Source of the DNA: Candidatus Shapirobacteria bacterium | GTDB lineage: Bacteria; Patescibacteriota; Microgenomatia; UBA12405 | DNA: 64,000 nt | NCBI GenBank assembly: GCA_028704885.1 | Contig: JAQWEN010000001.1 | Location: 350,679-414,678, forward strand | Direction of reading: 5' to 3' | Shown here: positions 1 to 64,000 of the stretch, one piece after another | Position numbering within the stretch: position 1 is the stretch's first letter | How the letters are laid out: every line of letters begins with the position of its first letter | Notes under the pieces: generated by a model | What the model saw: the letters and a program-made list of their open reading frames with translations, nothing else | Database searches by the model: none | Told to the model about the DNA's origin: nothing | Program-made: the position numbers and the translations under genes

Positions 1-124
1 CGGGAAAATCCCATTCGTTGTCATAATATTCTCTCTTTTGGGTTAAGAGAATTTTATTTTCTTTATTTACTATTACAGCAGTAGTACTTTTACGATAGTT
101 AAGAGTATTTCTATCTATAGTCAT
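1..124 (-). CDS. NUDIX hydrolase, partial (only the N-terminus is inside the window)
   Basis: Reverse translation from the ATG at 124 reads MTIDRNTLNYRKSTTAVIVNKENKILLTQKREYYDNEWDFP, which is a NUDIX-like N-terminus; the gene runs off the window edge. Confidence 0.4.
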   Translation of the reverse strand, partial: MTIDRNTLNYRKSTTAVIVNKENKILLTQKREYYDNEWDFP

Positions 125-195
125 AATTTATTTTATCATTGAGTCTATTAAATAAATTCCAAGTTCGGCCCACACTGTCCGCTTAGTATAAATTA

Positions 196-218
196 ATCCC
201 CTGTTTAGGGGATTTTTT
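196..218 (+). terminator. Hairpin ATCCCC-tgttta-GGGGAT followed by a T5 run, immediately upstream of the 220 start codon
   Basis: Stem/loop/T-run read directly; no upstream plus-strand gene exists in the window, so its role (terminator vs attenuator) is unclear. Confidence 0.3.
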
Positions 219-219
219 A

Positions 220-930
220 ATGGTGATAGAATTGGTTATGAAAAATAAATTACCAGAGTATTTAGGTGAATTATTAAAGAAAATTTGGGAAGAGTCGAAG
301 CCGGTGTCGATTTTTGTTTATGGTTCGATGGTTAGGGATGATTTTGAAAATGATAGTGATTATGAGATTGGAATTGTTTATGAAAAAGATAAAAAATGGT
401 CAAGGCAGCAATTAAAAGATTTACATAATTATGAAAATGTAAAAATTTATCCTTTCGTTTTGGAAGAATTAGAAAGTGGTGAAATCGATACACCGTTTCC
501 AAAAGCGATTTACTTAAAAACTTTATTAAAAAGTAATTTGGTTGTTTATGGTAAAAAATTAGAAGAAATTATAAAAGAGGTAAAAATAGAAAAAGAAGAT
601 TTGATTGAATCGGTGGGTTTTTGTTTAGGTAGAGCATATTCAGCCGTTGTATCGTCTAGACAAAATGACTGGGTGGCAGTGAGAGATTCTTTTACAAAAT
701 CAGCATTATATGGTTTACAAATATTAATTTATATAAAGACTGGGAAATTAGTGTTTTCATATAAAGAAATTCAAGAAAAATCCAAAGATTTAATATCAGA
801 AGAATATAAAGAATTAATTAATCACGTAGTTGAAGTTAGAAAAGGAAATGTGGCGATTCAAAATCCCCTACTTTATAAAAACATTAGTTTCTTAAATAAA
901 GTGGTTTTAAAGGAAATAAAATCTATTTAA
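220..930 (+). CDS. Nucleotidyltransferase-domain protein (Pol-beta superfamily; Lnu/ANT-like architecture)
   Basis: YGSMVRDDFENDSDYEIGIVY matches the GS-x9-13-D-x-D/E minimal NTase motif and is followed by a helical C-domain. An alternative ATG start lies at 238. Confidence 0.5.
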   Translation: MVIELVMKNKLPEYLGELLKKIWEESKPVSIFVYGSMVRDDFENDSDYEIGIVYEKDKKWSRQQLKDLHNYENVKIYPFVLEELESGEIDTPFPKAIYLKTLLKSNLVVYGKKLEEIIKEVKIEKEDLIESVGFCLGRAYSAVVSSRQNDWVAVRDSFTKSALYGLQILIYIKTGKLVFSYKEIQEKSKDLISEEYKELINHVVEVRKGNVAIQNPLLYKNISFLNKVVLKEIKSI

Positions 931-1438
931 TTGATTTTTGGATCAGGGAAGTTAGTTTTTCACGGACTTTGTCGAGAGGTTTTTCGGTGACAAAGGCAAT
1001 TTCACTGGTAAGATGTTTTAAAATTGATTCTAAAATTTCTTTATTGGTTCGAGAGAAAGCTTCGGCAACTTTTTCTTTTTCTAAAAACAATTGTTTTAGA
1101 ATAATCAAACTTTTACCTGGATCATTTTGATACAAAGTTTCTTTAATTAATTTGTAATCAAGAATAGCTTCCTTGTCGATTTTTTCTTCAGCTTCTTTAT
1201 ATAGTTTTTTGACAACATCTTGGTTGATTAAAGGTCTAAGACCGCTTTTATAGATATTTCCGGTTGGAGTGGAATAAGTAGTTACATTTTGATTAGTAAC
1301 TTCGATTGGTTGATAGAAAAAATAAGAAAGAGTTTTTCCAGAACAATCTTGTTGATCTTTTTGACTGGAAATTTGATAAATATTTTCAAAATCGATAATA
1401 TAATCCCCAACTGAAAAAAGGTTTTTAACTTCTGTCAT
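923..1438 (-). CDS. CarD/CdnL-like RNA polymerase-binding regulator (tentative)
   Basis: About 170 aa; the N-terminus LFSVGDYIIDF...TLSYFFYQPIE resembles the CarD N-terminal Tudor-like domain and is followed by a helical C-terminus. Confidence 0.4.
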   Translation of the reverse strand: MTEVKNLFSVGDYIIDFENIYQISSQKDQQDCSGKTLSYFFYQPIEVTNQNVTTYSTPTGNIYKSGLRPLINQDVVKKLYKEAEEKIDKEAILDYKLIKETLYQNDPGKSLIILKQLFLEKEKVAEAFSRTNKEILESILKHLTSEIAFVTEKPLDKVREKLTSLIQKSIK

Positions 1439-1541
1439 AAAATTTAGTAAATGTCACAAAAAATAAGCGCAAATTATCTTTAGACCGATAAATGTAACTT
1501 AGATTATAGCAGAAATTAGCTTTAATTACTTGATTTTGCTT

Positions 1542-2153
1542 TTATTCTAAAATGCCATCAAGGTTGACGTCGTAGATTATTTCTTCAGAAATTAATCTGA
1601 ATTGAATAATTTCTTTTTTATCAAACCAAATAGGAATTTCTTTTGAAGCTTCATCAACATTACCGGATGAGTGAATAATATTTCGAACTGCACGACTGTC
1701 GATGTCGGAAGCGGTATAAGAATCGATAGTGTAATCGCCGCGAATAGTTCCCGGAGCGGAAGATAGAGGTTCGGTGGAACCAGTGATTTTTCTGACGACA
1801 GCAACTGCCCCCATTCCCTGCCAGACCATGGCCACAACTGGTCCACTACTCATAAAATCGGTAAGTTTTCTTCTGATACCTTCAGCAAATTCAATAGGAT
1901 TTTTGCCTGGCATTGGCAAACCTTTTGATTGATATGATTCAAAAGTTTTAGTGCCAGTTTTGATGGCCCAATCTGGATCAATAGAATAATGTCTTAAAGT
2001 TTGATCTTTGGTGGGGATAAGCATTTTTAAGGCCACTAATTTAAGACCACAAGCTTCATATCTTTTAATAACTTCACCAATTAAACCTCTTTGAACGCCA
2101 TCTGGTTTAACAATGACTAAAGTTTGTTCTTGTTTATTATCAAAGTTTTTCAT
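1542..2153 (-). CDS. ndk: Nucleoside diphosphate kinase with an extended C-terminus
   Basis: TLVIVKPDGVQRGLIGEVIKRYEACGLKLVALK is the classic NDK N-terminus; at 203 aa it is longer than the typical ~140 aa. Confidence 0.85.
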   Translation of the reverse strand: MKNFDNKQEQTLVIVKPDGVQRGLIGEVIKRYEACGLKLVALKMLIPTKDQTLRHYSIDPDWAIKTGTKTFESYQSKGLPMPGKNPIEFAEGIRRKLTDFMSSGPVVAMVWQGMGAVAVVRKITGSTEPLSSAPGTIRGDYTIDSYTASDIDSRAVRNIIHSSGNVDEASKEIPIWFDKKEIIQFRLISEEIIYDVNLDGILE

Positions 2154-2205
2154 ATTGGCCTATTTTCTCTAAATTGATTTAAATAATCAAGTCGTAGTTA
2201 AATAT

Positions 2206-2234
2206 TTGAATATATTGATGGTTATCGATATAAT
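2206..2234 (+). promoter_or_regulatory. sigma70-like promoter: TTGAAT, 17-nt spacer, TATAAT, ending 6 nt before the arsR-family ATG (leaderless-type)
   Basis: The -35 is at 2206-2211, the -10 at 2229-2234 and the ATG at 2241. Confidence 0.4.
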
Positions 2235-2240
2235 ACGTTC

Positions 2241-2543
2241 ATGGACAAAATCTTTAAAGCAATGGCTGATATTAATAGAAGAAAAATTTTAACTCTGTTG
2301 AAAAATGGAGAAATGTCGGTAAATGAGTTGTTAAAAAATTTTGAAATAACTCAGGCAACTTTATCAAATCATTTATCAATTTTAAGAAAAGCCAAATTGG
2401 TAGAAAATCGAATTTTGGGAAAACAGAGAATTTATAGGTTGAATGTTGAATTACTTAGAACTTTTGCTAAAAATATAGACAAATTTGTCGGAAATTTTGC
2501 GGAAAATATTTCTAATGATATAGAAATTAGATCAAGAAAGTAA
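2241..2543 (+). CDS. ArsR/SmtB-family HTH transcriptional regulator
   Basis: INRRKILTLL...MSVNELL...ITQATLSNHLSILRKAKLV...RIYRL is a typical ArsR winged helix. Confidence 0.8.
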   Translation: MDKIFKAMADINRRKILTLLKNGEMSVNELLKNFEITQATLSNHLSILRKAKLVENRILGKQRIYRLNVELLRTFAKNIDKFVGNFAENISNDIEIRSRK

Positions 2544-2622
2544 TACCTGGATTGACTATTTTAGATTTGAGTTGTATTTTATTATAAGTCAGCAAAATTT
2601 ATTAATTGCTGTTTATATATAT

Positions 2623-3195
2623 ATGTTTTTAATTAAAGCAGGTAAAAAATATATTAAATCTTCGGAAGAATTGGTAAGTATGTTATTAGGTTTAGCAATC
2701 GTAATAGTGGTGGTTTCTCTAATTTTTAATTTTGTTCAAAAAAAGAAAGGGACAGTGGAAATTCCAGGGGCAACAGATATAAGTTTGTCAGAACAAGCAA
2801 CGAAAGATAAACAAGAAAGTGAAGGAATTTATGTTGTCGAAAAAGGAGATAATTTGTGGAAAATTGCTGAGAAAAAATATAATGATGGTTATGCTTGGAC
2901 AAAAATTGCCAAAGAAAATAATCTTAAAAATGCTTCAATTATTAGTGTTGGTCAAAAATTAAAAATGCCGGTTGTAGAAGTTAAAACGACAATTGCGGCA
3001 GCGACAAATGATTCTGGTAATAAAATTGAGGCTGGTGAATATAAAGTAGTTAGAAATGATAATTTATGGAAAATTGCAGTCAGGGCTTATGGTGATGGAT
3101 ATAAGTGGACTAATATTTATCAGGAAAATAAGGCAAAACTTAATAGTGCTAATTTGTTGGAAATTGGGATGGTCTTAAATATTCCAAAGCTATAG
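2623..3195 (+). CDS. Membrane-anchored protein with two LysM peptidoglycan-binding domains
   Basis: Two LysM repeats (YVVEKGDNLWKIAEKKYNDGYAWTKIAKEN; YKVVRNDNLWKIAVRAYGDGYKWTNIYQEN) follow a TM helix. Start ambiguous: TTG at 2572, first ATG at 2623, next ATG at 2680. Confidence 0.7.
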   Translation: MFLIKAGKKYIKSSEELVSMLLGLAIVIVVVSLIFNFVQKKKGTVEIPGATDISLSEQATKDKQESEGIYVVEKGDNLWKIAEKKYNDGYAWTKIAKENNLKNASIISVGQKLKMPVVEVKTTIAAATNDSGNKIEAGEYKVVRNDNLWKIAVRAYGDGYKWTNIYQENKAKLNSANLLEIGMVLNIPKL

Positions 3196-3215
3196 ACGTG
3201 ATAAAATAAGCCGTT

Positions 3216-3286
3216 GCGGCTATAGTTTAGTGGTAAAACGAATCCTTCCCAAGGATTAATCGAGAGTCCGATTCCCTCTAGCCGCT
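3216..3286 (+). tRNA. tRNA-Gly (anticodon CCC)
   Basis: Hand-folded cloverleaf: acceptor GCGGCTA/TAGCCGC, D-arm GTTT/AAAC, anticodon stem AATCC/GGATT with loop TTCCCAA. The T-arm has one A-C mismatch and a non-canonical loop. CCA is not encoded. Confidence 0.55.
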
Positions 3287-3291
3287 CACAG

Positions 3292-3364
3292 GCCGAAGTA
3301 GCTCAGTTGGTAGAGCATAGCTTTCGTAAAGCTGGGGTCGGGAGTTCGACTCTCCCCTTCGGCT
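3292..3364 (+). tRNA. tRNA-Thr (anticodon CGT)
   Basis: Acceptor GCCGAAG/CTTCGGC, TA, D-arm GCTC..GAGC, anticodon loop TTCGTAA, T-arm GGGAG-TTCGACT-CTCCC, discriminator T. CCA is not encoded. Confidence 0.75.
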
Positions 3365-3397
3365 CATGAAACCCACCTGTCTCGCAACCGCGGGATA

Positions 3398-3419
3398 CCC
3401 TTTCTTGAAAAAAGAAGGG
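3398..3419 (+). terminator. Hairpin (CCCTTTC...GAAGGG) downstream of the tRNA pair
   Basis: Imperfect stem-loop read directly, followed by a T-rich stretch. Confidence 0.35.
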
Positions 3420-3448
3420 AGTTTATTAATGTATAATAAACAAAGTTT

Positions 3449-4165
3449 ATGACAGATTTTAAAAGATCAAGATTAGAAAGAAAAAAAGAGGAACAAATAA
3501 CTAAAAAAACAGTTTTTTTGGGGTTTTTAACTGTATTAGTTTTTGTTTTAATTATTGTTTTTGGATTGCCATTTTTAATTAATTTTTCTATTTTTTTAGG
3601 TAATACAAAAAGTAAAAAAGATACAACAAATGAAAATGTTTTACCGCCAATGGCACCAAGGTTAGTGGTTCCTTTTGAAGCAACCAATAGTAGTAAAATT
3701 CAAATTGATGGTTTTGCTGAAACTGGATCTGCGGTTGAATTACTTAAAAATGATGAATCGGTTGGAAGAGTTGATGTGACTGAAAATGGTGATTTTTCTT
3801 TTGAAAATATTGAGCTAAGTGAAGGAGAAAATAATTTTTCAGCTGTGGCAATTAAAGATAAAAGTGGCAGTAGTGAAGTTTCTAAAGAAGTAACTGTTGT
3901 TTTTGATAATAAGGTGCCAGAACTAACGATGACTAATCCAGTCGAAGCAAGTTTAACTGTTGATTATGCTGATCTTGATATTATTGGAAAAAGTGAAAAA
4001 GGAGTTAGTGTTTTGGTAAATAATAGAGTGGCGACGGTTGATAACGATGGAAATTTTAAAATAAAGATACAATTAAATGCAGGTAAAAATGATGTTGAAA
4101 TAATAGTTAGAGATGAAGCCTTGAATGAGACTAGAAAGAAAATAACTATTACTTATGATATTTAA
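3449..4165 (+). CDS. Membrane-anchored extracytoplasmic protein with Ig-like beta domains
   Basis: N-terminal TM (FLGFLTVLVFVLIIVFGLPFLI), then beta-rich repeats (VDVTENGDFSFENIELSEGENNFSAV; GNFKIKIQLNAGKNDVEIIVRD). A TGTATAAT element lies 11 nt upstream. Confidence 0.45.
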   Translation: MTDFKRSRLERKKEEQITKKTVFLGFLTVLVFVLIIVFGLPFLINFSIFLGNTKSKKDTTNENVLPPMAPRLVVPFEATNSSKIQIDGFAETGSAVELLKNDESVGRVDVTENGDFSFENIELSEGENNFSAVAIKDKSGSSEVSKEVTVVFDNKVPELTMTNPVEASLTVDYADLDIIGKSEKGVSVLVNNRVATVDNDGNFKIKIQLNAGKNDVEIIVRDEALNETRKKITITYDI

Positions 4166-5238
4166 AGAAAGATAAAGAAAAGAAGAATCCAGGGATATAA
4201 AAGAGAGTTGGCAAAAATAGAATGTAATAACAGGGAAATAAGAATTGTTTTGATAACTAAATTACCACTAATGAATACCTTTTTAAGGCCTAGAAGGAAA
4301 AGAATCAGTCCAATTATGCCACTGGTGGTTAAAATGGTCATTAACGAACCGTCGAAGCCTGAATTGGCATGAGAGTTTTGATTTTTAATTTGACGAACGT
4401 AAAAAAGATTATTGTAGCCATGACCAACAATTGGCGATTTAAGAAAAATATTAAATCCTTCCTTATAATTTTCAACCTTAGCGGTGATAGAGGAAGTTCT
4501 TTCGAGTTTCGTCCCCTCGCCTTCGAATCGAGGCAATAAAAAAATAGTAGAGAAAATTAAAAGTGAACTTAAAATAAAAATTTTAAGATTTTTCTTTTGA
4601 TAGGCAATGAAAGTGAAGGCGACAAAAAAACAAAGATAACTGGAGCGGCTGTAGGTTAGAGCTAAGGCTAGATAGGAAATTATTAAAACGGGAATTCTAA
4701 GTGGAAATTTTTTATCCAAAAAAACAATAATAATTAAAAATAAATAAATTAAGGCAGTGAAAGTTGGATCAAAAAAAGTACTAACTAATCGGTACAAATG
4801 AGGATCCCAACTTAGAGATTTAAAGCTGGTGAAGTCTGGCCAGAAAAAATATTGAACTAAACCAAAAATTACATTACTAAACAGGCCTAGATAAGATATT
4901 TTTTTTATTTTTTCATCGAGTTTTGGTGGAAAAATAAAGAATGAGAGTAAAAAAGTTAGACGAAATAAATATAAAATTGGCTTGATTAGATCAAAATGAT
5001 AGCGGAAATAATTAAAAACAAAACTAAACCAAGCAAAGATTAAAAAATATAATAAATATTTATTTTTTACCTTAAAATCCTTGTTTTTAATTTTTTGAAA
5101 AATGTTTAAACAAAAAATGAGGCCAATAAAAATATCAATTACAGGAAAAGAAATACCTTTTAGTTCGATTCTTAACAATTGGCCAAAGAAAAAAACAACA
5201 ATTGTGGATAAATAAACTAGTGATGTGACAAATGCCAT
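4162..5238 (-). CDS. O-antigen ligase/polymerase-like polytopic membrane protein (Wzy_C-like)
   Basis: Multi-TM protein; LALALTYSRSSYLCFFVAF and IVGHGYNNLF resemble Wzy_C motifs. Confidence 0.5.
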   Translation of the reverse strand: MAFVTSLVYLSTIVVFFFGQLLRIELKGISFPVIDIFIGLIFCLNIFQKIKNKDFKVKNKYLLYFLIFAWFSFVFNYFRYHFDLIKPILYLFRLTFLLSFFIFPPKLDEKIKKISYLGLFSNVIFGLVQYFFWPDFTSFKSLSWDPHLYRLVSTFFDPTFTALIYLFLIIIVFLDKKFPLRIPVLIISYLALALTYSRSSYLCFFVAFTFIAYQKKNLKIFILSSLLIFSTIFLLPRFEGEGTKLERTSSITAKVENYKEGFNIFLKSPIVGHGYNNLFYVRQIKNQNSHANSGFDGSLMTILTTSGIIGLILFLLGLKKVFISGNLVIKTILISLLLHSIFANSLLYPWILLFFIFL

Positions 5239-5993
5239 AGTTTAGCTCGGACTAAAAATGAATGAAAACTCATGCCAAGAGCCATAATAATACCAGCAGT
5301 GCCATCTAAGAAGCCAAATCTAATAAAGTAATCTTGAATAAATTTAGCTTTAGGGTAAAAAATTATTTGAAATAAACTGCCTTTTTGATTTTGATCAAAT
5401 AATTCTTGGGCTCGAATATCAGAATAAAAATTTAATTTTTTAATGAATCCTTTTAGTGATTGATGGGGATAATGATGGATATGGATTTTTTGTGATTGAA
5501 TTTCCTCTGGGGTTTGCCAGATTTCATGAACTGCGCCGGTAAAACGGCCATATTTTTTATTGAAAAATCTTAAGAAGTATTGATGAGCGTTTTCGCCGTG
5601 TTTTAGTTCGTGGCCAATAAAAACATCATTCCTTTTAAAAGCATAGTTTTTATATTGAAGATTATCGATATGGTTTAAAAATCGGATTAACTTCGTGCTT
5701 GGTTTTTCATCGGCGTCGAGCCAAAGAATCCAGTTATTGGTAGTTTTGGTGATACCAAAATTGCGTTGGTTGGAAAAATTATTATCCAATCCCCTCTCAA
5801 AAATTTTAACTTTAATTCTTTTTGATTCGAGCTTTTTTAAAATTTCTACAGTTTTGTCATCAGAATTATCATCAATGACAATAATTTCATTAACTCTTTT
5901 GGTCTTATCAAGCCAAGTCCAATATTTAAGAAGATTTTTTTCTTCGTTGTGGGTGAGAAGAAGAATGGATATGTGTCGATGTTTTTTAATCAT
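5217..5993 (-). CDS. Glycosyltransferase family 2
   Basis: HISILLLTHNEEKNL...IIVIDDNSDDKT plus DADE (DxD) motif. Confidence 0.8.
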   Translation of the reverse strand: MIKKHRHISILLLTHNEEKNLLKYWTWLDKTKRVNEIIVIDDNSDDKTVEILKKLESKRIKVKIFERGLDNNFSNQRNFGITKTTNNWILWLDADEKPSTKLIRFLNHIDNLQYKNYAFKRNDVFIGHELKHGENAHQYFLRFFNKKYGRFTGAVHEIWQTPEEIQSQKIHIHHYPHQSLKGFIKKLNFYSDIRAQELFDQNQKGSLFQIIFYPKAKFIQDYFIRFGFLDGTAGIIMALGMSFHSFLVRAKLWHLSHH

Positions 5994-7077
5994 GGTTTAT
6001 ATGTCTATTATAGTATTCTAAAATCTTATTTGTAGTATATTTCCAATCGATTGTATTTATTTGATAAAAAGTTAATTCTTTTTGGCTTAATATTTGTTTA
6101 AGTATTTTTTTAGCTTCGTATACATCTGAATATAAATATCCATTTATTCCATTTTTAATTATTTCTGGTGTTCCACCTTCATTTTTACCTAAAACAAGGC
6201 AATTATTTGATGTAGATTCCAAAGTTGTAATTCCAAAGGGTTCACTTTGATTGTTTGCCAAATAAATTGAATAATTTTTATAATAATTATCTTTTTCTTT
6301 ATTATTTTCTGTTTTGGCTATATTTAAAGAAATATTGTTTTGCTTAGCCAAATTAAATATTTTTTGAGATTCATTTGTTTCTCTTCCTAATATCGTAATT
6401 TTATTAACAATATTATTTAATTGCTCTATTGAAAAATCATGGCCTTTTAATTTTGAAAATAATCCTACGGATAATATTTTTTTATTATTTTTAATTGTTA
6501 TTTTTTTTGGTGTAATTGGTTTTAATCCAGGATAAATTATTGTTGAACTTTTTTTATAGTTTTTTAATAAATTATTGGCGGTAAAAATTGAGTTAGAAAT
6601 AATATTTTTAGCTGACTTACAGTTTTTTTTGTCAATATATTTTATTGGTAATCTTATTAACCGAGTAATTATCTTTTTAATTGACCAATAATCAAAAGAA
6701 GTTTGTTCATAAAACTCTCTTTTTGGTTCCTGGAAAAAATAAATATTTTTTTCATTTTTAAGGAATCTAAGAATATATGGTGATTGTGTTAATAAACATG
6801 GATGAATAAGAACAAGATCATAATTATTTTTATCTATATCTTGTGCTATATTTTTATTTATTTTTTTTAATTCAAAAATTATTTGAAATAAATCTTGAAA
6901 GATATTATTTGTTTTTTTAAAGTTATAAATGAAAAAATTATTTACTAATTTTTTTGAAATATTTTTTTGAAAACAATAAACATCTATTTTATTGTATTTT
7001 CTGAGGAATTTAATCGACTCTATTATTGAATTTAAAGCTCCCCCTTTTTCCAAATTATAATATATTGCAATTTTCAT
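5986..7077 (-). CDS. Glycosyltransferase family 4 (GT1 superfamily)
   Basis: C-terminal EPFGITTLESTSNNCLVLGKNEGGTPEIIKNGINGYL is a GT4 nucleotide-sugar motif. The gene is extremely AT-rich and N/K-rich. Confidence 0.7.
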   Translation of the reverse strand: MKIAIYYNLEKGGALNSIIESIKFLRKYNKIDVYCFQKNISKKLVNNFFIYNFKKTNNIFQDLFQIIFELKKINKNIAQDIDKNNYDLVLIHPCLLTQSPYILRFLKNEKNIYFFQEPKREFYEQTSFDYWSIKKIITRLIRLPIKYIDKKNCKSAKNIISNSIFTANNLLKNYKKSSTIIYPGLKPITPKKITIKNNKKILSVGLFSKLKGHDFSIEQLNNIVNKITILGRETNESQKIFNLAKQNNISLNIAKTENNKEKDNYYKNYSIYLANNQSEPFGITTLESTSNNCLVLGKNEGGTPEIIKNGINGYLYSDVYEAKKILKQILSQKELTFYQINTIDWKYTTNKILEYYNRHINHD

Positions 7078-7112
7078 ATTGATTTATTTGTTAATATAAC
7101 TACTATTAGTGT

Positions 7113-9527
7113 ATGATAAAAAATATAATATTTTTAGTAGTGTTTTTTTTCTTAAATTGCTCTAATGTTTTTGGAAATGATTATCTTTATGATGATTTTA
7201 TCAATAAAGATATAAATAAATGGGATTTTTATCCAAACGGAGGAAGTATTGATTTAATTGATGGTAATTTGATTTTATCAAGTAGTGGACTGTTTTTTCC
7301 TTATATAATCAGTAAAAATGATAATTTATTTACAGGTGAAAACAATCCATCTTTAAATATAAAATTTAAATATAACCAGTATGGTTCTATGGGGGATGGA
7401 ATTAGTCTTGGTATTACTGGTATTGATGGTCTTTTTTATGAACAAATTCAGATTTGGAGAGATACAACACATGGATCGTTAATTGCATACAATGATTTAA
7501 ATACGGCTAATAAAAATTTGTGTAGCAATCTTGGGTCAACTAATATTTCAACAGAAACAATATATACGTCTTTAGATTTAGACAATGAATGGCATGTACT
7601 AAAAATTGAAAAAGATAATACAAGATATAAAATTTATATTGATCCAGATAAAAATATTAGCCCAATTTTTATTACTCAAGAAAATCAATGCGAACCAAAA
7701 AGACTTTTAATTGGAAATAGTTATACAGGTGGTAGTACCGATTGGAATAACTTATCTATTGATAGTGTAAATATTGGACCAACTACTGCTCCTGTTGTAA
7801 AACCCAAAATTATTATTATTCCTGGGTTGGGGGCGAGCTGGAACTCGGAAGCAATTGTTTATGATCATGATGTTGGTAACGATCAATGGAAAATGACGCC
7901 TTTTGTAAAAAATTATGATGGTTTGATAGATGCGTTAAAAGAGAATAGTTTGGAAGAAAATACAGATTATTATGTGTGGAATTATGATTGGAGAAAGCCA
8001 TTAAAAGATATTGTTACTGATTTAAATAGTTTTATTAATCAAAAAATTAAATCTGGTGAAAAAGTTATTTTGATTGGTCATAGTTTAGGGGGTTTAACTT
8101 CTAGAATTTGGGCTGAAGATAATAAGAATGATTCGAGATTGGAAAAAGTTATAACACTAGGTAGTCCTCATTTAGGATCAGTGGATGCTTATGAAGCTTG
8201 GAATGGTGGTCAAATTTCTGATTTATCAAAAGTAAGTTCGATTGCTTTTAAAATTTTATTAGAGCTAAAAGGATTAACTACAAAAACTAATATGGAAGCG
8301 GTTAGAACTTATATTCCATCAGTTAAAGATTTGCTGCCGACTTTTAATTTTGTGACTAAAAACGGGACTGATTTTACCAACCAATTGGAAACAAAAAATG
8401 ATTATTTAAAAGATAAAAATAATGATGGTTTAAATTCTGGAATAAATTTAAAACTATATGCAGGTAATGGTTTTAAAACAACAAATTCAATTAATTTAAA
8501 AAATAATAATGTTTTTGATAAAGTATTAGGTATTTGGCCGGATGGAAGAATTAATAATTTTACATATACGAATGAGGGTGATGGAACAGTTTTGGTCAAA
8601 AGTGCTAATTATAATAAAAATGATTTTGTGGAATTAAATAGCAGTCATGGGGAAATTGTTGATGAAACAATTGGTAAAATAATGACGGAAATTGGTTTAA
8701 GTCAAGTTGAAATTGTAGATGAAAATGAAGATCTAAAAAACACTTTAGTATTTTTTATTGGTTCGCCAGTTAATTATTCAGTTCAGTGTGATAATGAATC
8801 CCCTGTTTTAGAAAATGATGGTTTTGTGGTTATTAAAAATAATAATTATAGAATGTGTAATATTAATTATGTTGGAAATGAAAATGGTTTAATTCATATA
8901 GTTACGGGTAATACTGATAATAATGATTGGTCATATTGGGAGAAAAATGTTATTAACGGAGAAATAGGAAACGTTAAAATTAATCCTAAAAATGGAGAAG
9001 TTATCAACAATAAAAGCAATATTTTATTTTTAAAATCGATTATTAAAGAGGATTTAAATTCTCTTTTAATTTTAAATAAAAATAATAAAGATTTAAAAGA
9101 AGCTTTAAGAAATTTGGATAAAAATCAACCAAAACGGTTAATTAAAAATATTTTTGATTTTAGAGAGAAAAATGGAGAAAAATTAATTAGCCAAAAAATT
9201 ATTGATAATACAAATTCTTGGTTATCTTTGATAAATAAATGTTCGAAAAATGAGGCAGTAAAAGGTTTTAAAACAATTAGTAATTACAGAGATTTGATAG
9301 AAAGTTTAATTTCAAATAAAAGGAATACTAAAATAAGTGTTGATGTAGCTGTTGATTATCAAAAAATTGTCGATTTATTGGAACTTAATCAAAAAGAAAT
9401 AAAAAAGAATGATTATAGTAGGGTTTGTAGTCGTAATTTTTTGATTTTAAATTATGGAAATGAAATTTTGAAAAAGAGTCACAAAAACGAGTTTAATAAG
9501 TGGTTGTTGGAGGACTCGAACCTCTGA
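7113..9527 (+). CDS. Secreted multidomain protein: signal peptide, ConA-like lectin/glucanase-like domain, LCAT/PGAP1-like alpha/beta-hydrolase (lipase/acyltransferase) domain
   Basis: Signal peptide MIKNIIFLVVFFFLNCSNVFG; IIIPGLGASWN ... WNYDWRK ... ILIGHSLGGLTSRIW gives a GxSxG nucleophile plus a YDWR motif typical of LCAT-like lipases. The 3' end overlaps tRNA-Val on the opposite strand. Confidence 0.55.
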   Translation: MIKNIIFLVVFFFLNCSNVFGNDYLYDDFINKDINKWDFYPNGGSIDLIDGNLILSSSGLFFPYIISKNDNLFTGENNPSLNIKFKYNQYGSMGDGISLGITGIDGLFYEQIQIWRDTTHGSLIAYNDLNTANKNLCSNLGSTNISTETIYTSLDLDNEWHVLKIEKDNTRYKIYIDPDKNISPIFITQENQCEPKRLLIGNSYTGGSTDWNNLSIDSVNIGPTTAPVVKPKIIIIPGLGASWNSEAIVYDHDVGNDQWKMTPFVKNYDGLIDALKENSLEENTDYYVWNYDWRKPLKDIVTDLNSFINQKIKSGEKVILIGHSLGGLTSRIWAEDNKNDSRLEKVITLGSPHLGSVDAYEAWNGGQISDLSKVSSIAFKILLELKGLTTKTNMEAVRTYIPSVKDLLPTFNFVTKNGTDFTNQLETKNDYLKDKNNDGLNSGINLKLYAGNGFKTTNSINLKNNNVFDKVLGIWPDGRINNFTYTNEGDGTVLVKSANYNKNDFVELNSSHGEIVDETIGKIMTEIGLSQVEIVDENEDLKNTLVFFIGSPVNYSVQCDNESPVLENDGFVVIKNNNYRMCNINYVGNENGLIHIVTGNTDNNDWSYWEKNVINGEIGNVKINPKNGEVINNKSNILFLKSIIKEDLNSLLILNKNNKDLKEALRNLDKNQPKRLIKNIFDFREKNGEKLISQKIIDNTNSWLSLINKCSKNEAVKGFKTISNYRDLIESLISNKRNTKISVDVAVDYQKIVDLLELNQKEIKKNDYSRVCSRNFLILNYGNEILKKSHKNEFNKWLLEDSNL

Positions 9528-9574
9528 CCTCTTCGATGTGAACGAAGCGCTCTAACCAACTGAGCTAAACAACC
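9501..9574 (-). tRNA. tRNA-Val (anticodon CAC)
   Basis: Reverse complement folds as GGTTGTT-TA-GCTC..GAGC-G-CTTCG-TTCACAT-CGAAG-AGGTC-AGAGG-TTCGAGT-CCTCC-AACAACC-A. Confidence 0.8.
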
Positions 9575-9613
9575 TTGGTGAACTAGATTATACCAAGATC
9601 ATTAAAATTACAC

Positions 9614-9619
9614 TATAAT
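9614..9619 (+). promoter_or_regulatory. TATAAT -10 element 8 nt upstream of the lepB ATG (leaderless-type)
   Basis: Read directly; the -35 is weak. Confidence 0.3.
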
Positions 9620-9627
9620 TATTAATC

Positions 9628-10218
9628 ATGATGAACGAAATTTATAAAAAACAAGGTGGGTCGATCGGTGCTTTTATCTTAGATTTTATCCAGTCGATTG
9701 TTTTGGCTTTGGCTGTTTTTGTACTTTTATATCTTTTTGTAGCTCAACCAAACGAAGTTAAAGGAAGTTCAATGGTGCCTAATTTTGTAGATAAAGAATT
9801 TTTATTAACAGAAAAATTATCTTATCAATTTGGAACTCCAAAACGAGGTGATGTGGTTATTTTTAAGGCACCAGCAAGTGAGCCTTGTGCAGCTGAAGAA
9901 TGTGAATATATTAAAAGAATAATTGGACTGCCAGGAGACAAAGTGATGGTTAAAGGTGGTCAGGTTTATTTGAATGGTCAATTATTAAATCAGACTTTTT
10001 TACCACAAGGAGTAATAAGTGATCCGGGGCAATATGCACAAGAAGGATTAGAACAAACAGTTCCAGAAGGTCAATATCTATGTTTTGGTGATAATAGACA
10101 ACATTCACGAGATGGTCGAGAATTTGGTCCAATTAAAAAGGATTTGATTGTAGGAAAAGCTTTTTTTAAGTATTGGCCTTTGACTTCAATCGGTTTAGTT
10201 CCAACAGTAAGATTTTAA
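9628..10218 (+). CDS. lepB: Signal peptidase I
   Basis: GSSMVPNF...RGDVVIFKAP...GDNRQHSRDGREFGP...IVGKAFFKYWP are S26 family motifs with the Ser/Lys dyad context. Confidence 0.85.
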   Translation: MMNEIYKKQGGSIGAFILDFIQSIVLALAVFVLLYLFVAQPNEVKGSSMVPNFVDKEFLLTEKLSYQFGTPKRGDVVIFKAPASEPCAAEECEYIKRIIGLPGDKVMVKGGQVYLNGQLLNQTFLPQGVISDPGQYAQEGLEQTVPEGQYLCFGDNRQHSRDGREFGPIKKDLIVGKAFFKYWPLTSIGLVPTVRF

Positions 10219-11054
10219 TTTTGGAGATCCTTTTTACAGATTTGTTTGTAGAGATTTTTTAGTTCGTCGAACCTTTGGTCGATTGGTCCTTTAAACTGGA
10301 AAGTTACTTTGGTTAAAATATTGGTTTGAACAATTTTTACAGAAGTGGTTTTATTATTAAAAACAGATTGCATATCTTGGCCAATATTATCGATTTTCGA
10401 TTTTAAAAATTGAGGTAAATTTTCTTTAGTAATTGGGACATCGCCTTCTTCTATTTTTTTACGCATTCTTCTGGCAATATCTTCGGCTCGACGAACCGAT
10501 GCTTTTTCTTTTAAAATAATTTTGTAGGCCTCAATCATTAAGCGAGTATCCCCTATTCCAGATAAAGCTCGGGCATGACCTTCGCTAATTAATCCAGATA
10601 ATAAACCATCTTTGATAGCATCAGGAAGGGTCAATAATTTAAGACAATTAATAACATAGGGAACACTTTTACTAACTTTTTTGGCGATTTGATTATTATC
10701 AAAACTAAATTCTTCTTTTAATCTTAAAAAAGCTTTTGCTCTTTCCATTGGATTTAAGTCTTTTCGCTGAACATTTTCAACAATGGCCATCTCTAGCATT
10801 TGTTGAGGAGTGGTTTCTTTGATAATGGCGGGAACGTACTCTAACTTGAGGGTTCTAGCAGCTCGCCAGCGCCTCTCCCCGGCAATTATTTGATATCCGG
10901 CTGGAGTTTTAGCAACAATGAGAGGTTCAAGGATTCCATGTTCTTTAATTGATTCAATTAATTCGGAAATCGATTCTTGATTAATAATACCTCGGGGTTG
11001 AAGTGGGTTTGGTTCTAGCTGATTGGTTGGAATTTGACTGACCTGTTTCATCAT
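10215..11054 (-). CDS. parB: ParB/Spo0J chromosome partitioning protein
   Basis: LQPRG...ESISELIESIKEHGILEPLIV...GYQIIAGERRWRAARTLKLEYVPAII are the ParB box motifs. Confidence 0.8.
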   Translation of the reverse strand: MMKQVSQIPTNQLEPNPLQPRGIINQESISELIESIKEHGILEPLIVAKTPAGYQIIAGERRWRAARTLKLEYVPAIIKETTPQQMLEMAIVENVQRKDLNPMERAKAFLRLKEEFSFDNNQIAKKVSKSVPYVINCLKLLTLPDAIKDGLLSGLISEGHARALSGIGDTRLMIEAYKIILKEKASVRRAEDIARRMRKKIEEGDVPITKENLPQFLKSKIDNIGQDMQSVFNNKTTSVKIVQTNILTKVTFQFKGPIDQRFDELKNLYKQICKKDLQN

Positions 11055-11120
11055 AGTTAAAGATTACTATGAAAGGCCTCGTGAAAAAAGTATCCAAAAA
11101 TGATTCAAACTAAATCAAGC

Positions 11121-11372
11121 TTAACCTTTTATGACAGAAACGATGTTTTTACCAAATTTTTTGAAAAATTTGACAATACCTGGTCTCATGGCATAAATAG
11201 TAAAATCTTTGCCAGTTTTTACACCTTTACCAGCATGAAAACTAGAACCAACTTGTCTGATTATAATTTCGCCAACTTTAATTTTTTGACTACCAAAAAC
11301 TTTAACGCCTCTTCTTTGTCCAGGTCGATTTGATTTTTGATTTGTTTTACCTTGTGATTTTGTATGTGCCAT
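11121..11372 (-). CDS. rpmA: 50S ribosomal protein L27
   Basis: MAHTKSQGKTNQKSNRPGQRRGVKVFGSQKIKVGEIIIRQVGSSFHAGKGV. Confidence 0.9.
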   Translation of the reverse strand: MAHTKSQGKTNQKSNRPGQRRGVKVFGSQKIKVGEIIIRQVGSSFHAGKGVKTGKDFTIYAMRPGIVKFFKKFGKNIVSVIKG

Positions 11373-11375
11373 AGT

Positions 11376-11690
11376 TTAGAAATTAATTTTGGTAATTTGG
11401 ATTTCGCTTAATTGAGCTCGAAAACCAGTGGTTTTTCGATAACGTGATTTTGATTTATATTTAAAAACTTTAAGTTTTTCACCTTGAAAATGTTTTAAAA
11501 CTTTAAATTCAACAGAAGCATCTTTGACAGTTGGAGTACCAACTTTAACTTTGTCTTCATTAACAATCAATAAAACTTGATCAGTTGTGGATTTTTCGCC
11601 TTCTTTAAGATCCAAAAGGTCGACAACGATTTTTTGATTTTCTTCGATTTGATGTTGGGTGCCAGAAATGGCAATAACGGCGTATTTCAT
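11376..11690 (-). CDS. rplU: 50S ribosomal protein L21
   Basis: MKYAVIAISGTQHQIEENQKIVVDLL is an L21 N-terminus; position immediately upstream of rpmA is conserved. Confidence 0.85.
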   Translation of the reverse strand: MKYAVIAISGTQHQIEENQKIVVDLLDLKEGEKSTTDQVLLIVNEDKVKVGTPTVKDASVEFKVLKHFQGEKLKVFKYKSKSRYRKTTGFRAQLSEIQITKINF

Positions 11691-11737
11691 ACTTTTGAAT
11701 TATAACATAGGAAATGAACTTGACAAGATAAAGATTA

Positions 11738-12733
11738 TTAAGATGAATAGATGATTCCGAGAGAAAAAAGTAAAGTCATTATCGATGAACCACCAACAGA
11801 AATAAAAGGTAAAGGAATACCAGTTACCGGTAAGAGACCAATGTTCATACCGATATTAATAAAAGTCTGGATCCAAATTTGAATGGCAATACCAAGAGTA
11901 AACAAAAATAATGCCCTATTTTTAGTTGAAAAAGCTTTGTTAAAAAGAGAACTGACGAGTAAATAATAAGCAAATAAAACAATGGTAATACCAATAAAAC
12001 CTAGTTCTTCGGCAGTGGTAGCAAACATAAAATCGGTGTGTTTTTCGGGTAAAAATAATAATTGTCCCTGAGTCCCCTTTTTGTAACCTTTGCCAAAAAA
12101 ACCACCGGAACCAATAGCAATTTGAGATTGAATAACATTGTAACCTTCGCCTAAAGGATCAGCCTTTGGATTTAAAAAAGTAGTAATTCTTTTTTGCTGG
12201 TAATCATGTAAGACGTATTTGTAGACAAGAGGAGAAATTAGAATAAAAATTAAGCCTAAAATAAGGGAAAGACGAAGTAATTTTTTGTTATATAGAATAA
12301 TAGGAATAATTAAAAAGAAAACGGAAATAGCACTGCCAAGATCTGGTTGCGCCATAATAATGGCGACGGGAATAAAATGAAAAAGAGGAAGATTAGTGGT
12401 GGCTAAAAATGACATGAGCCATGGTTTAACCAATTCTGACGGTTGAAGAGTAAGTCCAGCGAAATAAATCCATCGACGGGATCCTCGAGTAATACTATTT
12501 AAAATAATTGGGAGAAACAGAAGAATACAGCTGGTAATGAAAATTGGCCATTTATAAGAACTGAGTTGTTTTAAATTTATTTGTTTGCCGATGAAAAATA
12601 AAATTAAACCTAAAAACCAGGCGATTAATTGCTTAAAAACCAAATTGGGAGCAATCGAACTGATCATCAAAATGTTGATACAAAAAAGAACAGACAAACT
12701 AATTAAAGTTGGTAACCATAGTGATCTCGACAT
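11738..12733 (-). CDS. SEDS-family peptidoglycan glycosyltransferase (RodA/FtsW family; RodA-like by context)
   Basis: LPEKHTDFMFATTAEELGFIG and GIPLPFISVGGSS are SEDS signatures; a second SEDS paralog (ftsW) lies in the dcw cluster. Confidence 0.7.
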   Translation of the reverse strand: MSRSLWLPTLISLSVLFCINILMISSIAPNLVFKQLIAWFLGLILFFIGKQINLKQLSSYKWPIFITSCILLFLPIILNSITRGSRRWIYFAGLTLQPSELVKPWLMSFLATTNLPLFHFIPVAIIMAQPDLGSAISVFFLIIPIILYNKKLLRLSLILGLIFILISPLVYKYVLHDYQQKRITTFLNPKADPLGEGYNVIQSQIAIGSGGFFGKGYKKGTQGQLLFLPEKHTDFMFATTAEELGFIGITIVLFAYYLLVSSLFNKAFSTKNRALFLFTLGIAIQIWIQTFINIGMNIGLLPVTGIPLPFISVGGSSIMTLLFSLGIIYSS

Positions 12734-12742
12734 TAGACAAGT

Positions 12743-15568
12743 TTAACTTATTTTTTCAATCTTAATGTTTTCTGATTTCTCGATAATTGTCCCGAGTGTT
12801 TTTGACAAAATTTCTTTTTCAAAATTAATTGGCCAATCGGGAGCAAAAATTTTAATTTTATCTTTTAAAGATAATTGATTTTCTTTGCGAAGACTTTGGA
12901 TTTGGCGAATTAAATCTCTGGCATCACCTTCGGCTTTTAATTCGGGAGTGATGTTAGTATCTAAAATAACTGTTAAATTATTTTTAGATAAATTTATTTC
13001 AACTTCTTTGACATTTAATTCATTTTTAATAATTTCAATCAAATTAGAATCTAGATCAATTTTTTTAGAATTACTAACAGTGGCTTTTAAAAGAGGTTGT
13101 CTGGTGCTTAAATTGTTAGTTTTTCGAATCATATTCCCCTGTTCACAAATTTCTCGAACATAAAGCATATTGTCTAATAATTGTTGATCAATAGATTTAG
13201 TTTCTGGATAAAGTTCCAAATGAACAGATTCTTTGGCATTGGAATCAAAAGGTAAAACTAGATTTTGCCAAAAATATTCAGTGATAAAAGGAATTAATGG
13301 AGCTGCAGTTTTAGTAAATTGAACTAAAACCTGCCAAAGAGTTTGAAGAGCTTCTTTATCGCCATTAACAAATCGATCTCGTGACTGACGAATGTACCAA
13401 CGAGATAAATCTTCGATATATGGAGTTACTAATTTAACAGCATTAGGAATAATATATTTGTCTAATTCTTGGGCAAATTCTTGAGTAAATTGATCAGTTC
13501 TAGTAATTATCCATTGATCCAAAACATTTAAATTTTTAATTTTTAATTCAAAATTTTTAATTTCTATATCTGGAGTCCAATCGTGCATTTGGGAATAAGT
13601 GCTGAGATATTTAAGACAATTCCAAAGAGGTAAAAGAACAAATTTGACTTTGTCTTCGATTTCTTTTTCATTGATGTTCATATTTTCACCAACCATAATG
13701 ACACTGCTCATTAAATAGAGACGCATGGCTTCGCCGCCGTATTTTTGAAGAACCATTTTAGTATCAGGATAATTTTTGAAAAGTTTACTCATTTTGCGGC
13801 CATCGTTACCCATAATAGTGCCAGTGACAACACAATTTTTGAAGGATTCTGATTGAAAAAGAGCATTGGACAAAACATGAAGAGTGTAAAACCAACCTCG
13901 AGTTTGGCCGATATATTCGATGATATAGTCAGCGGGGAATTCTTTTTCTAGTTGTTCTTTATTTTCAAAAGGATAATGTCTTTCGGCATAAGGCATGGAG
14001 CCAGATTCAAACCAACAGTCTAAAACTTCGGGAACTCGATGAACTTCTTGGCCACATTTATCACACTTAATGGTGACTTCATCAATATCTGGTTTATGAA
14101 GATTGGTTACTTTTTTACCAGATCTGGCTTCTAAATCAGCGATAGATGAAGGAACATAACGCTGGCCACAATCACATTCCCAAACTGGAATTGGAGAGGC
14201 CCAATAACGAGAACGAGAAAGACACCAATCAGGAGCAGTTTCAATCCCCTGTCCAAAACGACCATTTTTAATATGATCTGGAACCCAATTAATTTTTTGA
14301 TTGGTAGATTTCATGCCATCTTTAATTGATTGGACATTTAAATACCATGCGGTTTGAGATTTGTAGATTAAAGGAGTGCCACAGCGATAGCAAAAAGGAT
14401 AACTGTGTTTAATTTTTTCTTCTTTGAAAATTAAATTTCTGGATTTTAAATCATCAATAACCAAAGGATCGGCTTTTTTAACAAAAAGGCCAGCGAAAGG
14501 AGTAACTTGGTCAATTATTTTACCTTCATCATCGACATGATCGATAACGGATAAATTATTGGCTTTACCAAAAGCAGAATCGTCTTCACCAAAACCTGGA
14601 GCAATGTGAACAATTCCAGTGCCGTCGGTCATTGAGACAAAATCAGCGTGATAAATTTTATAATCAGTTGAAGTTACTTCAAAAAAATTATAGAGAGGTT
14701 CATAAGAAAGACCAATTAAATCCTGACCTTTAAATTCTTTAACTATTTTATATTCTTGATTAGCTAAAACTGATTCAAGTCGAGCCTTGGCGAGAATAAT
14801 ATTTTCATTATTAATATTAATTTCAACATAATCCTCATCTTTATTGATAGCTAGAGCTAAATTGCCAGGAAGAGTCCAAGGAGTAGTGGTCCAAGCCAAG
14901 ATAAAAGCATCACGATCTTTTAATTTAAATTTTATAGAAATAGCTGGATCTTCAACATCTTTGTAGGAATTATCCATGGCGATTTCGAAGTTGGAAAGAG
15001 GAGTGGAACAGCGAGGACAATAAAGGGAAATACGACGACCTTTGTAAATTAAACCTTTTTTATAAAGTTCGGAAAAAACCCACATAACACTTTCCATATA
15101 ATTTAAATCCATGGTTTTGTAGGCGTGTTCGATATCGACCCAACGGCCAATATGATCGATATACCAAGGCCATTCTTGAGAAACATTTTGAACGTAGGAA
15201 TAACATTCTTCGATATATTTTTTAACACCAATTTGTTCAATGTCTTTTTTGGATTTTAAACCAAGTTTTTCTTCAACTTTATTTTCAGCTGGAAGACCAT
15301 GGCAATCCCAACCCCAAACTCGTTTAACTTTTTTACCTTTCATGGTTTGATATCGAGGAATAATATCTTTGGCGATACTGGACAATAAATGACCATGATG
15401 AGGCATACCGGTAATAAAAGGAGGGCCGTCGTAAAAAGTGTAAGTATTATCAGCTGGTCTTTGATCAACTGATTTCTCAAAAATTTTATTTTCTTTCCAA
15501 AAAGAAATTATCTCTTCTTCGAGAGCGGGGAAACTTTGGTTTTGAGGAATATCTTTAAACCTAGACAT
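12743..15568 (-). CDS. ileS: Isoleucyl-tRNA synthetase (long, type-2-like)
   Basis: YDGPPFITGMPHHGHLL (HIGH), KMSKL (KMSKS), DWCLSRSRYWASPIPVW (IleRS signature), 941 aa. Confidence 0.9.
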   Translation of the reverse strand: MSRFKDIPQNQSFPALEEEIISFWKENKIFEKSVDQRPADNTYTFYDGPPFITGMPHHGHLLSSIAKDIIPRYQTMKGKKVKRVWGWDCHGLPAENKVEEKLGLKSKKDIEQIGVKKYIEECYSYVQNVSQEWPWYIDHIGRWVDIEHAYKTMDLNYMESVMWVFSELYKKGLIYKGRRISLYCPRCSTPLSNFEIAMDNSYKDVEDPAISIKFKLKDRDAFILAWTTTPWTLPGNLALAINKDEDYVEININNENIILAKARLESVLANQEYKIVKEFKGQDLIGLSYEPLYNFFEVTSTDYKIYHADFVSMTDGTGIVHIAPGFGEDDSAFGKANNLSVIDHVDDEGKIIDQVTPFAGLFVKKADPLVIDDLKSRNLIFKEEKIKHSYPFCYRCGTPLIYKSQTAWYLNVQSIKDGMKSTNQKINWVPDHIKNGRFGQGIETAPDWCLSRSRYWASPIPVWECDCGQRYVPSSIADLEARSGKKVTNLHKPDIDEVTIKCDKCGQEVHRVPEVLDCWFESGSMPYAERHYPFENKEQLEKEFPADYIIEYIGQTRGWFYTLHVLSNALFQSESFKNCVVTGTIMGNDGRKMSKLFKNYPDTKMVLQKYGGEAMRLYLMSSVIMVGENMNINEKEIEDKVKFVLLPLWNCLKYLSTYSQMHDWTPDIEIKNFELKIKNLNVLDQWIITRTDQFTQEFAQELDKYIIPNAVKLVTPYIEDLSRWYIRQSRDRFVNGDKEALQTLWQVLVQFTKTAAPLIPFITEYFWQNLVLPFDSNAKESVHLELYPETKSIDQQLLDNMLYVREICEQGNMIRKTNNLSTRQPLLKATVSNSKKIDLDSNLIEIIKNELNVKEVEINLSKNNLTVILDTNITPELKAEGDARDLIRQIQSLRKENQLSLKDKIKIFAPDWPINFEKEILSKTLGTIIEKSENIKIEKIS

Positions 15569-15766
15569 ATGGTCTTATTATACACTAGATTTGTGGCTAA
15601 AATATTGACTTTTTAACTAATTAATGATATTATAGGTTAGTTTAATGATAAAATCATTTAACTAATACAAATCTTTTTTATCACTCAGAAACATTGCTTC
15701 TGGGTTCTATATATAAAAGATAGATCTTGAAAAAATTGTCCAATAACTTGATAGAAAGGGATTTTT

Positions 15767-16102
15767 ATGAAAAGTTTGATTAAGTTTGTCTTGTTTTTCA
15801 TGGTAATTGCCCTTGTCGTTTTGTTTGTTTCATTGATTATTAATGCTACTGATCATTTCAGTTTCAAAACAATTGATAAATTAACTATTTTAGACGACGA
15901 TTCTATCGTGTTTATTCCAGAGGGATCTTTCATTTTAGGTGATGCCTACGAAACAGTTGAAATTGGTGGTCAAATGATCAATCAATCAAAAATACCGGAA
16001 AATAAAAAAATAGGCAAAGAGACATTGATCAAAGTTGATTACAAATGTGTTGTTTACTTTGACAATGAACAGAATGAAGCGCTTAAATTATTGGGTAATT
16101 AA
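15767..16102 (+). CDS. Hypothetical small membrane-anchored protein
   Basis: N-terminal TM (FVLFFMVIALVVLFVSLII) plus a ~80-aa domain; no recognisable family. Confidence 0.3.
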   Translation: MKSLIKFVLFFMVIALVVLFVSLIINATDHFSFKTIDKLTILDDDSIVFIPEGSFILGDAYETVEIGGQMINQSKIPENKKIGKETLIKVDYKCVVYFDNEQNEALKLLGN

Positions 16103-16107
16103 AAAAT

Positions 16108-16180
16108 AAACGGTCGAGAGAAAAAATGAAGTGGTGCCAATTTGGTATCAACGAATTTTATTTTCCGACCGTTTTTTTTT
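16108..16180 (+). terminator. Long imperfect stem-loop (CGGTCG...CGACCG outer stem) followed by T9; rho-independent terminator or small structured RNA
   Basis: Outer stem 16111-16116/16166-16171, inner AT-rich pairing, T-run 16172-16180. Confidence 0.45.
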
Positions 16181-16404
16181 GCAAAAAATTGATTTTTTTC
16201 TATATTAGTGGTAAAAGTTGGTTAGCTAATTTAAATTAAAAATTAAAAGCGATAGCGCTTTTTATATAAAGATTTAAATAAAGGTCTTTGACAGATTGAA
16301 GGAGGGAAAAGAATTAAAAAATTTAAAGGAGGTTTGGTTGATAATATTATTTATTGAGGCTTAGACTTATTTAATGATGGTAGAAAGAGAGGTTTTGAAA
16401 GATA

Positions 16405-16704
16405 ATGGTTAAGACAAGTTTAATGATGACTAGTAAAAGAGATATAGAGTCTTTTGGTATCACCAGGTTGTTGGCTTTTGTTTTTAACATAAAAAAAGAA
16501 CTTTTTTCGATTCAATATATGTGTAGCTCGATGCCAATTTTGGCAATGATGCAAATTTATCAGGTTGAAGAGAAGACTCTTTGTTTATTCAAAGAATATA
16601 ATGGCTGTTTAATTGATGATCTTGAAATGAAAAGACGATTAGGCGCTTTAGAAGATGAGGTGGCAAAGATTTGTCAAAATTTTACTATTCCTATTTTTTC
16701 CTGA
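16405..16704 (+). CDS. Hypothetical protein (doubtful)
   Basis: 99-aa ORF in a 600-bp otherwise non-coding stretch; no motif recognised. Confidence 0.2.
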   Translation: MVKTSLMMTSKRDIESFGITRLLAFVFNIKKELFSIQYMCSSMPILAMMQIYQVEEKTLCLFKEYNGCLIDDLEMKRRLGALEDEVAKICQNFTIPIFS

Positions 16705-16739
16705 GATTTATAGAAAGCGGCTGAAAGCTAAAATGATTA

Positions 16740-16757
16740 ATACCTTGGGTATTTTTT
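16740..16757. terminator. Short hairpin ATACC-ttg-GGTAT with T-run, between convergent genes (bidirectional candidate)
   Basis: Read directly; the stem is weak and AT-rich. Confidence 0.25.
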
Positions 16758-16783
16758 GTTTTAGTGAGTAGGTCGTTTTTATT

Positions 16784-17959
16784 TTAATTATTTTTTCTTA
16801 AAAAGGCTGGAATGTCGTATTCGTCGACAATATCAATTCCGGCGGGAACTTCTTTGTTGTCTAAAAATTCTTTTATTTGATTGTCGCTAAGTTCGTTGGG
16901 TGTTAATAGATTATTATCTGATTTTTGGGTATTTTCTGCTTTAGGCATATTAATTAAAGTTGGTTGAGGTTTTTTTATATGCTGATAAAGACTGGCGCGA
17001 TTAGAGTCAAAACCAGTAGCAATGACAGAAATTTTTACTTTGCCTTTTAGATCATTATCAATGGTGGCACCAAAAATAATATTGGCGTCAGGAGCGGTTC
17101 TTTCAGTAATAGTTCTAGCGGCTTCTTCAATTTCGGCCATGGTAATGTCGGGTCCACCAGTAACATTAATTAAAACTCCTCTAGCACCTTCAATATTGAC
17201 CTCGATAAGGGGAGAATTGACGGCATCTTCGACGGCTTTTTGAACTTTATTTTCACCTTCAGCCTCGCCTACTCCCATTAACGCCGAACCAGCATTGCTC
17301 ATAACAGTCTTAATGTCAGCAAAATCGAGATTGATTAAACCTGGAACGGTAATTAAATCGGCAATAGCTTTAGTGCCCTTACTTAAAACAGAATCGGCAA
17401 TTTTAAAAGCTTCAAGAAGAGTGGCCTTAGTATTAACAACTTCCATGACTTTTTGGTTGGGAATGACAATTAAGGTATCGACATTTTCTCTTAATTGAGA
17501 AATTCCTTCTTCGGCATTGGTCATACGACGAGTACCTTCGAATAAAAATGGTTTAGTGACAACTCCGATAGTTAAAATACCTAATTCTTTTTTAGCAATT
17601 TGAGCAATAAGCGGAGCAGCTCCAGTACAAGTGCCTCCACCCATGCCGCCAGTAATAAAAACCATGTCGGTGCCTTCCAATACTTCTTTAATCCTTTCTT
17701 TGGATTCTTCGGCAGCTTTTTGACCAATTTGAGGATTACCGCCAGCCCCTAAACCCTTAGTTAATTTTTCGCCAATTTGAATTTTAACTGAGGCTAGAGA
17801 ATTTAATAAAGCTTGAGAATCGGTATTAACAGAAATAAAATCGACGCCTTTAATGGAATCTTCTAAAATCATTGAATTAATGGCATTATTACCACCGCCA
17901 CCAACTCCGATGACTTTTATTTTGGCAAATTGTCCAGTGAGAGTTTTAATTAATCCCAT
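16784..17959 (-). CDS. ftsZ: Cell division GTPase FtsZ
   Basis: [26 protein letters not shown] tubulin signature. Confidence 0.95.
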
Positions 17960-17962
17960 ATA

Positions 17963-19210
17963 TTAGGGTAAAAGTGGTTCTAGTAGTTTTTTTATCTTAC
18001 CGATAAATCCACCCATAGAAACTTTTGGAGCTTTAATGCTTGCCCCACTACTCTTTTTGGCATTTTTATTGTGAATCAAAAGACCAATGGTGCTAGTATA
18101 AGCTGGATTAATAATATCATCAACTATACCACCAACTCTTGGAGGGTTGGCAATTCTTAATGGAAGAGGAATTATTTTGTTACAGATTTCTTTGGCATTA
18201 ACAGTCATGGCGCCACCACCAGTTAAAACAATTCCAGCCGGAATTGATTGATGAAAACCACTGGCTTCAATTTGAGAATAAATTAGACTAAAAATTTCTT
18301 CTAAACGAGGTTTAATTATGCCATTTATAGCCATTTGGAGAGAGATTTTTTTCTTATCATCAGAGTGAATATCAAAATGAGATAATTCGATTTCATCCTC
18401 AAATTTTTTGGTTTCAGACAGTTTAGCCAATTTTAATTTTATTCTTTCGGCATCTTCGATGGAAAATCGAAGACCAATGGCAATGTCGTTAGTAACATTA
18501 TTGGCACCAACTGGAATTACAGAAGAAAATACTGGGGAACCTTCAATGAAAATAGTTATATTAGTAATGCTGCCGCCAATATCTACCAAAGCAACACCTA
18601 ATTCTTTTTCAGTTTCGGTTAGAGCGGCGGTGGCAGTACTCAATCCGGCGTAAGTTAAGGATTCAATTTTAATGCCAATGTCTTCAAGACATTTTTTGAG
18701 ATTTTTTAAAGCAGGACTGGAAGCCAAGATTAAATGAGCTTCAACTTCAAGGCGAATACCATTCATGCCGACTGGATCAATAACCCCCTCTTGACCATCA
18801 ACTGTAAATTTTCTTTGAATAATATGAATTATTTCTTTGCCACTGGGAAGAGAAATTGCTTTGGCAGCTTCAGTGACTCGGTTAATATCATTAATATCAA
18901 TTTCACCATTGGGATTACTAATAGCGACAACGCCATGTGAATTAACTGATTCAATATGAGGAGCGGAAATGGAAATATGAGCATTATTTATTTGAAAACC
19001 AGCCATTCTTTCGGCTGATTCAATACTTTGAGTAATAGTGTGGGAAGCCTGTTCCAGATTGATTATTTGACCTTTTCGAAAACCTAGGGAGGGAATTGAA
19101 GAAACGGCCACAATATTAAATTTATCTTCAGCTTCAAAATATTGACCAACTAGGGTAGTGACCTTTGAGGTACCGATATCGATTACATTAATTATTTTTG
19201 TATGTTGCAT
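17963..19210 (-). CDS. ftsA: Cell division protein FtsA
   Basis: Actin-like ATPase: INVIDIGTSKVTTLVG...DIGGSITNITIF...; position upstream of ftsZ. Confidence 0.9.
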   Translation of the reverse strand: MQHTKIINVIDIGTSKVTTLVGQYFEAEDKFNIVAVSSIPSLGFRKGQIINLEQASHTITQSIESAERMAGFQINNAHISISAPHIESVNSHGVVAISNPNGEIDINDINRVTEAAKAISLPSGKEIIHIIQRKFTVDGQEGVIDPVGMNGIRLEVEAHLILASSPALKNLKKCLEDIGIKIESLTYAGLSTATAALTETEKELGVALVDIGGSITNITIFIEGSPVFSSVIPVGANNVTNDIAIGLRFSIEDAERIKLKLAKLSETKKFEDEIELSHFDIHSDDKKKISLQMAINGIIKPRLEEIFSLIYSQIEASGFHQSIPAGIVLTGGGAMTVNAKEICNKIIPLPLRIANPPRVGGIVDDIINPAYTSTIGLLIHNKNAKKSSGASIKAPKVSMGGFIGKIKKLLEPLLP

Positions 19211-19571
19211 ATGGGTGGCTAATACTTAGATCAACTAATTGTAGTTGTTTATTATTAATTTTAGCTGTTTTTAAAATTTCTTGTAAAGAAGTAATTTGCC
19301 AATAAGGATTTTTTTTGGTTGATAAAATAATTTTAATTGGATTGTTACTTTCATTAATTATATAGAATTCGAATTGATTTTGATAATCCCTAGTAGTGCT
19401 TTTAGTGATGTTAATTTGGGCGGTTTTTAATCCGTGTTCTATTTGGAGATAAAAATTATTTTTGGTGGAAGTTGGATCAATTTTGTTTTCAGAAAAATTT
19501 ACTAGTGAATAAACAGAAAGGGATAAAGAAAAAATGAAAATAATAAAAAGAAAAATTTTAAATAATTTCAT
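19188..19571 (-). CDS. Small TM-anchored protein at the FtsQ/DivIB position (minimal FtsQ-like?)
   Basis: 127 aa, N-terminal TM (IFLFIIFIFSLSLSVYSL) then a beta-rich ectodomain; sits between murG and ftsA where ftsQ normally lies. Too short for canonical FtsQ. Confidence 0.3.
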   Translation of the reverse strand: MKLFKIFLFIIFIFSLSLSVYSLVNFSENKIDPTSTKNNFYLQIEHGLKTAQINITKSTTRDYQNQFEFYIINESNNPIKIILSTKKNPYWQITSLQEILKTAKINNKQLQLVDLSISHPYATYKNN

Positions 19572-20679
19572 GAATTAATCTTAAAAATTTTGGATTATCA
19601 GTTACTTTGATAATATTATTTTTGGTTTTAATAGAAATTAATTTATCTATGGAATTTAAAAGATTAATATTATTTAGATTTTTTTCTTCGATTATTTCAG
19701 TAATTTGAGGTAATTTTTCTTTTACCCAAAGGGCATTTAAAAATTGTTCATTTTGTTGACTGACTTTTAAAGGAATTAAAATAGATTTTTTATTTAAAGC
19801 GACGATTTCTTGGCTAGTGTTGGCTCCAGAGCGACTAATAATTAAATTTGATTTATTTAAACTGTAAGCCATATCATTGGCATCTAGATAATCAAAAGCC
19901 TGATAGTTAGAATATTTTTTTTCTAATTTTTTAAATTTGGAAAAATCATTTTTGCCTGTTTGATGAACAATAGAATATTTTTTTAATTGAGGTAAAAGAT
20001 TTTTGATAAATAAATTAATAGTATGAGAACCCTGATTACCGGCGGTAATAAAAATGTCGATTGGATCCCCTATTTTTGATTTTTTAGGATTAAAAAGTTC
20101 TTGACGTAAAAGATTTCCAGTAACAACTATTTTATTTTTGGGAAGGTTATCTTTTTGTTTTTGATTATTAAAAGAAAGAGCAACTATATTGACAAAAAGA
20201 CTATTAATTTTAGTAGTTAAACTGTTAGTTAAAGTTTGTTCATGGGTAATTGAGGGAATTTTTTTAAAAAAACCACTGATAATAATTGGAACAGAAACAT
20301 AGCCACCAAAAGAGACAATAATATCCGGTTTTATTTTTTTAATTAATCCAAAAGCCTTGAAAATTGATTTAGTGGTTTGGGGGAGACCTTTAAGGGTGTT
20401 TGGAAGCCAACGACGGTCTAATTTTCCACAATCAATTGAATAAAAATTGATCCCAATCTTGGGAATAATTTTTGATTCTATGGAAGGAGTATCATCAACA
20501 CTGGAATTATTTTTTCGACCGATATAATTTATTTGCCAAGCAATTTTAGGATCTGTCTTTAATTGTCGAATGAGTTCTAGAGCTGGAGTGAGATGTGTCC
20601 CGGTGATAATAATCGTCTTTTTTGTTTTGACTGTGGTCACTCTTTGAGTATAACAGCATTTTTTGGTTTTTTTCGACAT
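19558..20679 (-). CDS. murG: Lipid II synthase MurG (UDP-GlcNAc:MurNAc-pentapeptide GlcNAc transferase)
   Basis: IIITGTHLTPALELI (G-loop variant), C-terminal ISRSGANTSQEIVALNKKSILIP; first ATG at 20679 (ORF track uses TTG at 20703). Confidence 0.75.
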   Translation of the reverse strand: MSKKTKKCCYTQRVTTVKTKKTIIITGTHLTPALELIRQLKTDPKIAWQINYIGRKNNSSVDDTPSIESKIIPKIGINFYSIDCGKLDRRWLPNTLKGLPQTTKSIFKAFGLIKKIKPDIIVSFGGYVSVPIIISGFFKKIPSITHEQTLTNSLTTKINSLFVNIVALSFNNQKQKDNLPKNKIVVTGNLLRQELFNPKKSKIGDPIDIFITAGNQGSHTINLFIKNLLPQLKKYSIVHQTGKNDFSKFKKLEKKYSNYQAFDYLDANDMAYSLNKSNLIISRSGANTSQEIVALNKKSILIPLKVSQQNEQFLNALWVKEKLPQITEIIEEKNLNNINLLNSIDKLISIKTKNNIIKVTDNPKFLRLIHEII

Positions 20680-21724
20680 TTCTGACCAAACCAATGGCGA
20701 CAAAAAGAGTTAAAAGTGATGATCCCCCGTAGGAAATAAAAGGAAGAGGAACCCCAGTTAATGGAATTAAGGCAGCGATAGCGGAAATATTAATTAAACT
20801 TTGATAGGCAATCCAACAAGCGGTACCGGAAACTAGTAAACTTTGGAATGGATCAACTATTGTTTGAGAAAATTTTAGCAAGTAATTTATTAAAGAAAGA
20901 TATATTAACAGAACGACAAAGAGACCAATAAAACCAATTTCCTCTCCTATAACAGCCAGAATTGAATCGGTTGATATTTTGGGTAAAAATTTATATTTTT
21001 GGTCTGAATTGGCAAAACCTTTACCAAAGAGGCCTCCAGATGAAAGAGTCAAAATAATTTGATTACTGTGATAAGAAGAAGTTTCTTGATTTTGTTGTGG
21101 TTCTAGAAAAGTTTTTAGTCTGGCAGATCGATAAGGAGAAAGAAAAATTAGAGGGATACTTAAAACTAAAATAAGACTAATAATTCCAAACAAAGGCATA
21201 ACGTCGCCACCGGAAAGATAATAAATAGAACCAACAATTGCAGAAATTAGAATGGCGGTACTTAAATTTGGTTCGATGATTATAAGAATAAAAGGAATTC
21301 CTAAGTAAAGAATTAAATTTTTTATATGACGTTTTTCTTCTTTAGAAAAGAGATAAGCAAAATAAATGACAGAGCTTAGTTTTAAAATTTCTGATGGCTG
21401 GATGCTGGTAAAACCTAAATTAAGCCAACGTCTGGCCCCTAAAGCCTGATTGCCAAGTCCGGGAATTAAAACTAATATTAGGCCTAAAATAGAAGCTAGA
21501 TAAAAAATAAATGAAAATTTTTTAATAGTTTCAATTTTAATTTTAGAGGTTATATAAAAAGAAACTAGGCCTAATGCAAGCCAAAATCCCTGTTTTTTAA
21601 TAAAGAAAAATTTATCTCCGATAGTGGAATTGGCCTCACTTAAAGAAGAAATAGAAATAAAAATAAGACCAATAAAAATGAGACTAAAAACTAAAAATAG
21701 TAAGGGCGATTTAGTTTTTTTCAT
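20546..21724 (-). CDS. ftsW: SEDS-family cell division protein FtsW
   Basis: ISTDSILAVIGEEIGFIG, GVPLPFISYGGSS; dcw position upstream of murG. The polar C-terminal tail overlaps the murG 5' end by about 130 nt. Confidence 0.8.
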   Translation of the reverse strand: MKKTKSPLLFLVFSLIFIGLIFISISSLSEANSTIGDKFFFIKKQGFWLALGLVSFYITSKIKIETIKKFSFIFYLASILGLILVLIPGLGNQALGARRWLNLGFTSIQPSEILKLSSVIYFAYLFSKEEKRHIKNLILYLGIPFILIIIEPNLSTAILISAIVGSIYYLSGGDVMPLFGIISLILVLSIPLIFLSPYRSARLKTFLEPQQNQETSSYHSNQIILTLSSGGLFGKGFANSDQKYKFLPKISTDSILAVIGEEIGFIGLFVVLLIYLSLINYLLKFSQTIVDPFQSLLVSGTACWIAYQSLINISAIAALIPLTGVPLPFISYGGSSLLTLFVAIGLVRNVEKNQKMLLYSKSDHSQNKKDDYYHRDTSHSSSRTHSTIKDRS

Positions 21725-22826
21725 TTAAATTTTTAGGAATAGAAATTGGATTAGTGGTTTTGGATAAAGGATAAGAAAAATTTATTTTTTTACAGGTATA
21801 GTTATCTTTATTTTTAGGAGTTATTTCAGAGCCAATAATTTTTTTGTTATTAAATCTAGCTTGTTCGGATTTTATATCGATTTGATAATCAATTTTCAAA
21901 AATTCAGCTAAGTGAAAATAAAAAAGAGGAATAACTTTCTGATCAAGTTCAAGCTTGGTATAAAAAGCAAAGGAAGCAGTTAATCGAGGGTTACATTCTA
22001 GAAGATAAACCTTATTTTTATCAATCAAAAAATCAAGACCAAAAAATCCCTTATAACCAATTTCTTTTATAATTTTTCCAAAATTTTCGGTTATGGTATT
22101 AATTTCTTCGACTATTTTTGGTGGAGCAAAAGATGGCCATTGACGACCAACTGTAGTAAAAGGGTTTTGAGTAAAAGGTTTAATGCCAGTATATTGAAGG
22201 GCAGGAGGACTTTGAATTAGACCAAACTTGGTAAGACTGCAATTGTTTAACAAAGAATAAGAAGATGCAATAAAAGGGCTGTATTTAGTAATAACTTCTG
22301 AAGAAATTTTATCTTTAATTTCATCCCAATTTGAGGCAGAAAAGGTACTGTTTCCGGCCCAACCAAAATGAGTTTGGAGAACTAATTTTTGACCATAAAG
22401 TTGTTGATATTTTAAAAAGTTTTTTTGATTAAAGGTATCTATAGAAAAAGGAATTGTCGGCAGATTGTATTTTTGACAAAGCTTAGCAAATTTAATTTTA
22501 TCTTCTAAAAAGCGATTGATCGGCGAGGGATTACTGACATTTACCCAATTATTTCGTTGACATAAAATGTCAATTTTAGCTGATGGTTTAAATGGGATTA
22601 TGGCTGGAATAAGAGAATTTGAAGTCGATTTTATGTATTCAATTACTTTAGAATTACTAAGAAGTTTACCGCTATTTTTAATTTTTATAGATGGATAATC
22701 AGAGAGATAAATTTTATGAAAATTTTTAAGTTGAGGTAAATTGATATCTAAAAATTTATCAACGACTAAAAAATAGAAGGCAAATTTTGAATTATTGATG
22801 ATATTTTCTAAATTTATCTTTGACAT
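21711..22826 (-). CDS. ATP-grasp carboxylate-amine ligase (not Ddl-like by motif)
   Basis: GLDFLIDKNKVYLLECNPRLTASF is a generic ATP-grasp C-motif (RimK/CarB style E-x-N-P-R) rather than the Ddl E-x-N-T-x-P-G-x-T; a ~150-aa N-domain precedes it. Start overlaps the PLP gene by 13 nt and the end overlaps ftsW by 14 nt. Confidence 0.6.
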   Translation of the reverse strand: MSKINLENIINNSKFAFYFLVVDKFLDINLPQLKNFHKIYLSDYPSIKIKNSGKLLSNSKVIEYIKSTSNSLIPAIIPFKPSAKIDILCQRNNWVNVSNPSPINRFLEDKIKFAKLCQKYNLPTIPFSIDTFNQKNFLKYQQLYGQKLVLQTHFGWAGNSTFSASNWDEIKDKISSEVITKYSPFIASSYSLLNNCSLTKFGLIQSPPALQYTGIKPFTQNPFTTVGRQWPSFAPPKIVEEINTITENFGKIIKEIGYKGFFGLDFLIDKNKVYLLECNPRLTASFAFYTKLELDQKVIPLFYFHLAEFLKIDYQIDIKSEQARFNNKKIIGSEITPKNKDNYTCKKINFSYPLSKTTNPISIPKNLNEKN

Positions 22827-23587
22827 CCGGTGAGTATTATGACTGGATAATCGCCAACATCTAAATTATTTTTTATAGCTTTTTTTAGGCCAGCAAAAGC
22901 CATCGCACCTTCAAGAGAAGTTTTAATGTTGTTTGATTCTAGCGTTTTTTGAGCTTCTAAAATATCTTGATTTTGGATAATTAACTCTGAACCTTTAGAA
23001 TTTTTGACAGTGGAATTAACTTTATTTTTTAAAGGTTGATATTTAACAGTTAAAGCATCAGTTAAGATGGTGTTTTCTGGTTTAACAGCAAAAAATTTGA
23101 CAGATGGACTTAAAGCCTGGGAAATACCTAAAAGAGTGGTGCCGCTACCGACAGGAACAAAAATACTGGTTATTTGAGGTAATTCACTTACTAATTCTTT
23201 GCCAATTTCTTGATAACCAATTAAGGCTGATGGATCAGTTGATTGGCGAAGAAAATAGGCTTTATTTTTTTTGGAAAATTTAATAGCATCACTGATGGGT
23301 TTGTCGGAAATAATTATTTGACAATTATTTTTTTTAATTAAATCAAGTTTGTTTTGGTTGACTTTTGGAGAAAGGAAAACAGTTAAATTAATTTGATTAA
23401 GATGACAAAAATAGACAGCAGAAATAGCAGCGTTGCCAGTACTGGAAATAACAGCACTCTTAAAACCTTGTTTTTTTAAATTTGCTATTTGAAAAATTAA
23501 GCTTCGGTCTTTAGCTGAACCAGTAATATTAAGATCTTCTCTTTTAAAATATATATTTTCTAATTTAATTAAAGGAGTGTTTGCCAT
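22814..23587 (-). CDS. Compact PLP-dependent fold-type II enzyme (CysK/ThrC/Trp-synthase-beta superfamily)
   Basis: TPLIKLENIYFKREDLNITGSAKDRS (PLP-Lys motif), ISSTGNAAISAVYF, and C-terminal SLEGAMAFAGLKK...VIILTGCQR matches the CysK-type C-terminus. At 257 aa it is shorter than canonical CysK/ThrC. Confidence 0.65.
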   Translation of the reverse strand: MANTPLIKLENIYFKREDLNITGSAKDRSLIFQIANLKKQGFKSAVISSTGNAAISAVYFCHLNQINLTVFLSPKVNQNKLDLIKKNNCQIIISDKPISDAIKFSKKNKAYFLRQSTDPSALIGYQEIGKELVSELPQITSIFVPVGSGTTLLGISQALSPSVKFFAVKPENTILTDALTVKYQPLKNKVNSTVKNSKGSELIIQNQDILEAQKTLESNNIKTSLEGAMAFAGLKKAIKNNLDVGDYPVIILTGCQR

Positions 23588-23627
23588 ATAATAGCTTAAT
23601 TATACTAGTTATTAATTTTAATAAAAC

Positions 23628-23786
23628 ATGAACGAAAAAGTTATTTGTCCGGATTGTCAAACAGAAATTGAATTAATTGAAGCCACAATGGTTGGAGATA
23701 TTATTGAATGTCCAGAATGTGGGACCGAAGTAGAAATTTTATCTCTAAATCCCCTAAAATATCGGGAATTAATTGAGGAAAAGTAA
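23628..23786 (+). CDS. Unannotated 52-aa zinc-ribbon protein resembling LysW/ArgW amino-group carrier proteins
   Basis: ATG 23628, TAA 23784-23786. Translation: MNEKVICPDCQTEIELIEATMVGDIIECPECGTEVEILSLNPLKYRELIEEK. The pseudo-repeat CPxC..E.EL....G.IIECPECG.E.EI..L.PL mirrors the LysW pattern as I recall it (Thermus CPECGAELRLENPELGELVVCEDCGAELEVVGLDPLRLE), but it ends EEK rather than EDWGE. It falls below the ORF-track length cutoff. Confidence 0.45.
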   Translation: MNEKVICPDCQTEIELIEATMVGDIIECPECGTEVEILSLNPLKYRELIEEK

Positions 23787-24323
23787 TCGATAAAAACCTT
23801 GATGGATAAATTTTTTATCAGTAAGATCGGCTTGGCCATATTTTACTCCCCTACCAGAAAAAGAACTATCAACATAATTGATAATATTACCCTGTTTTTC
23901 GATGATAAATAAAACATGGTGACCATTTTTTTGGCGGACTAAATCACCGGTTTGAATGTTGTTTAAATCGGTTATTTCCTTGGAAATTGGAGCGGAGGTA
24001 AGCATGTCAGCGGAAGTTTTTCGGGGATTAAGGTTAGTTTCAAAATAAAAATTTAACAATTGGCAAACAAGACCAGAACAATCGATTCCAAGATGATTCT
24101 TTTTTTGAAAGTTATAAAATTCTTGATTGGTTAATTTAACCAAATCTATTTTTTGTTTTTGAGCAAGTCTAATAGTTTCAGTAGCAATTTGTCGATAATT
24201 GCCTTTACCACCAAGAAATTGTTCCTTAATTATTTTGCCGTCTTTAAGGATGTTTTTACTATAGGGTAAGCCAATATAATATTGAATTTCCTGTTTTAAT
24301 AAATCTAATTTATTCCCAGCCAT
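23769..24323 (-). CDS. NlpC/P60-family cysteine peptidase (papain-like Cys/His)
   Basis: GIDCSGLVCQLL is the catalytic Cys motif DCSGLV; GHHVLFII supplies the His. First ATG at 24323; the ORF track extends to a TTG at 24389. Confidence 0.55.
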   Translation of the reverse strand: MAGNKLDLLKQEIQYYIGLPYSKNILKDGKIIKEQFLGGKGNYRQIATETIRLAQKQKIDLVKLTNQEFYNFQKKNHLGIDCSGLVCQLLNFYFETNLNPRKTSADMLTSAPISKEITDLNNIQTGDLVRQKNGHHVLFIIEKQGNIINYVDSSFSGRGVKYGQADLTDKKFIHQGFYRLLFLN

Positions 24324-25339
24324 AATCCAAAAATTGCTAATATAATCCCAGCTAACCAAGCGCGCATAACTATCTTTGGTTCTTCCCAACCAATACTTTG
24401 AAGAGTTAAATGAAGAGGGGCAGCGGGAAATATTTTTCTTTTTAAATATTTTTTACTAAGTAATTGAATGCCACTAGACATACCTTCGATAATGAAAGGA
24501 GCACCGACAATTATTAAGGGGACTATTTTTCCTAAAAGAAGAGCAATAACAGCGAAGGTGGCTCCAAAAGAAAGGGAACCAACATCACCAAGCCAAATTC
24601 TGGCTGGATAGACATTAAAATATAAGAAAGCGATTAGGGCGCCAATCCAAAGAGCTAAAAATGAGGAAATAACAGTATCTAGAGAATTATTGGCTAAAAT
24701 CCAAAATGCAAATAAAGCAATCATTAGTAATCCACTAGAAAGTCCATCTAGACCGTCAGTAATATTAAAGAAATTAGCAAAACCAGTAATAATAATAGTA
24801 GAAATGGGAATGAAGAAAAAACTCAGATGAACAGCTCCGAAAAATGGTAGATAAATAAATTCTATTTTTAGTTGAAAATAAATCATTAAAGAAATAATTA
24901 ACGAAATTATTATTTGTAAAATGAATTTATGGATCATTCTTAATCCAAAAAAACCAGTTCTTTTAAAGCCAAAGAATTTATTAATATCATCGTAAAGACC
25001 TAATAATCCGAAACTAATAAAGGTAAAGAATAGAATAAATAATTCTTGTTCTATGTTGTAATTAGAGGAAATAAAAATTCGAGAGAATTTGAGAATAGGG
25101 AAAAGAATTATAAACATGAGGCAAACAGAGACGATGATTAACAGGCCTCCACCGACAGGAGTTCCTGATTTTTGATTGTGAAATTTATCAAAAATAGTGG
25201 TTCTTTTATTTTGAAAATCAGTGGTTTTTTGAACTTGTCGTTGGAATTTTAGTTTATAAAGAAGATTAATAAAAGGAACAACTAAAATACTAGAGATTAA
25301 GAAGGAAAAAAGGACTAGACCGAGATATAAGTGCATCAT
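24305..25339 (-). CDS. mraY: Phospho-N-acetylmuramoyl-pentapeptide transferase MraY
   Basis: NFFNITDGLDGLSSG, DDINKFFGFKR, multi-TM. Confidence 0.9.
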   Translation of the reverse strand: MMHLYLGLVLFSFLISSILVVPFINLLYKLKFQRQVQKTTDFQNKRTTIFDKFHNQKSGTPVGGGLLIIVSVCLMFIILFPILKFSRIFISSNYNIEQELFILFFTFISFGLLGLYDDINKFFGFKRTGFFGLRMIHKFILQIIISLIISLMIYFQLKIEFIYLPFFGAVHLSFFFIPISTIIITGFANFFNITDGLDGLSSGLLMIALFAFWILANNSLDTVISSFLALWIGALIAFLYFNVYPARIWLGDVGSLSFGATFAVIALLLGKIVPLIIVGAPFIIEGMSSGIQLLSKKYLKRKIFPAAPLHLTLQSIGWEEPKIVMRAWLAGIILAIFGLWLGIN

Positions 25340-25343
25340 AAAT

Positions 25344-26672
25344 TTAGGTTTTTATATACTCTATGTTAGCACCTAAAGAACAAAGACGTTCAGCTAATTT
25401 TTCATATCCTCTTTCAATATATTCAACACCGTCAATAATTGAAATGCCGGGTGCTGTAAGAGCGGCAACAGTGGCGGAAGCTCCAGCTCGAAGGTCGTTA
25501 ATGACAAAATTGGCTGGTTTGAGCATGGTGGGTCCATAAATTTTTACACCGTGGAAATATTCTGGATTATCACTGGCTTGGTTAAATTGATAGTAACTAT
25601 CAGGATCGTCAATGATTGGATTAAAAAATTTAAATTTGCTGCCCATTTTTTTAAGATTTTCAATGTGTTGAAATCTGTTTGGAAAAACTGTTTCAATAAG
25701 AGAACTACAACCGACAGTTTGGGTTAAAAGTACAGTAAAAATTGCCTGCCAGTCAGTCATAAATCCTGGTTCTGGGCCAGTTTCAATATCAATACTGGTT
25801 AACGGCTTTACCCATTGAATACAAATTTCATCATTACCAATTCTGACTTCGGCCCCCATTTTTTTTATAGTATCTAAAAAGGTTTTGACTATATCTGGTT
25901 TGATTCTTAAGATGCAGATAGAACCTTTGGTTGCCAAAGCGGCACAAGCAAAAGTAACAATTTCATTTCGATCACAAATTACACTGTGTTCGGTTCCATT
26001 TAGAGAAGAAACTCCCTGAATAGTAATTCTTTTTTCATCGGTTGGGTCTCTTTGAATTTTAGCCCCCATTTTATTTAACATTAAAATAAGATCATCTATT
26101 TCTGGTTCAAGAGCGGCATTATCAATAATGGTTTCACCTTCAGCTAGAACGGCGGTCATAATAATTACTTCGGTGACAGTATGAGATGGTTTGGTAAAAG
26201 TATAATGAGTACCAATAATTTTGTCGGTATTAAAGGTAATTTTATGATCTGTTTCGGAAACTTTAATATTCATTTGAGAGAAACAATCAAAAAGACGATC
26301 AAGAGGTCGGTTGCCTAATTTGTCTCCTCCTGGAGACGGAATGGTGGCGGTGCCAGTTCTGGCGAGAAGTGGAGCCACAAAAATAAAAGAAGTTCTAGAT
26401 TTTTCACCAGTACCACTGGGAACAATTGAATTAGTTATTTCTGGAGTAATTAATTCAAGACAATGCTCCCCTGTTTGTTTTACTTGACAGCCGAGACTTT
26501 TAGCAATACTGGTAGTTATTTTTACATCGGATATCTGAGGAACATTATTTAACAAGACGGTTTTGTCGGTCAACATTGAAGCAATTACTTGTTTGAAACT
26601 AGCGTTCTTGGCACCTCTAATAGAAACTTCGCCTTTAAGTTGTTTTCCGCCGGTTATTATGTATCTGGACAT
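25344..26672 (-). CDS. murA: UDP-N-acetylglucosamine 1-carboxyvinyltransferase MurA
   Basis: ITGGKQLKGEVSIRGAKNASFKQVIASML...LNNVPQISDV; 442 aa. Confidence 0.9.
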   Translation of the reverse strand: MSRYIITGGKQLKGEVSIRGAKNASFKQVIASMLTDKTVLLNNVPQISDVKITTSIAKSLGCQVKQTGEHCLELITPEITNSIVPSGTGEKSRTSFIFVAPLLARTGTATIPSPGGDKLGNRPLDRLFDCFSQMNIKVSETDHKITFNTDKIIGTHYTFTKPSHTVTEVIIMTAVLAEGETIIDNAALEPEIDDLILMLNKMGAKIQRDPTDEKRITIQGVSSLNGTEHSVICDRNEIVTFACAALATKGSICILRIKPDIVKTFLDTIKKMGAEVRIGNDEICIQWVKPLTSIDIETGPEPGFMTDWQAIFTVLLTQTVGCSSLIETVFPNRFQHIENLKKMGSKFKFFNPIIDDPDSYYQFNQASDNPEYFHGVKIYGPTMLKPANFVINDLRAGASATVAALTAPGISIIDGVEYIERGYEKLAERLCSLGANIEYIKT

Positions 26673-26675
26673 AGT

Positions 26676-28049
26676 TTATTTTAAAGAATTAATAATAGAT
26701 TTGACAATCTTGTTTGCCTCAAAACCGCCAGAACTCATATTTATTAAAATGTCACCACTTTTAAGATTTTGTTTGTAAAAATTAACAATATCTTCGTCTA
26801 TGGGAATATAAATTAAATTTTGACCAATGATATCTCTAAAATCTTTGGCAGTACTGCGATTATTTTTGTCGATAATATTATTATAGTTTAATTTAGATAA
26901 AACAATTTCAGAAGCTAAAGAGAAAGCATTTTTAAAATCTTTTAAACTTTCTTTATGTTGAATAAAAGAGGCATGAGGTTGATATAAAACTTTGATATTT
27001 CTTTTGGGAAAATGAGATTTAATGGCTGATAATGTAGATTTGATTCTGTTTGAAGATTGGGCAAAATCATCAAAAATCATGATATTTTTTTTATCAATAA
27101 TTTTTTCGATTCGACGTTTAATGCCTTTAAAAGTTAAAACAGCCTTTTTAATATCTGTTTGATTTAGATTAAGACTGTCGGCCATAGCAACTGCGGCTAA
27201 AATATTTTCAAAATTTAGTTGGCCGATTAATTTGGTTTTAATTTGAATAGTATTTCTGGGAGTTCTAATCTCTAAAAGAGAATAATTCTTTTTTATTTTG
27301 ATATTTTTCAGATAATAATCGGAATTGGATGAATTATAAGTAATTATTTTCGATTTGGAATAAAGACTTAATTCTTTGGTTTGAAAGCCTTTGGAATTAA
27401 TAAGTAAAAATCCTTTTTCGGGAATATTAGTTATTAATTTTTTAAAAGCATTAAAATTAGCAATTTCGGTTGAATAGGAATCTTTGTGCTCCCAATCAGC
27501 ACTGGTTAATAATAAAAATCTGACTGGATAATACAAGAATTTGGCTTGATCGTCGAGTCCATGAATTGATTCATCAGCTTCGACAATAGACCAATCTGAG
27601 GAAGAAATATTGGTAGCCGGAAAATGGTTAATAGCTTCGCCGCCAAACATATAGTTTGGATTGAGATTTGATTGACAAAAAATCCAAGAAATTAAAGAAG
27701 TAATAGTTGTTTTACCATAAGTTCCGGCAATTAAAACAGAATTTTCTTTAATTAAGTTTTCGGCAATAAATTGACTTGCTGAAATATATTTTATATTTAA
27801 TTTTTTAATTTGGTCGAATTCTTCTTTGGTATTTTTAAAATTAGAAAATGAAGAACCGATTATGGCTAAGTCGATAGTGGAGTCAATTTTGGAAGAATTT
27901 ATTTTAATATCAGTTTTTTTAAGAAGAGTACTGACAGGGGGATATATTTTTTCCTGATCAGAACCGGTAACTATATGACCTTCTTTTTTAAGAGCAACAG
28001 CCAAGGAGGCCGTCATAGTTCCAGCTATTCCTAAAATATGGATGTGCAT
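26676..28049 (-). CDS. MurC/Mpl-family Mur ligase; N-terminus most similar to murein-peptide ligase Mpl
   Basis: MHIHILGIAGTMTASLAVALKKEGHIVTGSDQEKIYPPVSTLL closely parallels E. coli Mpl MRIHILGICGTFMGGLAMLARQLGHEVTGSDANVYPPMSTLL (from memory); P-loop IAGTYGKTT; EADES. Confidence 0.7.
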   Translation of the reverse strand: MHIHILGIAGTMTASLAVALKKEGHIVTGSDQEKIYPPVSTLLKKTDIKINSSKIDSTIDLAIIGSSFSNFKNTKEEFDQIKKLNIKYISASQFIAENLIKENSVLIAGTYGKTTITSLISWIFCQSNLNPNYMFGGEAINHFPATNISSSDWSIVEADESIHGLDDQAKFLYYPVRFLLLTSADWEHKDSYSTEIANFNAFKKLITNIPEKGFLLINSKGFQTKELSLYSKSKIITYNSSNSDYYLKNIKIKKNYSLLEIRTPRNTIQIKTKLIGQLNFENILAAVAMADSLNLNQTDIKKAVLTFKGIKRRIEKIIDKKNIMIFDDFAQSSNRIKSTLSAIKSHFPKRNIKVLYQPHASFIQHKESLKDFKNAFSLASEIVLSKLNYNNIIDKNNRSTAKDFRDIIGQNLIYIPIDEDIVNFYKQNLKSGDILINMSSGGFEANKIVKSIINSLK

Positions 28050-28076
28050 AATAAATTAATTTTTAATTTGAAATTT

Positions 28077-28670
28077 TTAAACATATGGAATCCAATTACT
28101 ATCTTTAAAATATTCAAAACCAGGCATATTTCTTTTGTAATAACCTGACTCTTGAGAAAAACGACCAAGATAACAATATTTTAAGCCTAATCCTTGACTG
28201 TCGATTATAACTTGGAGAACTAATCTGATTGGTAAATTACTGTTGGCAAAAGCTGGATTGTAAAAAACATAAGCAATATGGCTAATTTCTTTTGAAAAAT
28301 AACACAAAGAATAGGCAATAATTTTATTTTGATCGTCTTTCCAAATATATAGATAATTAAAAATATGATTTCTAAAAACGTTTTTTACGGAACTGACTGG
28401 AAAATCCCAAGCAAGGGTTTTTGTCCAACTAATAATTTCTTTTTGAATTTTAAAATTATAATCAAAATCTTTTAGAGCTATTTTTTCAAAAGTAAAGTTT
28501 TCGGTTTTTCTTAAAATTCGGCGATTTTCTGAACTTAAATTGAAATTTTCTAAATTAGAACGACAACTGGTTTGAAAATAAAATGAATTTTTATCGTTTC
28601 TTTGGGGTAAAAGTCCGTTTTTATAATTTTCCTCAATACTATTAGTATTTTTTAAATTGAATTGAGTCAT
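28077..28670 (-). CDS. Ate1/Bpt-like aminoacyl-tRNA-protein transferase homolog (ATE_C-like), tentative
   Basis: SHIAYVFYNPAF...NLPIRLVLQVI and YCYLGRFSQESGYYKRNMPGFEYF parallel recalled Ate1 C-domain segments (SSVYFFYDPDY...[37 protein letters not shown]). No CGYC N-motif is present. Confidence 0.35.
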   Translation of the reverse strand: MTQFNLKNTNSIEENYKNGLLPQRNDKNSFYFQTSCRSNLENFNLSSENRRILRKTENFTFEKIALKDFDYNFKIQKEIISWTKTLAWDFPVSSVKNVFRNHIFNYLYIWKDDQNKIIAYSLCYFSKEISHIAYVFYNPAFANSNLPIRLVLQVIIDSQGLGLKYCYLGRFSQESGYYKRNMPGFEYFKDSNWIPYV

Positions 28671-28672
28671 TT

Positions 28673-29974
28673 TTATTTTATTTTTCTAAGTCTAAAAGCG
28701 GTTCTGAAAGCTTCTGCTTCAGACCAAGGATATTCGGTGTGACCATGAAGAATAGTGGTCTCATGGCCTTTACCACAAGCAATAACAACATCATTTGGTT
28801 GACTTAGTTTAATAGCTAAGTTGAAAGCATCTTGACGATTGGGGATATTAAAATAAACAAATTTATTTTTTGATAATTCAATTATTTTTTGAATTTGTTT
28901 TTTAGTTTTGATTTCTTGATAATCAATCAATTCTGATTTTTTAGGATCTATGCCACCAATTATCTGTTTGTTAATATTTTCTATTTTTTCATTTCTAGTG
29001 TCATCAGAGGTAATTAAGGCAATATTAGCTAATTTAGAAACAATTTCACCCATTTTAGGACGTTTGGATTGATCTCGTCCACCAGTGGCTCCAAAAATAA
29101 CAATAAGATTACCTTTGTTAATTTTTTTAAGTGATGAAAGTGACGATTCTAGGGCAAAAGGAGTATGGGCAAAATCTATAATAGTTTTAAATTTAAAATC
29201 ATTTGAAATTTCTTCTCGACGACCTTTGGTTTCGGGAAAATGCTCGATGGCTTTTTGGACAAAAGATGAATCAATTTTTAATTTTTGACAAACGGCTATG
29301 GCTAGAAGGATATTATAAATTTGATATTCGTAATTACTATCGGTGGTAAATTTCTGATCATTAACTTCAAAACTAAGAAGATTTTGATCTAATTTAATTT
29401 TTTTGGCTTGATAGTCTGAATTTTCTTTAATACTGAATGTTTTAAAAGGAACTTTAATTTGTTTTTTAATAATTTCGAAAGATTGATCATCTTTATTTAA
29501 AACGGCATTTTTTGATAAAGAAAATAATTTGGCTTTGGTATTAATGTAATTATTTAAATTTTTGTGATAATCAAGATGTTCATGGGAAGTGTTGGTAATT
29601 CCAGAAATTTCAAAATTACATCCAGAAAAACGATACTGATCAAGAGCATGAGAAGTAACCTCACAAACAACATGAGTTATTCCAGCCTTAACCATTTCAG
29701 CAAGAATTTTTTGAAGTAAAGATGGGTCTGGGGTGGTAGTGTGAAAACCAGTGTCGATTTCCCGATCTTCAATTTTGGCACCAATAGTAGTAATTAAGCC
29801 TGTTTTTAGACCAGATTGCTTTAAAATTTCATGAATTAAGGTACAGGTGGTAGTTTTACCATCGGTTCCAGTAATTCCAATAAGAGTCAATTTTCTTGAA
29901 GGAAATCCGTAGTAAAAGTTATAAAAAATACTTTTAGGTAGATGAATTCCAATATTTTTAAGTTTTTGAATCAT
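28673..29974 (-). CDS. murE: UDP-MurNAc-tripeptide synthetase MurE-like Mur ligase lacking the usual N-terminal UDP-binding domain
   Basis: FYYGFPSRKLTLIGITGTDGKTTT (P-loop), IIDFAHTP (D-x-A-H-x-P), IVIFGATGGRDQSKRPKMG...ALITSDDTRNE, ACGKGHE; only about 25 aa precede the P-loop. Confidence 0.7.
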   Translation of the reverse strand: MIQKLKNIGIHLPKSIFYNFYYGFPSRKLTLIGITGTDGKTTTCTLIHEILKQSGLKTGLITTIGAKIEDREIDTGFHTTTPDPSLLQKILAEMVKAGITHVVCEVTSHALDQYRFSGCNFEISGITNTSHEHLDYHKNLNNYINTKAKLFSLSKNAVLNKDDQSFEIIKKQIKVPFKTFSIKENSDYQAKKIKLDQNLLSFEVNDQKFTTDSNYEYQIYNILLAIAVCQKLKIDSSFVQKAIEHFPETKGRREEISNDFKFKTIIDFAHTPFALESSLSSLKKINKGNLIVIFGATGGRDQSKRPKMGEIVSKLANIALITSDDTRNEKIENINKQIIGGIDPKKSELIDYQEIKTKKQIQKIIELSKNKFVYFNIPNRQDAFNLAIKLSQPNDVVIACGKGHETTILHGHTEYPWSEAEAFRTAFRLRKIK

Positions 29975-29986
29975 TTCGGTGTTTAA

Positions 29987-31636
29987 TTATAACAAATCGT
30001 TTAGTTTTGACGCTAATTCGTACCAAATTGGAGCGGCGGTACTTGATCCCCAAGGGGAAGTTTTAGGATTATTAATGGTAACAATCATAGTAAATTTTGG
30101 GTTTTCACAGGGTGAAAAACCAATATATGAAGCAATGGTTTTAGAATCAGTATACTCTCCACCAATAGCTATTTGAGCAGTACCACTTTTAGCACAAACT
30201 TCCAGATTTTTAGGTTTAAATTGGGAAACAACACCATTTTCAACGGCATATTTTAAAATTGATTTCATATCCTTAATGGTTTGATCACTAAAGATTTTAG
30301 TTTCAGTTTGATTTTTATTTTTAATGATTTTATCCCCTTCTGTAAAATAATTGACAACTTTTGGTTTAACTAAAATACCGTTGTTAGCGATAGTATTAAA
30401 AGCTTGAAGCATATTAATTTGAGTGACGACAATCCCTTGGCCAAAGGAAGCGGTGGCTAAATCAATTTCTGGCCATTCGGTTTTTAATGATGGTTTGGCT
30501 TCTCCTTGAAGATCAATACCGGTTTTTTGACTAAGCCCAAGTTTTTGATAATAATTTAGGAAATTTTTAGTGCCAAGCTTAGCAATAATATGACTCATGC
30601 CGATATTGTCTGAGTTTTTGATAATATCTTGAAGACTAGAATCGGGATGAAGTTCATTATCCCAATTACTAATAAAATATTTACCGATAACATTGGGTCG
30701 ATTACATTGAGTACAAATATAGTTTGTGTTTATCGCTTTGGCATCGAGGGCCATAGAAACAATTATTGGTTTAAAAATTGATCCTGGTTCAAAAAGATCA
30801 GAGATAGCCGGATTCCTAATGGAACTGATTGTAGCCGAACTGCTGCTAGTAAGAGAAGACATAGCAATAATAGCTCCGGTTTTTGGTTCCATAATAGTAA
30901 TAGATCCAGAATCAGCCGAATATTTATCGATACCTTCTTTTAAAAGTTTTTCAACATAAAATTGAGCACTACGATTAATGGAGGTAAAAATATTTCTACC
31001 ATTTACTGATTCAGAGCTCCAACTTTTTTTATTTAGAATGGTCTTACCAGTGGCGTCTTGAGGGGCCCAAACAAAACCGGTTTTACCTTTTAATTGTTTT
31101 TGATAAAAAGCTTCTAGTCCCCCATAACCAACTTGTGATCCTTGGTAATCTTTACTAATAATTCCGAGAAGATCTTTAGCCATTAAATTTTCTGGATAAT
31201 ATCTTTTGGCTATTGTTTGAAATTCAAGCCCAGGAATTTCCAATTGTTTTTTTTGATTGTCGCTAAAATAGGAATTAAAAGTAATCCATTTTTGATTGGA
31301 ATTATTTTTAAATTTATCAATTGAAATATTGTTTTCAAGCTTAAAATCAGGATAAACTTGGTCGATTTTATCAATAACTTCGTCTAAACTATTTTTTAAA
31401 TTTGGTTTATAAATTGATAGTTGATAGATAGTTTGATTTAAAACCAAAGGAAAATTATCTGATGAATATATTTCTCCGCGTTCAGGGATTATTTTTTCTA
31501 GTTTATAAGCTTGGTTTTGAGCTTTTTCTTTTAATTCAGGTCCTTTTATAATTTGCCAATAAAAAAGCCGTGAAGAGACTAAAATAAAGCAGAAAGTTAG
31601 GGCAATAGATAATATTTTTGATCTTTGATTTACCAC
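29987..31636 (-). CDS. ftsI: Penicillin-binding protein (FtsI/PBP3-like transpeptidase)
   Basis: N-terminal TM, SIFKP (SxxK), SDN, KSGTA (KTG variant); GTG start. Confidence 0.85.
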   Translation of the reverse strand: MVNQRSKILSIALTFCFILVSSRLFYWQIIKGPELKEKAQNQAYKLEKIIPERGEIYSSDNFPLVLNQTIYQLSIYKPNLKNSLDEVIDKIDQVYPDFKLENNISIDKFKNNSNQKWITFNSYFSDNQKKQLEIPGLEFQTIAKRYYPENLMAKDLLGIISKDYQGSQVGYGGLEAFYQKQLKGKTGFVWAPQDATGKTILNKKSWSSESVNGRNIFTSINRSAQFYVEKLLKEGIDKYSADSGSITIMEPKTGAIIAMSSLTSSSSATISSIRNPAISDLFEPGSIFKPIIVSMALDAKAINTNYICTQCNRPNVIGKYFISNWDNELHPDSSLQDIIKNSDNIGMSHIIAKLGTKNFLNYYQKLGLSQKTGIDLQGEAKPSLKTEWPEIDLATASFGQGIVVTQINMLQAFNTIANNGILVKPKVVNYFTEGDKIIKNKNQTETKIFSDQTIKDMKSILKYAVENGVVSQFKPKNLEVCAKSGTAQIAIGGEYTDSKTIASYIGFSPCENPKFTMIVTINNPKTSPWGSSTAAPIWYELASKLNDLL

Positions 31637-31637
31637 T

Positions 31638-31895
31638 TTAATTTTGAAGATTAAGAGTCTCTTTTAAATTTATATAGTTTTTTTGGTTAATTAAGGTTTG
31701 GATTTGACTTAAAGAAGTTAGAGACGTAAATTGTTTTTTTAATTCTTGATTGGCAATTTTTAAGGATTGAAGACTACTTTGGTTTTTATTAATTGAATTA
31801 TTTTGATTAATAATTTCACTGGAATAATAAAAAGAAAAAAGGATCTGGCAGGCAATTAAAATAAAGAGAATTAGAAAAAATGGTTTATTTAACAT
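31638..31895 (-). CDS. FtsL-like small bitopic cell-division protein
   Basis: 85 aa, N-terminal TM then a coiled-coil/polar tail; located between rsmH and ftsI. Confidence 0.4.
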   Translation of the reverse strand: MLNKPFFLILFILIACQILFSFYYSSEIINQNNSINKNQSSLQSLKIANQELKKQFTSLTSLSQIQTLINQKNYINLKETLNLQN

Positions 31896-31896
31896 C

Positions 31897-32769
31897 TTAT
31901 ACTATTCTATACGATCTTAGGGTGGCTGAGCGAGAGAGTGGGTTTTTCTTAATTTCTTCAAAGGAAGCTTTGACTGATTTTTCGGCTTGACATAAAGGGT
32001 TTTGATTTAAGAATAGTTTAACAATTCTATCTTCACCGGAATGAAAAGTGATTATACAAACTTTTCCATCTTTTTTAACAACATTTAGACTTTGAATAAG
32101 TAGTTTTTTTAAATTTTCAAATTCATCGTTAACTATAATTCGAAGGGCCATAAAAATTTTTGTACTAGGATCTATTTTTGATCTGATATGACGGTCTTTG
32201 TAAAAATCTCGAATAATATTTGCCAATCTGGTGGCTGTTTTTATAGGTGATTTTTGACGTTCACTGATTATTCTTAAGACAATTGGTTTGCTATAAATTT
32301 CTTGGGCATATTTACTGAATATTTCAAAAAGCTCATCGTAGTCGTAAGTATTAATAATTTCTTCAGCAGTTAATTCTTGATTTTCTGGGTCGAGACGCAT
32401 ATCTAAGGAAGATTCGTCATTAAATGAAAATCCCCTACCTTGACCGGTTTGTTGATTTTGACTTAAGCCTAGATCAATAATTAAACCGTCAATTTTTTGT
32501 TTGATTTGATTGGTTACAATATTTTCCAATTCGTTAAAATTATTATGAACAGGAAAAAAGTGATTTTTGAAACCAGCTTCTTTAATACGGTTAGTGGCAA
32601 TTTCTAAATTTTGAGGATCTTGATCAATACCATAAACAAGGCCACCTTTTTTGAGAATTTCTAAAGTGTGGCCACCGTGACCAAGAGTGCCGTCGACATA
32701 AATTTTGTCTGGTTGGACATTAAGAAGATCAATAGTTTCGGTTGATAAAACTGGAATATGGAAATCCAT
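31897..32769 (-). CDS. rsmH: 16S rRNA (cytosine1402-N4)-methyltransferase RsmH/MraW
   Basis: HIPVL...DGTLGHGGHT...GIDQD; SAM-MTase fold. Confidence 0.9.
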   Translation of the reverse strand: MDFHIPVLSTETIDLLNVQPDKIYVDGTLGHGGHTLEILKKGGLVYGIDQDPQNLEIATNRIKEAGFKNHFFPVHNNFNELENIVTNQIKQKIDGLIIDLGLSQNQQTGQGRGFSFNDESSLDMRLDPENQELTAEEIINTYDYDELFEIFSKYAQEIYSKPIVLRIISERQKSPIKTATRLANIIRDFYKDRHIRSKIDPSTKIFMALRIIVNDEFENLKKLLIQSLNVVKKDGKVCIITFHSGEDRIVKLFLNQNPLCQAEKSVKASFEEIKKNPLSRSATLRSYRIV

Positions 32770-33473
32770 TATTGAGCAATGTAATCACCAACTATGGAAG
32801 TAAGATCTGTTTTAGTGACAGGGCTTGGTTCAATTGAAGTGATTTTACCTTTACCGTTGCCACTGGAAAAAACAGAATAAACAGAATTGAAATTTTTAAT
32901 AACGACAAAATAATCAGTTTTAGAAGCGACAGTGCCATTAATAATTAAATTTTCCTGATCCAAGGTTAATTTTTTTGCTTTATTAAGATCGGTGGCACTT
33001 TTTAAAGTGAAGGGAGTTTCGTAACTGACATATTGTTTGTCAGCAGTGGTTAAAGTTAAAGTAAGTGTTCCACCATTAACACCTTCGTCATATTTATATT
33101 TACAACCATTGGTACAACTGGCAGTGCCTAGCAATAAATCATCTTTTTCTAGTTCAGAACCAGTGAGCTTGATGGTACCACTGACACCTTTTTCGATTTC
33201 TAAATCTTGATCTTTGGCAGTATAAATTAATTCATAATCGACAGTGGTAAATTTAGTGGGTATTCCGGTAATTTTAAGAGTTAAATTGTGACCATCGGCG
33301 CGGGGAATAAGATTAACAACGGGTTTTTCGGTAGGACTTAATTCTATTTCTTTAGAAGCTTTTGTAGTTTCGGCTGGGGTATTAACGATAGTTTTTTTGT
33401 TACGGTAGAATAAAAAAGCTAATAGTAAAACTACGATAACGACTGGAAGTAAAATAATTGTTATTTTTTTCAT
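32769..33473 (-). CDS. Hypothetical membrane-anchored extracytoplasmic protein at the mraZ position
   Basis: N-terminal TM (ITIILLPVVIVVLLLAFLFY) plus a beta-rich domain; not MraZ-like. Confidence 0.35.
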   Translation of the reverse strand: MKKITIILLPVVIVVLLLAFLFYRNKKTIVNTPAETTKASKEIELSPTEKPVVNLIPRADGHNLTLKITGIPTKFTTVDYELIYTAKDQDLEIEKGVSGTIKLTGSELEKDDLLLGTASCTNGCKYKYDEGVNGGTLTLTLTTADKQYVSYETPFTLKSATDLNKAKKLTLDQENLIINGTVASKTDYFVVIKNFNSVYSVFSSGNGKGKITSIEPSPVTKTDLTSIVGDYIAQ

Positions 33474-33474
33474 T

Positions 33475-34797
33475 TTATTTATTTAACTGTTTTTCTAACC
33501 AACTGTCAACTTCGTCAGATTTTATTCTGATTTGTTTCATAGTGTCACGATCGCGAATACTGACAGTGTCGTCTTCGAGAGTTTGATAATCGACAACTAA
33601 ACACCAAGGAGTACCAATTTCATCTTGACGACGATATTTTTTACCAATATTACTACTATCATCCCAATCGATTGAATATTTTGCATTTAAATTCTGAAAA
33701 ATAGCTTCAGCCTTGTCAATTAATTCTGGTTTGTTAGCAGCAAGTGGAAGAATAGCTATTTTATAGGCAGCAACTTGAGGTTTAATTTTAAGAACAGTTC
33801 TAATATCACCTGACTCAGTTTTTTCTTCTTGATAAGCATCGAGAAGCATAAAAAAGAAACTACGGTCAACACCACCAGAAGTTTCAGTAATGTGAGGGAG
33901 ATATTTTTCTTTAGTGACAGGATCAGTGTAAGAAAGATCTTGACCGCTAAATTTGGAATGTTGAGTTAAATCGTAATCAGAACGCCAATGAATACCTTCC
34001 ATTTCTGACCAACCCCAAGGAGCATTATATTCAATATCAAAAGCTTTTTTGGCATAAAAAGCCAATTCATCTTTGTCGTGTTCTCGGAATTTTAAATTTT
34101 CTGGGTGATTAAATAATTTTTGATACCAAGCCATACGAGTGGCTTTCCAATATTCATACCATTTGTCCATTTCTGATGGATGAACAAAATATTGAATATC
34201 CCACTGCTCAAATTCACGAGTGCGATAAAGAAAATTTTTAGGAGTGATTTCATTTCGGAAAGCTTTGCCAATTTGGGCAATACCAAACGGAATTTTGACT
34301 CGGCAAGAATCGACGATATTTTTAAAATCGAGATAGATTGTTTGACAGGCTTCCCCTCTTAAATAAGCATGTTGTTTTTCGCCTTCAATGACACCAATTT
34401 CAGTTTCAAATAAAATATTATATTTTTTACCTTCAGTAAATTGACCACCACATTCAGGACACTTAGATGAATCTTCTAATAAATCTGGACGAAATCTTTT
34501 GTGACAAGATTTGCATTCAACCATAATATCGGCAAAATTTTTGACATGACCAGAAGCCTGCCAAACAGTAGGATGGGTAATAATAGAACCGTCAATACCA
34601 ACGACATCACGACGCTTAATGACATTATCAGTCCACCAAATATTCTTCCAATTTAATTTCATTAAAGATCCGATGGGGCCATAATCATAAAAACCTTGAA
34701 CACCGCCATAGATTTCGGAGTTTTGAAAAATAATTCCGCGTCTTTTACAAAGACTAACGATTTTAGCAACTAATTCGTTTTGATTGTTTTCAGCCAT
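33475..34797 (-). CDS. glyQS: Glycyl-tRNA synthetase (class II, alpha2 dimeric type)
   Basis: LCKRRGIIFQNSEIYGGVQGFYDYGPIG, Zn-ribbon insertion CKSCHKRF...CPECGG, C-terminal anticodon-binding domain. Confidence 0.85.
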   Translation of the reverse strand: MAENNQNELVAKIVSLCKRRGIIFQNSEIYGGVQGFYDYGPIGSLMKLNWKNIWWTDNVIKRRDVVGIDGSIITHPTVWQASGHVKNFADIMVECKSCHKRFRPDLLEDSSKCPECGGQFTEGKKYNILFETEIGVIEGEKQHAYLRGEACQTIYLDFKNIVDSCRVKIPFGIAQIGKAFRNEITPKNFLYRTREFEQWDIQYFVHPSEMDKWYEYWKATRMAWYQKLFNHPENLKFREHDKDELAFYAKKAFDIEYNAPWGWSEMEGIHWRSDYDLTQHSKFSGQDLSYTDPVTKEKYLPHITETSGGVDRSFFFMLLDAYQEEKTESGDIRTVLKIKPQVAAYKIAILPLAANKPELIDKAEAIFQNLNAKYSIDWDDSSNIGKKYRRQDEIGTPWCLVVDYQTLEDDTVSIRDRDTMKQIRIKSDEVDSWLEKQLNK

Positions 34798-34814
34798 GGA
34801 ATATTATAACCGAT

Positions 34815-35375
34815 TTACTTGAAAAGTTTATTGCTTTCGAGAGGTTTTTCAATAATTGATTCAAAAAAGCCTTTAATTAACTGCTGAGTGGTTTTGTAAT
34901 CTTTTTTGGCAAAATATTGATTAATTTCAGTTGGAACACCGAAACCAAGAGTTTCTAAAAAAAGAATTTCACTTTTAATATAGCGATTAAGTTGATTTTG
35001 ATTAATAGCATCAATAATTTCTTGGGAAATTTGATAAATACTTTCTATTTGTTGATTTTCAGCAATTAACCGATTTAAAATTTCTAAAAAATAAAATAAT
35101 AAATTTATTTGAGTTAAATTTTTATCGTGTTGTAAAAAAGGAGTAATAGTTTGGGCTTCTGACAACCAAAGATAATCATTTTTTTGATAAAGTTGGACTT
35201 TTATAGTGTTTCCAAGTTGAAGGCAACTTAAACGACTGCTTTTGATATTTTTGGCACCTTTAGCCAGAGCAACTATTTTTCCATTTCTTGGGGTTAAGAG
35301 AGTTACTAATAAATCTGTCTCTTTGATTGTTTTTTTATTAATTACAATACCAACTGTGTTTTGATATTTCTCCAT
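34815..35375 (-). CDS. recO: DNA repair protein RecO (short form)
   Basis: N-terminal OB fold GIVINKKTIKETDLLVTLLTPRNGKIVALAKGAKNIKSSRLS...LWLSEAQ. Confidence 0.6.
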   Translation of the reverse strand: MEKYQNTVGIVINKKTIKETDLLVTLLTPRNGKIVALAKGAKNIKSSRLSCLQLGNTIKVQLYQKNDYLWLSEAQTITPFLQHDKNLTQINLLFYFLEILNRLIAENQQIESIYQISQEIIDAINQNQLNRYIKSEILFLETLGFGVPTEINQYFAKKDYKTTQQLIKGFFESIIEKPLESNKLFK

Positions 35376-37330
35376 TATAAAGAAAGTTTGATGGTTTTAT
35401 CGGCAACCCATTGGAAGGTGGGTTGTTTTTTACCATTGATGGTTAGCTCGTATTCAATAGCTTTTGTCCCTGGCTGTTTTTGAAGTAATAGGGTATAAGT
35501 TGAACCGATTGCGGCCCCGGAAGTATATTGAACAGAAGTTTTAATGCTCGATTTAGCATTTAGAGCGTATTTATTGCCGTAAAATCCTTCGAAAACTTGT
35601 TTATTCAACTCTTCGTATTGAACTGGTTCAACTTCTGACCCCGTCATTTTAATCAGTTTAGAATTAACAGGGACATAGAATCTAAATAGATCACGATATT
35701 GAGCAGCGTTGAGACACAAATCGCCTTTTTCTAAATTACAATTAGAAGCTGGAGATGGATTTTCGTAAGTTATAGAAACTTTATGTTCGGCTACTCCATT
35801 TTTAATAGTAATATCGTGTTTTATTTTTTGAGTAATAAAAATATTACTTTTGGCACTAGCAAAATTGGCATCGTTTAAATGGAAATAGTCAATATTTTTT
35901 TCAACATCAACTATTTTTCCAGTAACGTTGGCTAAATTTCCAATTGTTTGCATATCAGCATCTGGGAAATAAAACATAACATGTTTTTCGTTGACATTTT
36001 TTAACGAAGCTTCAATTATAGAGGCCATCTTGGTTTTTTCTGAACCCATTATATTTGACAATAAAGATGACATGAGCGGATTCATAAAATCTTTTCGATT
36101 TTTTTCAATGTAATTTCGAGGTCGACCAGCAATCCATTCCAATTCATAAATAATAGAAGGACAGCCATCACAGCGCTTATCGGGTTCAGCGGTAAAAGTT
36201 CCAACTCGAGTATCTAGTTTTCCAAGAATTCTAACCATATCAACCAAAATATTGGTGTCGATGGAAATAACAGCGTCAAACTGATCTTTTTTGCCCATGG
36301 CTTTGTAATATTGATCTAAAAATATTTGAGCATCGGTAGGAAAATCAGGAGAAAGATTGTTATCACGAAGATTAAGATAAGGAACATTTATGTGATAACT
36401 TTTAATTAATCTTGGGGCGGGAATTTTGCTGGCTATTTTGTCGTCAAGATCGTAAATATTACTAGCAATACCAGGAGTAACTTTGCCATTTTTGACAGTC
36501 ATAGTGCTGTAAGCTGTCCAAAAGCCACCGCTTGGTCGAAGTTCGCCATCATTTTGAAAGATCACTAAATATTTACGGGGAGCATCTTTACCTAAAAGCC
36601 AAGATATTTTTCCAATAATTGGTTTACCATCTTTAATAAATTTATAGCTTTCATCTATTGTTTCTCGAGCTTTAACTAAATTTGATTTAACTTGATAACC
36701 TTTAAATTCTTCCGGATAGCGATTTGGATCAATTTCAGCGATAGCGGTTTGAATTAAGGCAATTTTATTTTCTATTTGATCGAGATAAGGAATTAAACCC
36801 TCAACTGATTCAGTTAAAAAAGCAATTCTGTCCTCAGTGGTTTTTTCATTACTGGTAGAAGATCCTTTAGCGCCTAAAAAATCTTTATATGGTTCAATGG
36901 CTTTAACTAAAATTTCACCGGTTTCAATTCCCTCTTTGGCAATTATTAAGGCTTGTTGACCGTCTTTATAATAATTACCGGCGATAGGGAGAATTTTTAC
37001 CCAAGCAAGTTTTTTATAATTAGTGTCAACAGAGGCCGTTTGGACTTTAACTGTACTTAGAGATTCTTTAATTTTGTCTAAATCTTTATCACTGACAGCT
37101 TGTTGAATTACAGGAATTGATTTTTTTATATTCTCAATTTGAGCTAATATTTTTTTGCCAGGGACGAAAATAAAAAAGAAAAACAAAACGGTAATCACCG
37201 AAAAAATAATTAAAATAATCCAAAGAAATTTGGGAACTGATTTCTTGATTTTGATTTTTTTATCTACCATTTCTTTTGGGGCTGGTTGGATAATTTCTAC
37301 AGGAGGTGCGATTGGGTTTAATTGATCCAT
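35375..37330 (-). CDS. Large membrane-anchored extracytoplasmic protein of unknown function
   Basis: 651 aa, single N-terminal TM (FLWIILIIFSVITVLFFFFIFV), otherwise soluble; possibly DUF4012-like but not verifiable from sequence. Confidence 0.35.
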   Translation of the reverse strand: MDQLNPIAPPVEIIQPAPKEMVDKKIKIKKSVPKFLWIILIIFSVITVLFFFFIFVPGKKILAQIENIKKSIPVIQQAVSDKDLDKIKESLSTVKVQTASVDTNYKKLAWVKILPIAGNYYKDGQQALIIAKEGIETGEILVKAIEPYKDFLGAKGSSTSNEKTTEDRIAFLTESVEGLIPYLDQIENKIALIQTAIAEIDPNRYPEEFKGYQVKSNLVKARETIDESYKFIKDGKPIIGKISWLLGKDAPRKYLVIFQNDGELRPSGGFWTAYSTMTVKNGKVTPGIASNIYDLDDKIASKIPAPRLIKSYHINVPYLNLRDNNLSPDFPTDAQIFLDQYYKAMGKKDQFDAVISIDTNILVDMVRILGKLDTRVGTFTAEPDKRCDGCPSIIYELEWIAGRPRNYIEKNRKDFMNPLMSSLLSNIMGSEKTKMASIIEASLKNVNEKHVMFYFPDADMQTIGNLANVTGKIVDVEKNIDYFHLNDANFASAKSNIFITQKIKHDITIKNGVAEHKVSITYENPSPASNCNLEKGDLCLNAAQYRDLFRFYVPVNSKLIKMTGSEVEPVQYEELNKQVFEGFYGNKYALNAKSSIKTSVQYTSGAAIGSTYTLLLQKQPGTKAIEYELTINGKKQPTFQWVADKTIKLSL

Positions 37331-37350
37331 ACTAAGAGTTTAACTTAAAA

Positions 37351-37989
37351 TTACCAACGAGACAACATGGACATTGGGGTTTTGAAGATTATGAGAATTT
37401 CTTCAACAAAGGATTGCTTCTTAATGTATTCAGCATCCATCTTGGCTCGATCTTCAAAAGTAATATCATTTCGGCCTGAAGTTTGCCAAACACCAGTAAT
37501 ACCAGGTTTAGCGGTTCTGATAATTTGAATGTATTTTTTGGTTTTGGGGTATTTTAAGGCCTGTTCTTGAAGTTCTTCTTCTCGATAAGCTCGTGGGCCA
37601 ACTAAACTCATGTCCCCTTTTAAAACGTTAATTAATTGAGGAAATTCGTCGATAGTTAGGGATCTAATTTTTTTACCGATTGGAGTAATACGAGGATCTT
37701 CACACATGGGTAATTTCCAACCGCTTTCTTTATATTTTTTCCATAGTTCGGGATAATTTTCTCGAAGTCTCTTGTCATTATCACCGGTATACATGGAACG
37801 AAATTTATACATCCAAAATTCATGACTGTTTTTGCCAACTCTTTTTTGTTTAAAAAAAATTGGTCCAGTCGATCCCATTTTAATTAAAAGCATAGTAATC
37901 AGCATAATAGGAGAAAACAAAATAAGAAGAACTAATGAACCAACGATGTCGATTGTTCTTTTAAAAGAGGTAAATAATATTTTTTTCAT
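37351..37989 (-). CDS. Undecaprenyl-phosphate sugar phosphotransferase (WbaP/WcaJ-type initiating transferase, short form)
   Basis: FKFRSMYTGDNDKR...DEFPQLINVLKGDMSLVGPRA is the Bac_transf signature. Confidence 0.85.
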   Translation of the reverse strand: MKKILFTSFKRTIDIVGSLVLLILFSPIMLITMLLIKMGSTGPIFFKQKRVGKNSHEFWMYKFRSMYTGDNDKRLRENYPELWKKYKESGWKLPMCEDPRITPIGKKIRSLTIDEFPQLINVLKGDMSLVGPRAYREEELQEQALKYPKTKKYIQIIRTAKPGITGVWQTSGRNDITFEDRAKMDAEYIKKQSFVEEILIIFKTPMSMLSRW

Positions 37990-37991
37990 TT

Positions 37992-39080
37992 TTAACCTAA
38001 AAAGTATGTTTTATATTTTTTGTTTTTCACCATCAAGCTTACTAAATCTCGGACACTAAAGCTAGAGTCTAGGTTACAAACTAAAAGAGCATCGGAAGTA
38101 TCGATGATGGCTAAATTATTTACCCCAACTAGACCAATTAGTTTTTTTCTTTGGCCGGAAATAAGGCATTTTTGAGAATTAATATTCAGAAATTGGGTGT
38201 CGGGATTAATAATGGCCAAATCATCTTTTCTTTTAATTGAACTGGCAAAAATGGTTTCCCACTCACCTATATCACTCCAATCAAAAGTGGCCGGAACCAT
38301 AGTCATTTTTGATGATTTTTCAGAAATTGCTCTATCTATGGATAATTCAGGTGATTGTTTATATATCTGTTCAATTTTTTTAGGGTAATTTAAATTTTTT
38401 TCCAAATCTTTAAAAATGGCAAAATATTCTGGTTGTAATTTTTCAAATTCAGAAAGAATAGTGGAGACAGAAAAAGTATAAATACCGGAATTCCAGTAAG
38501 AATTTTTATCAATTAATTTTTGCGCTTTTACAGGATCTGGTTTTTCAATAAATTTGGCAACATGATAATAATCATCTATTTTTTTGTCAGGGCAAATATA
38601 ACCATAAGAGGAATCGGGTTTAGTTGGTTTAATGCCAATGGTAACAATGGTGTCAGTTAATTGGGCGACTCTTTTGGCTTTGGTTAGAGTTTGCTTAAAT
38701 CTGGCAATATTTTTAATATAGTGATCGGAAGGAAGAGTACTAATGATGGCATTGGGGTCGATTTGTTTAATTCTGGCAACAGAATAGAGAATAGCCATAG
38801 CAGTGTTTTTCTTTTCCGGTTCGATAATTACGTTTTTAGTTAAATTAAAATCTTTAGCGATTTTAATAATTTTGTCAAAATAATTTTGTCCAGAAACTAT
38901 ATAAATATTTTGAGTATCAACAGTTCGTTGAGATCTTTTGATTGTTTGTTCTAAAATTGATTTTTTATCTAAAAGAGGGAGAAACTGCTTGGGATTGTTT
39001 TTTCTAGATAATGGCCAAAGACGTGGTCCAGTGCCGCCGCAGAGAATAAAAATATAGTGTTTTATTGATGATTCTGCCAT
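37992..39080 (-). CDS. manC: Mannose-1-phosphate guanylyltransferase-like sugar nucleotidyltransferase
   Basis: FILCGGTGPRLWPLSRKNNPKQFL. Confidence 0.75.
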   Translation of the reverse strand: MAESSIKHYIFILCGGTGPRLWPLSRKNNPKQFLPLLDKKSILEQTIKRSQRTVDTQNIYIVSGQNYFDKIIKIAKDFNLTKNVIIEPEKKNTAMAILYSVARIKQIDPNAIISTLPSDHYIKNIARFKQTLTKAKRVAQLTDTIVTIGIKPTKPDSSYGYICPDKKIDDYYHVAKFIEKPDPVKAQKLIDKNSYWNSGIYTFSVSTILSEFEKLQPEYFAIFKDLEKNLNYPKKIEQIYKQSPELSIDRAISEKSSKMTMVPATFDWSDIGEWETIFASSIKRKDDLAIINPDTQFLNINSQKCLISGQRKKLIGLVGVNNLAIIDTSDALLVCNLDSSFSVRDLVSLMVKNKKYKTYFLG

Positions 39081-40141
39081 AAGAGATCTATTTCTTTTTT
39101 AAAGTTTAACATAAAGTTTTGGCTGGAAAAGTTTTGAGAATTTTTTCGGCAAATGTCTTTAGAAAAATTTTTGGGATTAAATTTTTTAATAGCTAAAATT
39201 AAACTTTTGACAGTTTGATGGTTGAAAAAAATACCGGTTTTATTATTAATAACTGTTTCAGTTAATCCCCCTTTATTGTAAGCAATAACCGGCTTACCAC
39301 AAGCTTGAGCCTCAATTGGGGTGAGACCAAAATCTTCTAATTGAGGACAGATTAAAGCCTGACAATTTTGATAAAGATTTAAAAGTTTTTTGTCGTCGAT
39401 TTTGCCGATAAATTCGATATTCGAATTTGGTTTAACTATTTTTTTTAGAGTTTTACAATCTCTACCAACTCCGACTATTTTTAGTTTGAAATTAAGTTTT
39501 TGGCAAGCTTTTATAGCAATGTCAATTCTTTTATATTTGACAAGTCGGGAGACGATTAAAAAATATTTTTCTTTTGGTTTAGTTTTTGAAGGAATAAAAA
39601 ATGAAGTGTCTATTCCTGGATAAATTATTTTTGCTTTTCTTTTATAAATATCGGCAATTCTTTTTTGAACGGTTTTTGAATTGCAAAAAAAATAATTTGG
39701 CTTTTGGGCATAAATTTTATCTTTTTGTTTATATTTTGAGATTAAATAAGAAAGGGGCCAAGAGTATTTTTGTTGATAAATGTGGCGATTAACATTATGA
39801 AGATAACAAATAAAAAGGGTTTTTGAGGGGACAGATAGATGATGACCAATGGTTGATGAAGTGGAGATAACTATGTCAAATTTGGAAAAATCAAAATTGC
39901 GAACGGCTGTTGAATAAAGTGGAGTATGGAGAATATTATTTTTTTTAGATGGAGATAATTTATTTAAAAACGACGGAATAATTTTAACTTTTTTTGGAAG
40001 CCAATCGGTTTTTTTGGGATCGTAAATAATCGTAAAAATCGGTGCTTTTGGATAAAGTTTAATTAAATCAAGAAGAACTTTTTCAGCTCCGCCCCATTGA
40101 TTTAACCAGTCGTAAAAAAGGGCGACTTTTGGCTTATTCAT
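39062..40141 (-). CDS. Glycosyltransferase family 4
   Basis: GT-B architecture; E..GLTPIEAQACGKPVIAYNKGGLTETV C-motif. Confidence 0.7.
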   Translation of the reverse strand: MNKPKVALFYDWLNQWGGAEKVLLDLIKLYPKAPIFTIIYDPKKTDWLPKKVKIIPSFLNKLSPSKKNNILHTPLYSTAVRNFDFSKFDIVISTSSTIGHHLSVPSKTLFICYLHNVNRHIYQQKYSWPLSYLISKYKQKDKIYAQKPNYFFCNSKTVQKRIADIYKRKAKIIYPGIDTSFFIPSKTKPKEKYFLIVSRLVKYKRIDIAIKACQKLNFKLKIVGVGRDCKTLKKIVKPNSNIEFIGKIDDKKLLNLYQNCQALICPQLEDFGLTPIEAQACGKPVIAYNKGGLTETVINNKTGIFFNHQTVKSLILAIKKFNPKNFSKDICRKNSQNFSSQNFMLNFKKEIDLLWQNHQ

Positions 40142-41244
40142 AATAAATTTTTATAAACAGCCAGAGTTTGTTTGGCGGTTTTTGTCCAGGAATATTTTTT
40201 GACTTGTTGATTACCTAATTTAATCAATTTTTGACGAAGATCAAGATTGTCTTTGAGTTGGTTAATTTTTTGAACTAGATCTGGAGCACTGTTGGGATCA
40301 AAATATAAAACTGAATTGTTGTAAATTTCTGGTAAGCAACTGGCATTAGAGGAAATAACAGGGCAATTTAGAGCCATAGCTTCTAAACCAGTTAAACTGA
40401 AACCTTCCATCAATGACGGGTGAACCAAAGCTATGGCTTTTTTATAAACATTTTTAAATTCTTTGTCGTCTAAATAACCTAAAAATTCAACTTGGTTTTC
40501 GAGACCCATTTCAACAATTTTTACTTTTAATTTTTCACTAAAAAAACTTCTGGCACAAATAATTTTAAGACTAATATCGGGTAAACTTTTTAGAGCTTCG
40601 AGAATAACTTTAATATTTTTATGGGTATATAAATTGCCGGTATAAATAATGTATTTTTGCGGAGTTTTAATAAAATCATCTTGATTATTAATTAAAAAAG
40701 TCGGGTCGACGGCTTCATGAGTGGTGACGATCTGAGATGGATTTAATTTATATTTTTCAATCAAATATTGGCGCCAAAAATTACTCGGAACAATGATTTG
40801 ATTTCTTTTAACAATAATATTAGTTAAAAACAAATAACCTAAATGTTTGATGGCATATAAATATTGGTTTTTAGTAGTAGTATCTTTGCCAGTAAAAAAA
40901 TGTTTGATTAGATCGTGAATAGTAACGACTGATTTTTTAGAATAAAGAATTGGTTTGTTAAAATGAGTGAAATGAACCAGATCGGCTTTCAAACCATAAA
41001 TAAGGAAAGGTAGAAAAAGTTGTTCAGCTAGGGAATAATGTTTAATATTAGTGGTGACATAATTGAAATTGTCACCTAAATTTTTTTTAATCTCTGCCTC
41101 TAAATTTTTATAAATAATTAAAGTAAATTTATATTTTTTAAAATCCGGAAGAGTAATTAAAGCTTTTAATAAATTTTTGGTGTAGCGACCAATTCCGGTG
41201 TGTTTTGGTCCATAAAGACGAGCATCTATTACTATATGTTTCAT
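40138..41244 (-). CDS. Glycosyltransferase family 4
   Basis: HPSLMEGFSLTGLEAMALNCPVISSNASCLPEI. Confidence 0.8.
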   Translation of the reverse strand: MKHIVIDARLYGPKHTGIGRYTKNLLKALITLPDFKKYKFTLIIYKNLEAEIKKNLGDNFNYVTTNIKHYSLAEQLFLPFLIYGLKADLVHFTHFNKPILYSKKSVVTIHDLIKHFFTGKDTTTKNQYLYAIKHLGYLFLTNIIVKRNQIIVPSNFWRQYLIEKYKLNPSQIVTTHEAVDPTFLINNQDDFIKTPQKYIIYTGNLYTHKNIKVILEALKSLPDISLKIICARSFFSEKLKVKIVEMGLENQVEFLGYLDDKEFKNVYKKAIALVHPSLMEGFSLTGLEAMALNCPVISSNASCLPEIYNNSVLYFDPNSAPDLVQKINQLKDNLDLRQKLIKLGNQQVKKYSWTKTAKQTLAVYKNLL

Positions 41245-42152
41245 AAATATTTAGCTTTAAAAACTCTTTGAATTTCTAACATCTTAATACCAGTCATAAC
41301 TAAAAATCTAACTGGAGCTGAATAACTAGAAAATAAATTTTCTTGATAAAAAATTCTCATAGCATCGGTGCTGGCCTTAGCGACTTTAATTTTTGTTTCT
41401 TGGGAAGCCTTGGAAAGATGTTTACTTTTACTAATTAGTCCAGAAGAAACTCCCTGAAAATGGGTTATTTTACAATTTGGATTAAAATATAAATTAAAAT
41501 TATTTTGTTTTAATTTATAACAAAAATCAAGGTCTTCACCATAGAAAAAATATTTTTCGTTCCACCATTTAATCTTGTCACCGACGGCTTTTTTGACCAT
41601 TAAAAAGGCACCGACACAGGCATCAATTTTATGAGGAATGCTTTTGTCTAAATTACCCATGAAATAACCAGAAAATATTTTTGAATTGGGAAATACTTTT
41701 GATAGGCCGCTGAAATGACATAAGGAATTCCAAGGAGTAGGAAAACCACGATGACATTCTGGCTGCATTTTACCGTTTAAGGCAAGGTCTATTTGACAAG
41801 TGGCGGCGTCGACATTTTTGTTTTGATCAAAAAATTCAATCATGTTTTTGAAAGTATTTTTTTGAACAATAGTGTCGGGGTTTAAAAAAAGAACGAATCT
41901 AGTTTTAGGGTTAATTTCTTTTAAGCCTTGATTATTGCCATGAGCAAAACCTTTATTGTTTTTTAGTTCGAGAAACTTAAAATCTGACGATTTAACAGTT
42001 TTGGCTAATTTAATACTGTCATCAGTAGAACAATTATCAACAATAATTACTTCATATTTGTAATTATCAATGTCGCTTTTAGTAATACTTTCAAGACATT
42101 TTTTTAAATAATCAGCAGAATTATAATTAAGAATAATAATTGATAAATCCAT
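41241..42152 (-). CDS. Glycosyltransferase family 2
   Basis: LSIIILNYNSADYLKKCLESI...VIIVDNCSTDDS. Confidence 0.8.
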   Translation of the reverse strand: MDLSIIILNYNSADYLKKCLESITKSDIDNYKYEVIIVDNCSTDDSIKLAKTVKSSDFKFLELKNNKGFAHGNNQGLKEINPKTRFVLFLNPDTIVQKNTFKNMIEFFDQNKNVDAATCQIDLALNGKMQPECHRGFPTPWNSLCHFSGLSKVFPNSKIFSGYFMGNLDKSIPHKIDACVGAFLMVKKAVGDKIKWWNEKYFFYGEDLDFCYKLKQNNFNLYFNPNCKITHFQGVSSGLISKSKHLSKASQETKIKVAKASTDAMRIFYQENLFSSYSAPVRFLVMTGIKMLEIQRVFKAKYL

Positions 42153-42153
42153 T

Positions 42154-43365
42154 TTATTTTTTGGTAATTTCTTTATAAATTTGATTTAGACCTTTAACAC
42201 TGTTTTGATAGGAATATTTACCACTAATTAATTTATTGGCTTCTTCGCCCATGGTAATTCTTTTTTTATCATTCTTTAAAAGATTAATAGTATTACCAGC
42301 AACATCTTTATAATCACAAATTATTGATTGTTTAAAATTTTCAATTTTAATTCCACCCATTCCTTCGGGAGTGGTAATAATGGGAAGACGACAAGCCATG
42401 GCTTCGAGAAATTTATTACGACTGCCTCCCCCACTACCCATTGGAGCGACTAAAGCCCAACAATATTGATAATAATACATAGGATCGTGTTCTCCGCCAT
42501 CAAAATCAGCTTCTTCAACAATAATATCTTTTGTTCGATAATGAGCGTAATAATCTGGAGCGCTGCGGCCAATAATATAAAATTTACATTCAGGAATTGC
42601 CTTTTTAATAGCCGGCCAAGAATCCTTAATAATCATTTCAACAGATTCACGATTTTGCATCCATTTCATATTGGAAACGCCAAAAAGAATTGAAGGAAAT
42701 TTACTTTTGACGGTTTTTGGTTTGGATTCAAAAAATTTATTATCAACTCCATTTTGAAAAAGTTCGATATCTTTTCGACCAGTGATTTTAGAGATTATTT
42801 TTTGATCTTCCTGGGCAAATGCGACGACAGTGTGAGTATTTTTCCAATAATAAGTTTCCCAATATTTAAGTTTTAAAACATCAAACCAAAGAAATGGGTA
42901 AATTAACTTTTTCCAACTTTTAACTGTTTTTATATAGTGTTCGTAGACGGCAAATTCAATGGTTTGATCAACGAGAACAATAGGAATTTTAGTTTTTGGG
43001 ATATTCGGCATCAAATAAAAACATTCGCAGTGGATTAGGTCATATTTATTATTGTCTAATTCAGTGGCAATGGTTTGTTTTAAATCATTGCTAATATAAT
43101 TGGCAACTAGAAAAGGATAAGTACTAAAACCAGTGTAAAGTATTTTTTTGAGTTCCCAAGTTTTACCACGTTTAACAACAATAACCTTTTTGCAAAATTG
43201 TTTAATTTCTTCTAAACCTTCTTGGTCTCGACTAAAACAAATTAAAGTTATATCGTTTTCGGCGGCTAAATATTTTATGGAATAATAGGAACTATTTTGA
43301 CCACCAGACTGGGCGCGACGAGGAAGGTAGGGAGTGATCATTAAAATTTTGCGTTTTTGAGTCAT
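42154..43365 (-). CDS. Glycosyltransferase, GT-B (GT4-like)
   Basis: N-terminal MITPYLPRRAQSGGQN and C-terminal GSGGGSRNKFLEAMACRLPIITT. Confidence 0.6.
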   Translation of the reverse strand: MTQKRKILMITPYLPRRAQSGGQNSSYYSIKYLAAENDITLICFSRDQEGLEEIKQFCKKVIVVKRGKTWELKKILYTGFSTYPFLVANYISNDLKQTIATELDNNKYDLIHCECFYLMPNIPKTKIPIVLVDQTIEFAVYEHYIKTVKSWKKLIYPFLWFDVLKLKYWETYYWKNTHTVVAFAQEDQKIISKITGRKDIELFQNGVDNKFFESKPKTVKSKFPSILFGVSNMKWMQNRESVEMIIKDSWPAIKKAIPECKFYIIGRSAPDYYAHYRTKDIIVEEADFDGGEHDPMYYYQYCWALVAPMGSGGGSRNKFLEAMACRLPIITTPEGMGGIKIENFKQSIICDYKDVAGNTINLLKNDKKRITMGEEANKLISGKYSYQNSVKGLNQIYKEITKK

Positions 43366-43383
43366 GTTTTTTTAAATTATAAA

Positions 43384-44784
43384 TTATTTCTTTTCTTTTA
43401 ATATTAAACTTTGATAATAAAGTCCCATCATTATCCAAAATAGATAGGCTGTTTTTGAGGCTTCGAAAACATCAATAAAAATAGCATTGGCCAGAGTGGT
43501 TAAAAGACAACCAAAGAAAATAATAGATATTAGATCGTGAGTGGTTTTTTCTTTTTTGAAAATTAAAGGAATGGTTTTGATAATAAAAAATAAAATAATA
43601 GCCATAAAAGAAACAAAACCTAATAATCCGCTTTCTCCTAAAGATCTTAAATAATCATTATCGGTGGCGAGAGTAATTGATCCAAGGCCGCTGCCGGTAA
43701 TAATATTTTTTTTGTAGGCATTAATGGCTCGAGGCCATTCAACATTAAAACGAATTTCCCCTGATCTGGCCACACCAGCATCAACATCGACAGTAGGATA
43801 AATTTCGGTTGGTTTATTGCGAATAATGGTTGGAGTAGGAGTAGTTGATTTAGAGATTGGTTTTGGAGTGACAACAACAATCATAGGAATAGGAGTTGGA
43901 GTTATTGTGGGAGTAACAGCTACAGTGGTCGTTTTTATTTGATTTTTTAGGGCAGGAATAGTGGCTAATAATCTTTGGTTTAAATCTTTTGAGTTGAAAA
44001 TACTAAGACCAACTAAAACAACAAAAGGAACAATCCAAAGATATTTTCTTAAAACAAAAAGAGTAAAACAAATACCCCCAAGAAAGGCAAAAATTGAAAC
44101 TCTGGAAGCAGTGAGAGTAAGAATTGGGTAGGCAGCAATCCAAACAATTAAACTGATTATTTTGACCCAAACATTCTTATTAAGAATAAAAACTAGGGCA
44201 ATAATAATAAGAGCAACACTTAAAAAAGCAGCTAAATCATAGTGACCAGCAAAAGTGGAATTAATTCGAGTCCAAGTGCTCATTTGGAGTAATTGACCTT
44301 TAGAAAATTCTGAATTCATAGTGGAAATTACGGGAAATTGGAAGTATTTTTGACCATAACCATAAACACTTACTAAAGCGGTGGAAATTAAAAGAAAAAT
44401 ATAACTAATTCTAAAATCCTTAGTCGATTTAATACTATTAATGGCAATAAAGAATAAAGAAATATATTCAAAACGACGCATCAAATGAAGAATTAAAAGA
44501 TTAGTTGGATCACTTTGATAAATTAAAAAAGCATTAACAAAACTAGCAATAATGGCCAAAAAATAGACTAAAAATAGTTTAGTAATTTTTATTTTAAAAA
44601 CCGGAAATTTATAAATTATTTGATAAATAAGCCAAACTAAAACAGAAATGGCGACGACGATATCATCAATACGAATGGAAACATAAGTTCCAGTGACACT
44701 AGTAAAGGGGAATTTAGGATAAAGTGGAATAAAAAAAATAAGAATAGCGATTATTGGTCGAAAAATATTTAAATTTTTGAACAT
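43384..44784 (-). CDS. O-antigen ligase/polymerase-like membrane protein with Pro/Thr-rich linker
   Basis: Polytopic; LTLTASRVSIFAFLGG resembles Wzy_C; the low-complexity segment TPTITPTPIPMIVVVTPKPISKSTTPTPT lies in a loop. Confidence 0.5.
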   Translation of the reverse strand: MFKNLNIFRPIIAILIFFIPLYPKFPFTSVTGTYVSIRIDDIVVAISVLVWLIYQIIYKFPVFKIKITKLFLVYFLAIIASFVNAFLIYQSDPTNLLILHLMRRFEYISLFFIAINSIKSTKDFRISYIFLLISTALVSVYGYGQKYFQFPVISTMNSEFSKGQLLQMSTWTRINSTFAGHYDLAAFLSVALIIIALVFILNKNVWVKIISLIVWIAAYPILTLTASRVSIFAFLGGICFTLFVLRKYLWIVPFVVLVGLSIFNSKDLNQRLLATIPALKNQIKTTTVAVTPTITPTPIPMIVVVTPKPISKSTTPTPTIIRNKPTEIYPTVDVDAGVARSGEIRFNVEWPRAINAYKKNIITGSGLGSITLATDNDYLRSLGESGLLGFVSFMAIILFFIIKTIPLIFKKEKTTHDLISIIFFGCLLTTLANAIFIDVFEASKTAYLFWIMMGLYYQSLILKEKK

Positions 44785-45722
44785 GTTTGAAGATAAAGAG
44801 AAGCAGTAATCTTATTGCCTCTTAAAGAGTATATAACACTGCGACTAAGAGCATTAAATTTGAGCAGGTGTTTAACAAATTTATATTGTAATTGGTTTTT
44901 GTGTTTTTTGAAAAAAGTTAAAATGCCAAGATATTCATTAAGAATTGGATCTATTTTGTTTTTAGCCGAAGCGCCACCAAGGTGAATAATTTGAGGTCCG
45001 ATTAAATACCAAGTTTGATTTTCGGGATTATTTTTTTTAATACGGTAGGAAAGTTCAACTTCTTCGCCATACATAAAATAATTTTCATCAAAACCATTAG
45101 TTGGTTTTAAGTGAGAATTTCGAATCATCATAAAAGCACCAGTAACCCAATCTTGTTGATGATCTTTTAAATAAAATTTGTCGTGGGTGTAAAAATCAGG
45201 AGTATGAGGGTGAAGCGGTTTAATAATTTTATTAACAAAAGGAAGATCGTCTAGATTTAAACACCAAGAAATAACATTTGTAAGATTTGGGAAAAAACCA
45301 CCTGAGGCTTGGATGCTTTTATCTTTATTTAATATTTGAGCGGTGCATACAGATACTTCAGGATGGGAACAAAGCCAATTAAGGCTTTGACTAATGGCAG
45401 AATGAAGAATCAAGGTGTCGGAATTTAATAATAAAATGTAATTACCTTTGGCAATTTTTAGACCCTGATTATTGGCTTTGCCAAATCCGCCATTAAATTT
45501 ATTTTCAATTAATTTAATTGGTATTTTTTTAAGTTTAGATACAGAATCATCAGAAGAATTATTATCAATAACAATAATTTCAGTTGGGACTAAATTTTTA
45601 TTATCAATTTTATTTAAATCAAAAGTTAAACCTTTATCTTGGAAAATGGACTTTAAGCAATCTATGGTTATTTTACTGGTGTTGTAGGAAATAATAATTA
45701 TCGATAGAACAGGATTAATCAT
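44769..45722 (-). CDS. Glycosyltransferase family 2
   Basis: LSIIIISYNTSKITIDCLKSI...IIVIDNNSSDDS. Confidence 0.8.
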   Translation of the reverse strand: MINPVLSIIIISYNTSKITIDCLKSIFQDKGLTFDLNKIDNKNLVPTEIIVIDNNSSDDSVSKLKKIPIKLIENKFNGGFGKANNQGLKIAKGNYILLLNSDTLILHSAISQSLNWLCSHPEVSVCTAQILNKDKSIQASGGFFPNLTNVISWCLNLDDLPFVNKIIKPLHPHTPDFYTHDKFYLKDHQQDWVTGAFMMIRNSHLKPTNGFDENYFMYGEEVELSYRIKKNNPENQTWYLIGPQIIHLGGASAKNKIDPILNEYLGILTFFKKHKNQLQYKFVKHLLKFNALSRSVIYSLRGNKITASLYLQTCSKI

Positions 45723-46261
45723 TTTTTCTTTTTTAAAAAAGATTTATAAATACAAAAGGCAAAGATAAGTGTGCCTTCGGTGAATAAAAAGGCAGTAATA
45801 CGTTTTGGAATAGAGGTAGGAATGGTTTTTATAGTAATTTTGGCCTTATATTCTTTGTCTTTAAAAATAAGTTTATTTTTAATTCTTTTTTCTGGTAAGG
45901 TAAAAACATCATTTTCCCATTCGAAACCATTGATATATAAAGATTCTTTGAATGGTAAAACATATTCTTCAAAATAGTAGCTTTGGATTGTATCACGAAT
46001 AATTTCTTTGGCTTTTTCGGGTGGATGATTGATGATTATTCGGAAAGAGCCACTATAATAGGCTTTATAAAAATTCATGACTTCAGTTCGAGTCATGTTG
46101 GTATAGTAAGCGGAAACGTTTTTAAGTTGGATGGTGTCGCCTGGTTCATCGGATCTAACACTGTTAACGAGATCCGGAAGAGTTGGAGTAGGACTGACTA
46201 GATAAACAATGGCAAAAATATTAAAAAGACAAAGTAGAGCGATTAATATTTTTTTAATCAT
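45719..46261 (-). CDS. Hypothetical membrane protein
   Basis: First ATG at 46261 (the ORF track's longer form begins at 46414 and overlaps the acetyltransferase); N- and C-terminal TM segments. Confidence 0.3.
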   Translation of the reverse strand: MIKKILIALLCLFNIFAIVYLVSPTPTLPDLVNSVRSDEPGDTIQLKNVSAYYTNMTRTEVMNFYKAYYSGSFRIIINHPPEKAKEIIRDTIQSYYFEEYVLPFKESLYINGFEWENDVFTLPEKRIKNKLIFKDKEYKAKITIKTIPTSIPKRITAFLFTEGTLIFAFCIYKSFLKKKK

Positions 46262-46262
46262 A

Positions 46263-46856
46263 TTATTGAAAGCACATAGGACGACCAAGTTTATAATTTG
46301 GGTTTTTATTTTTTCGATCACTGATTTTTTGAGCTGGAATGCCTCCCCAAATTTCAAATTCTGGAATATTTTTAGTGACAACGGCACCGGCGGCAATAAC
46401 AGCACCTTTGCCAATTTTAACGCCGGGTAAGATTATAGATCGGGGGCCAATAAAAACGTAATCGCCAATTTCAACCGGGCCAAAAGAATTTTCGTAATTA
46501 TCGGAATGAATATTGTGTTCGTCATTGTAAATTAAAACCTGGCTAGCGATACCAACGTGATTGCCGATGGTTAATTTGGCACGGCCATCCATAAAACAAT
46601 GATCACCAATAATAGTATCGTGACCGATTTTGATATTTGAGGGATTAAAAAAATTAGCACCGATATGAATAGTGGAATTAAATGGCATGTCAATTCCCGA
46701 GGCAATATAAAATATTTTTCTGATTGTGTGAATAGGAATAAAGCCGACAAATCGGAGAATCATCAGCCAAAATTCGAGACAAATGGTTTTAAAACGGTTG
46801 ATAATTTTTTGAAAAATTTCTTGGGAATTTAAGTTCTTACCGGTTCTATCTTTCAT
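46263..46856 (-). CDS. Hexapeptide-repeat (left-handed beta-helix) sugar O-acetyltransferase
   Basis: Repeated [LIV]GxxxxI hexapeptides: IGDHCFMDGRAKLTIGNHVGIASQV...IGDYVFIGPRSIILPGVKIGKGAVIAAGAVV. Confidence 0.8.
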   Translation of the reverse strand: MKDRTGKNLNSQEIFQKIINRFKTICLEFWLMILRFVGFIPIHTIRKIFYIASGIDMPFNSTIHIGANFFNPSNIKIGHDTIIGDHCFMDGRAKLTIGNHVGIASQVLIYNDEHNIHSDNYENSFGPVEIGDYVFIGPRSIILPGVKIGKGAVIAAGAVVTKNIPEFEIWGGIPAQKISDRKNKNPNYKLGRPMCFQ

Positions 46857-46874
46857 ACAATTTATTATATATAT

Positions 46875-46903
46875 TAGTGCTCTGGTTCGCTAGTGCTCTG
46901 GTT
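46875..46903. repeat. Tandem direct repeat TAGTGCTCTGGTT(cgc)TAGTGCTCTGGTT in the 49-bp intergenic spacer
   Basis: Read directly. On the minus strand it sits just upstream of an ATATATATAAT -10-like element and the acetyltransferase ATG. Confidence 0.6.
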
Positions 46904-46905
46904 GA

Positions 46906-48054
46906 TTATTTTTTGAATTTTTCAAAGACGGAGATAACGGATTTGGCAGTATTTTTCCAACTGAAAAAATCAGCTCGAATTTTTGCTGATTTTACTATTT
47001 TTTCAATTTCTGATGGTTTGCTATTTTCAAACTTAATTAATTGATCAACAAGTTCTTTTTGATTGGTGGGATCAAAATAGAAACCATTACTTTGAATAAC
47101 TTCTTTTAATGGAGCAATATTACTGGAAATTACGGGAGTATCTAACTTCATAGCTTCGATAACGGGAATACCAAAACCTTCATAAGTGCTGGGTATAATT
47201 AAAGCTTTGGCATTACTGTAGAGAGTTGTTTTTTGGATATCATCAATAAAATCAGTAAAGACAATATTAGATTCTATCCCCTCTTGTTTGACGGCAGAAA
47301 AAATTTCGTCAAAAAGCCAACCTTTTTTGCCGGCAATAACTAAACCCACTTGTCCTTCGGACATCCTCCCTTGATGAAGGGAGGAAATTTCTTTTTGTTT
47401 TAAATATTGGGCGAAGGATTTAATTAAGAAAGGGATGTTTTTATTGGGCTTAAGAGTGCCAAGATAGAGATAATAGTTTTTTGATACTAAATTAAAAGAT
47501 GAAAGGATTTTTTGCTGATCTTTAGAATTAATTTTTAAAGGTTCGTCGACACCATTAAAAGCAATGGTTATTTTTTTTGGATTTATTTTATAAATTTTTT
47601 CAATTTCAGTTTTGGAAAAATTAGAAACAGTAATTATATGACTAGCCTTTTTGATTGATTGCTTAGTCCAATTAATTAGTTGATAAAGATCTTTTTTGGT
47701 AAATTGGGATTGAAACTGAAGATAGCCAAGATCGTGAATAGTAGGAATAGTAGGACAAGGAGCAAAGGCGGGAGAATAATGACTGGGGGAATAAAAAAGA
47801 TCTAGGGGTGTTTTTTCGGTAAATAAATGAATAGGTAGAGCAAATCTCGTCCAAAGTTTTTGAGGTCCAAAAACTTTATAACGCCAATTTTTATTTTCTT
47901 TGGGAAGATCGGAAAGAGGAGGATTTTTTAGATAGATAATGTATTGATTTTTTTTATCAATTAGATAAAGATTTTTTAAGAGATTAAAAGCATATTGGCC
48001 GACACCAACCCGGGAAGTAATATTGGCTTCATTGCCATCAATTCCGATTAACAT
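46906..48054 (-). CDS. Glycosyltransferase family 4
   Basis: IIPSTYEGFGIPVIEAMKLDTPVISSNIAPLKEVI. Confidence 0.8.
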   Translation of the reverse strand: MLIGIDGNEANITSRVGVGQYAFNLLKNLYLIDKKNQYIIYLKNPPLSDLPKENKNWRYKVFGPQKLWTRFALPIHLFTEKTPLDLFYSPSHYSPAFAPCPTIPTIHDLGYLQFQSQFTKKDLYQLINWTKQSIKKASHIITVSNFSKTEIEKIYKINPKKITIAFNGVDEPLKINSKDQQKILSSFNLVSKNYYLYLGTLKPNKNIPFLIKSFAQYLKQKEISSLHQGRMSEGQVGLVIAGKKGWLFDEIFSAVKQEGIESNIVFTDFIDDIQKTTLYSNAKALIIPSTYEGFGIPVIEAMKLDTPVISSNIAPLKEVIQSNGFYFDPTNQKELVDQLIKFENSKPSEIEKIVKSAKIRADFFSWKNTAKSVISVFEKFKK

Positions 48055-48728
48055 GGTTTAATTATAGCTAAAAGTTCTAAATAATATTTCTTTTGTTTAA
48101 AAAATAGAAAGAAAATTTTAATAATTATTCTTTTTAGGAATTTGGGAGCTGTAAATAATTCAAAAAAAATAGATTTTATTGGTAACGGTTCAATTGATAT
48201 TAATTTAATTAATTTACCTCCAGAAATATTAATTAATTTAGTTAATGATCTTTTAGAGTAATTTCTTAGATGGCTTTTATCTTGATAATGAGAGTAAATT
48301 AAGCCTCTTTTTTTTAGTTTAGAACTGGTTTTTTGGGGAACAATTACAATTATTTTTTTGCCTATCCTTAAGGCTTCTTTTAGAGTTGATTGATCGTCTT
48401 TTAAATGTTCTAAAACACTTTTTAAAATAACAGTATCAAATTCTTTTGATTTAAAATTAGTTTTGTTGGCGTCACCAATTTGAAAATTACCTTTTTTATT
48501 TTTTTTGGCATAGTCAATAAAACTAGGGACTGAATCAATACCAAAAGAATCAAAACCTTTTTTGGATAAAATATCAACAAGATGACCTGGTCCGCATCCG
48601 ATATCAATAATTTTTTTACCGGAAATATAAGGAATTATTTCGTTTATTTTATAATCAGGAATTTTTGTATCAGTTCCCCATCCAAATTTATTAGAGTTAT
48701 TTTTATAGTAATCAGCCGGTTTTAACAT
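48048..48728 (-). CDS. Class I SAM-dependent methyltransferase
   Basis: KIIDIGCGPGHL (motif I), ~226 aa. Confidence 0.75.
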   Translation of the reverse strand: MLKPADYYKNNSNKFGWGTDTKIPDYKINEIIPYISGKKIIDIGCGPGHLVDILSKKGFDSFGIDSVPSFIDYAKKNKKGNFQIGDANKTNFKSKEFDTVILKSVLEHLKDDQSTLKEALRIGKKIIVIVPQKTSSKLKKRGLIYSHYQDKSHLRNYSKRSLTKLINISGGKLIKLISIEPLPIKSIFFELFTAPKFLKRIIIKIFFLFFKQKKYYLELLAIIKPC

Positions 48729-49851
48729 AGACGTTTAGTGTTTGTTCGGCGGTTTTAAGCCAATCGAATTTTTTGGCTTGAATTAAACCTTTAGCTTTTA
48801 ATTTCTTTCGAAGAGCAGCTAATTTAACAATTTTAGTAATAGCATTAGTCATATCGGGAATAGAAGTTGGATCGACATAAAGGGCAGCTTTATCACTGAC
48901 TTCGGGCATTGAAGAAATATTGCTGGTAATAATTGGAGTACCAACTTTTAAGGATTTAACCAATGGTAAACCAAAGCCTTCATAAAGAGAGGGATAAGCC
49001 AAACAAATGGCACTGGCGTGAAGAGCAACCATGTCTTTTTCGGGAATAAATCCAAGAATTTTTACTGAAGGATTTTTAACACCATCGATATCTTGGCCCC
49101 AGCCATATTTACCAGCGATGGCTAATTCAACATGACAATTAGGATTATTTTTTTTGAAAATAACGAAAGCCTCAATTAATCTTTTTAAATTTTTTCGGGG
49201 TTCGCGAGTGCCTTGAGCCAAAATAAATTTATCCAAACCGTATTGTTTTTTGATGGCATCTTTTTTCTTTTGTTGAAGATCTTTTGATAATTTTATAAAT
49301 TTACCATACTTTTCTTCGGCAGCTTCGTAAATGACTTCAATCTTCTGGGGATCTATTTTGGGGAAAATTTTTAATAAATCATTTTTGGTGTTTTGAGAAA
49401 CGCAAATAAATTTAAAACATTTTTCAGCAGCTAATTTCATTTTGTTTTTATGAGCAGTAATTACTTTTTGGTGATGCCATTCGGGGTGTAAAAAAGGAGT
49501 TAAATCGTGAATTGTGGCAATAGTTTTGGCTTTTAAAGTTGGCGGCTGAGTCCAGTCTGAGGTATGAAAAATATCACATTTACCAATAAAAAATTCAATT
49601 GGAAATAGTTGTAATTGATTCCATAAAATTTGAAGTAAAGTTGGTGGTAGTTTAAATTGGTAGACCAAAACATTAGAATGATTCTTTTTTATTTCAATAA
49701 TTTCTTCCGGTAGGGAAAGGCGCATGGAAGAATAAAAAAGTTTATAAGTATTTATTTTATCGAGCTTAACTAAATTTCTGACCAGATTTAGAGTGTAATT
49801 ACTGACGCCAGTTTTGTAGGGAACAGAAGAAATATCAATGCCGATGATCAT
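48712..49851 (-). CDS. Glycosyltransferase family 4
   Basis: YPSLYEGFGLPLVKSLKVGTPIITSNISSMPEV. Confidence 0.8.
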   Translation of the reverse strand: MIIGIDISSVPYKTGVSNYTLNLVRNLVKLDKINTYKLFYSSMRLSLPEEIIEIKKNHSNVLVYQFKLPPTLLQILWNQLQLFPIEFFIGKCDIFHTSDWTQPPTLKAKTIATIHDLTPFLHPEWHHQKVITAHKNKMKLAAEKCFKFICVSQNTKNDLLKIFPKIDPQKIEVIYEAAEEKYGKFIKLSKDLQQKKKDAIKKQYGLDKFILAQGTREPRKNLKRLIEAFVIFKKNNPNCHVELAIAGKYGWGQDIDGVKNPSVKILGFIPEKDMVALHASAICLAYPSLYEGFGLPLVKSLKVGTPIITSNISSMPEVSDKAALYVDPTSIPDMTNAITKIVKLAALRKKLKAKGLIQAKKFDWLKTAEQTLNVYVKTG

Positions 49852-50858
49852 AATGAATTATGCAATTTTACCAACTTTTGGATAACTTTTCGTTTGTTGA
49901 ACATCTTAGACAAATTAATAAGAACTGTTCCATAAACCGAAATTAGAACGTAGGGTAAATAAAAAATTGATTTTAATTTGTAAAGACGAATAACTTTTTT
50001 ACTTAAACCAGACAAATTTCGAAGCCGCTCCTCGATTATTTTTAGTAGATTATTGGCAATTTCTTTGGCCGAAAAATTTTTGATGATAATATAAATCCAA
50101 TTTTTAGCATCCATTTTATATCTAAAAACCCCCATTTTATTACTGGTACCGCCGCCAAGATGATAAGAAAGGGCTTTGGGAATATAGAGAGTTTGATAAT
50201 TTAAATTATGAAGACGGAGGGCTAGATCAACGTCTTCTTCATAGGCAAAAAAATCGGCATCAAATAAACCAATTTTTTCTAAAATTTCTTTTTTATAAAC
50301 TACTAAAGCGGCGGAAGCACCCCAGACAAACCCACCCCCCGACCCCCTCCCTTGAAGAAATGAGGGGGCGTCAAATTTCTCACCATTGGAAATGTTTTGA
50401 CATTTACCAGAGTAAAAAAAATCTAAACCCTGGGATTCAAATTTGCTTCCATCTTTATTTAAGACAGTACCAAAAAAAGTAGCAACTTTAGGATTTTTAT
50501 TGGCTTTAATAGTTTTGGAAATTAATTGAAACCAGTTTTTTTCTATAGTTAAATCATTATTTAAAAGAACAACATATTTATGTTTAGCTTTTTCAATACC
50601 TTGATTAATAGCACCGGCAAAACCACGATTTTTTGAATTTAATAATATTCGATAGTTAAAACTTTTGGGAATAATTTTTTCGAATATTTCAATACTGTTA
50701 TCTTTTGAATTGTTGTCGACTAAAATTAATTCAAATTGGGGTTCAGGACAATTATTAATGGCGTTAAGTAGGGAATTAAGACAATCTGGCAAAAATTTGG
50801 CGCCGTTGTAGTTTGGGATAATGACGGAGAAATTTAGTTCGCTGGGTTTTTTAGTCAT
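49848..50858 (-). CDS. Glycosyltransferase family 2
   Basis: FSVIIPNYNGAKFLPDCLNSL...LILVDNNSKDNS. Confidence 0.8.
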   Translation of the reverse strand: MTKKPSELNFSVIIPNYNGAKFLPDCLNSLLNAINNCPEPQFELILVDNNSKDNSIEIFEKIIPKSFNYRILLNSKNRGFAGAINQGIEKAKHKYVVLLNNDLTIEKNWFQLISKTIKANKNPKVATFFGTVLNKDGSKFESQGLDFFYSGKCQNISNGEKFDAPSFLQGRGSGGGFVWGASAALVVYKKEILEKIGLFDADFFAYEEDVDLALRLHNLNYQTLYIPKALSYHLGGGTSNKMGVFRYKMDAKNWIYIIIKNFSAKEIANNLLKIIEERLRNLSGLSKKVIRLYKLKSIFYLPYVLISVYGTVLINLSKMFNKRKVIQKLVKLHNSL

Positions 50859-51309
50859 TTAGTTTTGATAGATCAATAATATCACCTATTTTTAGGTTTA
50901 ATTTTTGAGAATCATTGATATTTAATTCGAGAACGTATTGGGCTGGAGATTGGTTTTGATAAATCTTTGAAGAATTAATTTCAGTAGCGGCTTTAATATC
51001 GACAATTTTGCCGGTTTTATCAAGCCAAATCATATCTAAAGGGATAAGGGTATCTTTCATCCAAAAAGGCAGATCAGTTTCAAAACCAAAAATAAAAAGC
51101 ATGCCGCATTTAGGGCAAAGAGATTCTCTCTTCGATAAGCCTTTTATTTTTTGAGCGGAAGAAGAAGCTAATTCTATTTTATAATCAGTATCGGCAATTT
51201 TAATTTTAATAAAATCAGATGTTGGTAAATAAAAAAATAATCGCCAAATTAAAAAACCGGCAATTATTACTAAAACTGGAGTAAAAATTAACATAATATT
51301 TTTTGACAT
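50851..51309 (-). CDS. DUF192-like small protein (COG1430 family)
   Basis: N-terminal TM, GLSKRESLCPKCGMLFIFGFETDLPFWMKDTLIPLDMIWLD resembles the DUF192 core. Confidence 0.55.
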   Translation of the reverse strand: MSKNIMLIFTPVLVIIAGFLIWRLFFYLPTSDFIKIKIADTDYKIELASSSAQKIKGLSKRESLCPKCGMLFIFGFETDLPFWMKDTLIPLDMIWLDKTGKIVDIKAATEINSSKIYQNQSPAQYVLELNINDSQKLNLKIGDIIDLSKLND

Positions 51310-52496
51310 ATTTTATCCCCTACTTTTTCCCATGTATAGTTATTTTTAACATATTCATAACCAGATTGCCCCAATTCTTTTGCTTTTTTAGGATTATCTA
51401 AAATAAATTGAATTTTTTTAGTTAGATCTTTTTGATTATCAGTTTTAAATAACAATCCCCCATTTGATTTTTCAACTAATTCTTTTAAGGCTGGAATATC
51501 GGCGCAAATTACTGGTTTTTGTCTGGCCCAGGCCTCGATAACTACTAAACCAAAACTTTCCTGAATTGATGGCAGAACTAGAACATCACAACTATCGATA
51601 AGTTTGGATAAATCTTTTTGAGGGAAATTAAAAATGAAATTAATTTTAGATTTTATTTTGGAATCTAGTGAATTGATTAATTTTTCAATTTGAGGGTAGA
51701 AAAGAGTTTTTTGACCAGCAATAGTTAATGAGATTTCAGATTTCAGTTTTTCAGATGTCAGATTAGAAAAAGATTTGATTAATAAGTCGACGCGTTTATG
51801 GGAAGCGAGAGAACCGATGAATAAGATCTCAGATTTCAGTTTTTCAGATGTCAGATGTTTTGATTTTTTTAAAAAATCTGAGTCAACACCATTACCGGCG
51901 AGAATTAAATTTTCTCGGTCAATATTAAAATTTTTAATAAAATAATCAGTTTCAGATTGGGTAAGAGTCCATAGAAAATCAGCCTTTTGAAGTGATTTGA
52001 TTAATGGTTGTTGTTGAAAATCTTGATCGGTAGAATGAAAAGAAGAGTTTATTAGAATGCTAGCTCGCTGGTTCGCTAGTACTTTAGACAAAAATTTAAA
52101 AAAATTAGCATATAAAACAATGGTAGTGGGAAGTGGACCGGCGACAATTAGGTCTGGTTTAAATTTAATGATTTTAATGGTGGCTTTAATAAAAGGAATT
52201 AGTTTGAAAATCGGGCCTTTTTGAAAAACTTTTAATAAATCATTTTTAATAAATAAATTAAGGAATTTTAGAGGTTTCCTGAAATTTGTATAAACTGGAA
52301 GTTTTATTGTTCGCTGGTTCTCTGGTGCACTAGTTTGCTGGATTTTTTTGACGAAATCGTCGGTGCTGGAACAATTTGAAGAAAGATAAAGAGTTTGATG
52401 ATGTTGGGATTCAAAATACTGACCGAGTTTATAAATCACTTTAGATCCACCATCAATGGCTGGTGGAAAAATGTGACTTAATAACAAGACTTTCAT
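51288..52496 (-). CDS. Glycosyltransferase family 4 carrying an internal 27-bp direct duplication
   Basis: VLPSIQESFGLVVIEAWARQKPVICADIPALKELV; the peptide TSEKLKSEI is encoded twice. Confidence 0.8.
   Translation of the reverse strand: MKVLLLSHIFPPAIDGGSKVIYKLGQYFESQHHQTLYLSSNCSSTDDFVKKIQQTSAPENQRTIKLPVYTNFRKPLKFLNLFIKNDLLKVFQKGPIFKLIPFIKATIKIIKFKPDLIVAGPLPTTIVLYANFFKFLSKVLANQRASILINSSFHSTDQDFQQQPLIKSLQKADFLWTLTQSETDYFIKNFNIDRENLILAGNGVDSDFLKKSKHLTSEKLKSEILFIGSLASHKRVDLLIKSFSNLTSEKLKSEISLTIAGQKTLFYPQIEKLINSLDSKIKSKINFIFNFPQKDLSKLIDSCDVLVLPSIQESFGLVVIEAWARQKPVICADIPALKELVEKSNGGLLFKTDNQKDLTKKIQFILDNPKKAKELGQSGYEYVKNNYTWEKVGDKICQKILC
51737..51853. repeat. Perfect ~27-bp direct repeat (CAGATTTCAGTTTTTCAGATGTCAGAT) about 64 bp apart inside the GT4 coding sequence
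   Basis: Read directly at about 51737-51763 and 51829-51855. Confidence 0.7.
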
Positions 52497-52534
52497 TTAG
52501 TAATTATACTTCGTGTTATCCTAATAATTAGCTT

Positions 52535-53497
52535 ATGTTGAAGATTTTAAAAAAAGTTTTTGCTTCAAAATTGTTTAGATTAATATTTTCGGCAATTCTA
52601 GTTTATTTTGCTTTTAAAAAAGTTAATATCATTGAACTTTTTAGAGATATAAAAAATGTTCCATTTTGGTTTGTTTTAGTAAATGTGGTTTTAAGTTTTT
52701 GGCTTGTAGTTTTAATCTCTGCTAGGTGGAATTTATTATTATTTTCAAAGATTAAAATTAGGACGGTTTTAACTTTTACTCGAGCTAATTTTTTAGCTAC
52801 TTTTTATTCGTTATTTTTTTCAACTGCAGTGGTAGGTGAAGTGGCAAAATGGATGGTAATAGATCATAAATATCCAAAAATTCCAAAAACAAAAATATTG
52901 GGATCTGTATTATTAGATAGATTTATTGGATTTTCTGTTTTTATAATTTTAGGTTTAATAGCAGGAATTGTGGGTAAAACTAAAGGATTAATTATTCCGG
53001 AAATAATTTTCTATTTATCAATTATTTTAAATGTGGTTTGTGGAGTGGTTTATTTTATTATTTATTTTTTTGATGTATCTAAATTGTGGCCGAAATTTAC
53101 TTTATTACATAAATTGGATGATGCTTTTGAACTAATTAAGAATAAAAATAAAGTTCAAATTATTAAATGTTTATTAATATCACTTTTAAGTGAGATTACC
53201 TGGATTCTTCAAATTTGGTTTGTAGGAAGGCAATTTGGAATTAATTTAAGTCTTTTGGCAGTTTTTGTCTTTATTCCAATAATTTCACTAATTTTGGTTT
53301 TACCAATTTCAGTTGGAGGTTTTGGGGCTAGAGAACAATTATATTTATTTTTCTTTTCTCAGTTTGGTTCAAACGAAAGTATTTTGTTAATGTCAACTTT
53401 TTTGGGAATTTTAGGAATAATTAATGCTTTATTTGGCGGAATTTTATTGTTATTTGATGTGGAAATGAGAAAGAAGTTGAAAAATAATAATAACTAG
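52535..53497 (+). CDS. Polytopic membrane protein, flippase-like/LPG-synthase-TM-like (UPF0104-type), tentative
   Basis: 320 aa with about 8 predicted TM helices and a basic C-terminus; no catalytic motif recognised. Confidence 0.35.
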   Translation: MLKILKKVFASKLFRLIFSAILVYFAFKKVNIIELFRDIKNVPFWFVLVNVVLSFWLVVLISARWNLLLFSKIKIRTVLTFTRANFLATFYSLFFSTAVVGEVAKWMVIDHKYPKIPKTKILGSVLLDRFIGFSVFIILGLIAGIVGKTKGLIIPEIIFYLSIILNVVCGVVYFIIYFFDVSKLWPKFTLLHKLDDAFELIKNKNKVQIIKCLLISLLSEITWILQIWFVGRQFGINLSLLAVFVFIPIISLILVLPISVGGFGAREQLYLFFFSQFGSNESILLMSTFLGILGIINALFGGILLLFDVEMRKKLKNNNN

Positions 53498-53517
53498 ATT
53501 AATATTAATTTGCTTTG

Positions 53518-53631
53518 TCAAGAGATTCCGAATGATCGGAGCAGCAACCGAGTTTGCCAGTTGGCGAATCGCGGTGCTTTTTCTTTAGAAATAAAGAAAG
53601 ACAAGCCTTTATTAATTATTAAAGGAAAAAT
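53518..53631 (+). promoter_or_regulatory. Putative SAM-binding riboswitch (SAM-I/IV-like) in the metK leader with an SD-sequestering hairpin
   Basis: GTCAAGAG ... CCGA-atga-TCGG ... GCAACC ... GCCAGTTGGCG...GGTGC resemble SAM-I/IV conserved blocks. Downstream hairpins TTTCTTTA-gaaa-TAAAGAAA and CCTTTA-ttaattat-TAAAGG, the latter covering the AAGGA SD 6 nt upstream of ATG. Confidence 0.4.
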
Positions 53632-54750
53632 ATGAACTATCCCCTTTTTGTTTCCGAGTCGGTATGTGCTGGTCATCCTGATAAAATTTGCGACCAGATT
53701 TCTGATGCGGTGTTAGACGCAGCCTTAAGTGTTGATGTTAATTCCAGAGTGGCAATAGAAACTTTGGTGACAACCAATAAAGTAACCATGGCCGGAGAAG
53801 TGACGAGTCGATCGAAATTAAATTATAAAGAAATTGCCCAAAAAGTTATTACTGATTTAGGTTATGACAAACCAGAATTAAATTTTGATAAAAATGCCTT
53901 TTTTGATGTGGCAGTTCACGAACAATCTCGTGATATTGCAATTGGAGCTGATAATGATGGGGCTGGTGATCAGGGAATGATGTTTGGATATGCCTGTAAT
54001 GAAACTCCTCAATTAATGCCGTTACCAATTGTTTTATCTCATGAATTGTGTCGAAAAATGGATGAACTTCAATTTGGTGAATTAAATTATTTAAGACCTG
54101 ATGGTAAAGCGGAAGTAAGTGTTAGTTATGAAAATGGAAAAGTAGTTAAGGTGGAAAAAATTGTTTTAGCTAAACCATTTAATCCAAAAATGAATAAAGA
54201 TGAAGTAGAAAAACAATTATACGAATTAGTAGTTTTACCAATTTTAAAGAAATATCATTTAAATGAGTTGTCGATAGGTCAGGTTATTTTTAACGGCACT
54301 GGTCAATGGGAAATTGGCGGGCCAGCATCGGACACTGGAGTGACTGGCAGAAAAATTGTGGTCGATACTTATGGCGGTATGGGAAGGATTGGTGGTGGTT
54401 GTTTTTCTGGAAAAGATCCAACAAAAGTTGATCGAAGTGGAGCTTACGCGGCCAGATATATTGCTAAAAATATTGTGGCAGCAGAACTGGCGGATCGATG
54501 TGAAGTGCAATTGGCTTATGCAATCGGGCAAAGAGATCCAATTGCTAAATCGATTGAAACTTTTGGAACAGCCAAAAAAGATCTTAAAGAAATTGAAGAG
54601 TTTGCGTGGAAGTTGATAGATTTATCAGTTAAAGGGATTATTAATGGATTAGATTTGAAAAGACCGATATATCGAAATACGGCTAGATATGGGCATTTTG
54701 GATATGAAGAGTATCCATGGGAAAAGATCAAAACCCCTCTGTCTCGATAA
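53632..54750 (+). CDS. metK: S-adenosylmethionine synthetase
   Basis: LFVSESVCAGHPDKICDQISDAVLDAAL, GAGDQGMMFGYA, bacterial MAT signatures. Confidence 0.95.
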   Translation: MNYPLFVSESVCAGHPDKICDQISDAVLDAALSVDVNSRVAIETLVTTNKVTMAGEVTSRSKLNYKEIAQKVITDLGYDKPELNFDKNAFFDVAVHEQSRDIAIGADNDGAGDQGMMFGYACNETPQLMPLPIVLSHELCRKMDELQFGELNYLRPDGKAEVSVSYENGKVVKVEKIVLAKPFNPKMNKDEVEKQLYELVVLPILKKYHLNELSIGQVIFNGTGQWEIGGPASDTGVTGRKIVVDTYGGMGRIGGGCFSGKDPTKVDRSGAYAARYIAKNIVAAELADRCEVQLAYAIGQRDPIAKSIETFGTAKKDLKEIEEFAWKLIDLSVKGIINGLDLKRPIYRNTARYGHFGYEEYPWEKIKTPLSR

Positions 54751-54781
54751 ATCGAGACATCTCCCCTTGATAAAAGGGAGA
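54741..54781 (+). terminator. Two consecutive hairpins at the metK stop (GTCTCGA-taaa-TCGAGAC; TCTCCC-N10-GGGAGA)
   Basis: Read directly; no strong T-run, so terminator function is uncertain. Confidence 0.3.
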
Positions 54782-54830
54782 AGTTTAAAAGATGGTAAAA
54801 TTTAGTAATTAAAAATTAATAATATTTTCT

Positions 54831-55808
54831 ATGATTTTAATTGTCGGCGGAGCGGGATATATTGGGTCCCACATAAATAAAGAATTAACTAAGCAAGGTT
54901 TTAAAACTGTTGTTTTTGATAATTTATCGAGCGGAAAAAAAGAATTAGTTAAATGGGGTGATTTTTTTGAAGGTGATTTAGGAAATATCGAAAATATTAG
55001 AGAAGTATTTAAAAAATATCCAATTGAAGCAGTTTTGCATTTTGCCGCTTTTAAGGCAGTTGGGGAATCAGTAGTTGATCCACAAAAGTATTATTTAAAT
55101 AATGTGGCTAACACTCTTAATTTATTTAAAGTGATGAGAGAAAATAATGTTAATAAATTTATTTTTTCTTCATCAGCGGCAACTTTTGGAAATCCACAAT
55201 ATACTCCAATTGATGAAAAACATCCCCAATCCCCAATTAATCCCTATGGTGAAACTAAATTAATGGTCGAACATATTATGCGCGATTATTCGACGGCTTA
55301 TGATTTTAGGTATGTGGCTTTAAGATACTTTAATGCTTGTGGGGCTGATTTGGATAGTGAAACCGGTGAGTGGCAAGGAAGCAGTTCAAATTTAATTCCA
55401 TTAACTCTTGATGCAGCTATTGGAGCCAGAGAAGAAATTGGAATTTTTGGAACTGATTATCCAACTCCAGACGGCACCTGTATTCGTGATTATATTCATG
55501 TGACTGATTTGGCTGATGCCCATGTTTTAGCTCTTAAATATTTAATGGATGGTGGTAAAAGTGATTGTTTTAATTTGGGTAATGGAAAAGGATTTTCAGT
55601 TAAAGAAGTTATTGATATGGCAAAAGAGGTTACAGGAATTGATTTTAAGGTTACAGCAAAAGATCGACGAGCCGGTGATCCCCCAGAACTTATAGCTGAT
55701 TCGAAAAAAGCTAGGGAAATTTTAAAATGGGAACCAAAATATTTTGATTTGAAAACTATAATGACGAGTGCTTGGAACTGGCACAAACAGTTCAAAAAAA
55801 ATGTCTAA
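54831..55808 (+). CDS. galE: UDP-glucose 4-epimerase
   Basis: MILIVGGAGYIGSH (NAD Rossmann), YxxxK context, 325 aa. Confidence 0.85.
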   Translation: MILIVGGAGYIGSHINKELTKQGFKTVVFDNLSSGKKELVKWGDFFEGDLGNIENIREVFKKYPIEAVLHFAAFKAVGESVVDPQKYYLNNVANTLNLFKVMRENNVNKFIFSSSAATFGNPQYTPIDEKHPQSPINPYGETKLMVEHIMRDYSTAYDFRYVALRYFNACGADLDSETGEWQGSSSNLIPLTLDAAIGAREEIGIFGTDYPTPDGTCIRDYIHVTDLADAHVLALKYLMDGGKSDCFNLGNGKGFSVKEVIDMAKEVTGIDFKVTAKDRRAGDPPELIADSKKAREILKWEPKYFDLKTIMTSAWNWHKQFKKNV

Positions 55809-57030
55809 CAAACGAATATTAATTAAAAATGTTTTTTGGTTAGGTGCAGTTGAATTCTTTTCAAAGATTTTATTGTTTTTTGTAATTGTTGGTTTGGTTA
55901 GATATTGGGGGGCAGAAGAATTTGGAGCTTTTAATTTAGCTTTTGCCTACGTGGCTATTTTTATGATTTTGGCAGATTTTGGTCTATCAACAATTACTAC
56001 TCGAGAAGTGGCTAAACATAAAGACTTAAGTGAAAAATATCTGGGAAATTTAATTGGATTAAAATTATTTTTATCGGTAATAATTGGAATATTTTTTGCG
56101 GCTTCGTTTTTGTTTGTTAATAAGCCAGTTTCAATTCAACTATTGGTAGCAACTTTAATTTACAGTTTAATTCAAGGTTTTCAAACATTATTTATTTCAA
56201 TTTTTCAGGCTTGGGAAAGGATGGAAATGGTGTTTTTTAATCGAATGGTTTTTTATGTTGGAGTTTTGATATCAGCTTTGTTGGTAATTAAATTTCATGG
56301 AAGCGCTACAAATTTAGTTTTTGGTTATATGATGGCGACGATATTGGCGATAATTTTGGGAGTTTGGCAATCACACTTATTAAAAATAAAAGTCAAAATA
56401 ATTTTTGATTTTAAATTTTGGAGAGAATTAATAAAAGAAGCCTTGCCACTTTTGGGGATGACAGCAGCGATGGTGATTTATGCTAACAATGATACTTTAT
56501 TGATTGGTCGATATTTTAACAATAATCAAGTTGGTTTTTATCAAACTGCTTTCAAAATATTATTCGCTTTTCAAAGTATTAATGTAATTAATTATGTGGT
56601 TTTTCCCAGATTAACGGTTTTATTTCATGAAGATAAAGAAGACACAGCTAAAAAATTAATTAAAATCGTAGTTGGATTATCAATTGTTGGTTTAATCCCC
56701 TTGGCGGCAATAATAACTTGGCAAAGAGAATTAATTATGAAATTAATTTATGGACAATCGTTTGTGGTATCGGCTGGAGTTATGAGTTTATTAATTTGGT
56801 CGGGGGTAATTAATTATTTTCGAGTATTTGTGGGGAATTTATTGGTGATAAAAAAGAAACAAAATATGGTTTTTTGGTCGATCCTAATTGGAACTTTAGT
56901 TAATTTAACAATTAACTATTTTTTAATTCCAAAGTTTGGATTTGTGCAGGCAGGTTGGAGTTTGATAATCAGTGAATTGGTAATATTAGTAGTGATGGCG
57001 GTCAGTTTAAGAAAAACATCAGAGCTTTAG
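55801..57030 (+). CDS. Oligosaccharide/polysaccharide flippase (Wzx, MOP superfamily)
   Basis: 12-TM architecture; start placed at MSNKRIL (ATG 55801, 8-nt overlap with galE). Confidence 0.65.
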   Translation: MSNKRILIKNVFWLGAVEFFSKILLFFVIVGLVRYWGAEEFGAFNLAFAYVAIFMILADFGLSTITTREVAKHKDLSEKYLGNLIGLKLFLSVIIGIFFAASFLFVNKPVSIQLLVATLIYSLIQGFQTLFISIFQAWERMEMVFFNRMVFYVGVLISALLVIKFHGSATNLVFGYMMATILAIILGVWQSHLLKIKVKIIFDFKFWRELIKEALPLLGMTAAMVIYANNDTLLIGRYFNNNQVGFYQTAFKILFAFQSINVINYVVFPRLTVLFHEDKEDTAKKLIKIVVGLSIVGLIPLAAIITWQRELIMKLIYGQSFVVSAGVMSLLIWSGVINYFRVFVGNLLVIKKKQNMVFWSILIGTLVNLTINYFLIPKFGFVQAGWSLIISELVILVVMAVSLRKTSEL

Positions 57031-57033
57031 ATT

Positions 57034-58329
57034 TTATCTACCGACTGAAATATAGTTAAAACCTAGATCTTTTATCTCTTCTTTATCGAAAATATTACGG
57101 CCATCGACAATATTAGCTTTTTTCATTGACTTTTTAATCTGTTTTAAATCAACATTTTTGAATTCCGGCCACTCGGTAGCAATAATCAAACAATCGGCGT
57201 TTGCAACCGACTGAAGGAGGTCTTTTTCATAATTAACAGTATCGCCTAAAATTAATTTAGCCGGATTAATAGCAATTGGATCGACAACAGTAATTTTGGC
57301 ATCGCGATCGAGAAGTTGTTTGATAATAATCAATGATGGAGCTTCGCGAACATCATCAGTATTTGGTTTAAAAGCTAAACCCCAAATGGTAATATTTTTA
57401 CCATGTAAACCTTGACCAAGGAGAGATTGAATTTTAGGAAGAAGAGATTGTTTTTGAGCCAGATTGGTATCTTCGACAGCATCGAGAATACTAAAACGAA
57501 CACCATTTTCTTGGGCAATTTGAATTAAACCTTTGACGTCTTTTGGAAAACAGCTGCCACCATAACCAATGCCGGCATTTAAAAAAGCTTTTTGACCAAT
57601 TCGATTATCAAATTTCATTCCTTGAGAAACCTTACTGACATCAGCACCAATTTTTTCACAAATATTTGCAATAGAATTTATAAAGGAAATTTCAGTGGCT
57701 AAGAAAGCGTTAGAAGCATATTTAATTAGTTCAGCAGTCTTGATGTCAGTATTTATAATAGTCGAGTTTTGAGGAGCATATAGATCATTAATAATTTTTT
57801 GAGCTTTTTTGGAACCATTACCAATAATGATTCGATCGGGATGCATAAAATCGTAGACAGCAGTTCCCTCTCTTAAAAATTCAGGATTAGAAACAATATC
57901 AAATTCACCATTATAATTTTGACCAATAATTCTCTTGACAAGATCGCCGGTACCAATTGGGACAGTGGATTTATTAATAATTATTTTATAACCATTCATG
58001 TTTTTACCAATAGATTCGGCAGCAGCTTTAACATATTCCAAATTAACACTACCATCGGCCATAGGTGGGGTACCAACAGCAATAAAAATAATATCTGATG
58101 ATTTAACGGCTTTGGAAATATTAGTGGTAAAAGATAGATTATTGTTTTTTTGATTCTTTTTAATTAAATCAGTGAGACCTTCTTCATAGATTGGAATAAT
58201 GCCTTTATTTAAGTTGTCAATTTTCTTTTGATCAATATCAAGACCGACTACTTGATTTCCGAGTTCAGCAAAACAAGTACTGGTAACTAGACCTACATAA
58301 CCAACTCCAATGACTGTTATTTTGTTCAT
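57034..58329 (-). CDS. ugd: UDP-glucose 6-dehydrogenase-family nucleotide-sugar dehydrogenase
   Basis: MNKITVIGVGYVGLVTSTCFAELG, GGSCFPKD catalytic Cys motif. Confidence 0.85.
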   Translation of the reverse strand: MNKITVIGVGYVGLVTSTCFAELGNQVVGLDIDQKKIDNLNKGIIPIYEEGLTDLIKKNQKNNNLSFTTNISKAVKSSDIIFIAVGTPPMADGSVNLEYVKAAAESIGKNMNGYKIIINKSTVPIGTGDLVKRIIGQNYNGEFDIVSNPEFLREGTAVYDFMHPDRIIIGNGSKKAQKIINDLYAPQNSTIINTDIKTAELIKYASNAFLATEISFINSIANICEKIGADVSKVSQGMKFDNRIGQKAFLNAGIGYGGSCFPKDVKGLIQIAQENGVRFSILDAVEDTNLAQKQSLLPKIQSLLGQGLHGKNITIWGLAFKPNTDDVREAPSLIIIKQLLDRDAKITVVDPIAINPAKLILGDTVNYEKDLLQSVANADCLIIATEWPEFKNVDLKQIKKSMKKANIVDGRNIFDKEEIKDLGFNYISVGR

Positions 58330-58350
58330 ATGAAATAATATAACACATTA

Positions 58351-58390
58351 AAAAAGCCGGCAGATTGTTACATGCACCTGTCGGCTTTTT
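58351..58390 (-). terminator. Rho-independent terminator hairpin GCCGGCAG...CTGTCGGC flanked by A5/T5, terminating the 58411-58773 gene
   Basis: Read directly; one G-T wobble in the stem. Confidence 0.55.
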
Positions 58391-58410
58391 AGGGGTTAGA
58401 GAGAAGGTTT

Positions 58411-58773
58411 TTATTTGTTGGCAACTTTGTTTTTGAGTCTAAAATTTATCATGGCTGAGTAATAGGCTTCACGAACATGATAATCGGAAATTTTAGACAA
58501 AGTTTCAAGTATAAAGTCATAGCCTTTGGCACGGGAGATGAGATAAAATTTTTGATTACTTTTGTTAAAGTTAAAATAACTAGTGTTATAACTGTTGGCT
58601 GTTGATAATGACGGAATTTTGGAAGTAATAATAAGATCATTATCTCCATGGGAACGATAAAAATGATTTACCAGATCTAAAAAATCTTTTAAATCGGCAG
58701 CCGAAGCTTCAATCAGATGAGATAAACTTCCAATGAGAAGTGCATTTTTAGGCAGTTCAAATTCTGTCGCCAT
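58411..58773 (-). CDS. Hypothetical protein
   Basis: 120 aa, no TM, no recognised motif. Confidence 0.3.
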   Translation of the reverse strand: MATEFELPKNALLIGSLSHLIEASAADLKDFLDLVNHFYRSHGDNDLIITSKIPSLSTANSYNTSYFNFNKSNQKFYLISRAKGYDFILETLSKISDYHVREAYYSAMINFRLKNKVANK

Positions 58774-58857
58774 TATAAATAATCCCCTTTCTGTGTTTTA
58801 AAGGTGTGGAGCGCTAAAGCTCTTTCTTTAGCGGTATTTTAGCACAAAAATAAAAAA

Positions 58858-60591
58858 TTACTTAATTCCGTATTGCTTGCCAAAGATTAGATCGTATTGA
58901 ATAAGTTCATAATTTTTCAATTGATCTCCGGTGAAATTTGTTGAAATTTTTTGATTTAAAACAGTATTAGTTTCTTTGAGAGAATTTAAAAAAGCAAATT
59001 GATAATTAGGAGTAATATTTGCCATTTTAAGGATCTCTAAAGATAAAAAAGATGGACTTAATTCTTTCGGTAAATTTAAATTAGTTTTAAAATTTGACCA
59101 GATGGAAATTGGAGTGGTGTGCATTTTTGTTTCATCGCTAATGTTGTAGTTTTCTTTTTTATAGATATCAAAATCGCCGCCCAAAAATGGTAGATGGTCA
59201 CCAAAGAAAATAATAATAGTTGGTTTCTTTATTTTATTTAATTCAGTTTTGAGAGTCGAATAAGATTGATCACTTAAATTGATACCGTCGATGTAGCTTT
59301 GAAGAGTGGATTGATCGGCAGAATTTAGGGAATTTTGAAAAGTAATTGGATGCTCTGGAAAACGGTTGGCTTCATAAGGAGCATGATTTTGAATCGAAAG
59401 GGCAAAAATAAATTGTGATTTATCGGTGGAATTTAATTGATTTAAAACTTCTTTAGTGAATGATTTATCGGAAACAAACGGGCCAGCATTCTGATAATTG
59501 CTCATGTTACTCAAATTAGTGAATTTGTCCACATCAAAATATCTGTAAACGTTATCGCGATTGTAAAACCATTGACTGTAGGGATGAATGGCAGTGGTAA
59601 AATAGCCTTTTTCTTTAAATAAAGAGAAAAGGGAAGGAATATTTTTTTTGATATATTGAGTGTAAGGATAGGAATTAGTTGGTAGAAAATAATTAGAAAA
59701 CCCAGTCAGTAATTCGAACTCAACATTGGCTGTTTCGCCACCAAAAGCTGGAGAAATGAAACTTGACTTAATATCAGAACGAACATTTTTAATTGGATCT
59801 TTGGAATATTTAGTTTCAGAAAATTGAACTGCATCCCAAAAAGACTCAGACATTATAACAATAATATTTGGCTTGACTTTATTATCTTCGTTATACTCAG
59901 AGGCCTCCTTTTTTACATCTGAATAAATTTGATTGATTTTGGCTTGATTATAATTAATTGGTTCTGGGAAAATTAAGTATTTTTCATCATGAACGAAACA
60001 AAGCAGCATTCCATTGTTGCGGCAATTTTCGGCAGCATCCCAGGCATGGAAAAGAATATTGGTTTTGGATAAAATTTGGTCAAATAATTTAGGGTTAAAA
60101 TAAGGTAGTAAAAGGATATAAAAAGAAACAAGAATAAATAGGATTCGGATTAATTTTCTTTTAATTTGAAATTTAAAAAAATGTTTTAAAAAGAAAAAAG
60201 AAACAAATAAAGCACCAAAACTGGCAATTAATTCTTTTTTTAAATTAGTGTGCTTAATTATAAGTGGGACAAAACCTAATAATTGTTTTCCCCAAGTTAA
60301 GTCATTAATTTTTAAAGGTAGGTTGAGAACTTTGATTTTGTAACGATTAGCAATGCTAAAGATGGTAAAAAATAAAAGGTAGAAAAATATGGCCTGATAA
60401 TTTTTTTTAAAAATTCCCAAAAAGAGAACAAAAACGGCCGACCAAAGAATAAAGTTTAAAACTAAAACCCAAGGGTTGATAATTTTAAACTCATATCCTC
60501 TGCCAATTGAAAGTCGTTGAGAGAGGTAAGAAAGAACGAAGGGAAGAAAAATTTGAAATATGGTTAGCGATATAGAAAAAATTTTTTTCAT
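58858..60591 (-). CDS. LtaS-like/sulfatase-family membrane phosphotransferase (alkaline-phosphatase superfamily)
   Basis: N-terminal 5-TM block; extracytoplasmic domain with IIVIMSESFWD and FFGDHLP metal-site-like motifs. Confidence 0.6.
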   Translation of the reverse strand: MKKIFSISLTIFQIFLPFVLSYLSQRLSIGRGYEFKIINPWVLVLNFILWSAVFVLFLGIFKKNYQAIFFYLLFFTIFSIANRYKIKVLNLPLKINDLTWGKQLLGFVPLIIKHTNLKKELIASFGALFVSFFFLKHFFKFQIKRKLIRILFILVSFYILLLPYFNPKLFDQILSKTNILFHAWDAAENCRNNGMLLCFVHDEKYLIFPEPINYNQAKINQIYSDVKKEASEYNEDNKVKPNIIVIMSESFWDAVQFSETKYSKDPIKNVRSDIKSSFISPAFGGETANVEFELLTGFSNYFLPTNSYPYTQYIKKNIPSLFSLFKEKGYFTTAIHPYSQWFYNRDNVYRYFDVDKFTNLSNMSNYQNAGPFVSDKSFTKEVLNQLNSTDKSQFIFALSIQNHAPYEANRFPEHPITFQNSLNSADQSTLQSYIDGINLSDQSYSTLKTELNKIKKPTIIIFFGDHLPFLGGDFDIYKKENYNISDETKMHTTPISIWSNFKTNLNLPKELSPSFLSLEILKMANITPNYQFAFLNSLKETNTVLNQKISTNFTGDQLKNYELIQYDLIFGKQYGIK

Positions 60592-60655
60592 TAGGATAAG
60601 AAATTATAGAACATAATTGCTTGATGGATATTAGTTATGTGCTATAAGTAATTAA

Positions 60656-62233
60656 ATGAAAGATTTTGTTAACAGATTTAGCTTTGTTTTAAGTATGTTT
60701 GTTTGTGTTGTTGTGTATTTATGTTTGGCTTTTAAAAATCCATTTGTACCTAATTCATTAGTATCTAATTTAGAACCATATCCAGATACATTATGGTATT
60801 CAGTTCCGGCTTGGAATTTTGTTAATAATAATGGTTTTTCAATGTCAGTTTTTGGAGTGGAAATAAAAAAAATGGTTCCTCCTGCTTATAGCATATATTT
60901 AATCCCGTTTTTTGCAATTTTTAAAGATGTAAGGTCTTTTTATTTTGGAAATTTGTTATTGGGAATTTTATCAATTATATTATTCGGATTAATTGCTAAA
61001 AAAATATTTAAAAACAACTCGTTATTAATTCTATTTTTGGAATTTTTATTAATAACAAATTTTTATTTTTATATTTTACCTAGTCTTTTGATGGCAGAAA
61101 ATTTAACCTTGTTTGTAACTCTTTGTGCTGTCTATATTTTGATATCAAAAATGTCAATTAAAAATACTTTTTTTGCTGGTTTTGTTGGAATTCTCTTTTG
61201 GTTAATAAAATTTTCTAATTTAACGTTGGGGTTATCTTTTTTGTTTCTATATACAATAAAAATTGTATTGGAAAATAAAACTAGATCTGACAAGATAAAA
61301 CATATTTCAATTTTGGTGTTTTTTGGAATTTTGTTTTTTCTATATTTAAAATTTTCGTCATTATTAGCTGGTCGAGCAGGTACAGGTTCGATAGTAGCTT
61401 TTTCAAAAAAATATTTTATTGATAATTTTAAATATTATATTAATACTTTTTTTGGTGGAAAAACTAGTTATTCTTGGTATCAGCAAATTTTTTTAAATAA
61501 ATACTTAGGTATTTTGTCTTTGATAGGTTTTATTTTGGGTTTATGGAATAAAAATACAAGAAAATTTACTGTTTCATTATTTTTAATAGTTTTTCCATTA
61601 GTTATTTTTATGTCGTTTTTTTATAGTCCAAGTAGCAGATATGTTTTTGCAGTATTACCATTGTTAATTTTATTGATTGGAATATTTTTAGATAAATTAG
61701 GTTCTAGAATTAGTAAAAAGAAATTTTTTGTTTTGGTTTTTTTAATTGCTGGAGTTTATTTGTTGAGTAGTCAATATTCGGATAAAAATGAATTTTTGAT
61801 AGTTTCTTTAAAAAAACAGATTGGGTTAAATTTTAGACACAAAGAAGACCCATGGAATTATTTGGCAATTCAAAGTTTTAACGGCTATTTTAAAGAAAAA
61901 AAAGAAAATGTTTACTTAGCCACATTTTTACCACCGTTTTATATAAACTACTTTATGAATGAAAATTATAAATTTTTGCCAATTTTTTTAGGTCAGGAAT
62001 TTAGTGATAATTATCTTAAAAGGGTTTACAAAAGTGATTTAATTGGCGAATATAAAAAATTATTGGAACAAAACAACGAACTTTATTTTTCCAATTATTA
62101 TGTGAATAATAGTTTCGATTCTTGGAATATGGAATTAGAAAAAATTAAAACAAATTTTGAAGTTAAGAAAGTATCTGATGGTTGTCTTGGTAGTTGTAAT
62201 ATTTACCGTATAAATTTAAAAAATAAACTATGA
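60656..62233 (+). CDS. Polytopic GT-C-like membrane glycosyltransferase (ArnT/PMT-like), tentative
   Basis: About 11 TM helices followed by a ~150-aa soluble C-terminal domain; translationally coupled to the downstream DPM1-like GT2. Confidence 0.4.
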   Translation: MKDFVNRFSFVLSMFVCVVVYLCLAFKNPFVPNSLVSNLEPYPDTLWYSVPAWNFVNNNGFSMSVFGVEIKKMVPPAYSIYLIPFFAIFKDVRSFYFGNLLLGILSIILFGLIAKKIFKNNSLLILFLEFLLITNFYFYILPSLLMAENLTLFVTLCAVYILISKMSIKNTFFAGFVGILFWLIKFSNLTLGLSFLFLYTIKIVLENKTRSDKIKHISILVFFGILFFLYLKFSSLLAGRAGTGSIVAFSKKYFIDNFKYYINTFFGGKTSYSWYQQIFLNKYLGILSLIGFILGLWNKNTRKFTVSLFLIVFPLVIFMSFFYSPSSRYVFAVLPLLILLIGIFLDKLGSRISKKKFFVLVFLIAGVYLLSSQYSDKNEFLIVSLKKQIGLNFRHKEDPWNYLAIQSFNGYFKEKKENVYLATFLPPFYINYFMNENYKFLPIFLGQEFSDNYLKRVYKSDLIGEYKKLLEQNNELYFSNYYVNNSFDSWNMELEKIKTNFEVKKVSDGCLGSCNIYRINLKNKL

Positions 62234-62904
62234 AAATATTTATAATCGTGCCGGTTTACAATGAGGAAAACAGAGCAATAGAAACTATAAATGAGATTTT
62301 GCAAACAGATGGAAAATTAAATGTAATAGTGGTGGATGATGGATCATCAGATAATTCATTAAAAATTTTAAAGAAAAAATTTAATGATAATAAAAAGGTA
62401 ACTGTCTTAAATCATATAATTAATCTTGGTAAAGGGGCGGCAATGAAGACTGGTTTGAAAATGGCATGGAAATTGGGTGGAGAGGCAGTGATTTTTGTGG
62501 ATGCCGATGGTCAACACAACCCAAAATATTTACCAAAATTTATTGAAGAACTAGACAAGAATCCAATCGTGTTTGGTTATAGAGAATTAGATAAAAAGTC
62601 ACCATGGATAAGGCGAAATGGTAATAGATTTGCTGGATGGTTAATTGAAATTTTATTTAATATTAAAAGAAAAGATTTACTTTGTGGATTTTTGGGATTT
62701 AGAAAAGAGGTATATAAAAAAATTATTTGGAAATCGACTAGATATGGGATAGAAACAGAAATGGCAGCTAAAGTCGGACGCAGCAAAATCCCCTTTTCTG
62801 AAGTAAAAATTGATACAATTTATATTGATAAATATAAAGGGGTAACAATTTTTGATGCTTTTAAAATTTTATTTAAAATCCCCTTTTGGTATGTTAGTAA
62901 GTAG
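62230..62904 (+). CDS. GT2 polyprenyl-phosphate glycosyltransferase (DPM1/ArnC/GtrB-like)
   Basis: MKIFIIVPVYNEENRAIETI...VVVDDGSSDNS...VDADGQH. Confidence 0.8.
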   Translation: MKIFIIVPVYNEENRAIETINEILQTDGKLNVIVVDDGSSDNSLKILKKKFNDNKKVTVLNHIINLGKGAAMKTGLKMAWKLGGEAVIFVDADGQHNPKYLPKFIEELDKNPIVFGYRELDKKSPWIRRNGNRFAGWLIEILFNIKRKDLLCGFLGFRKEVYKKIIWKSTRYGIETEMAAKVGRSKIPFSEVKIDTIYIDKYKGVTIFDAFKILFKIPFWYVSK

Positions 62905-62938
62905 AAAGTTATCAAGTAGAAAGTAGAAAGAAAATAAA

Positions 62939-63283
62939 GTGAAAATAGAAAAATTTGAAGATTTAGTTTGTTGGAAGAAATCTCAGAGTTTTATTATTGA
63001 GATATATAAAGTTTTTAGTAGTTGTAAAGATTATTCCTTTAAAGATCAAATAGTTAGAGCAGCTGTTTCAATTTCAAATAATATTGCTGAAGGATTTGAA
63101 AGATTATCAAATAAAGATTTTAGAAAATTTTTATATATTTCAAAAGGATCATGTGGTGAAGTAAGATCGATGTTGTATTTATCAAAAGAGTTAAAATATG
63201 TTACAGAAGAAGAGTTTAATTTTTTGTATAATCAATCAATAGAAATTTCAAAAATTTTATCAGGTTTAATTAAATCTTTATAA
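62939..63283 (+). CDS. Four-helix-bundle protein (TIGR02436-type, 23S rRNA intervening-sequence protein family)
   Basis: FKDQIVRAAVSISNNIAEGFERLSNKDFRKFLYISKGSCGEVRSMLYLS matches the conserved S-x-NI-AEG...G-S-x-E core. Confidence 0.7.
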   Translation: MKIEKFEDLVCWKKSQSFIIEIYKVFSSCKDYSFKDQIVRAAVSISNNIAEGFERLSNKDFRKFLYISKGSCGEVRSMLYLSKELKYVTEEEFNFLYNQSIEISKILSGLIKSL

Positions 63284-63312
63284 CTTTATACTTTTAACTT
63301 TATAACTAAACC

Positions 63313-63639
63313 ATGAACATAATTACTCTACAAATAATACTATTCGCATTTGCCATATTTATGGCTTATTCTTTGTTTTTACATTGGAAAAAGAAAAATA
63401 TTTCTAATAATTTATTCTTTTTTTGGATATGTATTTTTTCTTTGTTTATATTTATAACTTTTTTTCCAAAAATACTTGAACCACTATTAAAAGAATTATT
63501 TCTTGTAAGGGTAATGGATTTGGGAATGATTGGGACTTTTATGATTTTAACCTATGTATCGATTGAAAATAATATTAAGATCAAGAATTTGGAAGAAAAA
63601 ATGGAAAAATTGGTTAGAAAAATTTCTTTAAAAAAATAA
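63313..63639 (+). CDS. Small 3-TM membrane protein, DUF2304-like
   Basis: LFAFAIFMAYSLFLHWKKK...FFWICIFSLFIFITFFP...MDLGMIGTFMILTYV with a basic C-tail; this type commonly accompanies DPM1-like GT2 genes. Confidence 0.45.
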   Translation: MNIITLQIILFAFAIFMAYSLFLHWKKKNISNNLFFFWICIFSLFIFITFFPKILEPLLKELFLVRVMDLGMIGTFMILTYVSIENNIKIKNLEEKMEKLVRKISLKK

Positions 63640-63646
63640 AAAAATA

Positions 63647-64000
63647 TGAAAAAACAAATAAGTTTTAAAAATAAAACATTGCTTATTACTGGTGGAACAG
63701 GTTCTTTTGGTAATAAAATGCTGCGATATTTTTTAAACAATACTGATATTGGAGAAATTCGTATTTTTAGTCGAGATGAAGAAAAACAAGATAGAATGCG
63801 CAATGAACTTTGCGATTCAAAACTGAAGTTTATTATTGGTGATGTACGTGATTATGAAAGTATAAATAGGGCTATGTCTGGGGTTGATTTTGTTTTTCAT
63901 GCAGCAGCCTTAAAACAAGTACCTTCTTGTGAGTTTTTTCCAATGGAAGCGGTTAGAACTAATATATTGGGGGCAAATAATGTTTTAAATGCAGCTGAAA
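63647..64000 (+). CDS. UDP-N-acetylglucosamine 4,6-dehydratase (PseB/CapD/FlaA1-like), partial (runs off the window)
   Basis: KTLLITGGTGSFGNKMLRYFL...IRIFSRDEEKQ...GDVRD...FHAAALKQVPSCE; no stop before the window end. Confidence 0.8.

Follow-up and report, generated by a model that had tools for sequence, protein, structure and literature searches.

Why should a relative of the aminoacyl-tRNA transferases that tag proteins lie in the middle of a cell-wall operon? The question is raised by a window of 64,000 nucleotides (64 kb, the whole stretch of DNA that was analysed; GC content 30.5%) from Candidatus Shapirobacteria (CPR/Patescibacteria), matching the MAG GCA_028685145.1 of the same group, in which a gene for a 197-aa protein, here called X, is part of a long division and cell-wall (dcw) operon on the minus strand. 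Its genes run in the order rsmH, ftsL, ftsI, murE', X, MurC/Mpl-like ligase, murA and mraY, followed by the genes for an NlpC/P60 peptidase, a LysW-like protein (on the opposite strand), a fold-type II PLP enzyme (PALP) and an ATP-grasp ligase, and then by ftsW, murG, a 127-aa ORF, ftsA and ftsZ (Table 1). The X gene begins with an ATG codon after a gap of 2 nt from the murE' stop codon, and 27 nt separate its own stop codon from the start of the ligase gene. A scan for tRNA genes around the operon found none near X, and a promoter and terminator scan of the same region was uninformative in DNA of 30% GC.

To our knowledge, the cytoplasmic Mur pathway (MurA–F) is regarded as nearly universal and as independent of tRNA except for side-chain branching of the Fem type, and we know of no role described for the Ate/Bpt branch of aminoacyl-tRNA transferases other than the tagging of protein N-termini. 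Full-text literature searches for an Ate/Bpt-like gene in dcw clusters, for tRNA-dependent wall synthesis in the CPR and for murD loss in Patescibacteria found nothing on any of these subjects.

Table 1. Gene X and the operon genes considered here (positions within the 64-kb window)
Feature	Position	Strand	Basis and remarks
X, minimal Ate/Bpt-type aminoacyl-tRNA transferase homologue	28077..28670	-	ATE_C-like GNAT core plus last part of ATE_N, without the Cys cluster
Partner ligase, three-domain MurC/Mpl-family UDP-MurNAc ligase, 457 aa	26676..28049	-	NCBIfam, PDB match, Mpl-type motifs
MurE', MurE-type ligase, 433 aa, without the ~90-aa N-terminal UDP-binding domain	28673..29974	-	TIGR01085
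murA, EPSP_synthase family	25344..26672	-	Pfam PF00275, synteny; same operon
mraY, Glycos_transf_4	24305..25339	-	Same operon; stays with the X-ligase pair in the distant type-iii block too
NlpC/P60-like cysteine peptidase	23769..24389	-	Pfam NLPC_P60, E = 7.5e-5
LysW-like zinc-ribbon small protein, 52 aa, C-terminus ...LIEEK	23628..23786	+ (antisense to operon)	PF21344
Fold-type II PLP enzyme PALP, 257 aa	22814..23587	-	Pfam PALP, E = 7e-40
ATP-grasp ligase, 371 aa	21711..22826	-	Pfam ATP-grasp_3; not Ddl

Relationship of X to the Ate/Bpt transferases

A sequence-only reading of this DNA had described X as a homologue of the Ate1/Bpt transferases, quoting two peptide segments that parallel the ATE_C domain. 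Both segments are present in the translation of X, and the resemblance to ATE_C proved to be real: in a Pfam search PF04377 (ATE_C) was the sole family matched at E ≤ 1 (E = 6.3e-5, residues 100–175), the score of 24.0 bits against a gathering cut-off of 25 placing X at the edge of the curated family. In the same search PF04376 (ATE_N), PF03588 (Leu_Phe_trans) and PF02388 (FemAB) gave no match at E ≤ 1. Additionally, seven arginyltransferase (PRK01305) models of NCBIfam matched X, the best of them (E = 7.7e-8) aligning residues 35–194 with model positions 72–242 of 256; its score was 31.9 bits against an equivalog cut-off of 267, and the cut-offs were missed 7- to 20-fold.

An exhaustive profile search of 1.8 billion representatives delivered a family of 239 clusters at E ≤ 1e-3. 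Among its 89 full-length representatives, 73 matched ATE_C at E ≤ 0.01 (best 3e-10), 33 matched Acetyltransf_6, a Fem-related GNAT family, and none matched ATE_N. When the family profile was compared by HHalign with P0269, a protein at the edge of the family that carries both ATE_N and ATE_C, residues 32–193 of X aligned with residues 82–255 of P0269 (probability 98.8%, E = 7e-17), and of ATE_N only the last part was covered, starting at the final Cys. X thus lacks the Cys4 metal site and the greater part of ATE_N; a single Cys is present among its first 90 residues, and 0–2 are present in most family members. In Ate1, that ATE_N region forms the pocket for the N-terminus of the substrate protein, and the Cys site is needed for the stability and function of the enzyme (PMC9351520, PMC10115844). 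Strong constraint acts on the protein: an alignment of 37 homologues with 65–90% identity has 64 invariant columns, far above the expectation from chance.

The AF2 model of X (pLDDT 91, pTM 0.88) has the ATE1-type fold, namely a GNAT core and a mixed sheet with an N-terminal contribution. The next-best fold matches were the aminoacyl-tRNA-dependent MprF domains, FemX and an aminoacyl-tRNA-dependent peptide synthase, and ordinary acetyltransferases gave lower scores than these. A PDB sequence search with the family profiles retrieved ATE1 only at E = 1.7, which is not significant, and the homology therefore rests on Pfam, NCBIfam and HHalign together with the fold. These findings support the assignment of X as a divergent, truncated homologue in the Ate/Bpt branch of aminoacyl-tRNA-dependent GNAT transferases. 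X lacks two features that define Ate/Bpt proper, the ATE_N Cys cluster and scores above the curated cut-offs, and is most aptly regarded as a new subfamily within the Ate/Bpt lineage, for which a new, non-protein function is proposed. The hallmarks of the Fem family, PF02388 and a two-domain GNAT architecture, are likewise absent from X.

Six positions of X, G19, R37, S47-E48-N49 and R51, are invariant throughout the family, and Y137, Y167, G169, Y178-K179 and W193 are nearly so. The first set includes part of a basic helix (residues 47–55, SENRRILRK), whose counterpart in Ate1 and related transferases inserts into the groove in the acceptor stem of the tRNA (PMC10115844). By motif, Y178-K179 would be the counterpart of Tyr303-Lys304 in Ate1 of K. 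lactis and of Phe304-Lys305 in FemX (PMC9351520). These correspondences of the helix and the Y-K pair to Ate1 and FemX are drawn from alignment, not from structural superposition, and X is predicted to be active with aminoacyl-tRNA. An attempt to map the donor pocket by motif offsets, with S255/S273/E277/Y289 of Ate1 and A/A/Q/L of Bpt as reference residues, led to Q153/V154 and C166, which would make the pocket Bpt-like and uncharged; the mapping is very uncertain, and naming the donor amino acid from it was therefore dropped. The GlyRS and IleRS genes that flank the dcw cluster were also rejected as hints to the donor, as both recO-glyS and ftsZ...ileS are commonplace, ancestral arrangements where the gene order is Firmicutes-like.

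The closest known family is Bpt (PF04376 + PF04377; PRK01305), which is of similar size and shares with X the GNAT core, the 'S-x-N-R-R' helix, the 'Y-x-Y-(L/V)-G' strand, the 'Y-K' pair and, presumably, the use of an aminoacyl-tRNA donor. However, X lacks the Cys-rich ATE_N, the first ~35–70 residues of Bpt being missing or replaced, and it lies in a dcw operon beside Mur ligases, with no N-degron context and probably with a small molecule as acceptor. Eukaryotic ATE1 (PDB 8TZV, 7TIF, 7WFX, 8E3S), at 12–15% identity to X, differs in its length of more than 500 aa, its Zn/Fe-S Cys cluster, its variable domain and its protein substrates. FemX, FemA and MurM (PF02388) have a pair of GNAT-like domains, in some cases with a coiled coil added, and UDP-MurNAc-pentapeptide or lipid II as their ligands, whereas X has one domain. 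The C-terminal domain of MprF/aminoacyl-phosphatidylglycerol synthase (DUF2156) is a tandem GNAT anchored in the membrane, acylates a lipid hydroxyl and has no sequence-family match to X, and the aminoacyl-tRNA-dependent natural-product peptide synthases (e.g. Sbb17, PDB 9WQX) form another subfamily, encoded in secondary-metabolite clusters with no link to Mur ligases.

Conservation of the operon position and the partner ligase

A scan of one genome per GTDB species identified relatives of X in at least 537 species genomes, and the titled records among those matches all belong to Patescibacteria (Shapirobacteria, Woesebacteria, Dojkabacteria and the Microgenomates group). Down to an identity of 30%, some 80 species-level loci keep the order murE'-X-ligase. 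The conserved dcw placement on which the sequence-only reading had relied is borne out across hundreds of species, and the co-occurrence with murE that it suggested checking in related genomes was found in 77 of the 81 loci with a separate X gene, where murE' is the upstream neighbour. On the downstream side, the neighbour is the MurC/Mpl-like ligase in every readable locus (76 of 76). Moreover, X and the ligase remain adjacent in loci where murE is not next to them (L075, L076, L079, L080 and L088).

Three N-terminal subtypes of X occur, all of them directly before the ligase: the short Shapirobacteria form, a 'MKLFFSE...GFLPxR' form of ~261 aa, and a 'YLSW...G(Y/A)xFTR' form with no murE nearby. 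The third lies in a block (type iii) in which genes for the ATP-grasp ligase, an unknown protein, an MraY-like GT4, X, the ligase, the LysW-like protein and PALP are kept together. In one lineage, X and the ligase are fused in frame through a Pro/Ser linker into a 645-aa protein (P0122), known from seven member sequences; it appears in three assemblies, and part of these may derive from repeated assembly of one set of groundwater data. The fusion gene is preceded by ftsI and murE' and followed by murA. The AF2 model of P0122 has a pLDDT below 50 in the X half, owing to the shallow alignment there, and offers no usable view of the X-ligase interface. Of all its neighbours, X is most tightly tied to the MurC/Mpl-like first-step ligase rather than to MurE. 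Outside the CPR, a family member is found in another context on a Bacteroidota-like contig, and one family member is fused to a PPDK_N/PEP-utilizer enzyme; as non-CPR members stand in other contexts, the cell-wall link is a property of the CPR clades rather than of the whole family.

The partner ligase contains all three Mur-ligase domains. Its NCBIfam score for murC (240.7 bits, cut-off 335) is higher than that for mpl (TIGR01081; 192.2 bits, cut-off 389), both being under cut-off, and its best PDB match is Mpl from Psychrobacter (3HN7, 146 bits, versus 124 bits for the best MurC). According to Das et al. (2011), features specific to Mpl are GSD..(I/V)(Y/F)PP in the N-domain, a loop after EADE and a C-terminal MS(S/N)GG(F/L) (PMC3060825). 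The partner ligase shares all three: it has GSDQEKIYPP (the SD..(I/V)YPP motif), a loop insertion in EADE..LDDQAKF, which in HMMER alignments aligns with Mpl and corresponds to a six-residue deletion in MurC, and a C-terminal MSSGGF of the MS(N/S)GGF type. The neighbour that the sequence-only reading had called Mpl-like thus carries Mpl-type signatures. Among 73 X-linked ligases, crude regular expressions, whose counts are lower bounds, detected GSD..PP in 62, the EADE loop in 68 and MS(S/N)GG(F/L) in 35.

The C-terminal-domain motifs, in the part of Mpl that is proposed to bind the peptide (PMC3060825), are not Mpl-like in the partner ligase, which has DDFAQSS instead of DDFAHHP together with a MurC-like QPH. 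Because Mpl-like traits are combined with C-terminal-domain motifs of another kind, we assign the partner ligase, by its motifs, to a third MurC/Mpl-family clade that has Mpl-like traits. It also differs from Mpl in falling below the TIGR01081 cut-off and in its place inside the dcw operon, where it is the apparent primary ligase; in E. coli, mpl is a recycling gene located elsewhere in the genome.

The other Mur ligases of these clusters are unusual as well. MurE' scored 356.7 bits against TIGR01085, its residues 19–426 corresponding to model positions 75–470; the alignment begins at residue 94 of T. maritima MurE (4BUB), and the P-loop lies at residues 33–43. Across 77 loci MurE' has a median length of 428 aa, and the ~90-residue N-terminal UDP-binding domain is missing in every one of them. 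MurF', where clustered, also lacks its N-domain (403 aa, aligned from model position 65). An Arg-containing DDTR motif is present in MurE' of 61 of 74 loci.

Both murD and a second MurC are absent from the dcw clusters of types i and ii (~80 loci), and some clusters of the second subtype hold murA, murB, ddl, murE', murF', the ligase and mraY together, all but murD. No murD, murF, murB or ddl was found in the 64-kb window or in the 9 kb beyond one end of it. A canonical comparator (L091) has the order mraY, murD, ftsW, murG, an unannotated 214-aa ORF, murC, murB and ddl; in the X clusters the murD slot, from mraY to ftsW, is occupied by the NlpC/P60, LysW-like (where present), PALP and ATP-grasp genes. 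In the type-iii loci (L076, L079 and L088), a divergent MurD-like ligase gene lies on the opposite strand beside the block or PALP (TIGR01087, 100.8 bits versus a cut-off of 212), and X therefore need not replace MurD.

The genes in the murD slot travel with X to varying degrees. The position of the NlpC/P60 gene after mraY is conserved (the L081 homologue matches at E = 9e-16), and the peptidase shows by eye no hydrophobic N-terminal stretch. The LysW-like gene is kept in 55 of 85 loci. PALP, whose relatives in NCBIfam and the PDB are serine racemase, threonine dehydratase and threonine synthase, keeps its link with X and the ligase throughout the three subtypes, and the ATP-grasp ligase, PRK06524-like by NCBIfam (110 bits) and with no PDB relative in a sequence search, is also present in the type-iii blocks. 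Furthermore, murE' and X are separated by an Amidase_3 gene in L071; together with a cytoplasmic NlpC/P60 peptidase, this gene fits the handling of free stem peptides.

Possible roles of X in peptidoglycan-precursor synthesis

A role of X in peptidoglycan-precursor synthesis is well supported. For the reaction itself we favour, tentatively and with somewhat less than even confidence, a reading in which X aminoacylates an amino acid or peptide in free form, and its product is loaded onto UDP-MurNAc by the Mpl-like ligase. X would then be a stripped-down Ate/Bpt-type transferase whose ancestral task, the tagging of protein N-termini, had given way to peptidoglycan-precursor synthesis in partnership with an Mpl-like ligase. 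Its invariant basic helix, which begins at S47, would bind a charged tRNA at the acceptor stem and the CCA end, and the Y178-K179 pair would promote transfer of the aminoacyl group to the free amino group of an amino acid or short peptide instead of a protein. The preferred acceptor may be D-Glu or a gamma-D-Glu peptide, from de novo synthesis or from salvage, which would give a product such as L-Ala-D-Glu(-X); an acidic N-terminal residue is also the classical acceptor of Ate and Bpt. The Mpl-like ligase would couple this product to UDP-MurNAc with ATP, and the precursor would be finished by MurE' and MurF', both devoid of the UDP-binding N-domain, and by MraY and MurG. The donor and acceptor named here, as well as the order of the steps, are proposals.

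Fused enzymes usually catalyse consecutive steps, and Mpl ligates preformed peptides. An aminoacyl-tRNA transferase needs an amine, and neither UDP-MurNAc nor UDP-MurNAc-L-Ala has a free one, so that a step before the ligase is the only consecutive option for X. Moreover, the adjacency to the ligase in every readable locus, including those without murE, and the fusion argue for a step that precedes or coincides with peptide loading onto UDP-MurNAc, which we infer to be preferable to one after MurE or MurF. The loss of the UDP-binding N-domain in MurE' and MurF' is compatible with action on substrates that are not bound through UDP; alternatively, it may reflect simple reductive evolution. Against the favoured reading stand the C-terminal-domain motifs of the ligase, which are not Mpl-like, its higher score for murC than for mpl, and the MurD-like gene next to the type-iii block. 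In addition, MurD might be substituted by the ATP-grasp/PALP module that occupies the murD position.

A more far-reaching form of the favoured reading, which we consider doubtful, holds that the first peptide bond or bonds of the stem are tRNA-dependent in a large part of Patescibacteria, X and the ligase replacing MurC and MurD, and that, given the loss of the UDP-binding domains of MurE' and MurF', a good part of the stem is perhaps put together off the sugar, in a convergent manner and maybe with peptides salvaged from a host. X would acylate D-Glu or a gamma-D-Glu peptide with, for example, Ala-tRNA, and the ligase would load the ready-made peptide. In a radical variant, the ligase may N-acylate aminoacyl-tRNA with UDP-MurNAc, and X may move the UDP-MurNAc-aminoacyl group from the tRNA to the next amino acid.

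In an uncultivated radiation, at least 537 species appear to have an Ate/Bpt-branch transferase hard-wired to their first Mur ligase. Should X produce the peptide that is loaded by the Mpl-like enzyme, the pair would constitute a new route to build or salvage the stem peptide and would tie the charged-tRNA pool, and thus translation, to wall synthesis in minimal genomes. It would also explain the oddities of these dcw clusters, namely the missing murD and the truncated MurE and MurF, and the 197-aa X would serve as a minimal model for the catalytic core of Ate1.

The main rival, which we regard as rather unlikely, is the Fem-like branching put forward by the sequence-only reading. X would acylate the side-chain amino group of the position-3 diamino acid in UDP-MurNAc-tri- or pentapeptide or in lipid II, leading to an interpeptide bridge. 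That interpretation is partly supported, in the Ate/Bpt branch and in the dcw conservation; the branching on UDP-MurNAc-peptide or lipid II stays a proposal, and the tightest partner turned out to be the ligase. There is precedent for such a reaction, and the MurD-like gene of the third subtype speaks for it, as does the adjacency to murE', which in 77 loci suits this reading and the favoured one equally. However, X is a single GNAT-type domain with no equivalent of the domain with which FemX binds UDP-MurNAc-peptide, and it has no Pfam FemAB match. Furthermore, the sole fused and closest partner of X is the first-step ligase, with which a Fem-like step would not be consecutive, and X stays with this ligase where murE lies elsewhere. 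A weak additional argument is that the DDTR motif of MurE', compared with the DNPR motif of DAP-adding MurE, gives no positive sign of a Lys-type, bridge-forming wall.

Another envelope role, for instance within the module of ATP-grasp, PALP, LysW-like and NlpC/P60 proteins, seems unlikely. Possibilities of this kind include the aminoacylation of a carrier-bound or unusual stem amino acid, the N-aminoacylation of an amino sugar, and service as a non-catalytic, tRNA-sensing subunit of the ligase. A regulator of the last kind is hard to reconcile with the conserved Y-K pair and basic helix, which argue for a catalytically competent aminoacyl-tRNA transferase, and a role tied to the module with the fusion of X to the ligase and not to the ATP-grasp, PALP or LysW-like genes.

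An N-degron function, in which X would add Leu or Arg to N-terminal Asp or Glu of proteins for degradation by ClpS/ClpAP and its place in the operon would be incidental, is very improbable: although the closest sequence families are the bacterial arginyl and leucyl transferases and the automatic JGI name agrees with them, X lacks ATE_N and the Cys4 metal site (PF04376 in 0 of 89 members), scores far under the NCBIfam equivalog cut-offs, is invariably placed between Mur ligases across three subfamilies and no fewer than 80 species and occurs as a fusion with a Mur ligase, and no clpS, clpA or aat was found in the 64-kb window as scanned (all but ~16 ORFs at 46–62 kb) or in its annotated last 11 kb and ~9 kb beyond. 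The earlier objection that an N-degron role fails to explain the operon placement agrees with this conserved dcw and Mur context.

These assignments are relevant to annotation, as X genes are now entered as 'hypothetical' or 'arginyltransferase' and their partners as 'MurC' or 'Mpl'. The automatic JGI name for X is arginyl-tRNA--protein-N-Asp/Glu arginylyltransferase, and several orthologues of the partner ligase are named Mpl by JGI. Many records of X relatives are mislabelled 'uncultured Gammaproteobacteria'.

Truncated Mur ligases and a MurD-like enzyme

In none of the loci carrying X, the Ate/Bpt-like aminoacyl-tRNA transferase homologue, does the MurE-type ligase have an N-terminal UDP-binding domain, and the MurF-type ligases, in the loci that encode one, are missing it too. 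These truncated enzymes comprise approximately 400–433 aa, with the P-loop situated near residue 35. The sublineage bearing the third N-terminal subtype of X (type-iii) additionally encodes a divergent MurD-like ligase, which adjoins the gene of the fold-type II PLP enzyme (PALP) on the opposite strand and scores 100.8 bits against TIGR01087, below the cut-off of 212. The presence of this ligase weakens any case for a universal absence of MurD in organisms with X.

The MurC/Mpl-family partner ligase encoded next to X carries the Mpl-type motif IYPP in the window (26676-28049) and IYPH in the GCA_028685145.1 copy (L001 8622-9995); the two assemblies are therefore near-identical, not identical. 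A 735-kb contig likewise carries protein representative P0001. Distant relatives of this ligase include MurC-like::MurB fusions of about 760 aa (P0425, P0441).

Coordinates of the features discussed (L-numbers, loci of relatives of X; P-numbers, protein representatives)
Feature	Location	Strand
MurE-/MurF-type ligases lacking the UDP-binding domain	window 28673-29974	-
	L074 9021-10232	
	L081 15375-16586	
Divergent MurD-like ligases, type-iii sublineage	L079 9226-10593	-
	L076 8282-9643	-
	L088 9691-11019	-
NlpC/P60, fold-type II PLP enzyme and ATP-grasp ligase module	window 21711-24389	-
LysW-like zinc-ribbon ORF, 52 aa (CPxC...CPxCG; C-terminus ...LIEEK)	window 23628-23786	+
N-acetylmuramoyl-L-alanine amidase (Amidase_3), 209 aa	L071 5288-5917	
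X-like domain::PPDK_N ATP-binding domain::PEP-utilizer mobile domain fusion, 809 aa	P0187 / L086 8001-10430	
X-family member on a Bacteroidota-like contig (Por_Secre_tail neighbour)	P0202 / L087 3315-4085	
Long operons with glycosyltransferases, a Bac_transf priming transferase, a nucleotidyl transferase and Wzy-like polymerases	window 37351-52496; 4162-7077	-

The module at the murD position and its LysW-like gene

The gap between mraY and ftsW, the usual site of murD as in the canonical-cluster comparator L091, is occupied by genes for a cytoplasmic NlpC/P60 protein, a PLP enzyme and an ATP-grasp ligase. This module might provide an unusual residue for the stem peptide or join it on, or might stand in for MurD or Ddl.

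The LysW-like ORF lies antisense within the dcw operon, flanked by the NlpC/P60 gene on one side and the PALP gene on the other. It is kept in 55 of the 85 related loci, on the opposite strand every time, and the distant type-iii block has a LysW-like gene as well. ATP-grasp ligases serve the LysW family of amino-group carrier proteins, and an ATP-grasp gene is located two genes from the ORF.

In one lineage an amidase gene separates murE' from X, an arrangement compatible with the handling of free stem peptides.

Relatives of X and wider surroundings

In the fusion protein P0187, the ATP-dependent partner of the X-family transferase is not a Mur ligase. The gene for P0202 is bordered by an Asp-Al_Ex transporter gene on one side and DUF2279/Fic genes on the other, with no cell-wall genes nearby in its locus. 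Given this setting on a Bacteroidota-like contig, the X family reaches beyond the Patescibacteria (CPR), presumably in other roles.

Directly upstream of the dcw cluster lie DUF4012, recO and glyS, an arrangement kept in related loci, and the long glycosyltransferase operons of the window are for surface polysaccharide synthesis. Three loci (L003, L005, L006) and about 35 others are publicly titled 'uncultured Gammaproteobacteria bacterium'. By gene content and similarity they clearly belong to Patescibacteria, and these contigs are probably mislabelled submissions.
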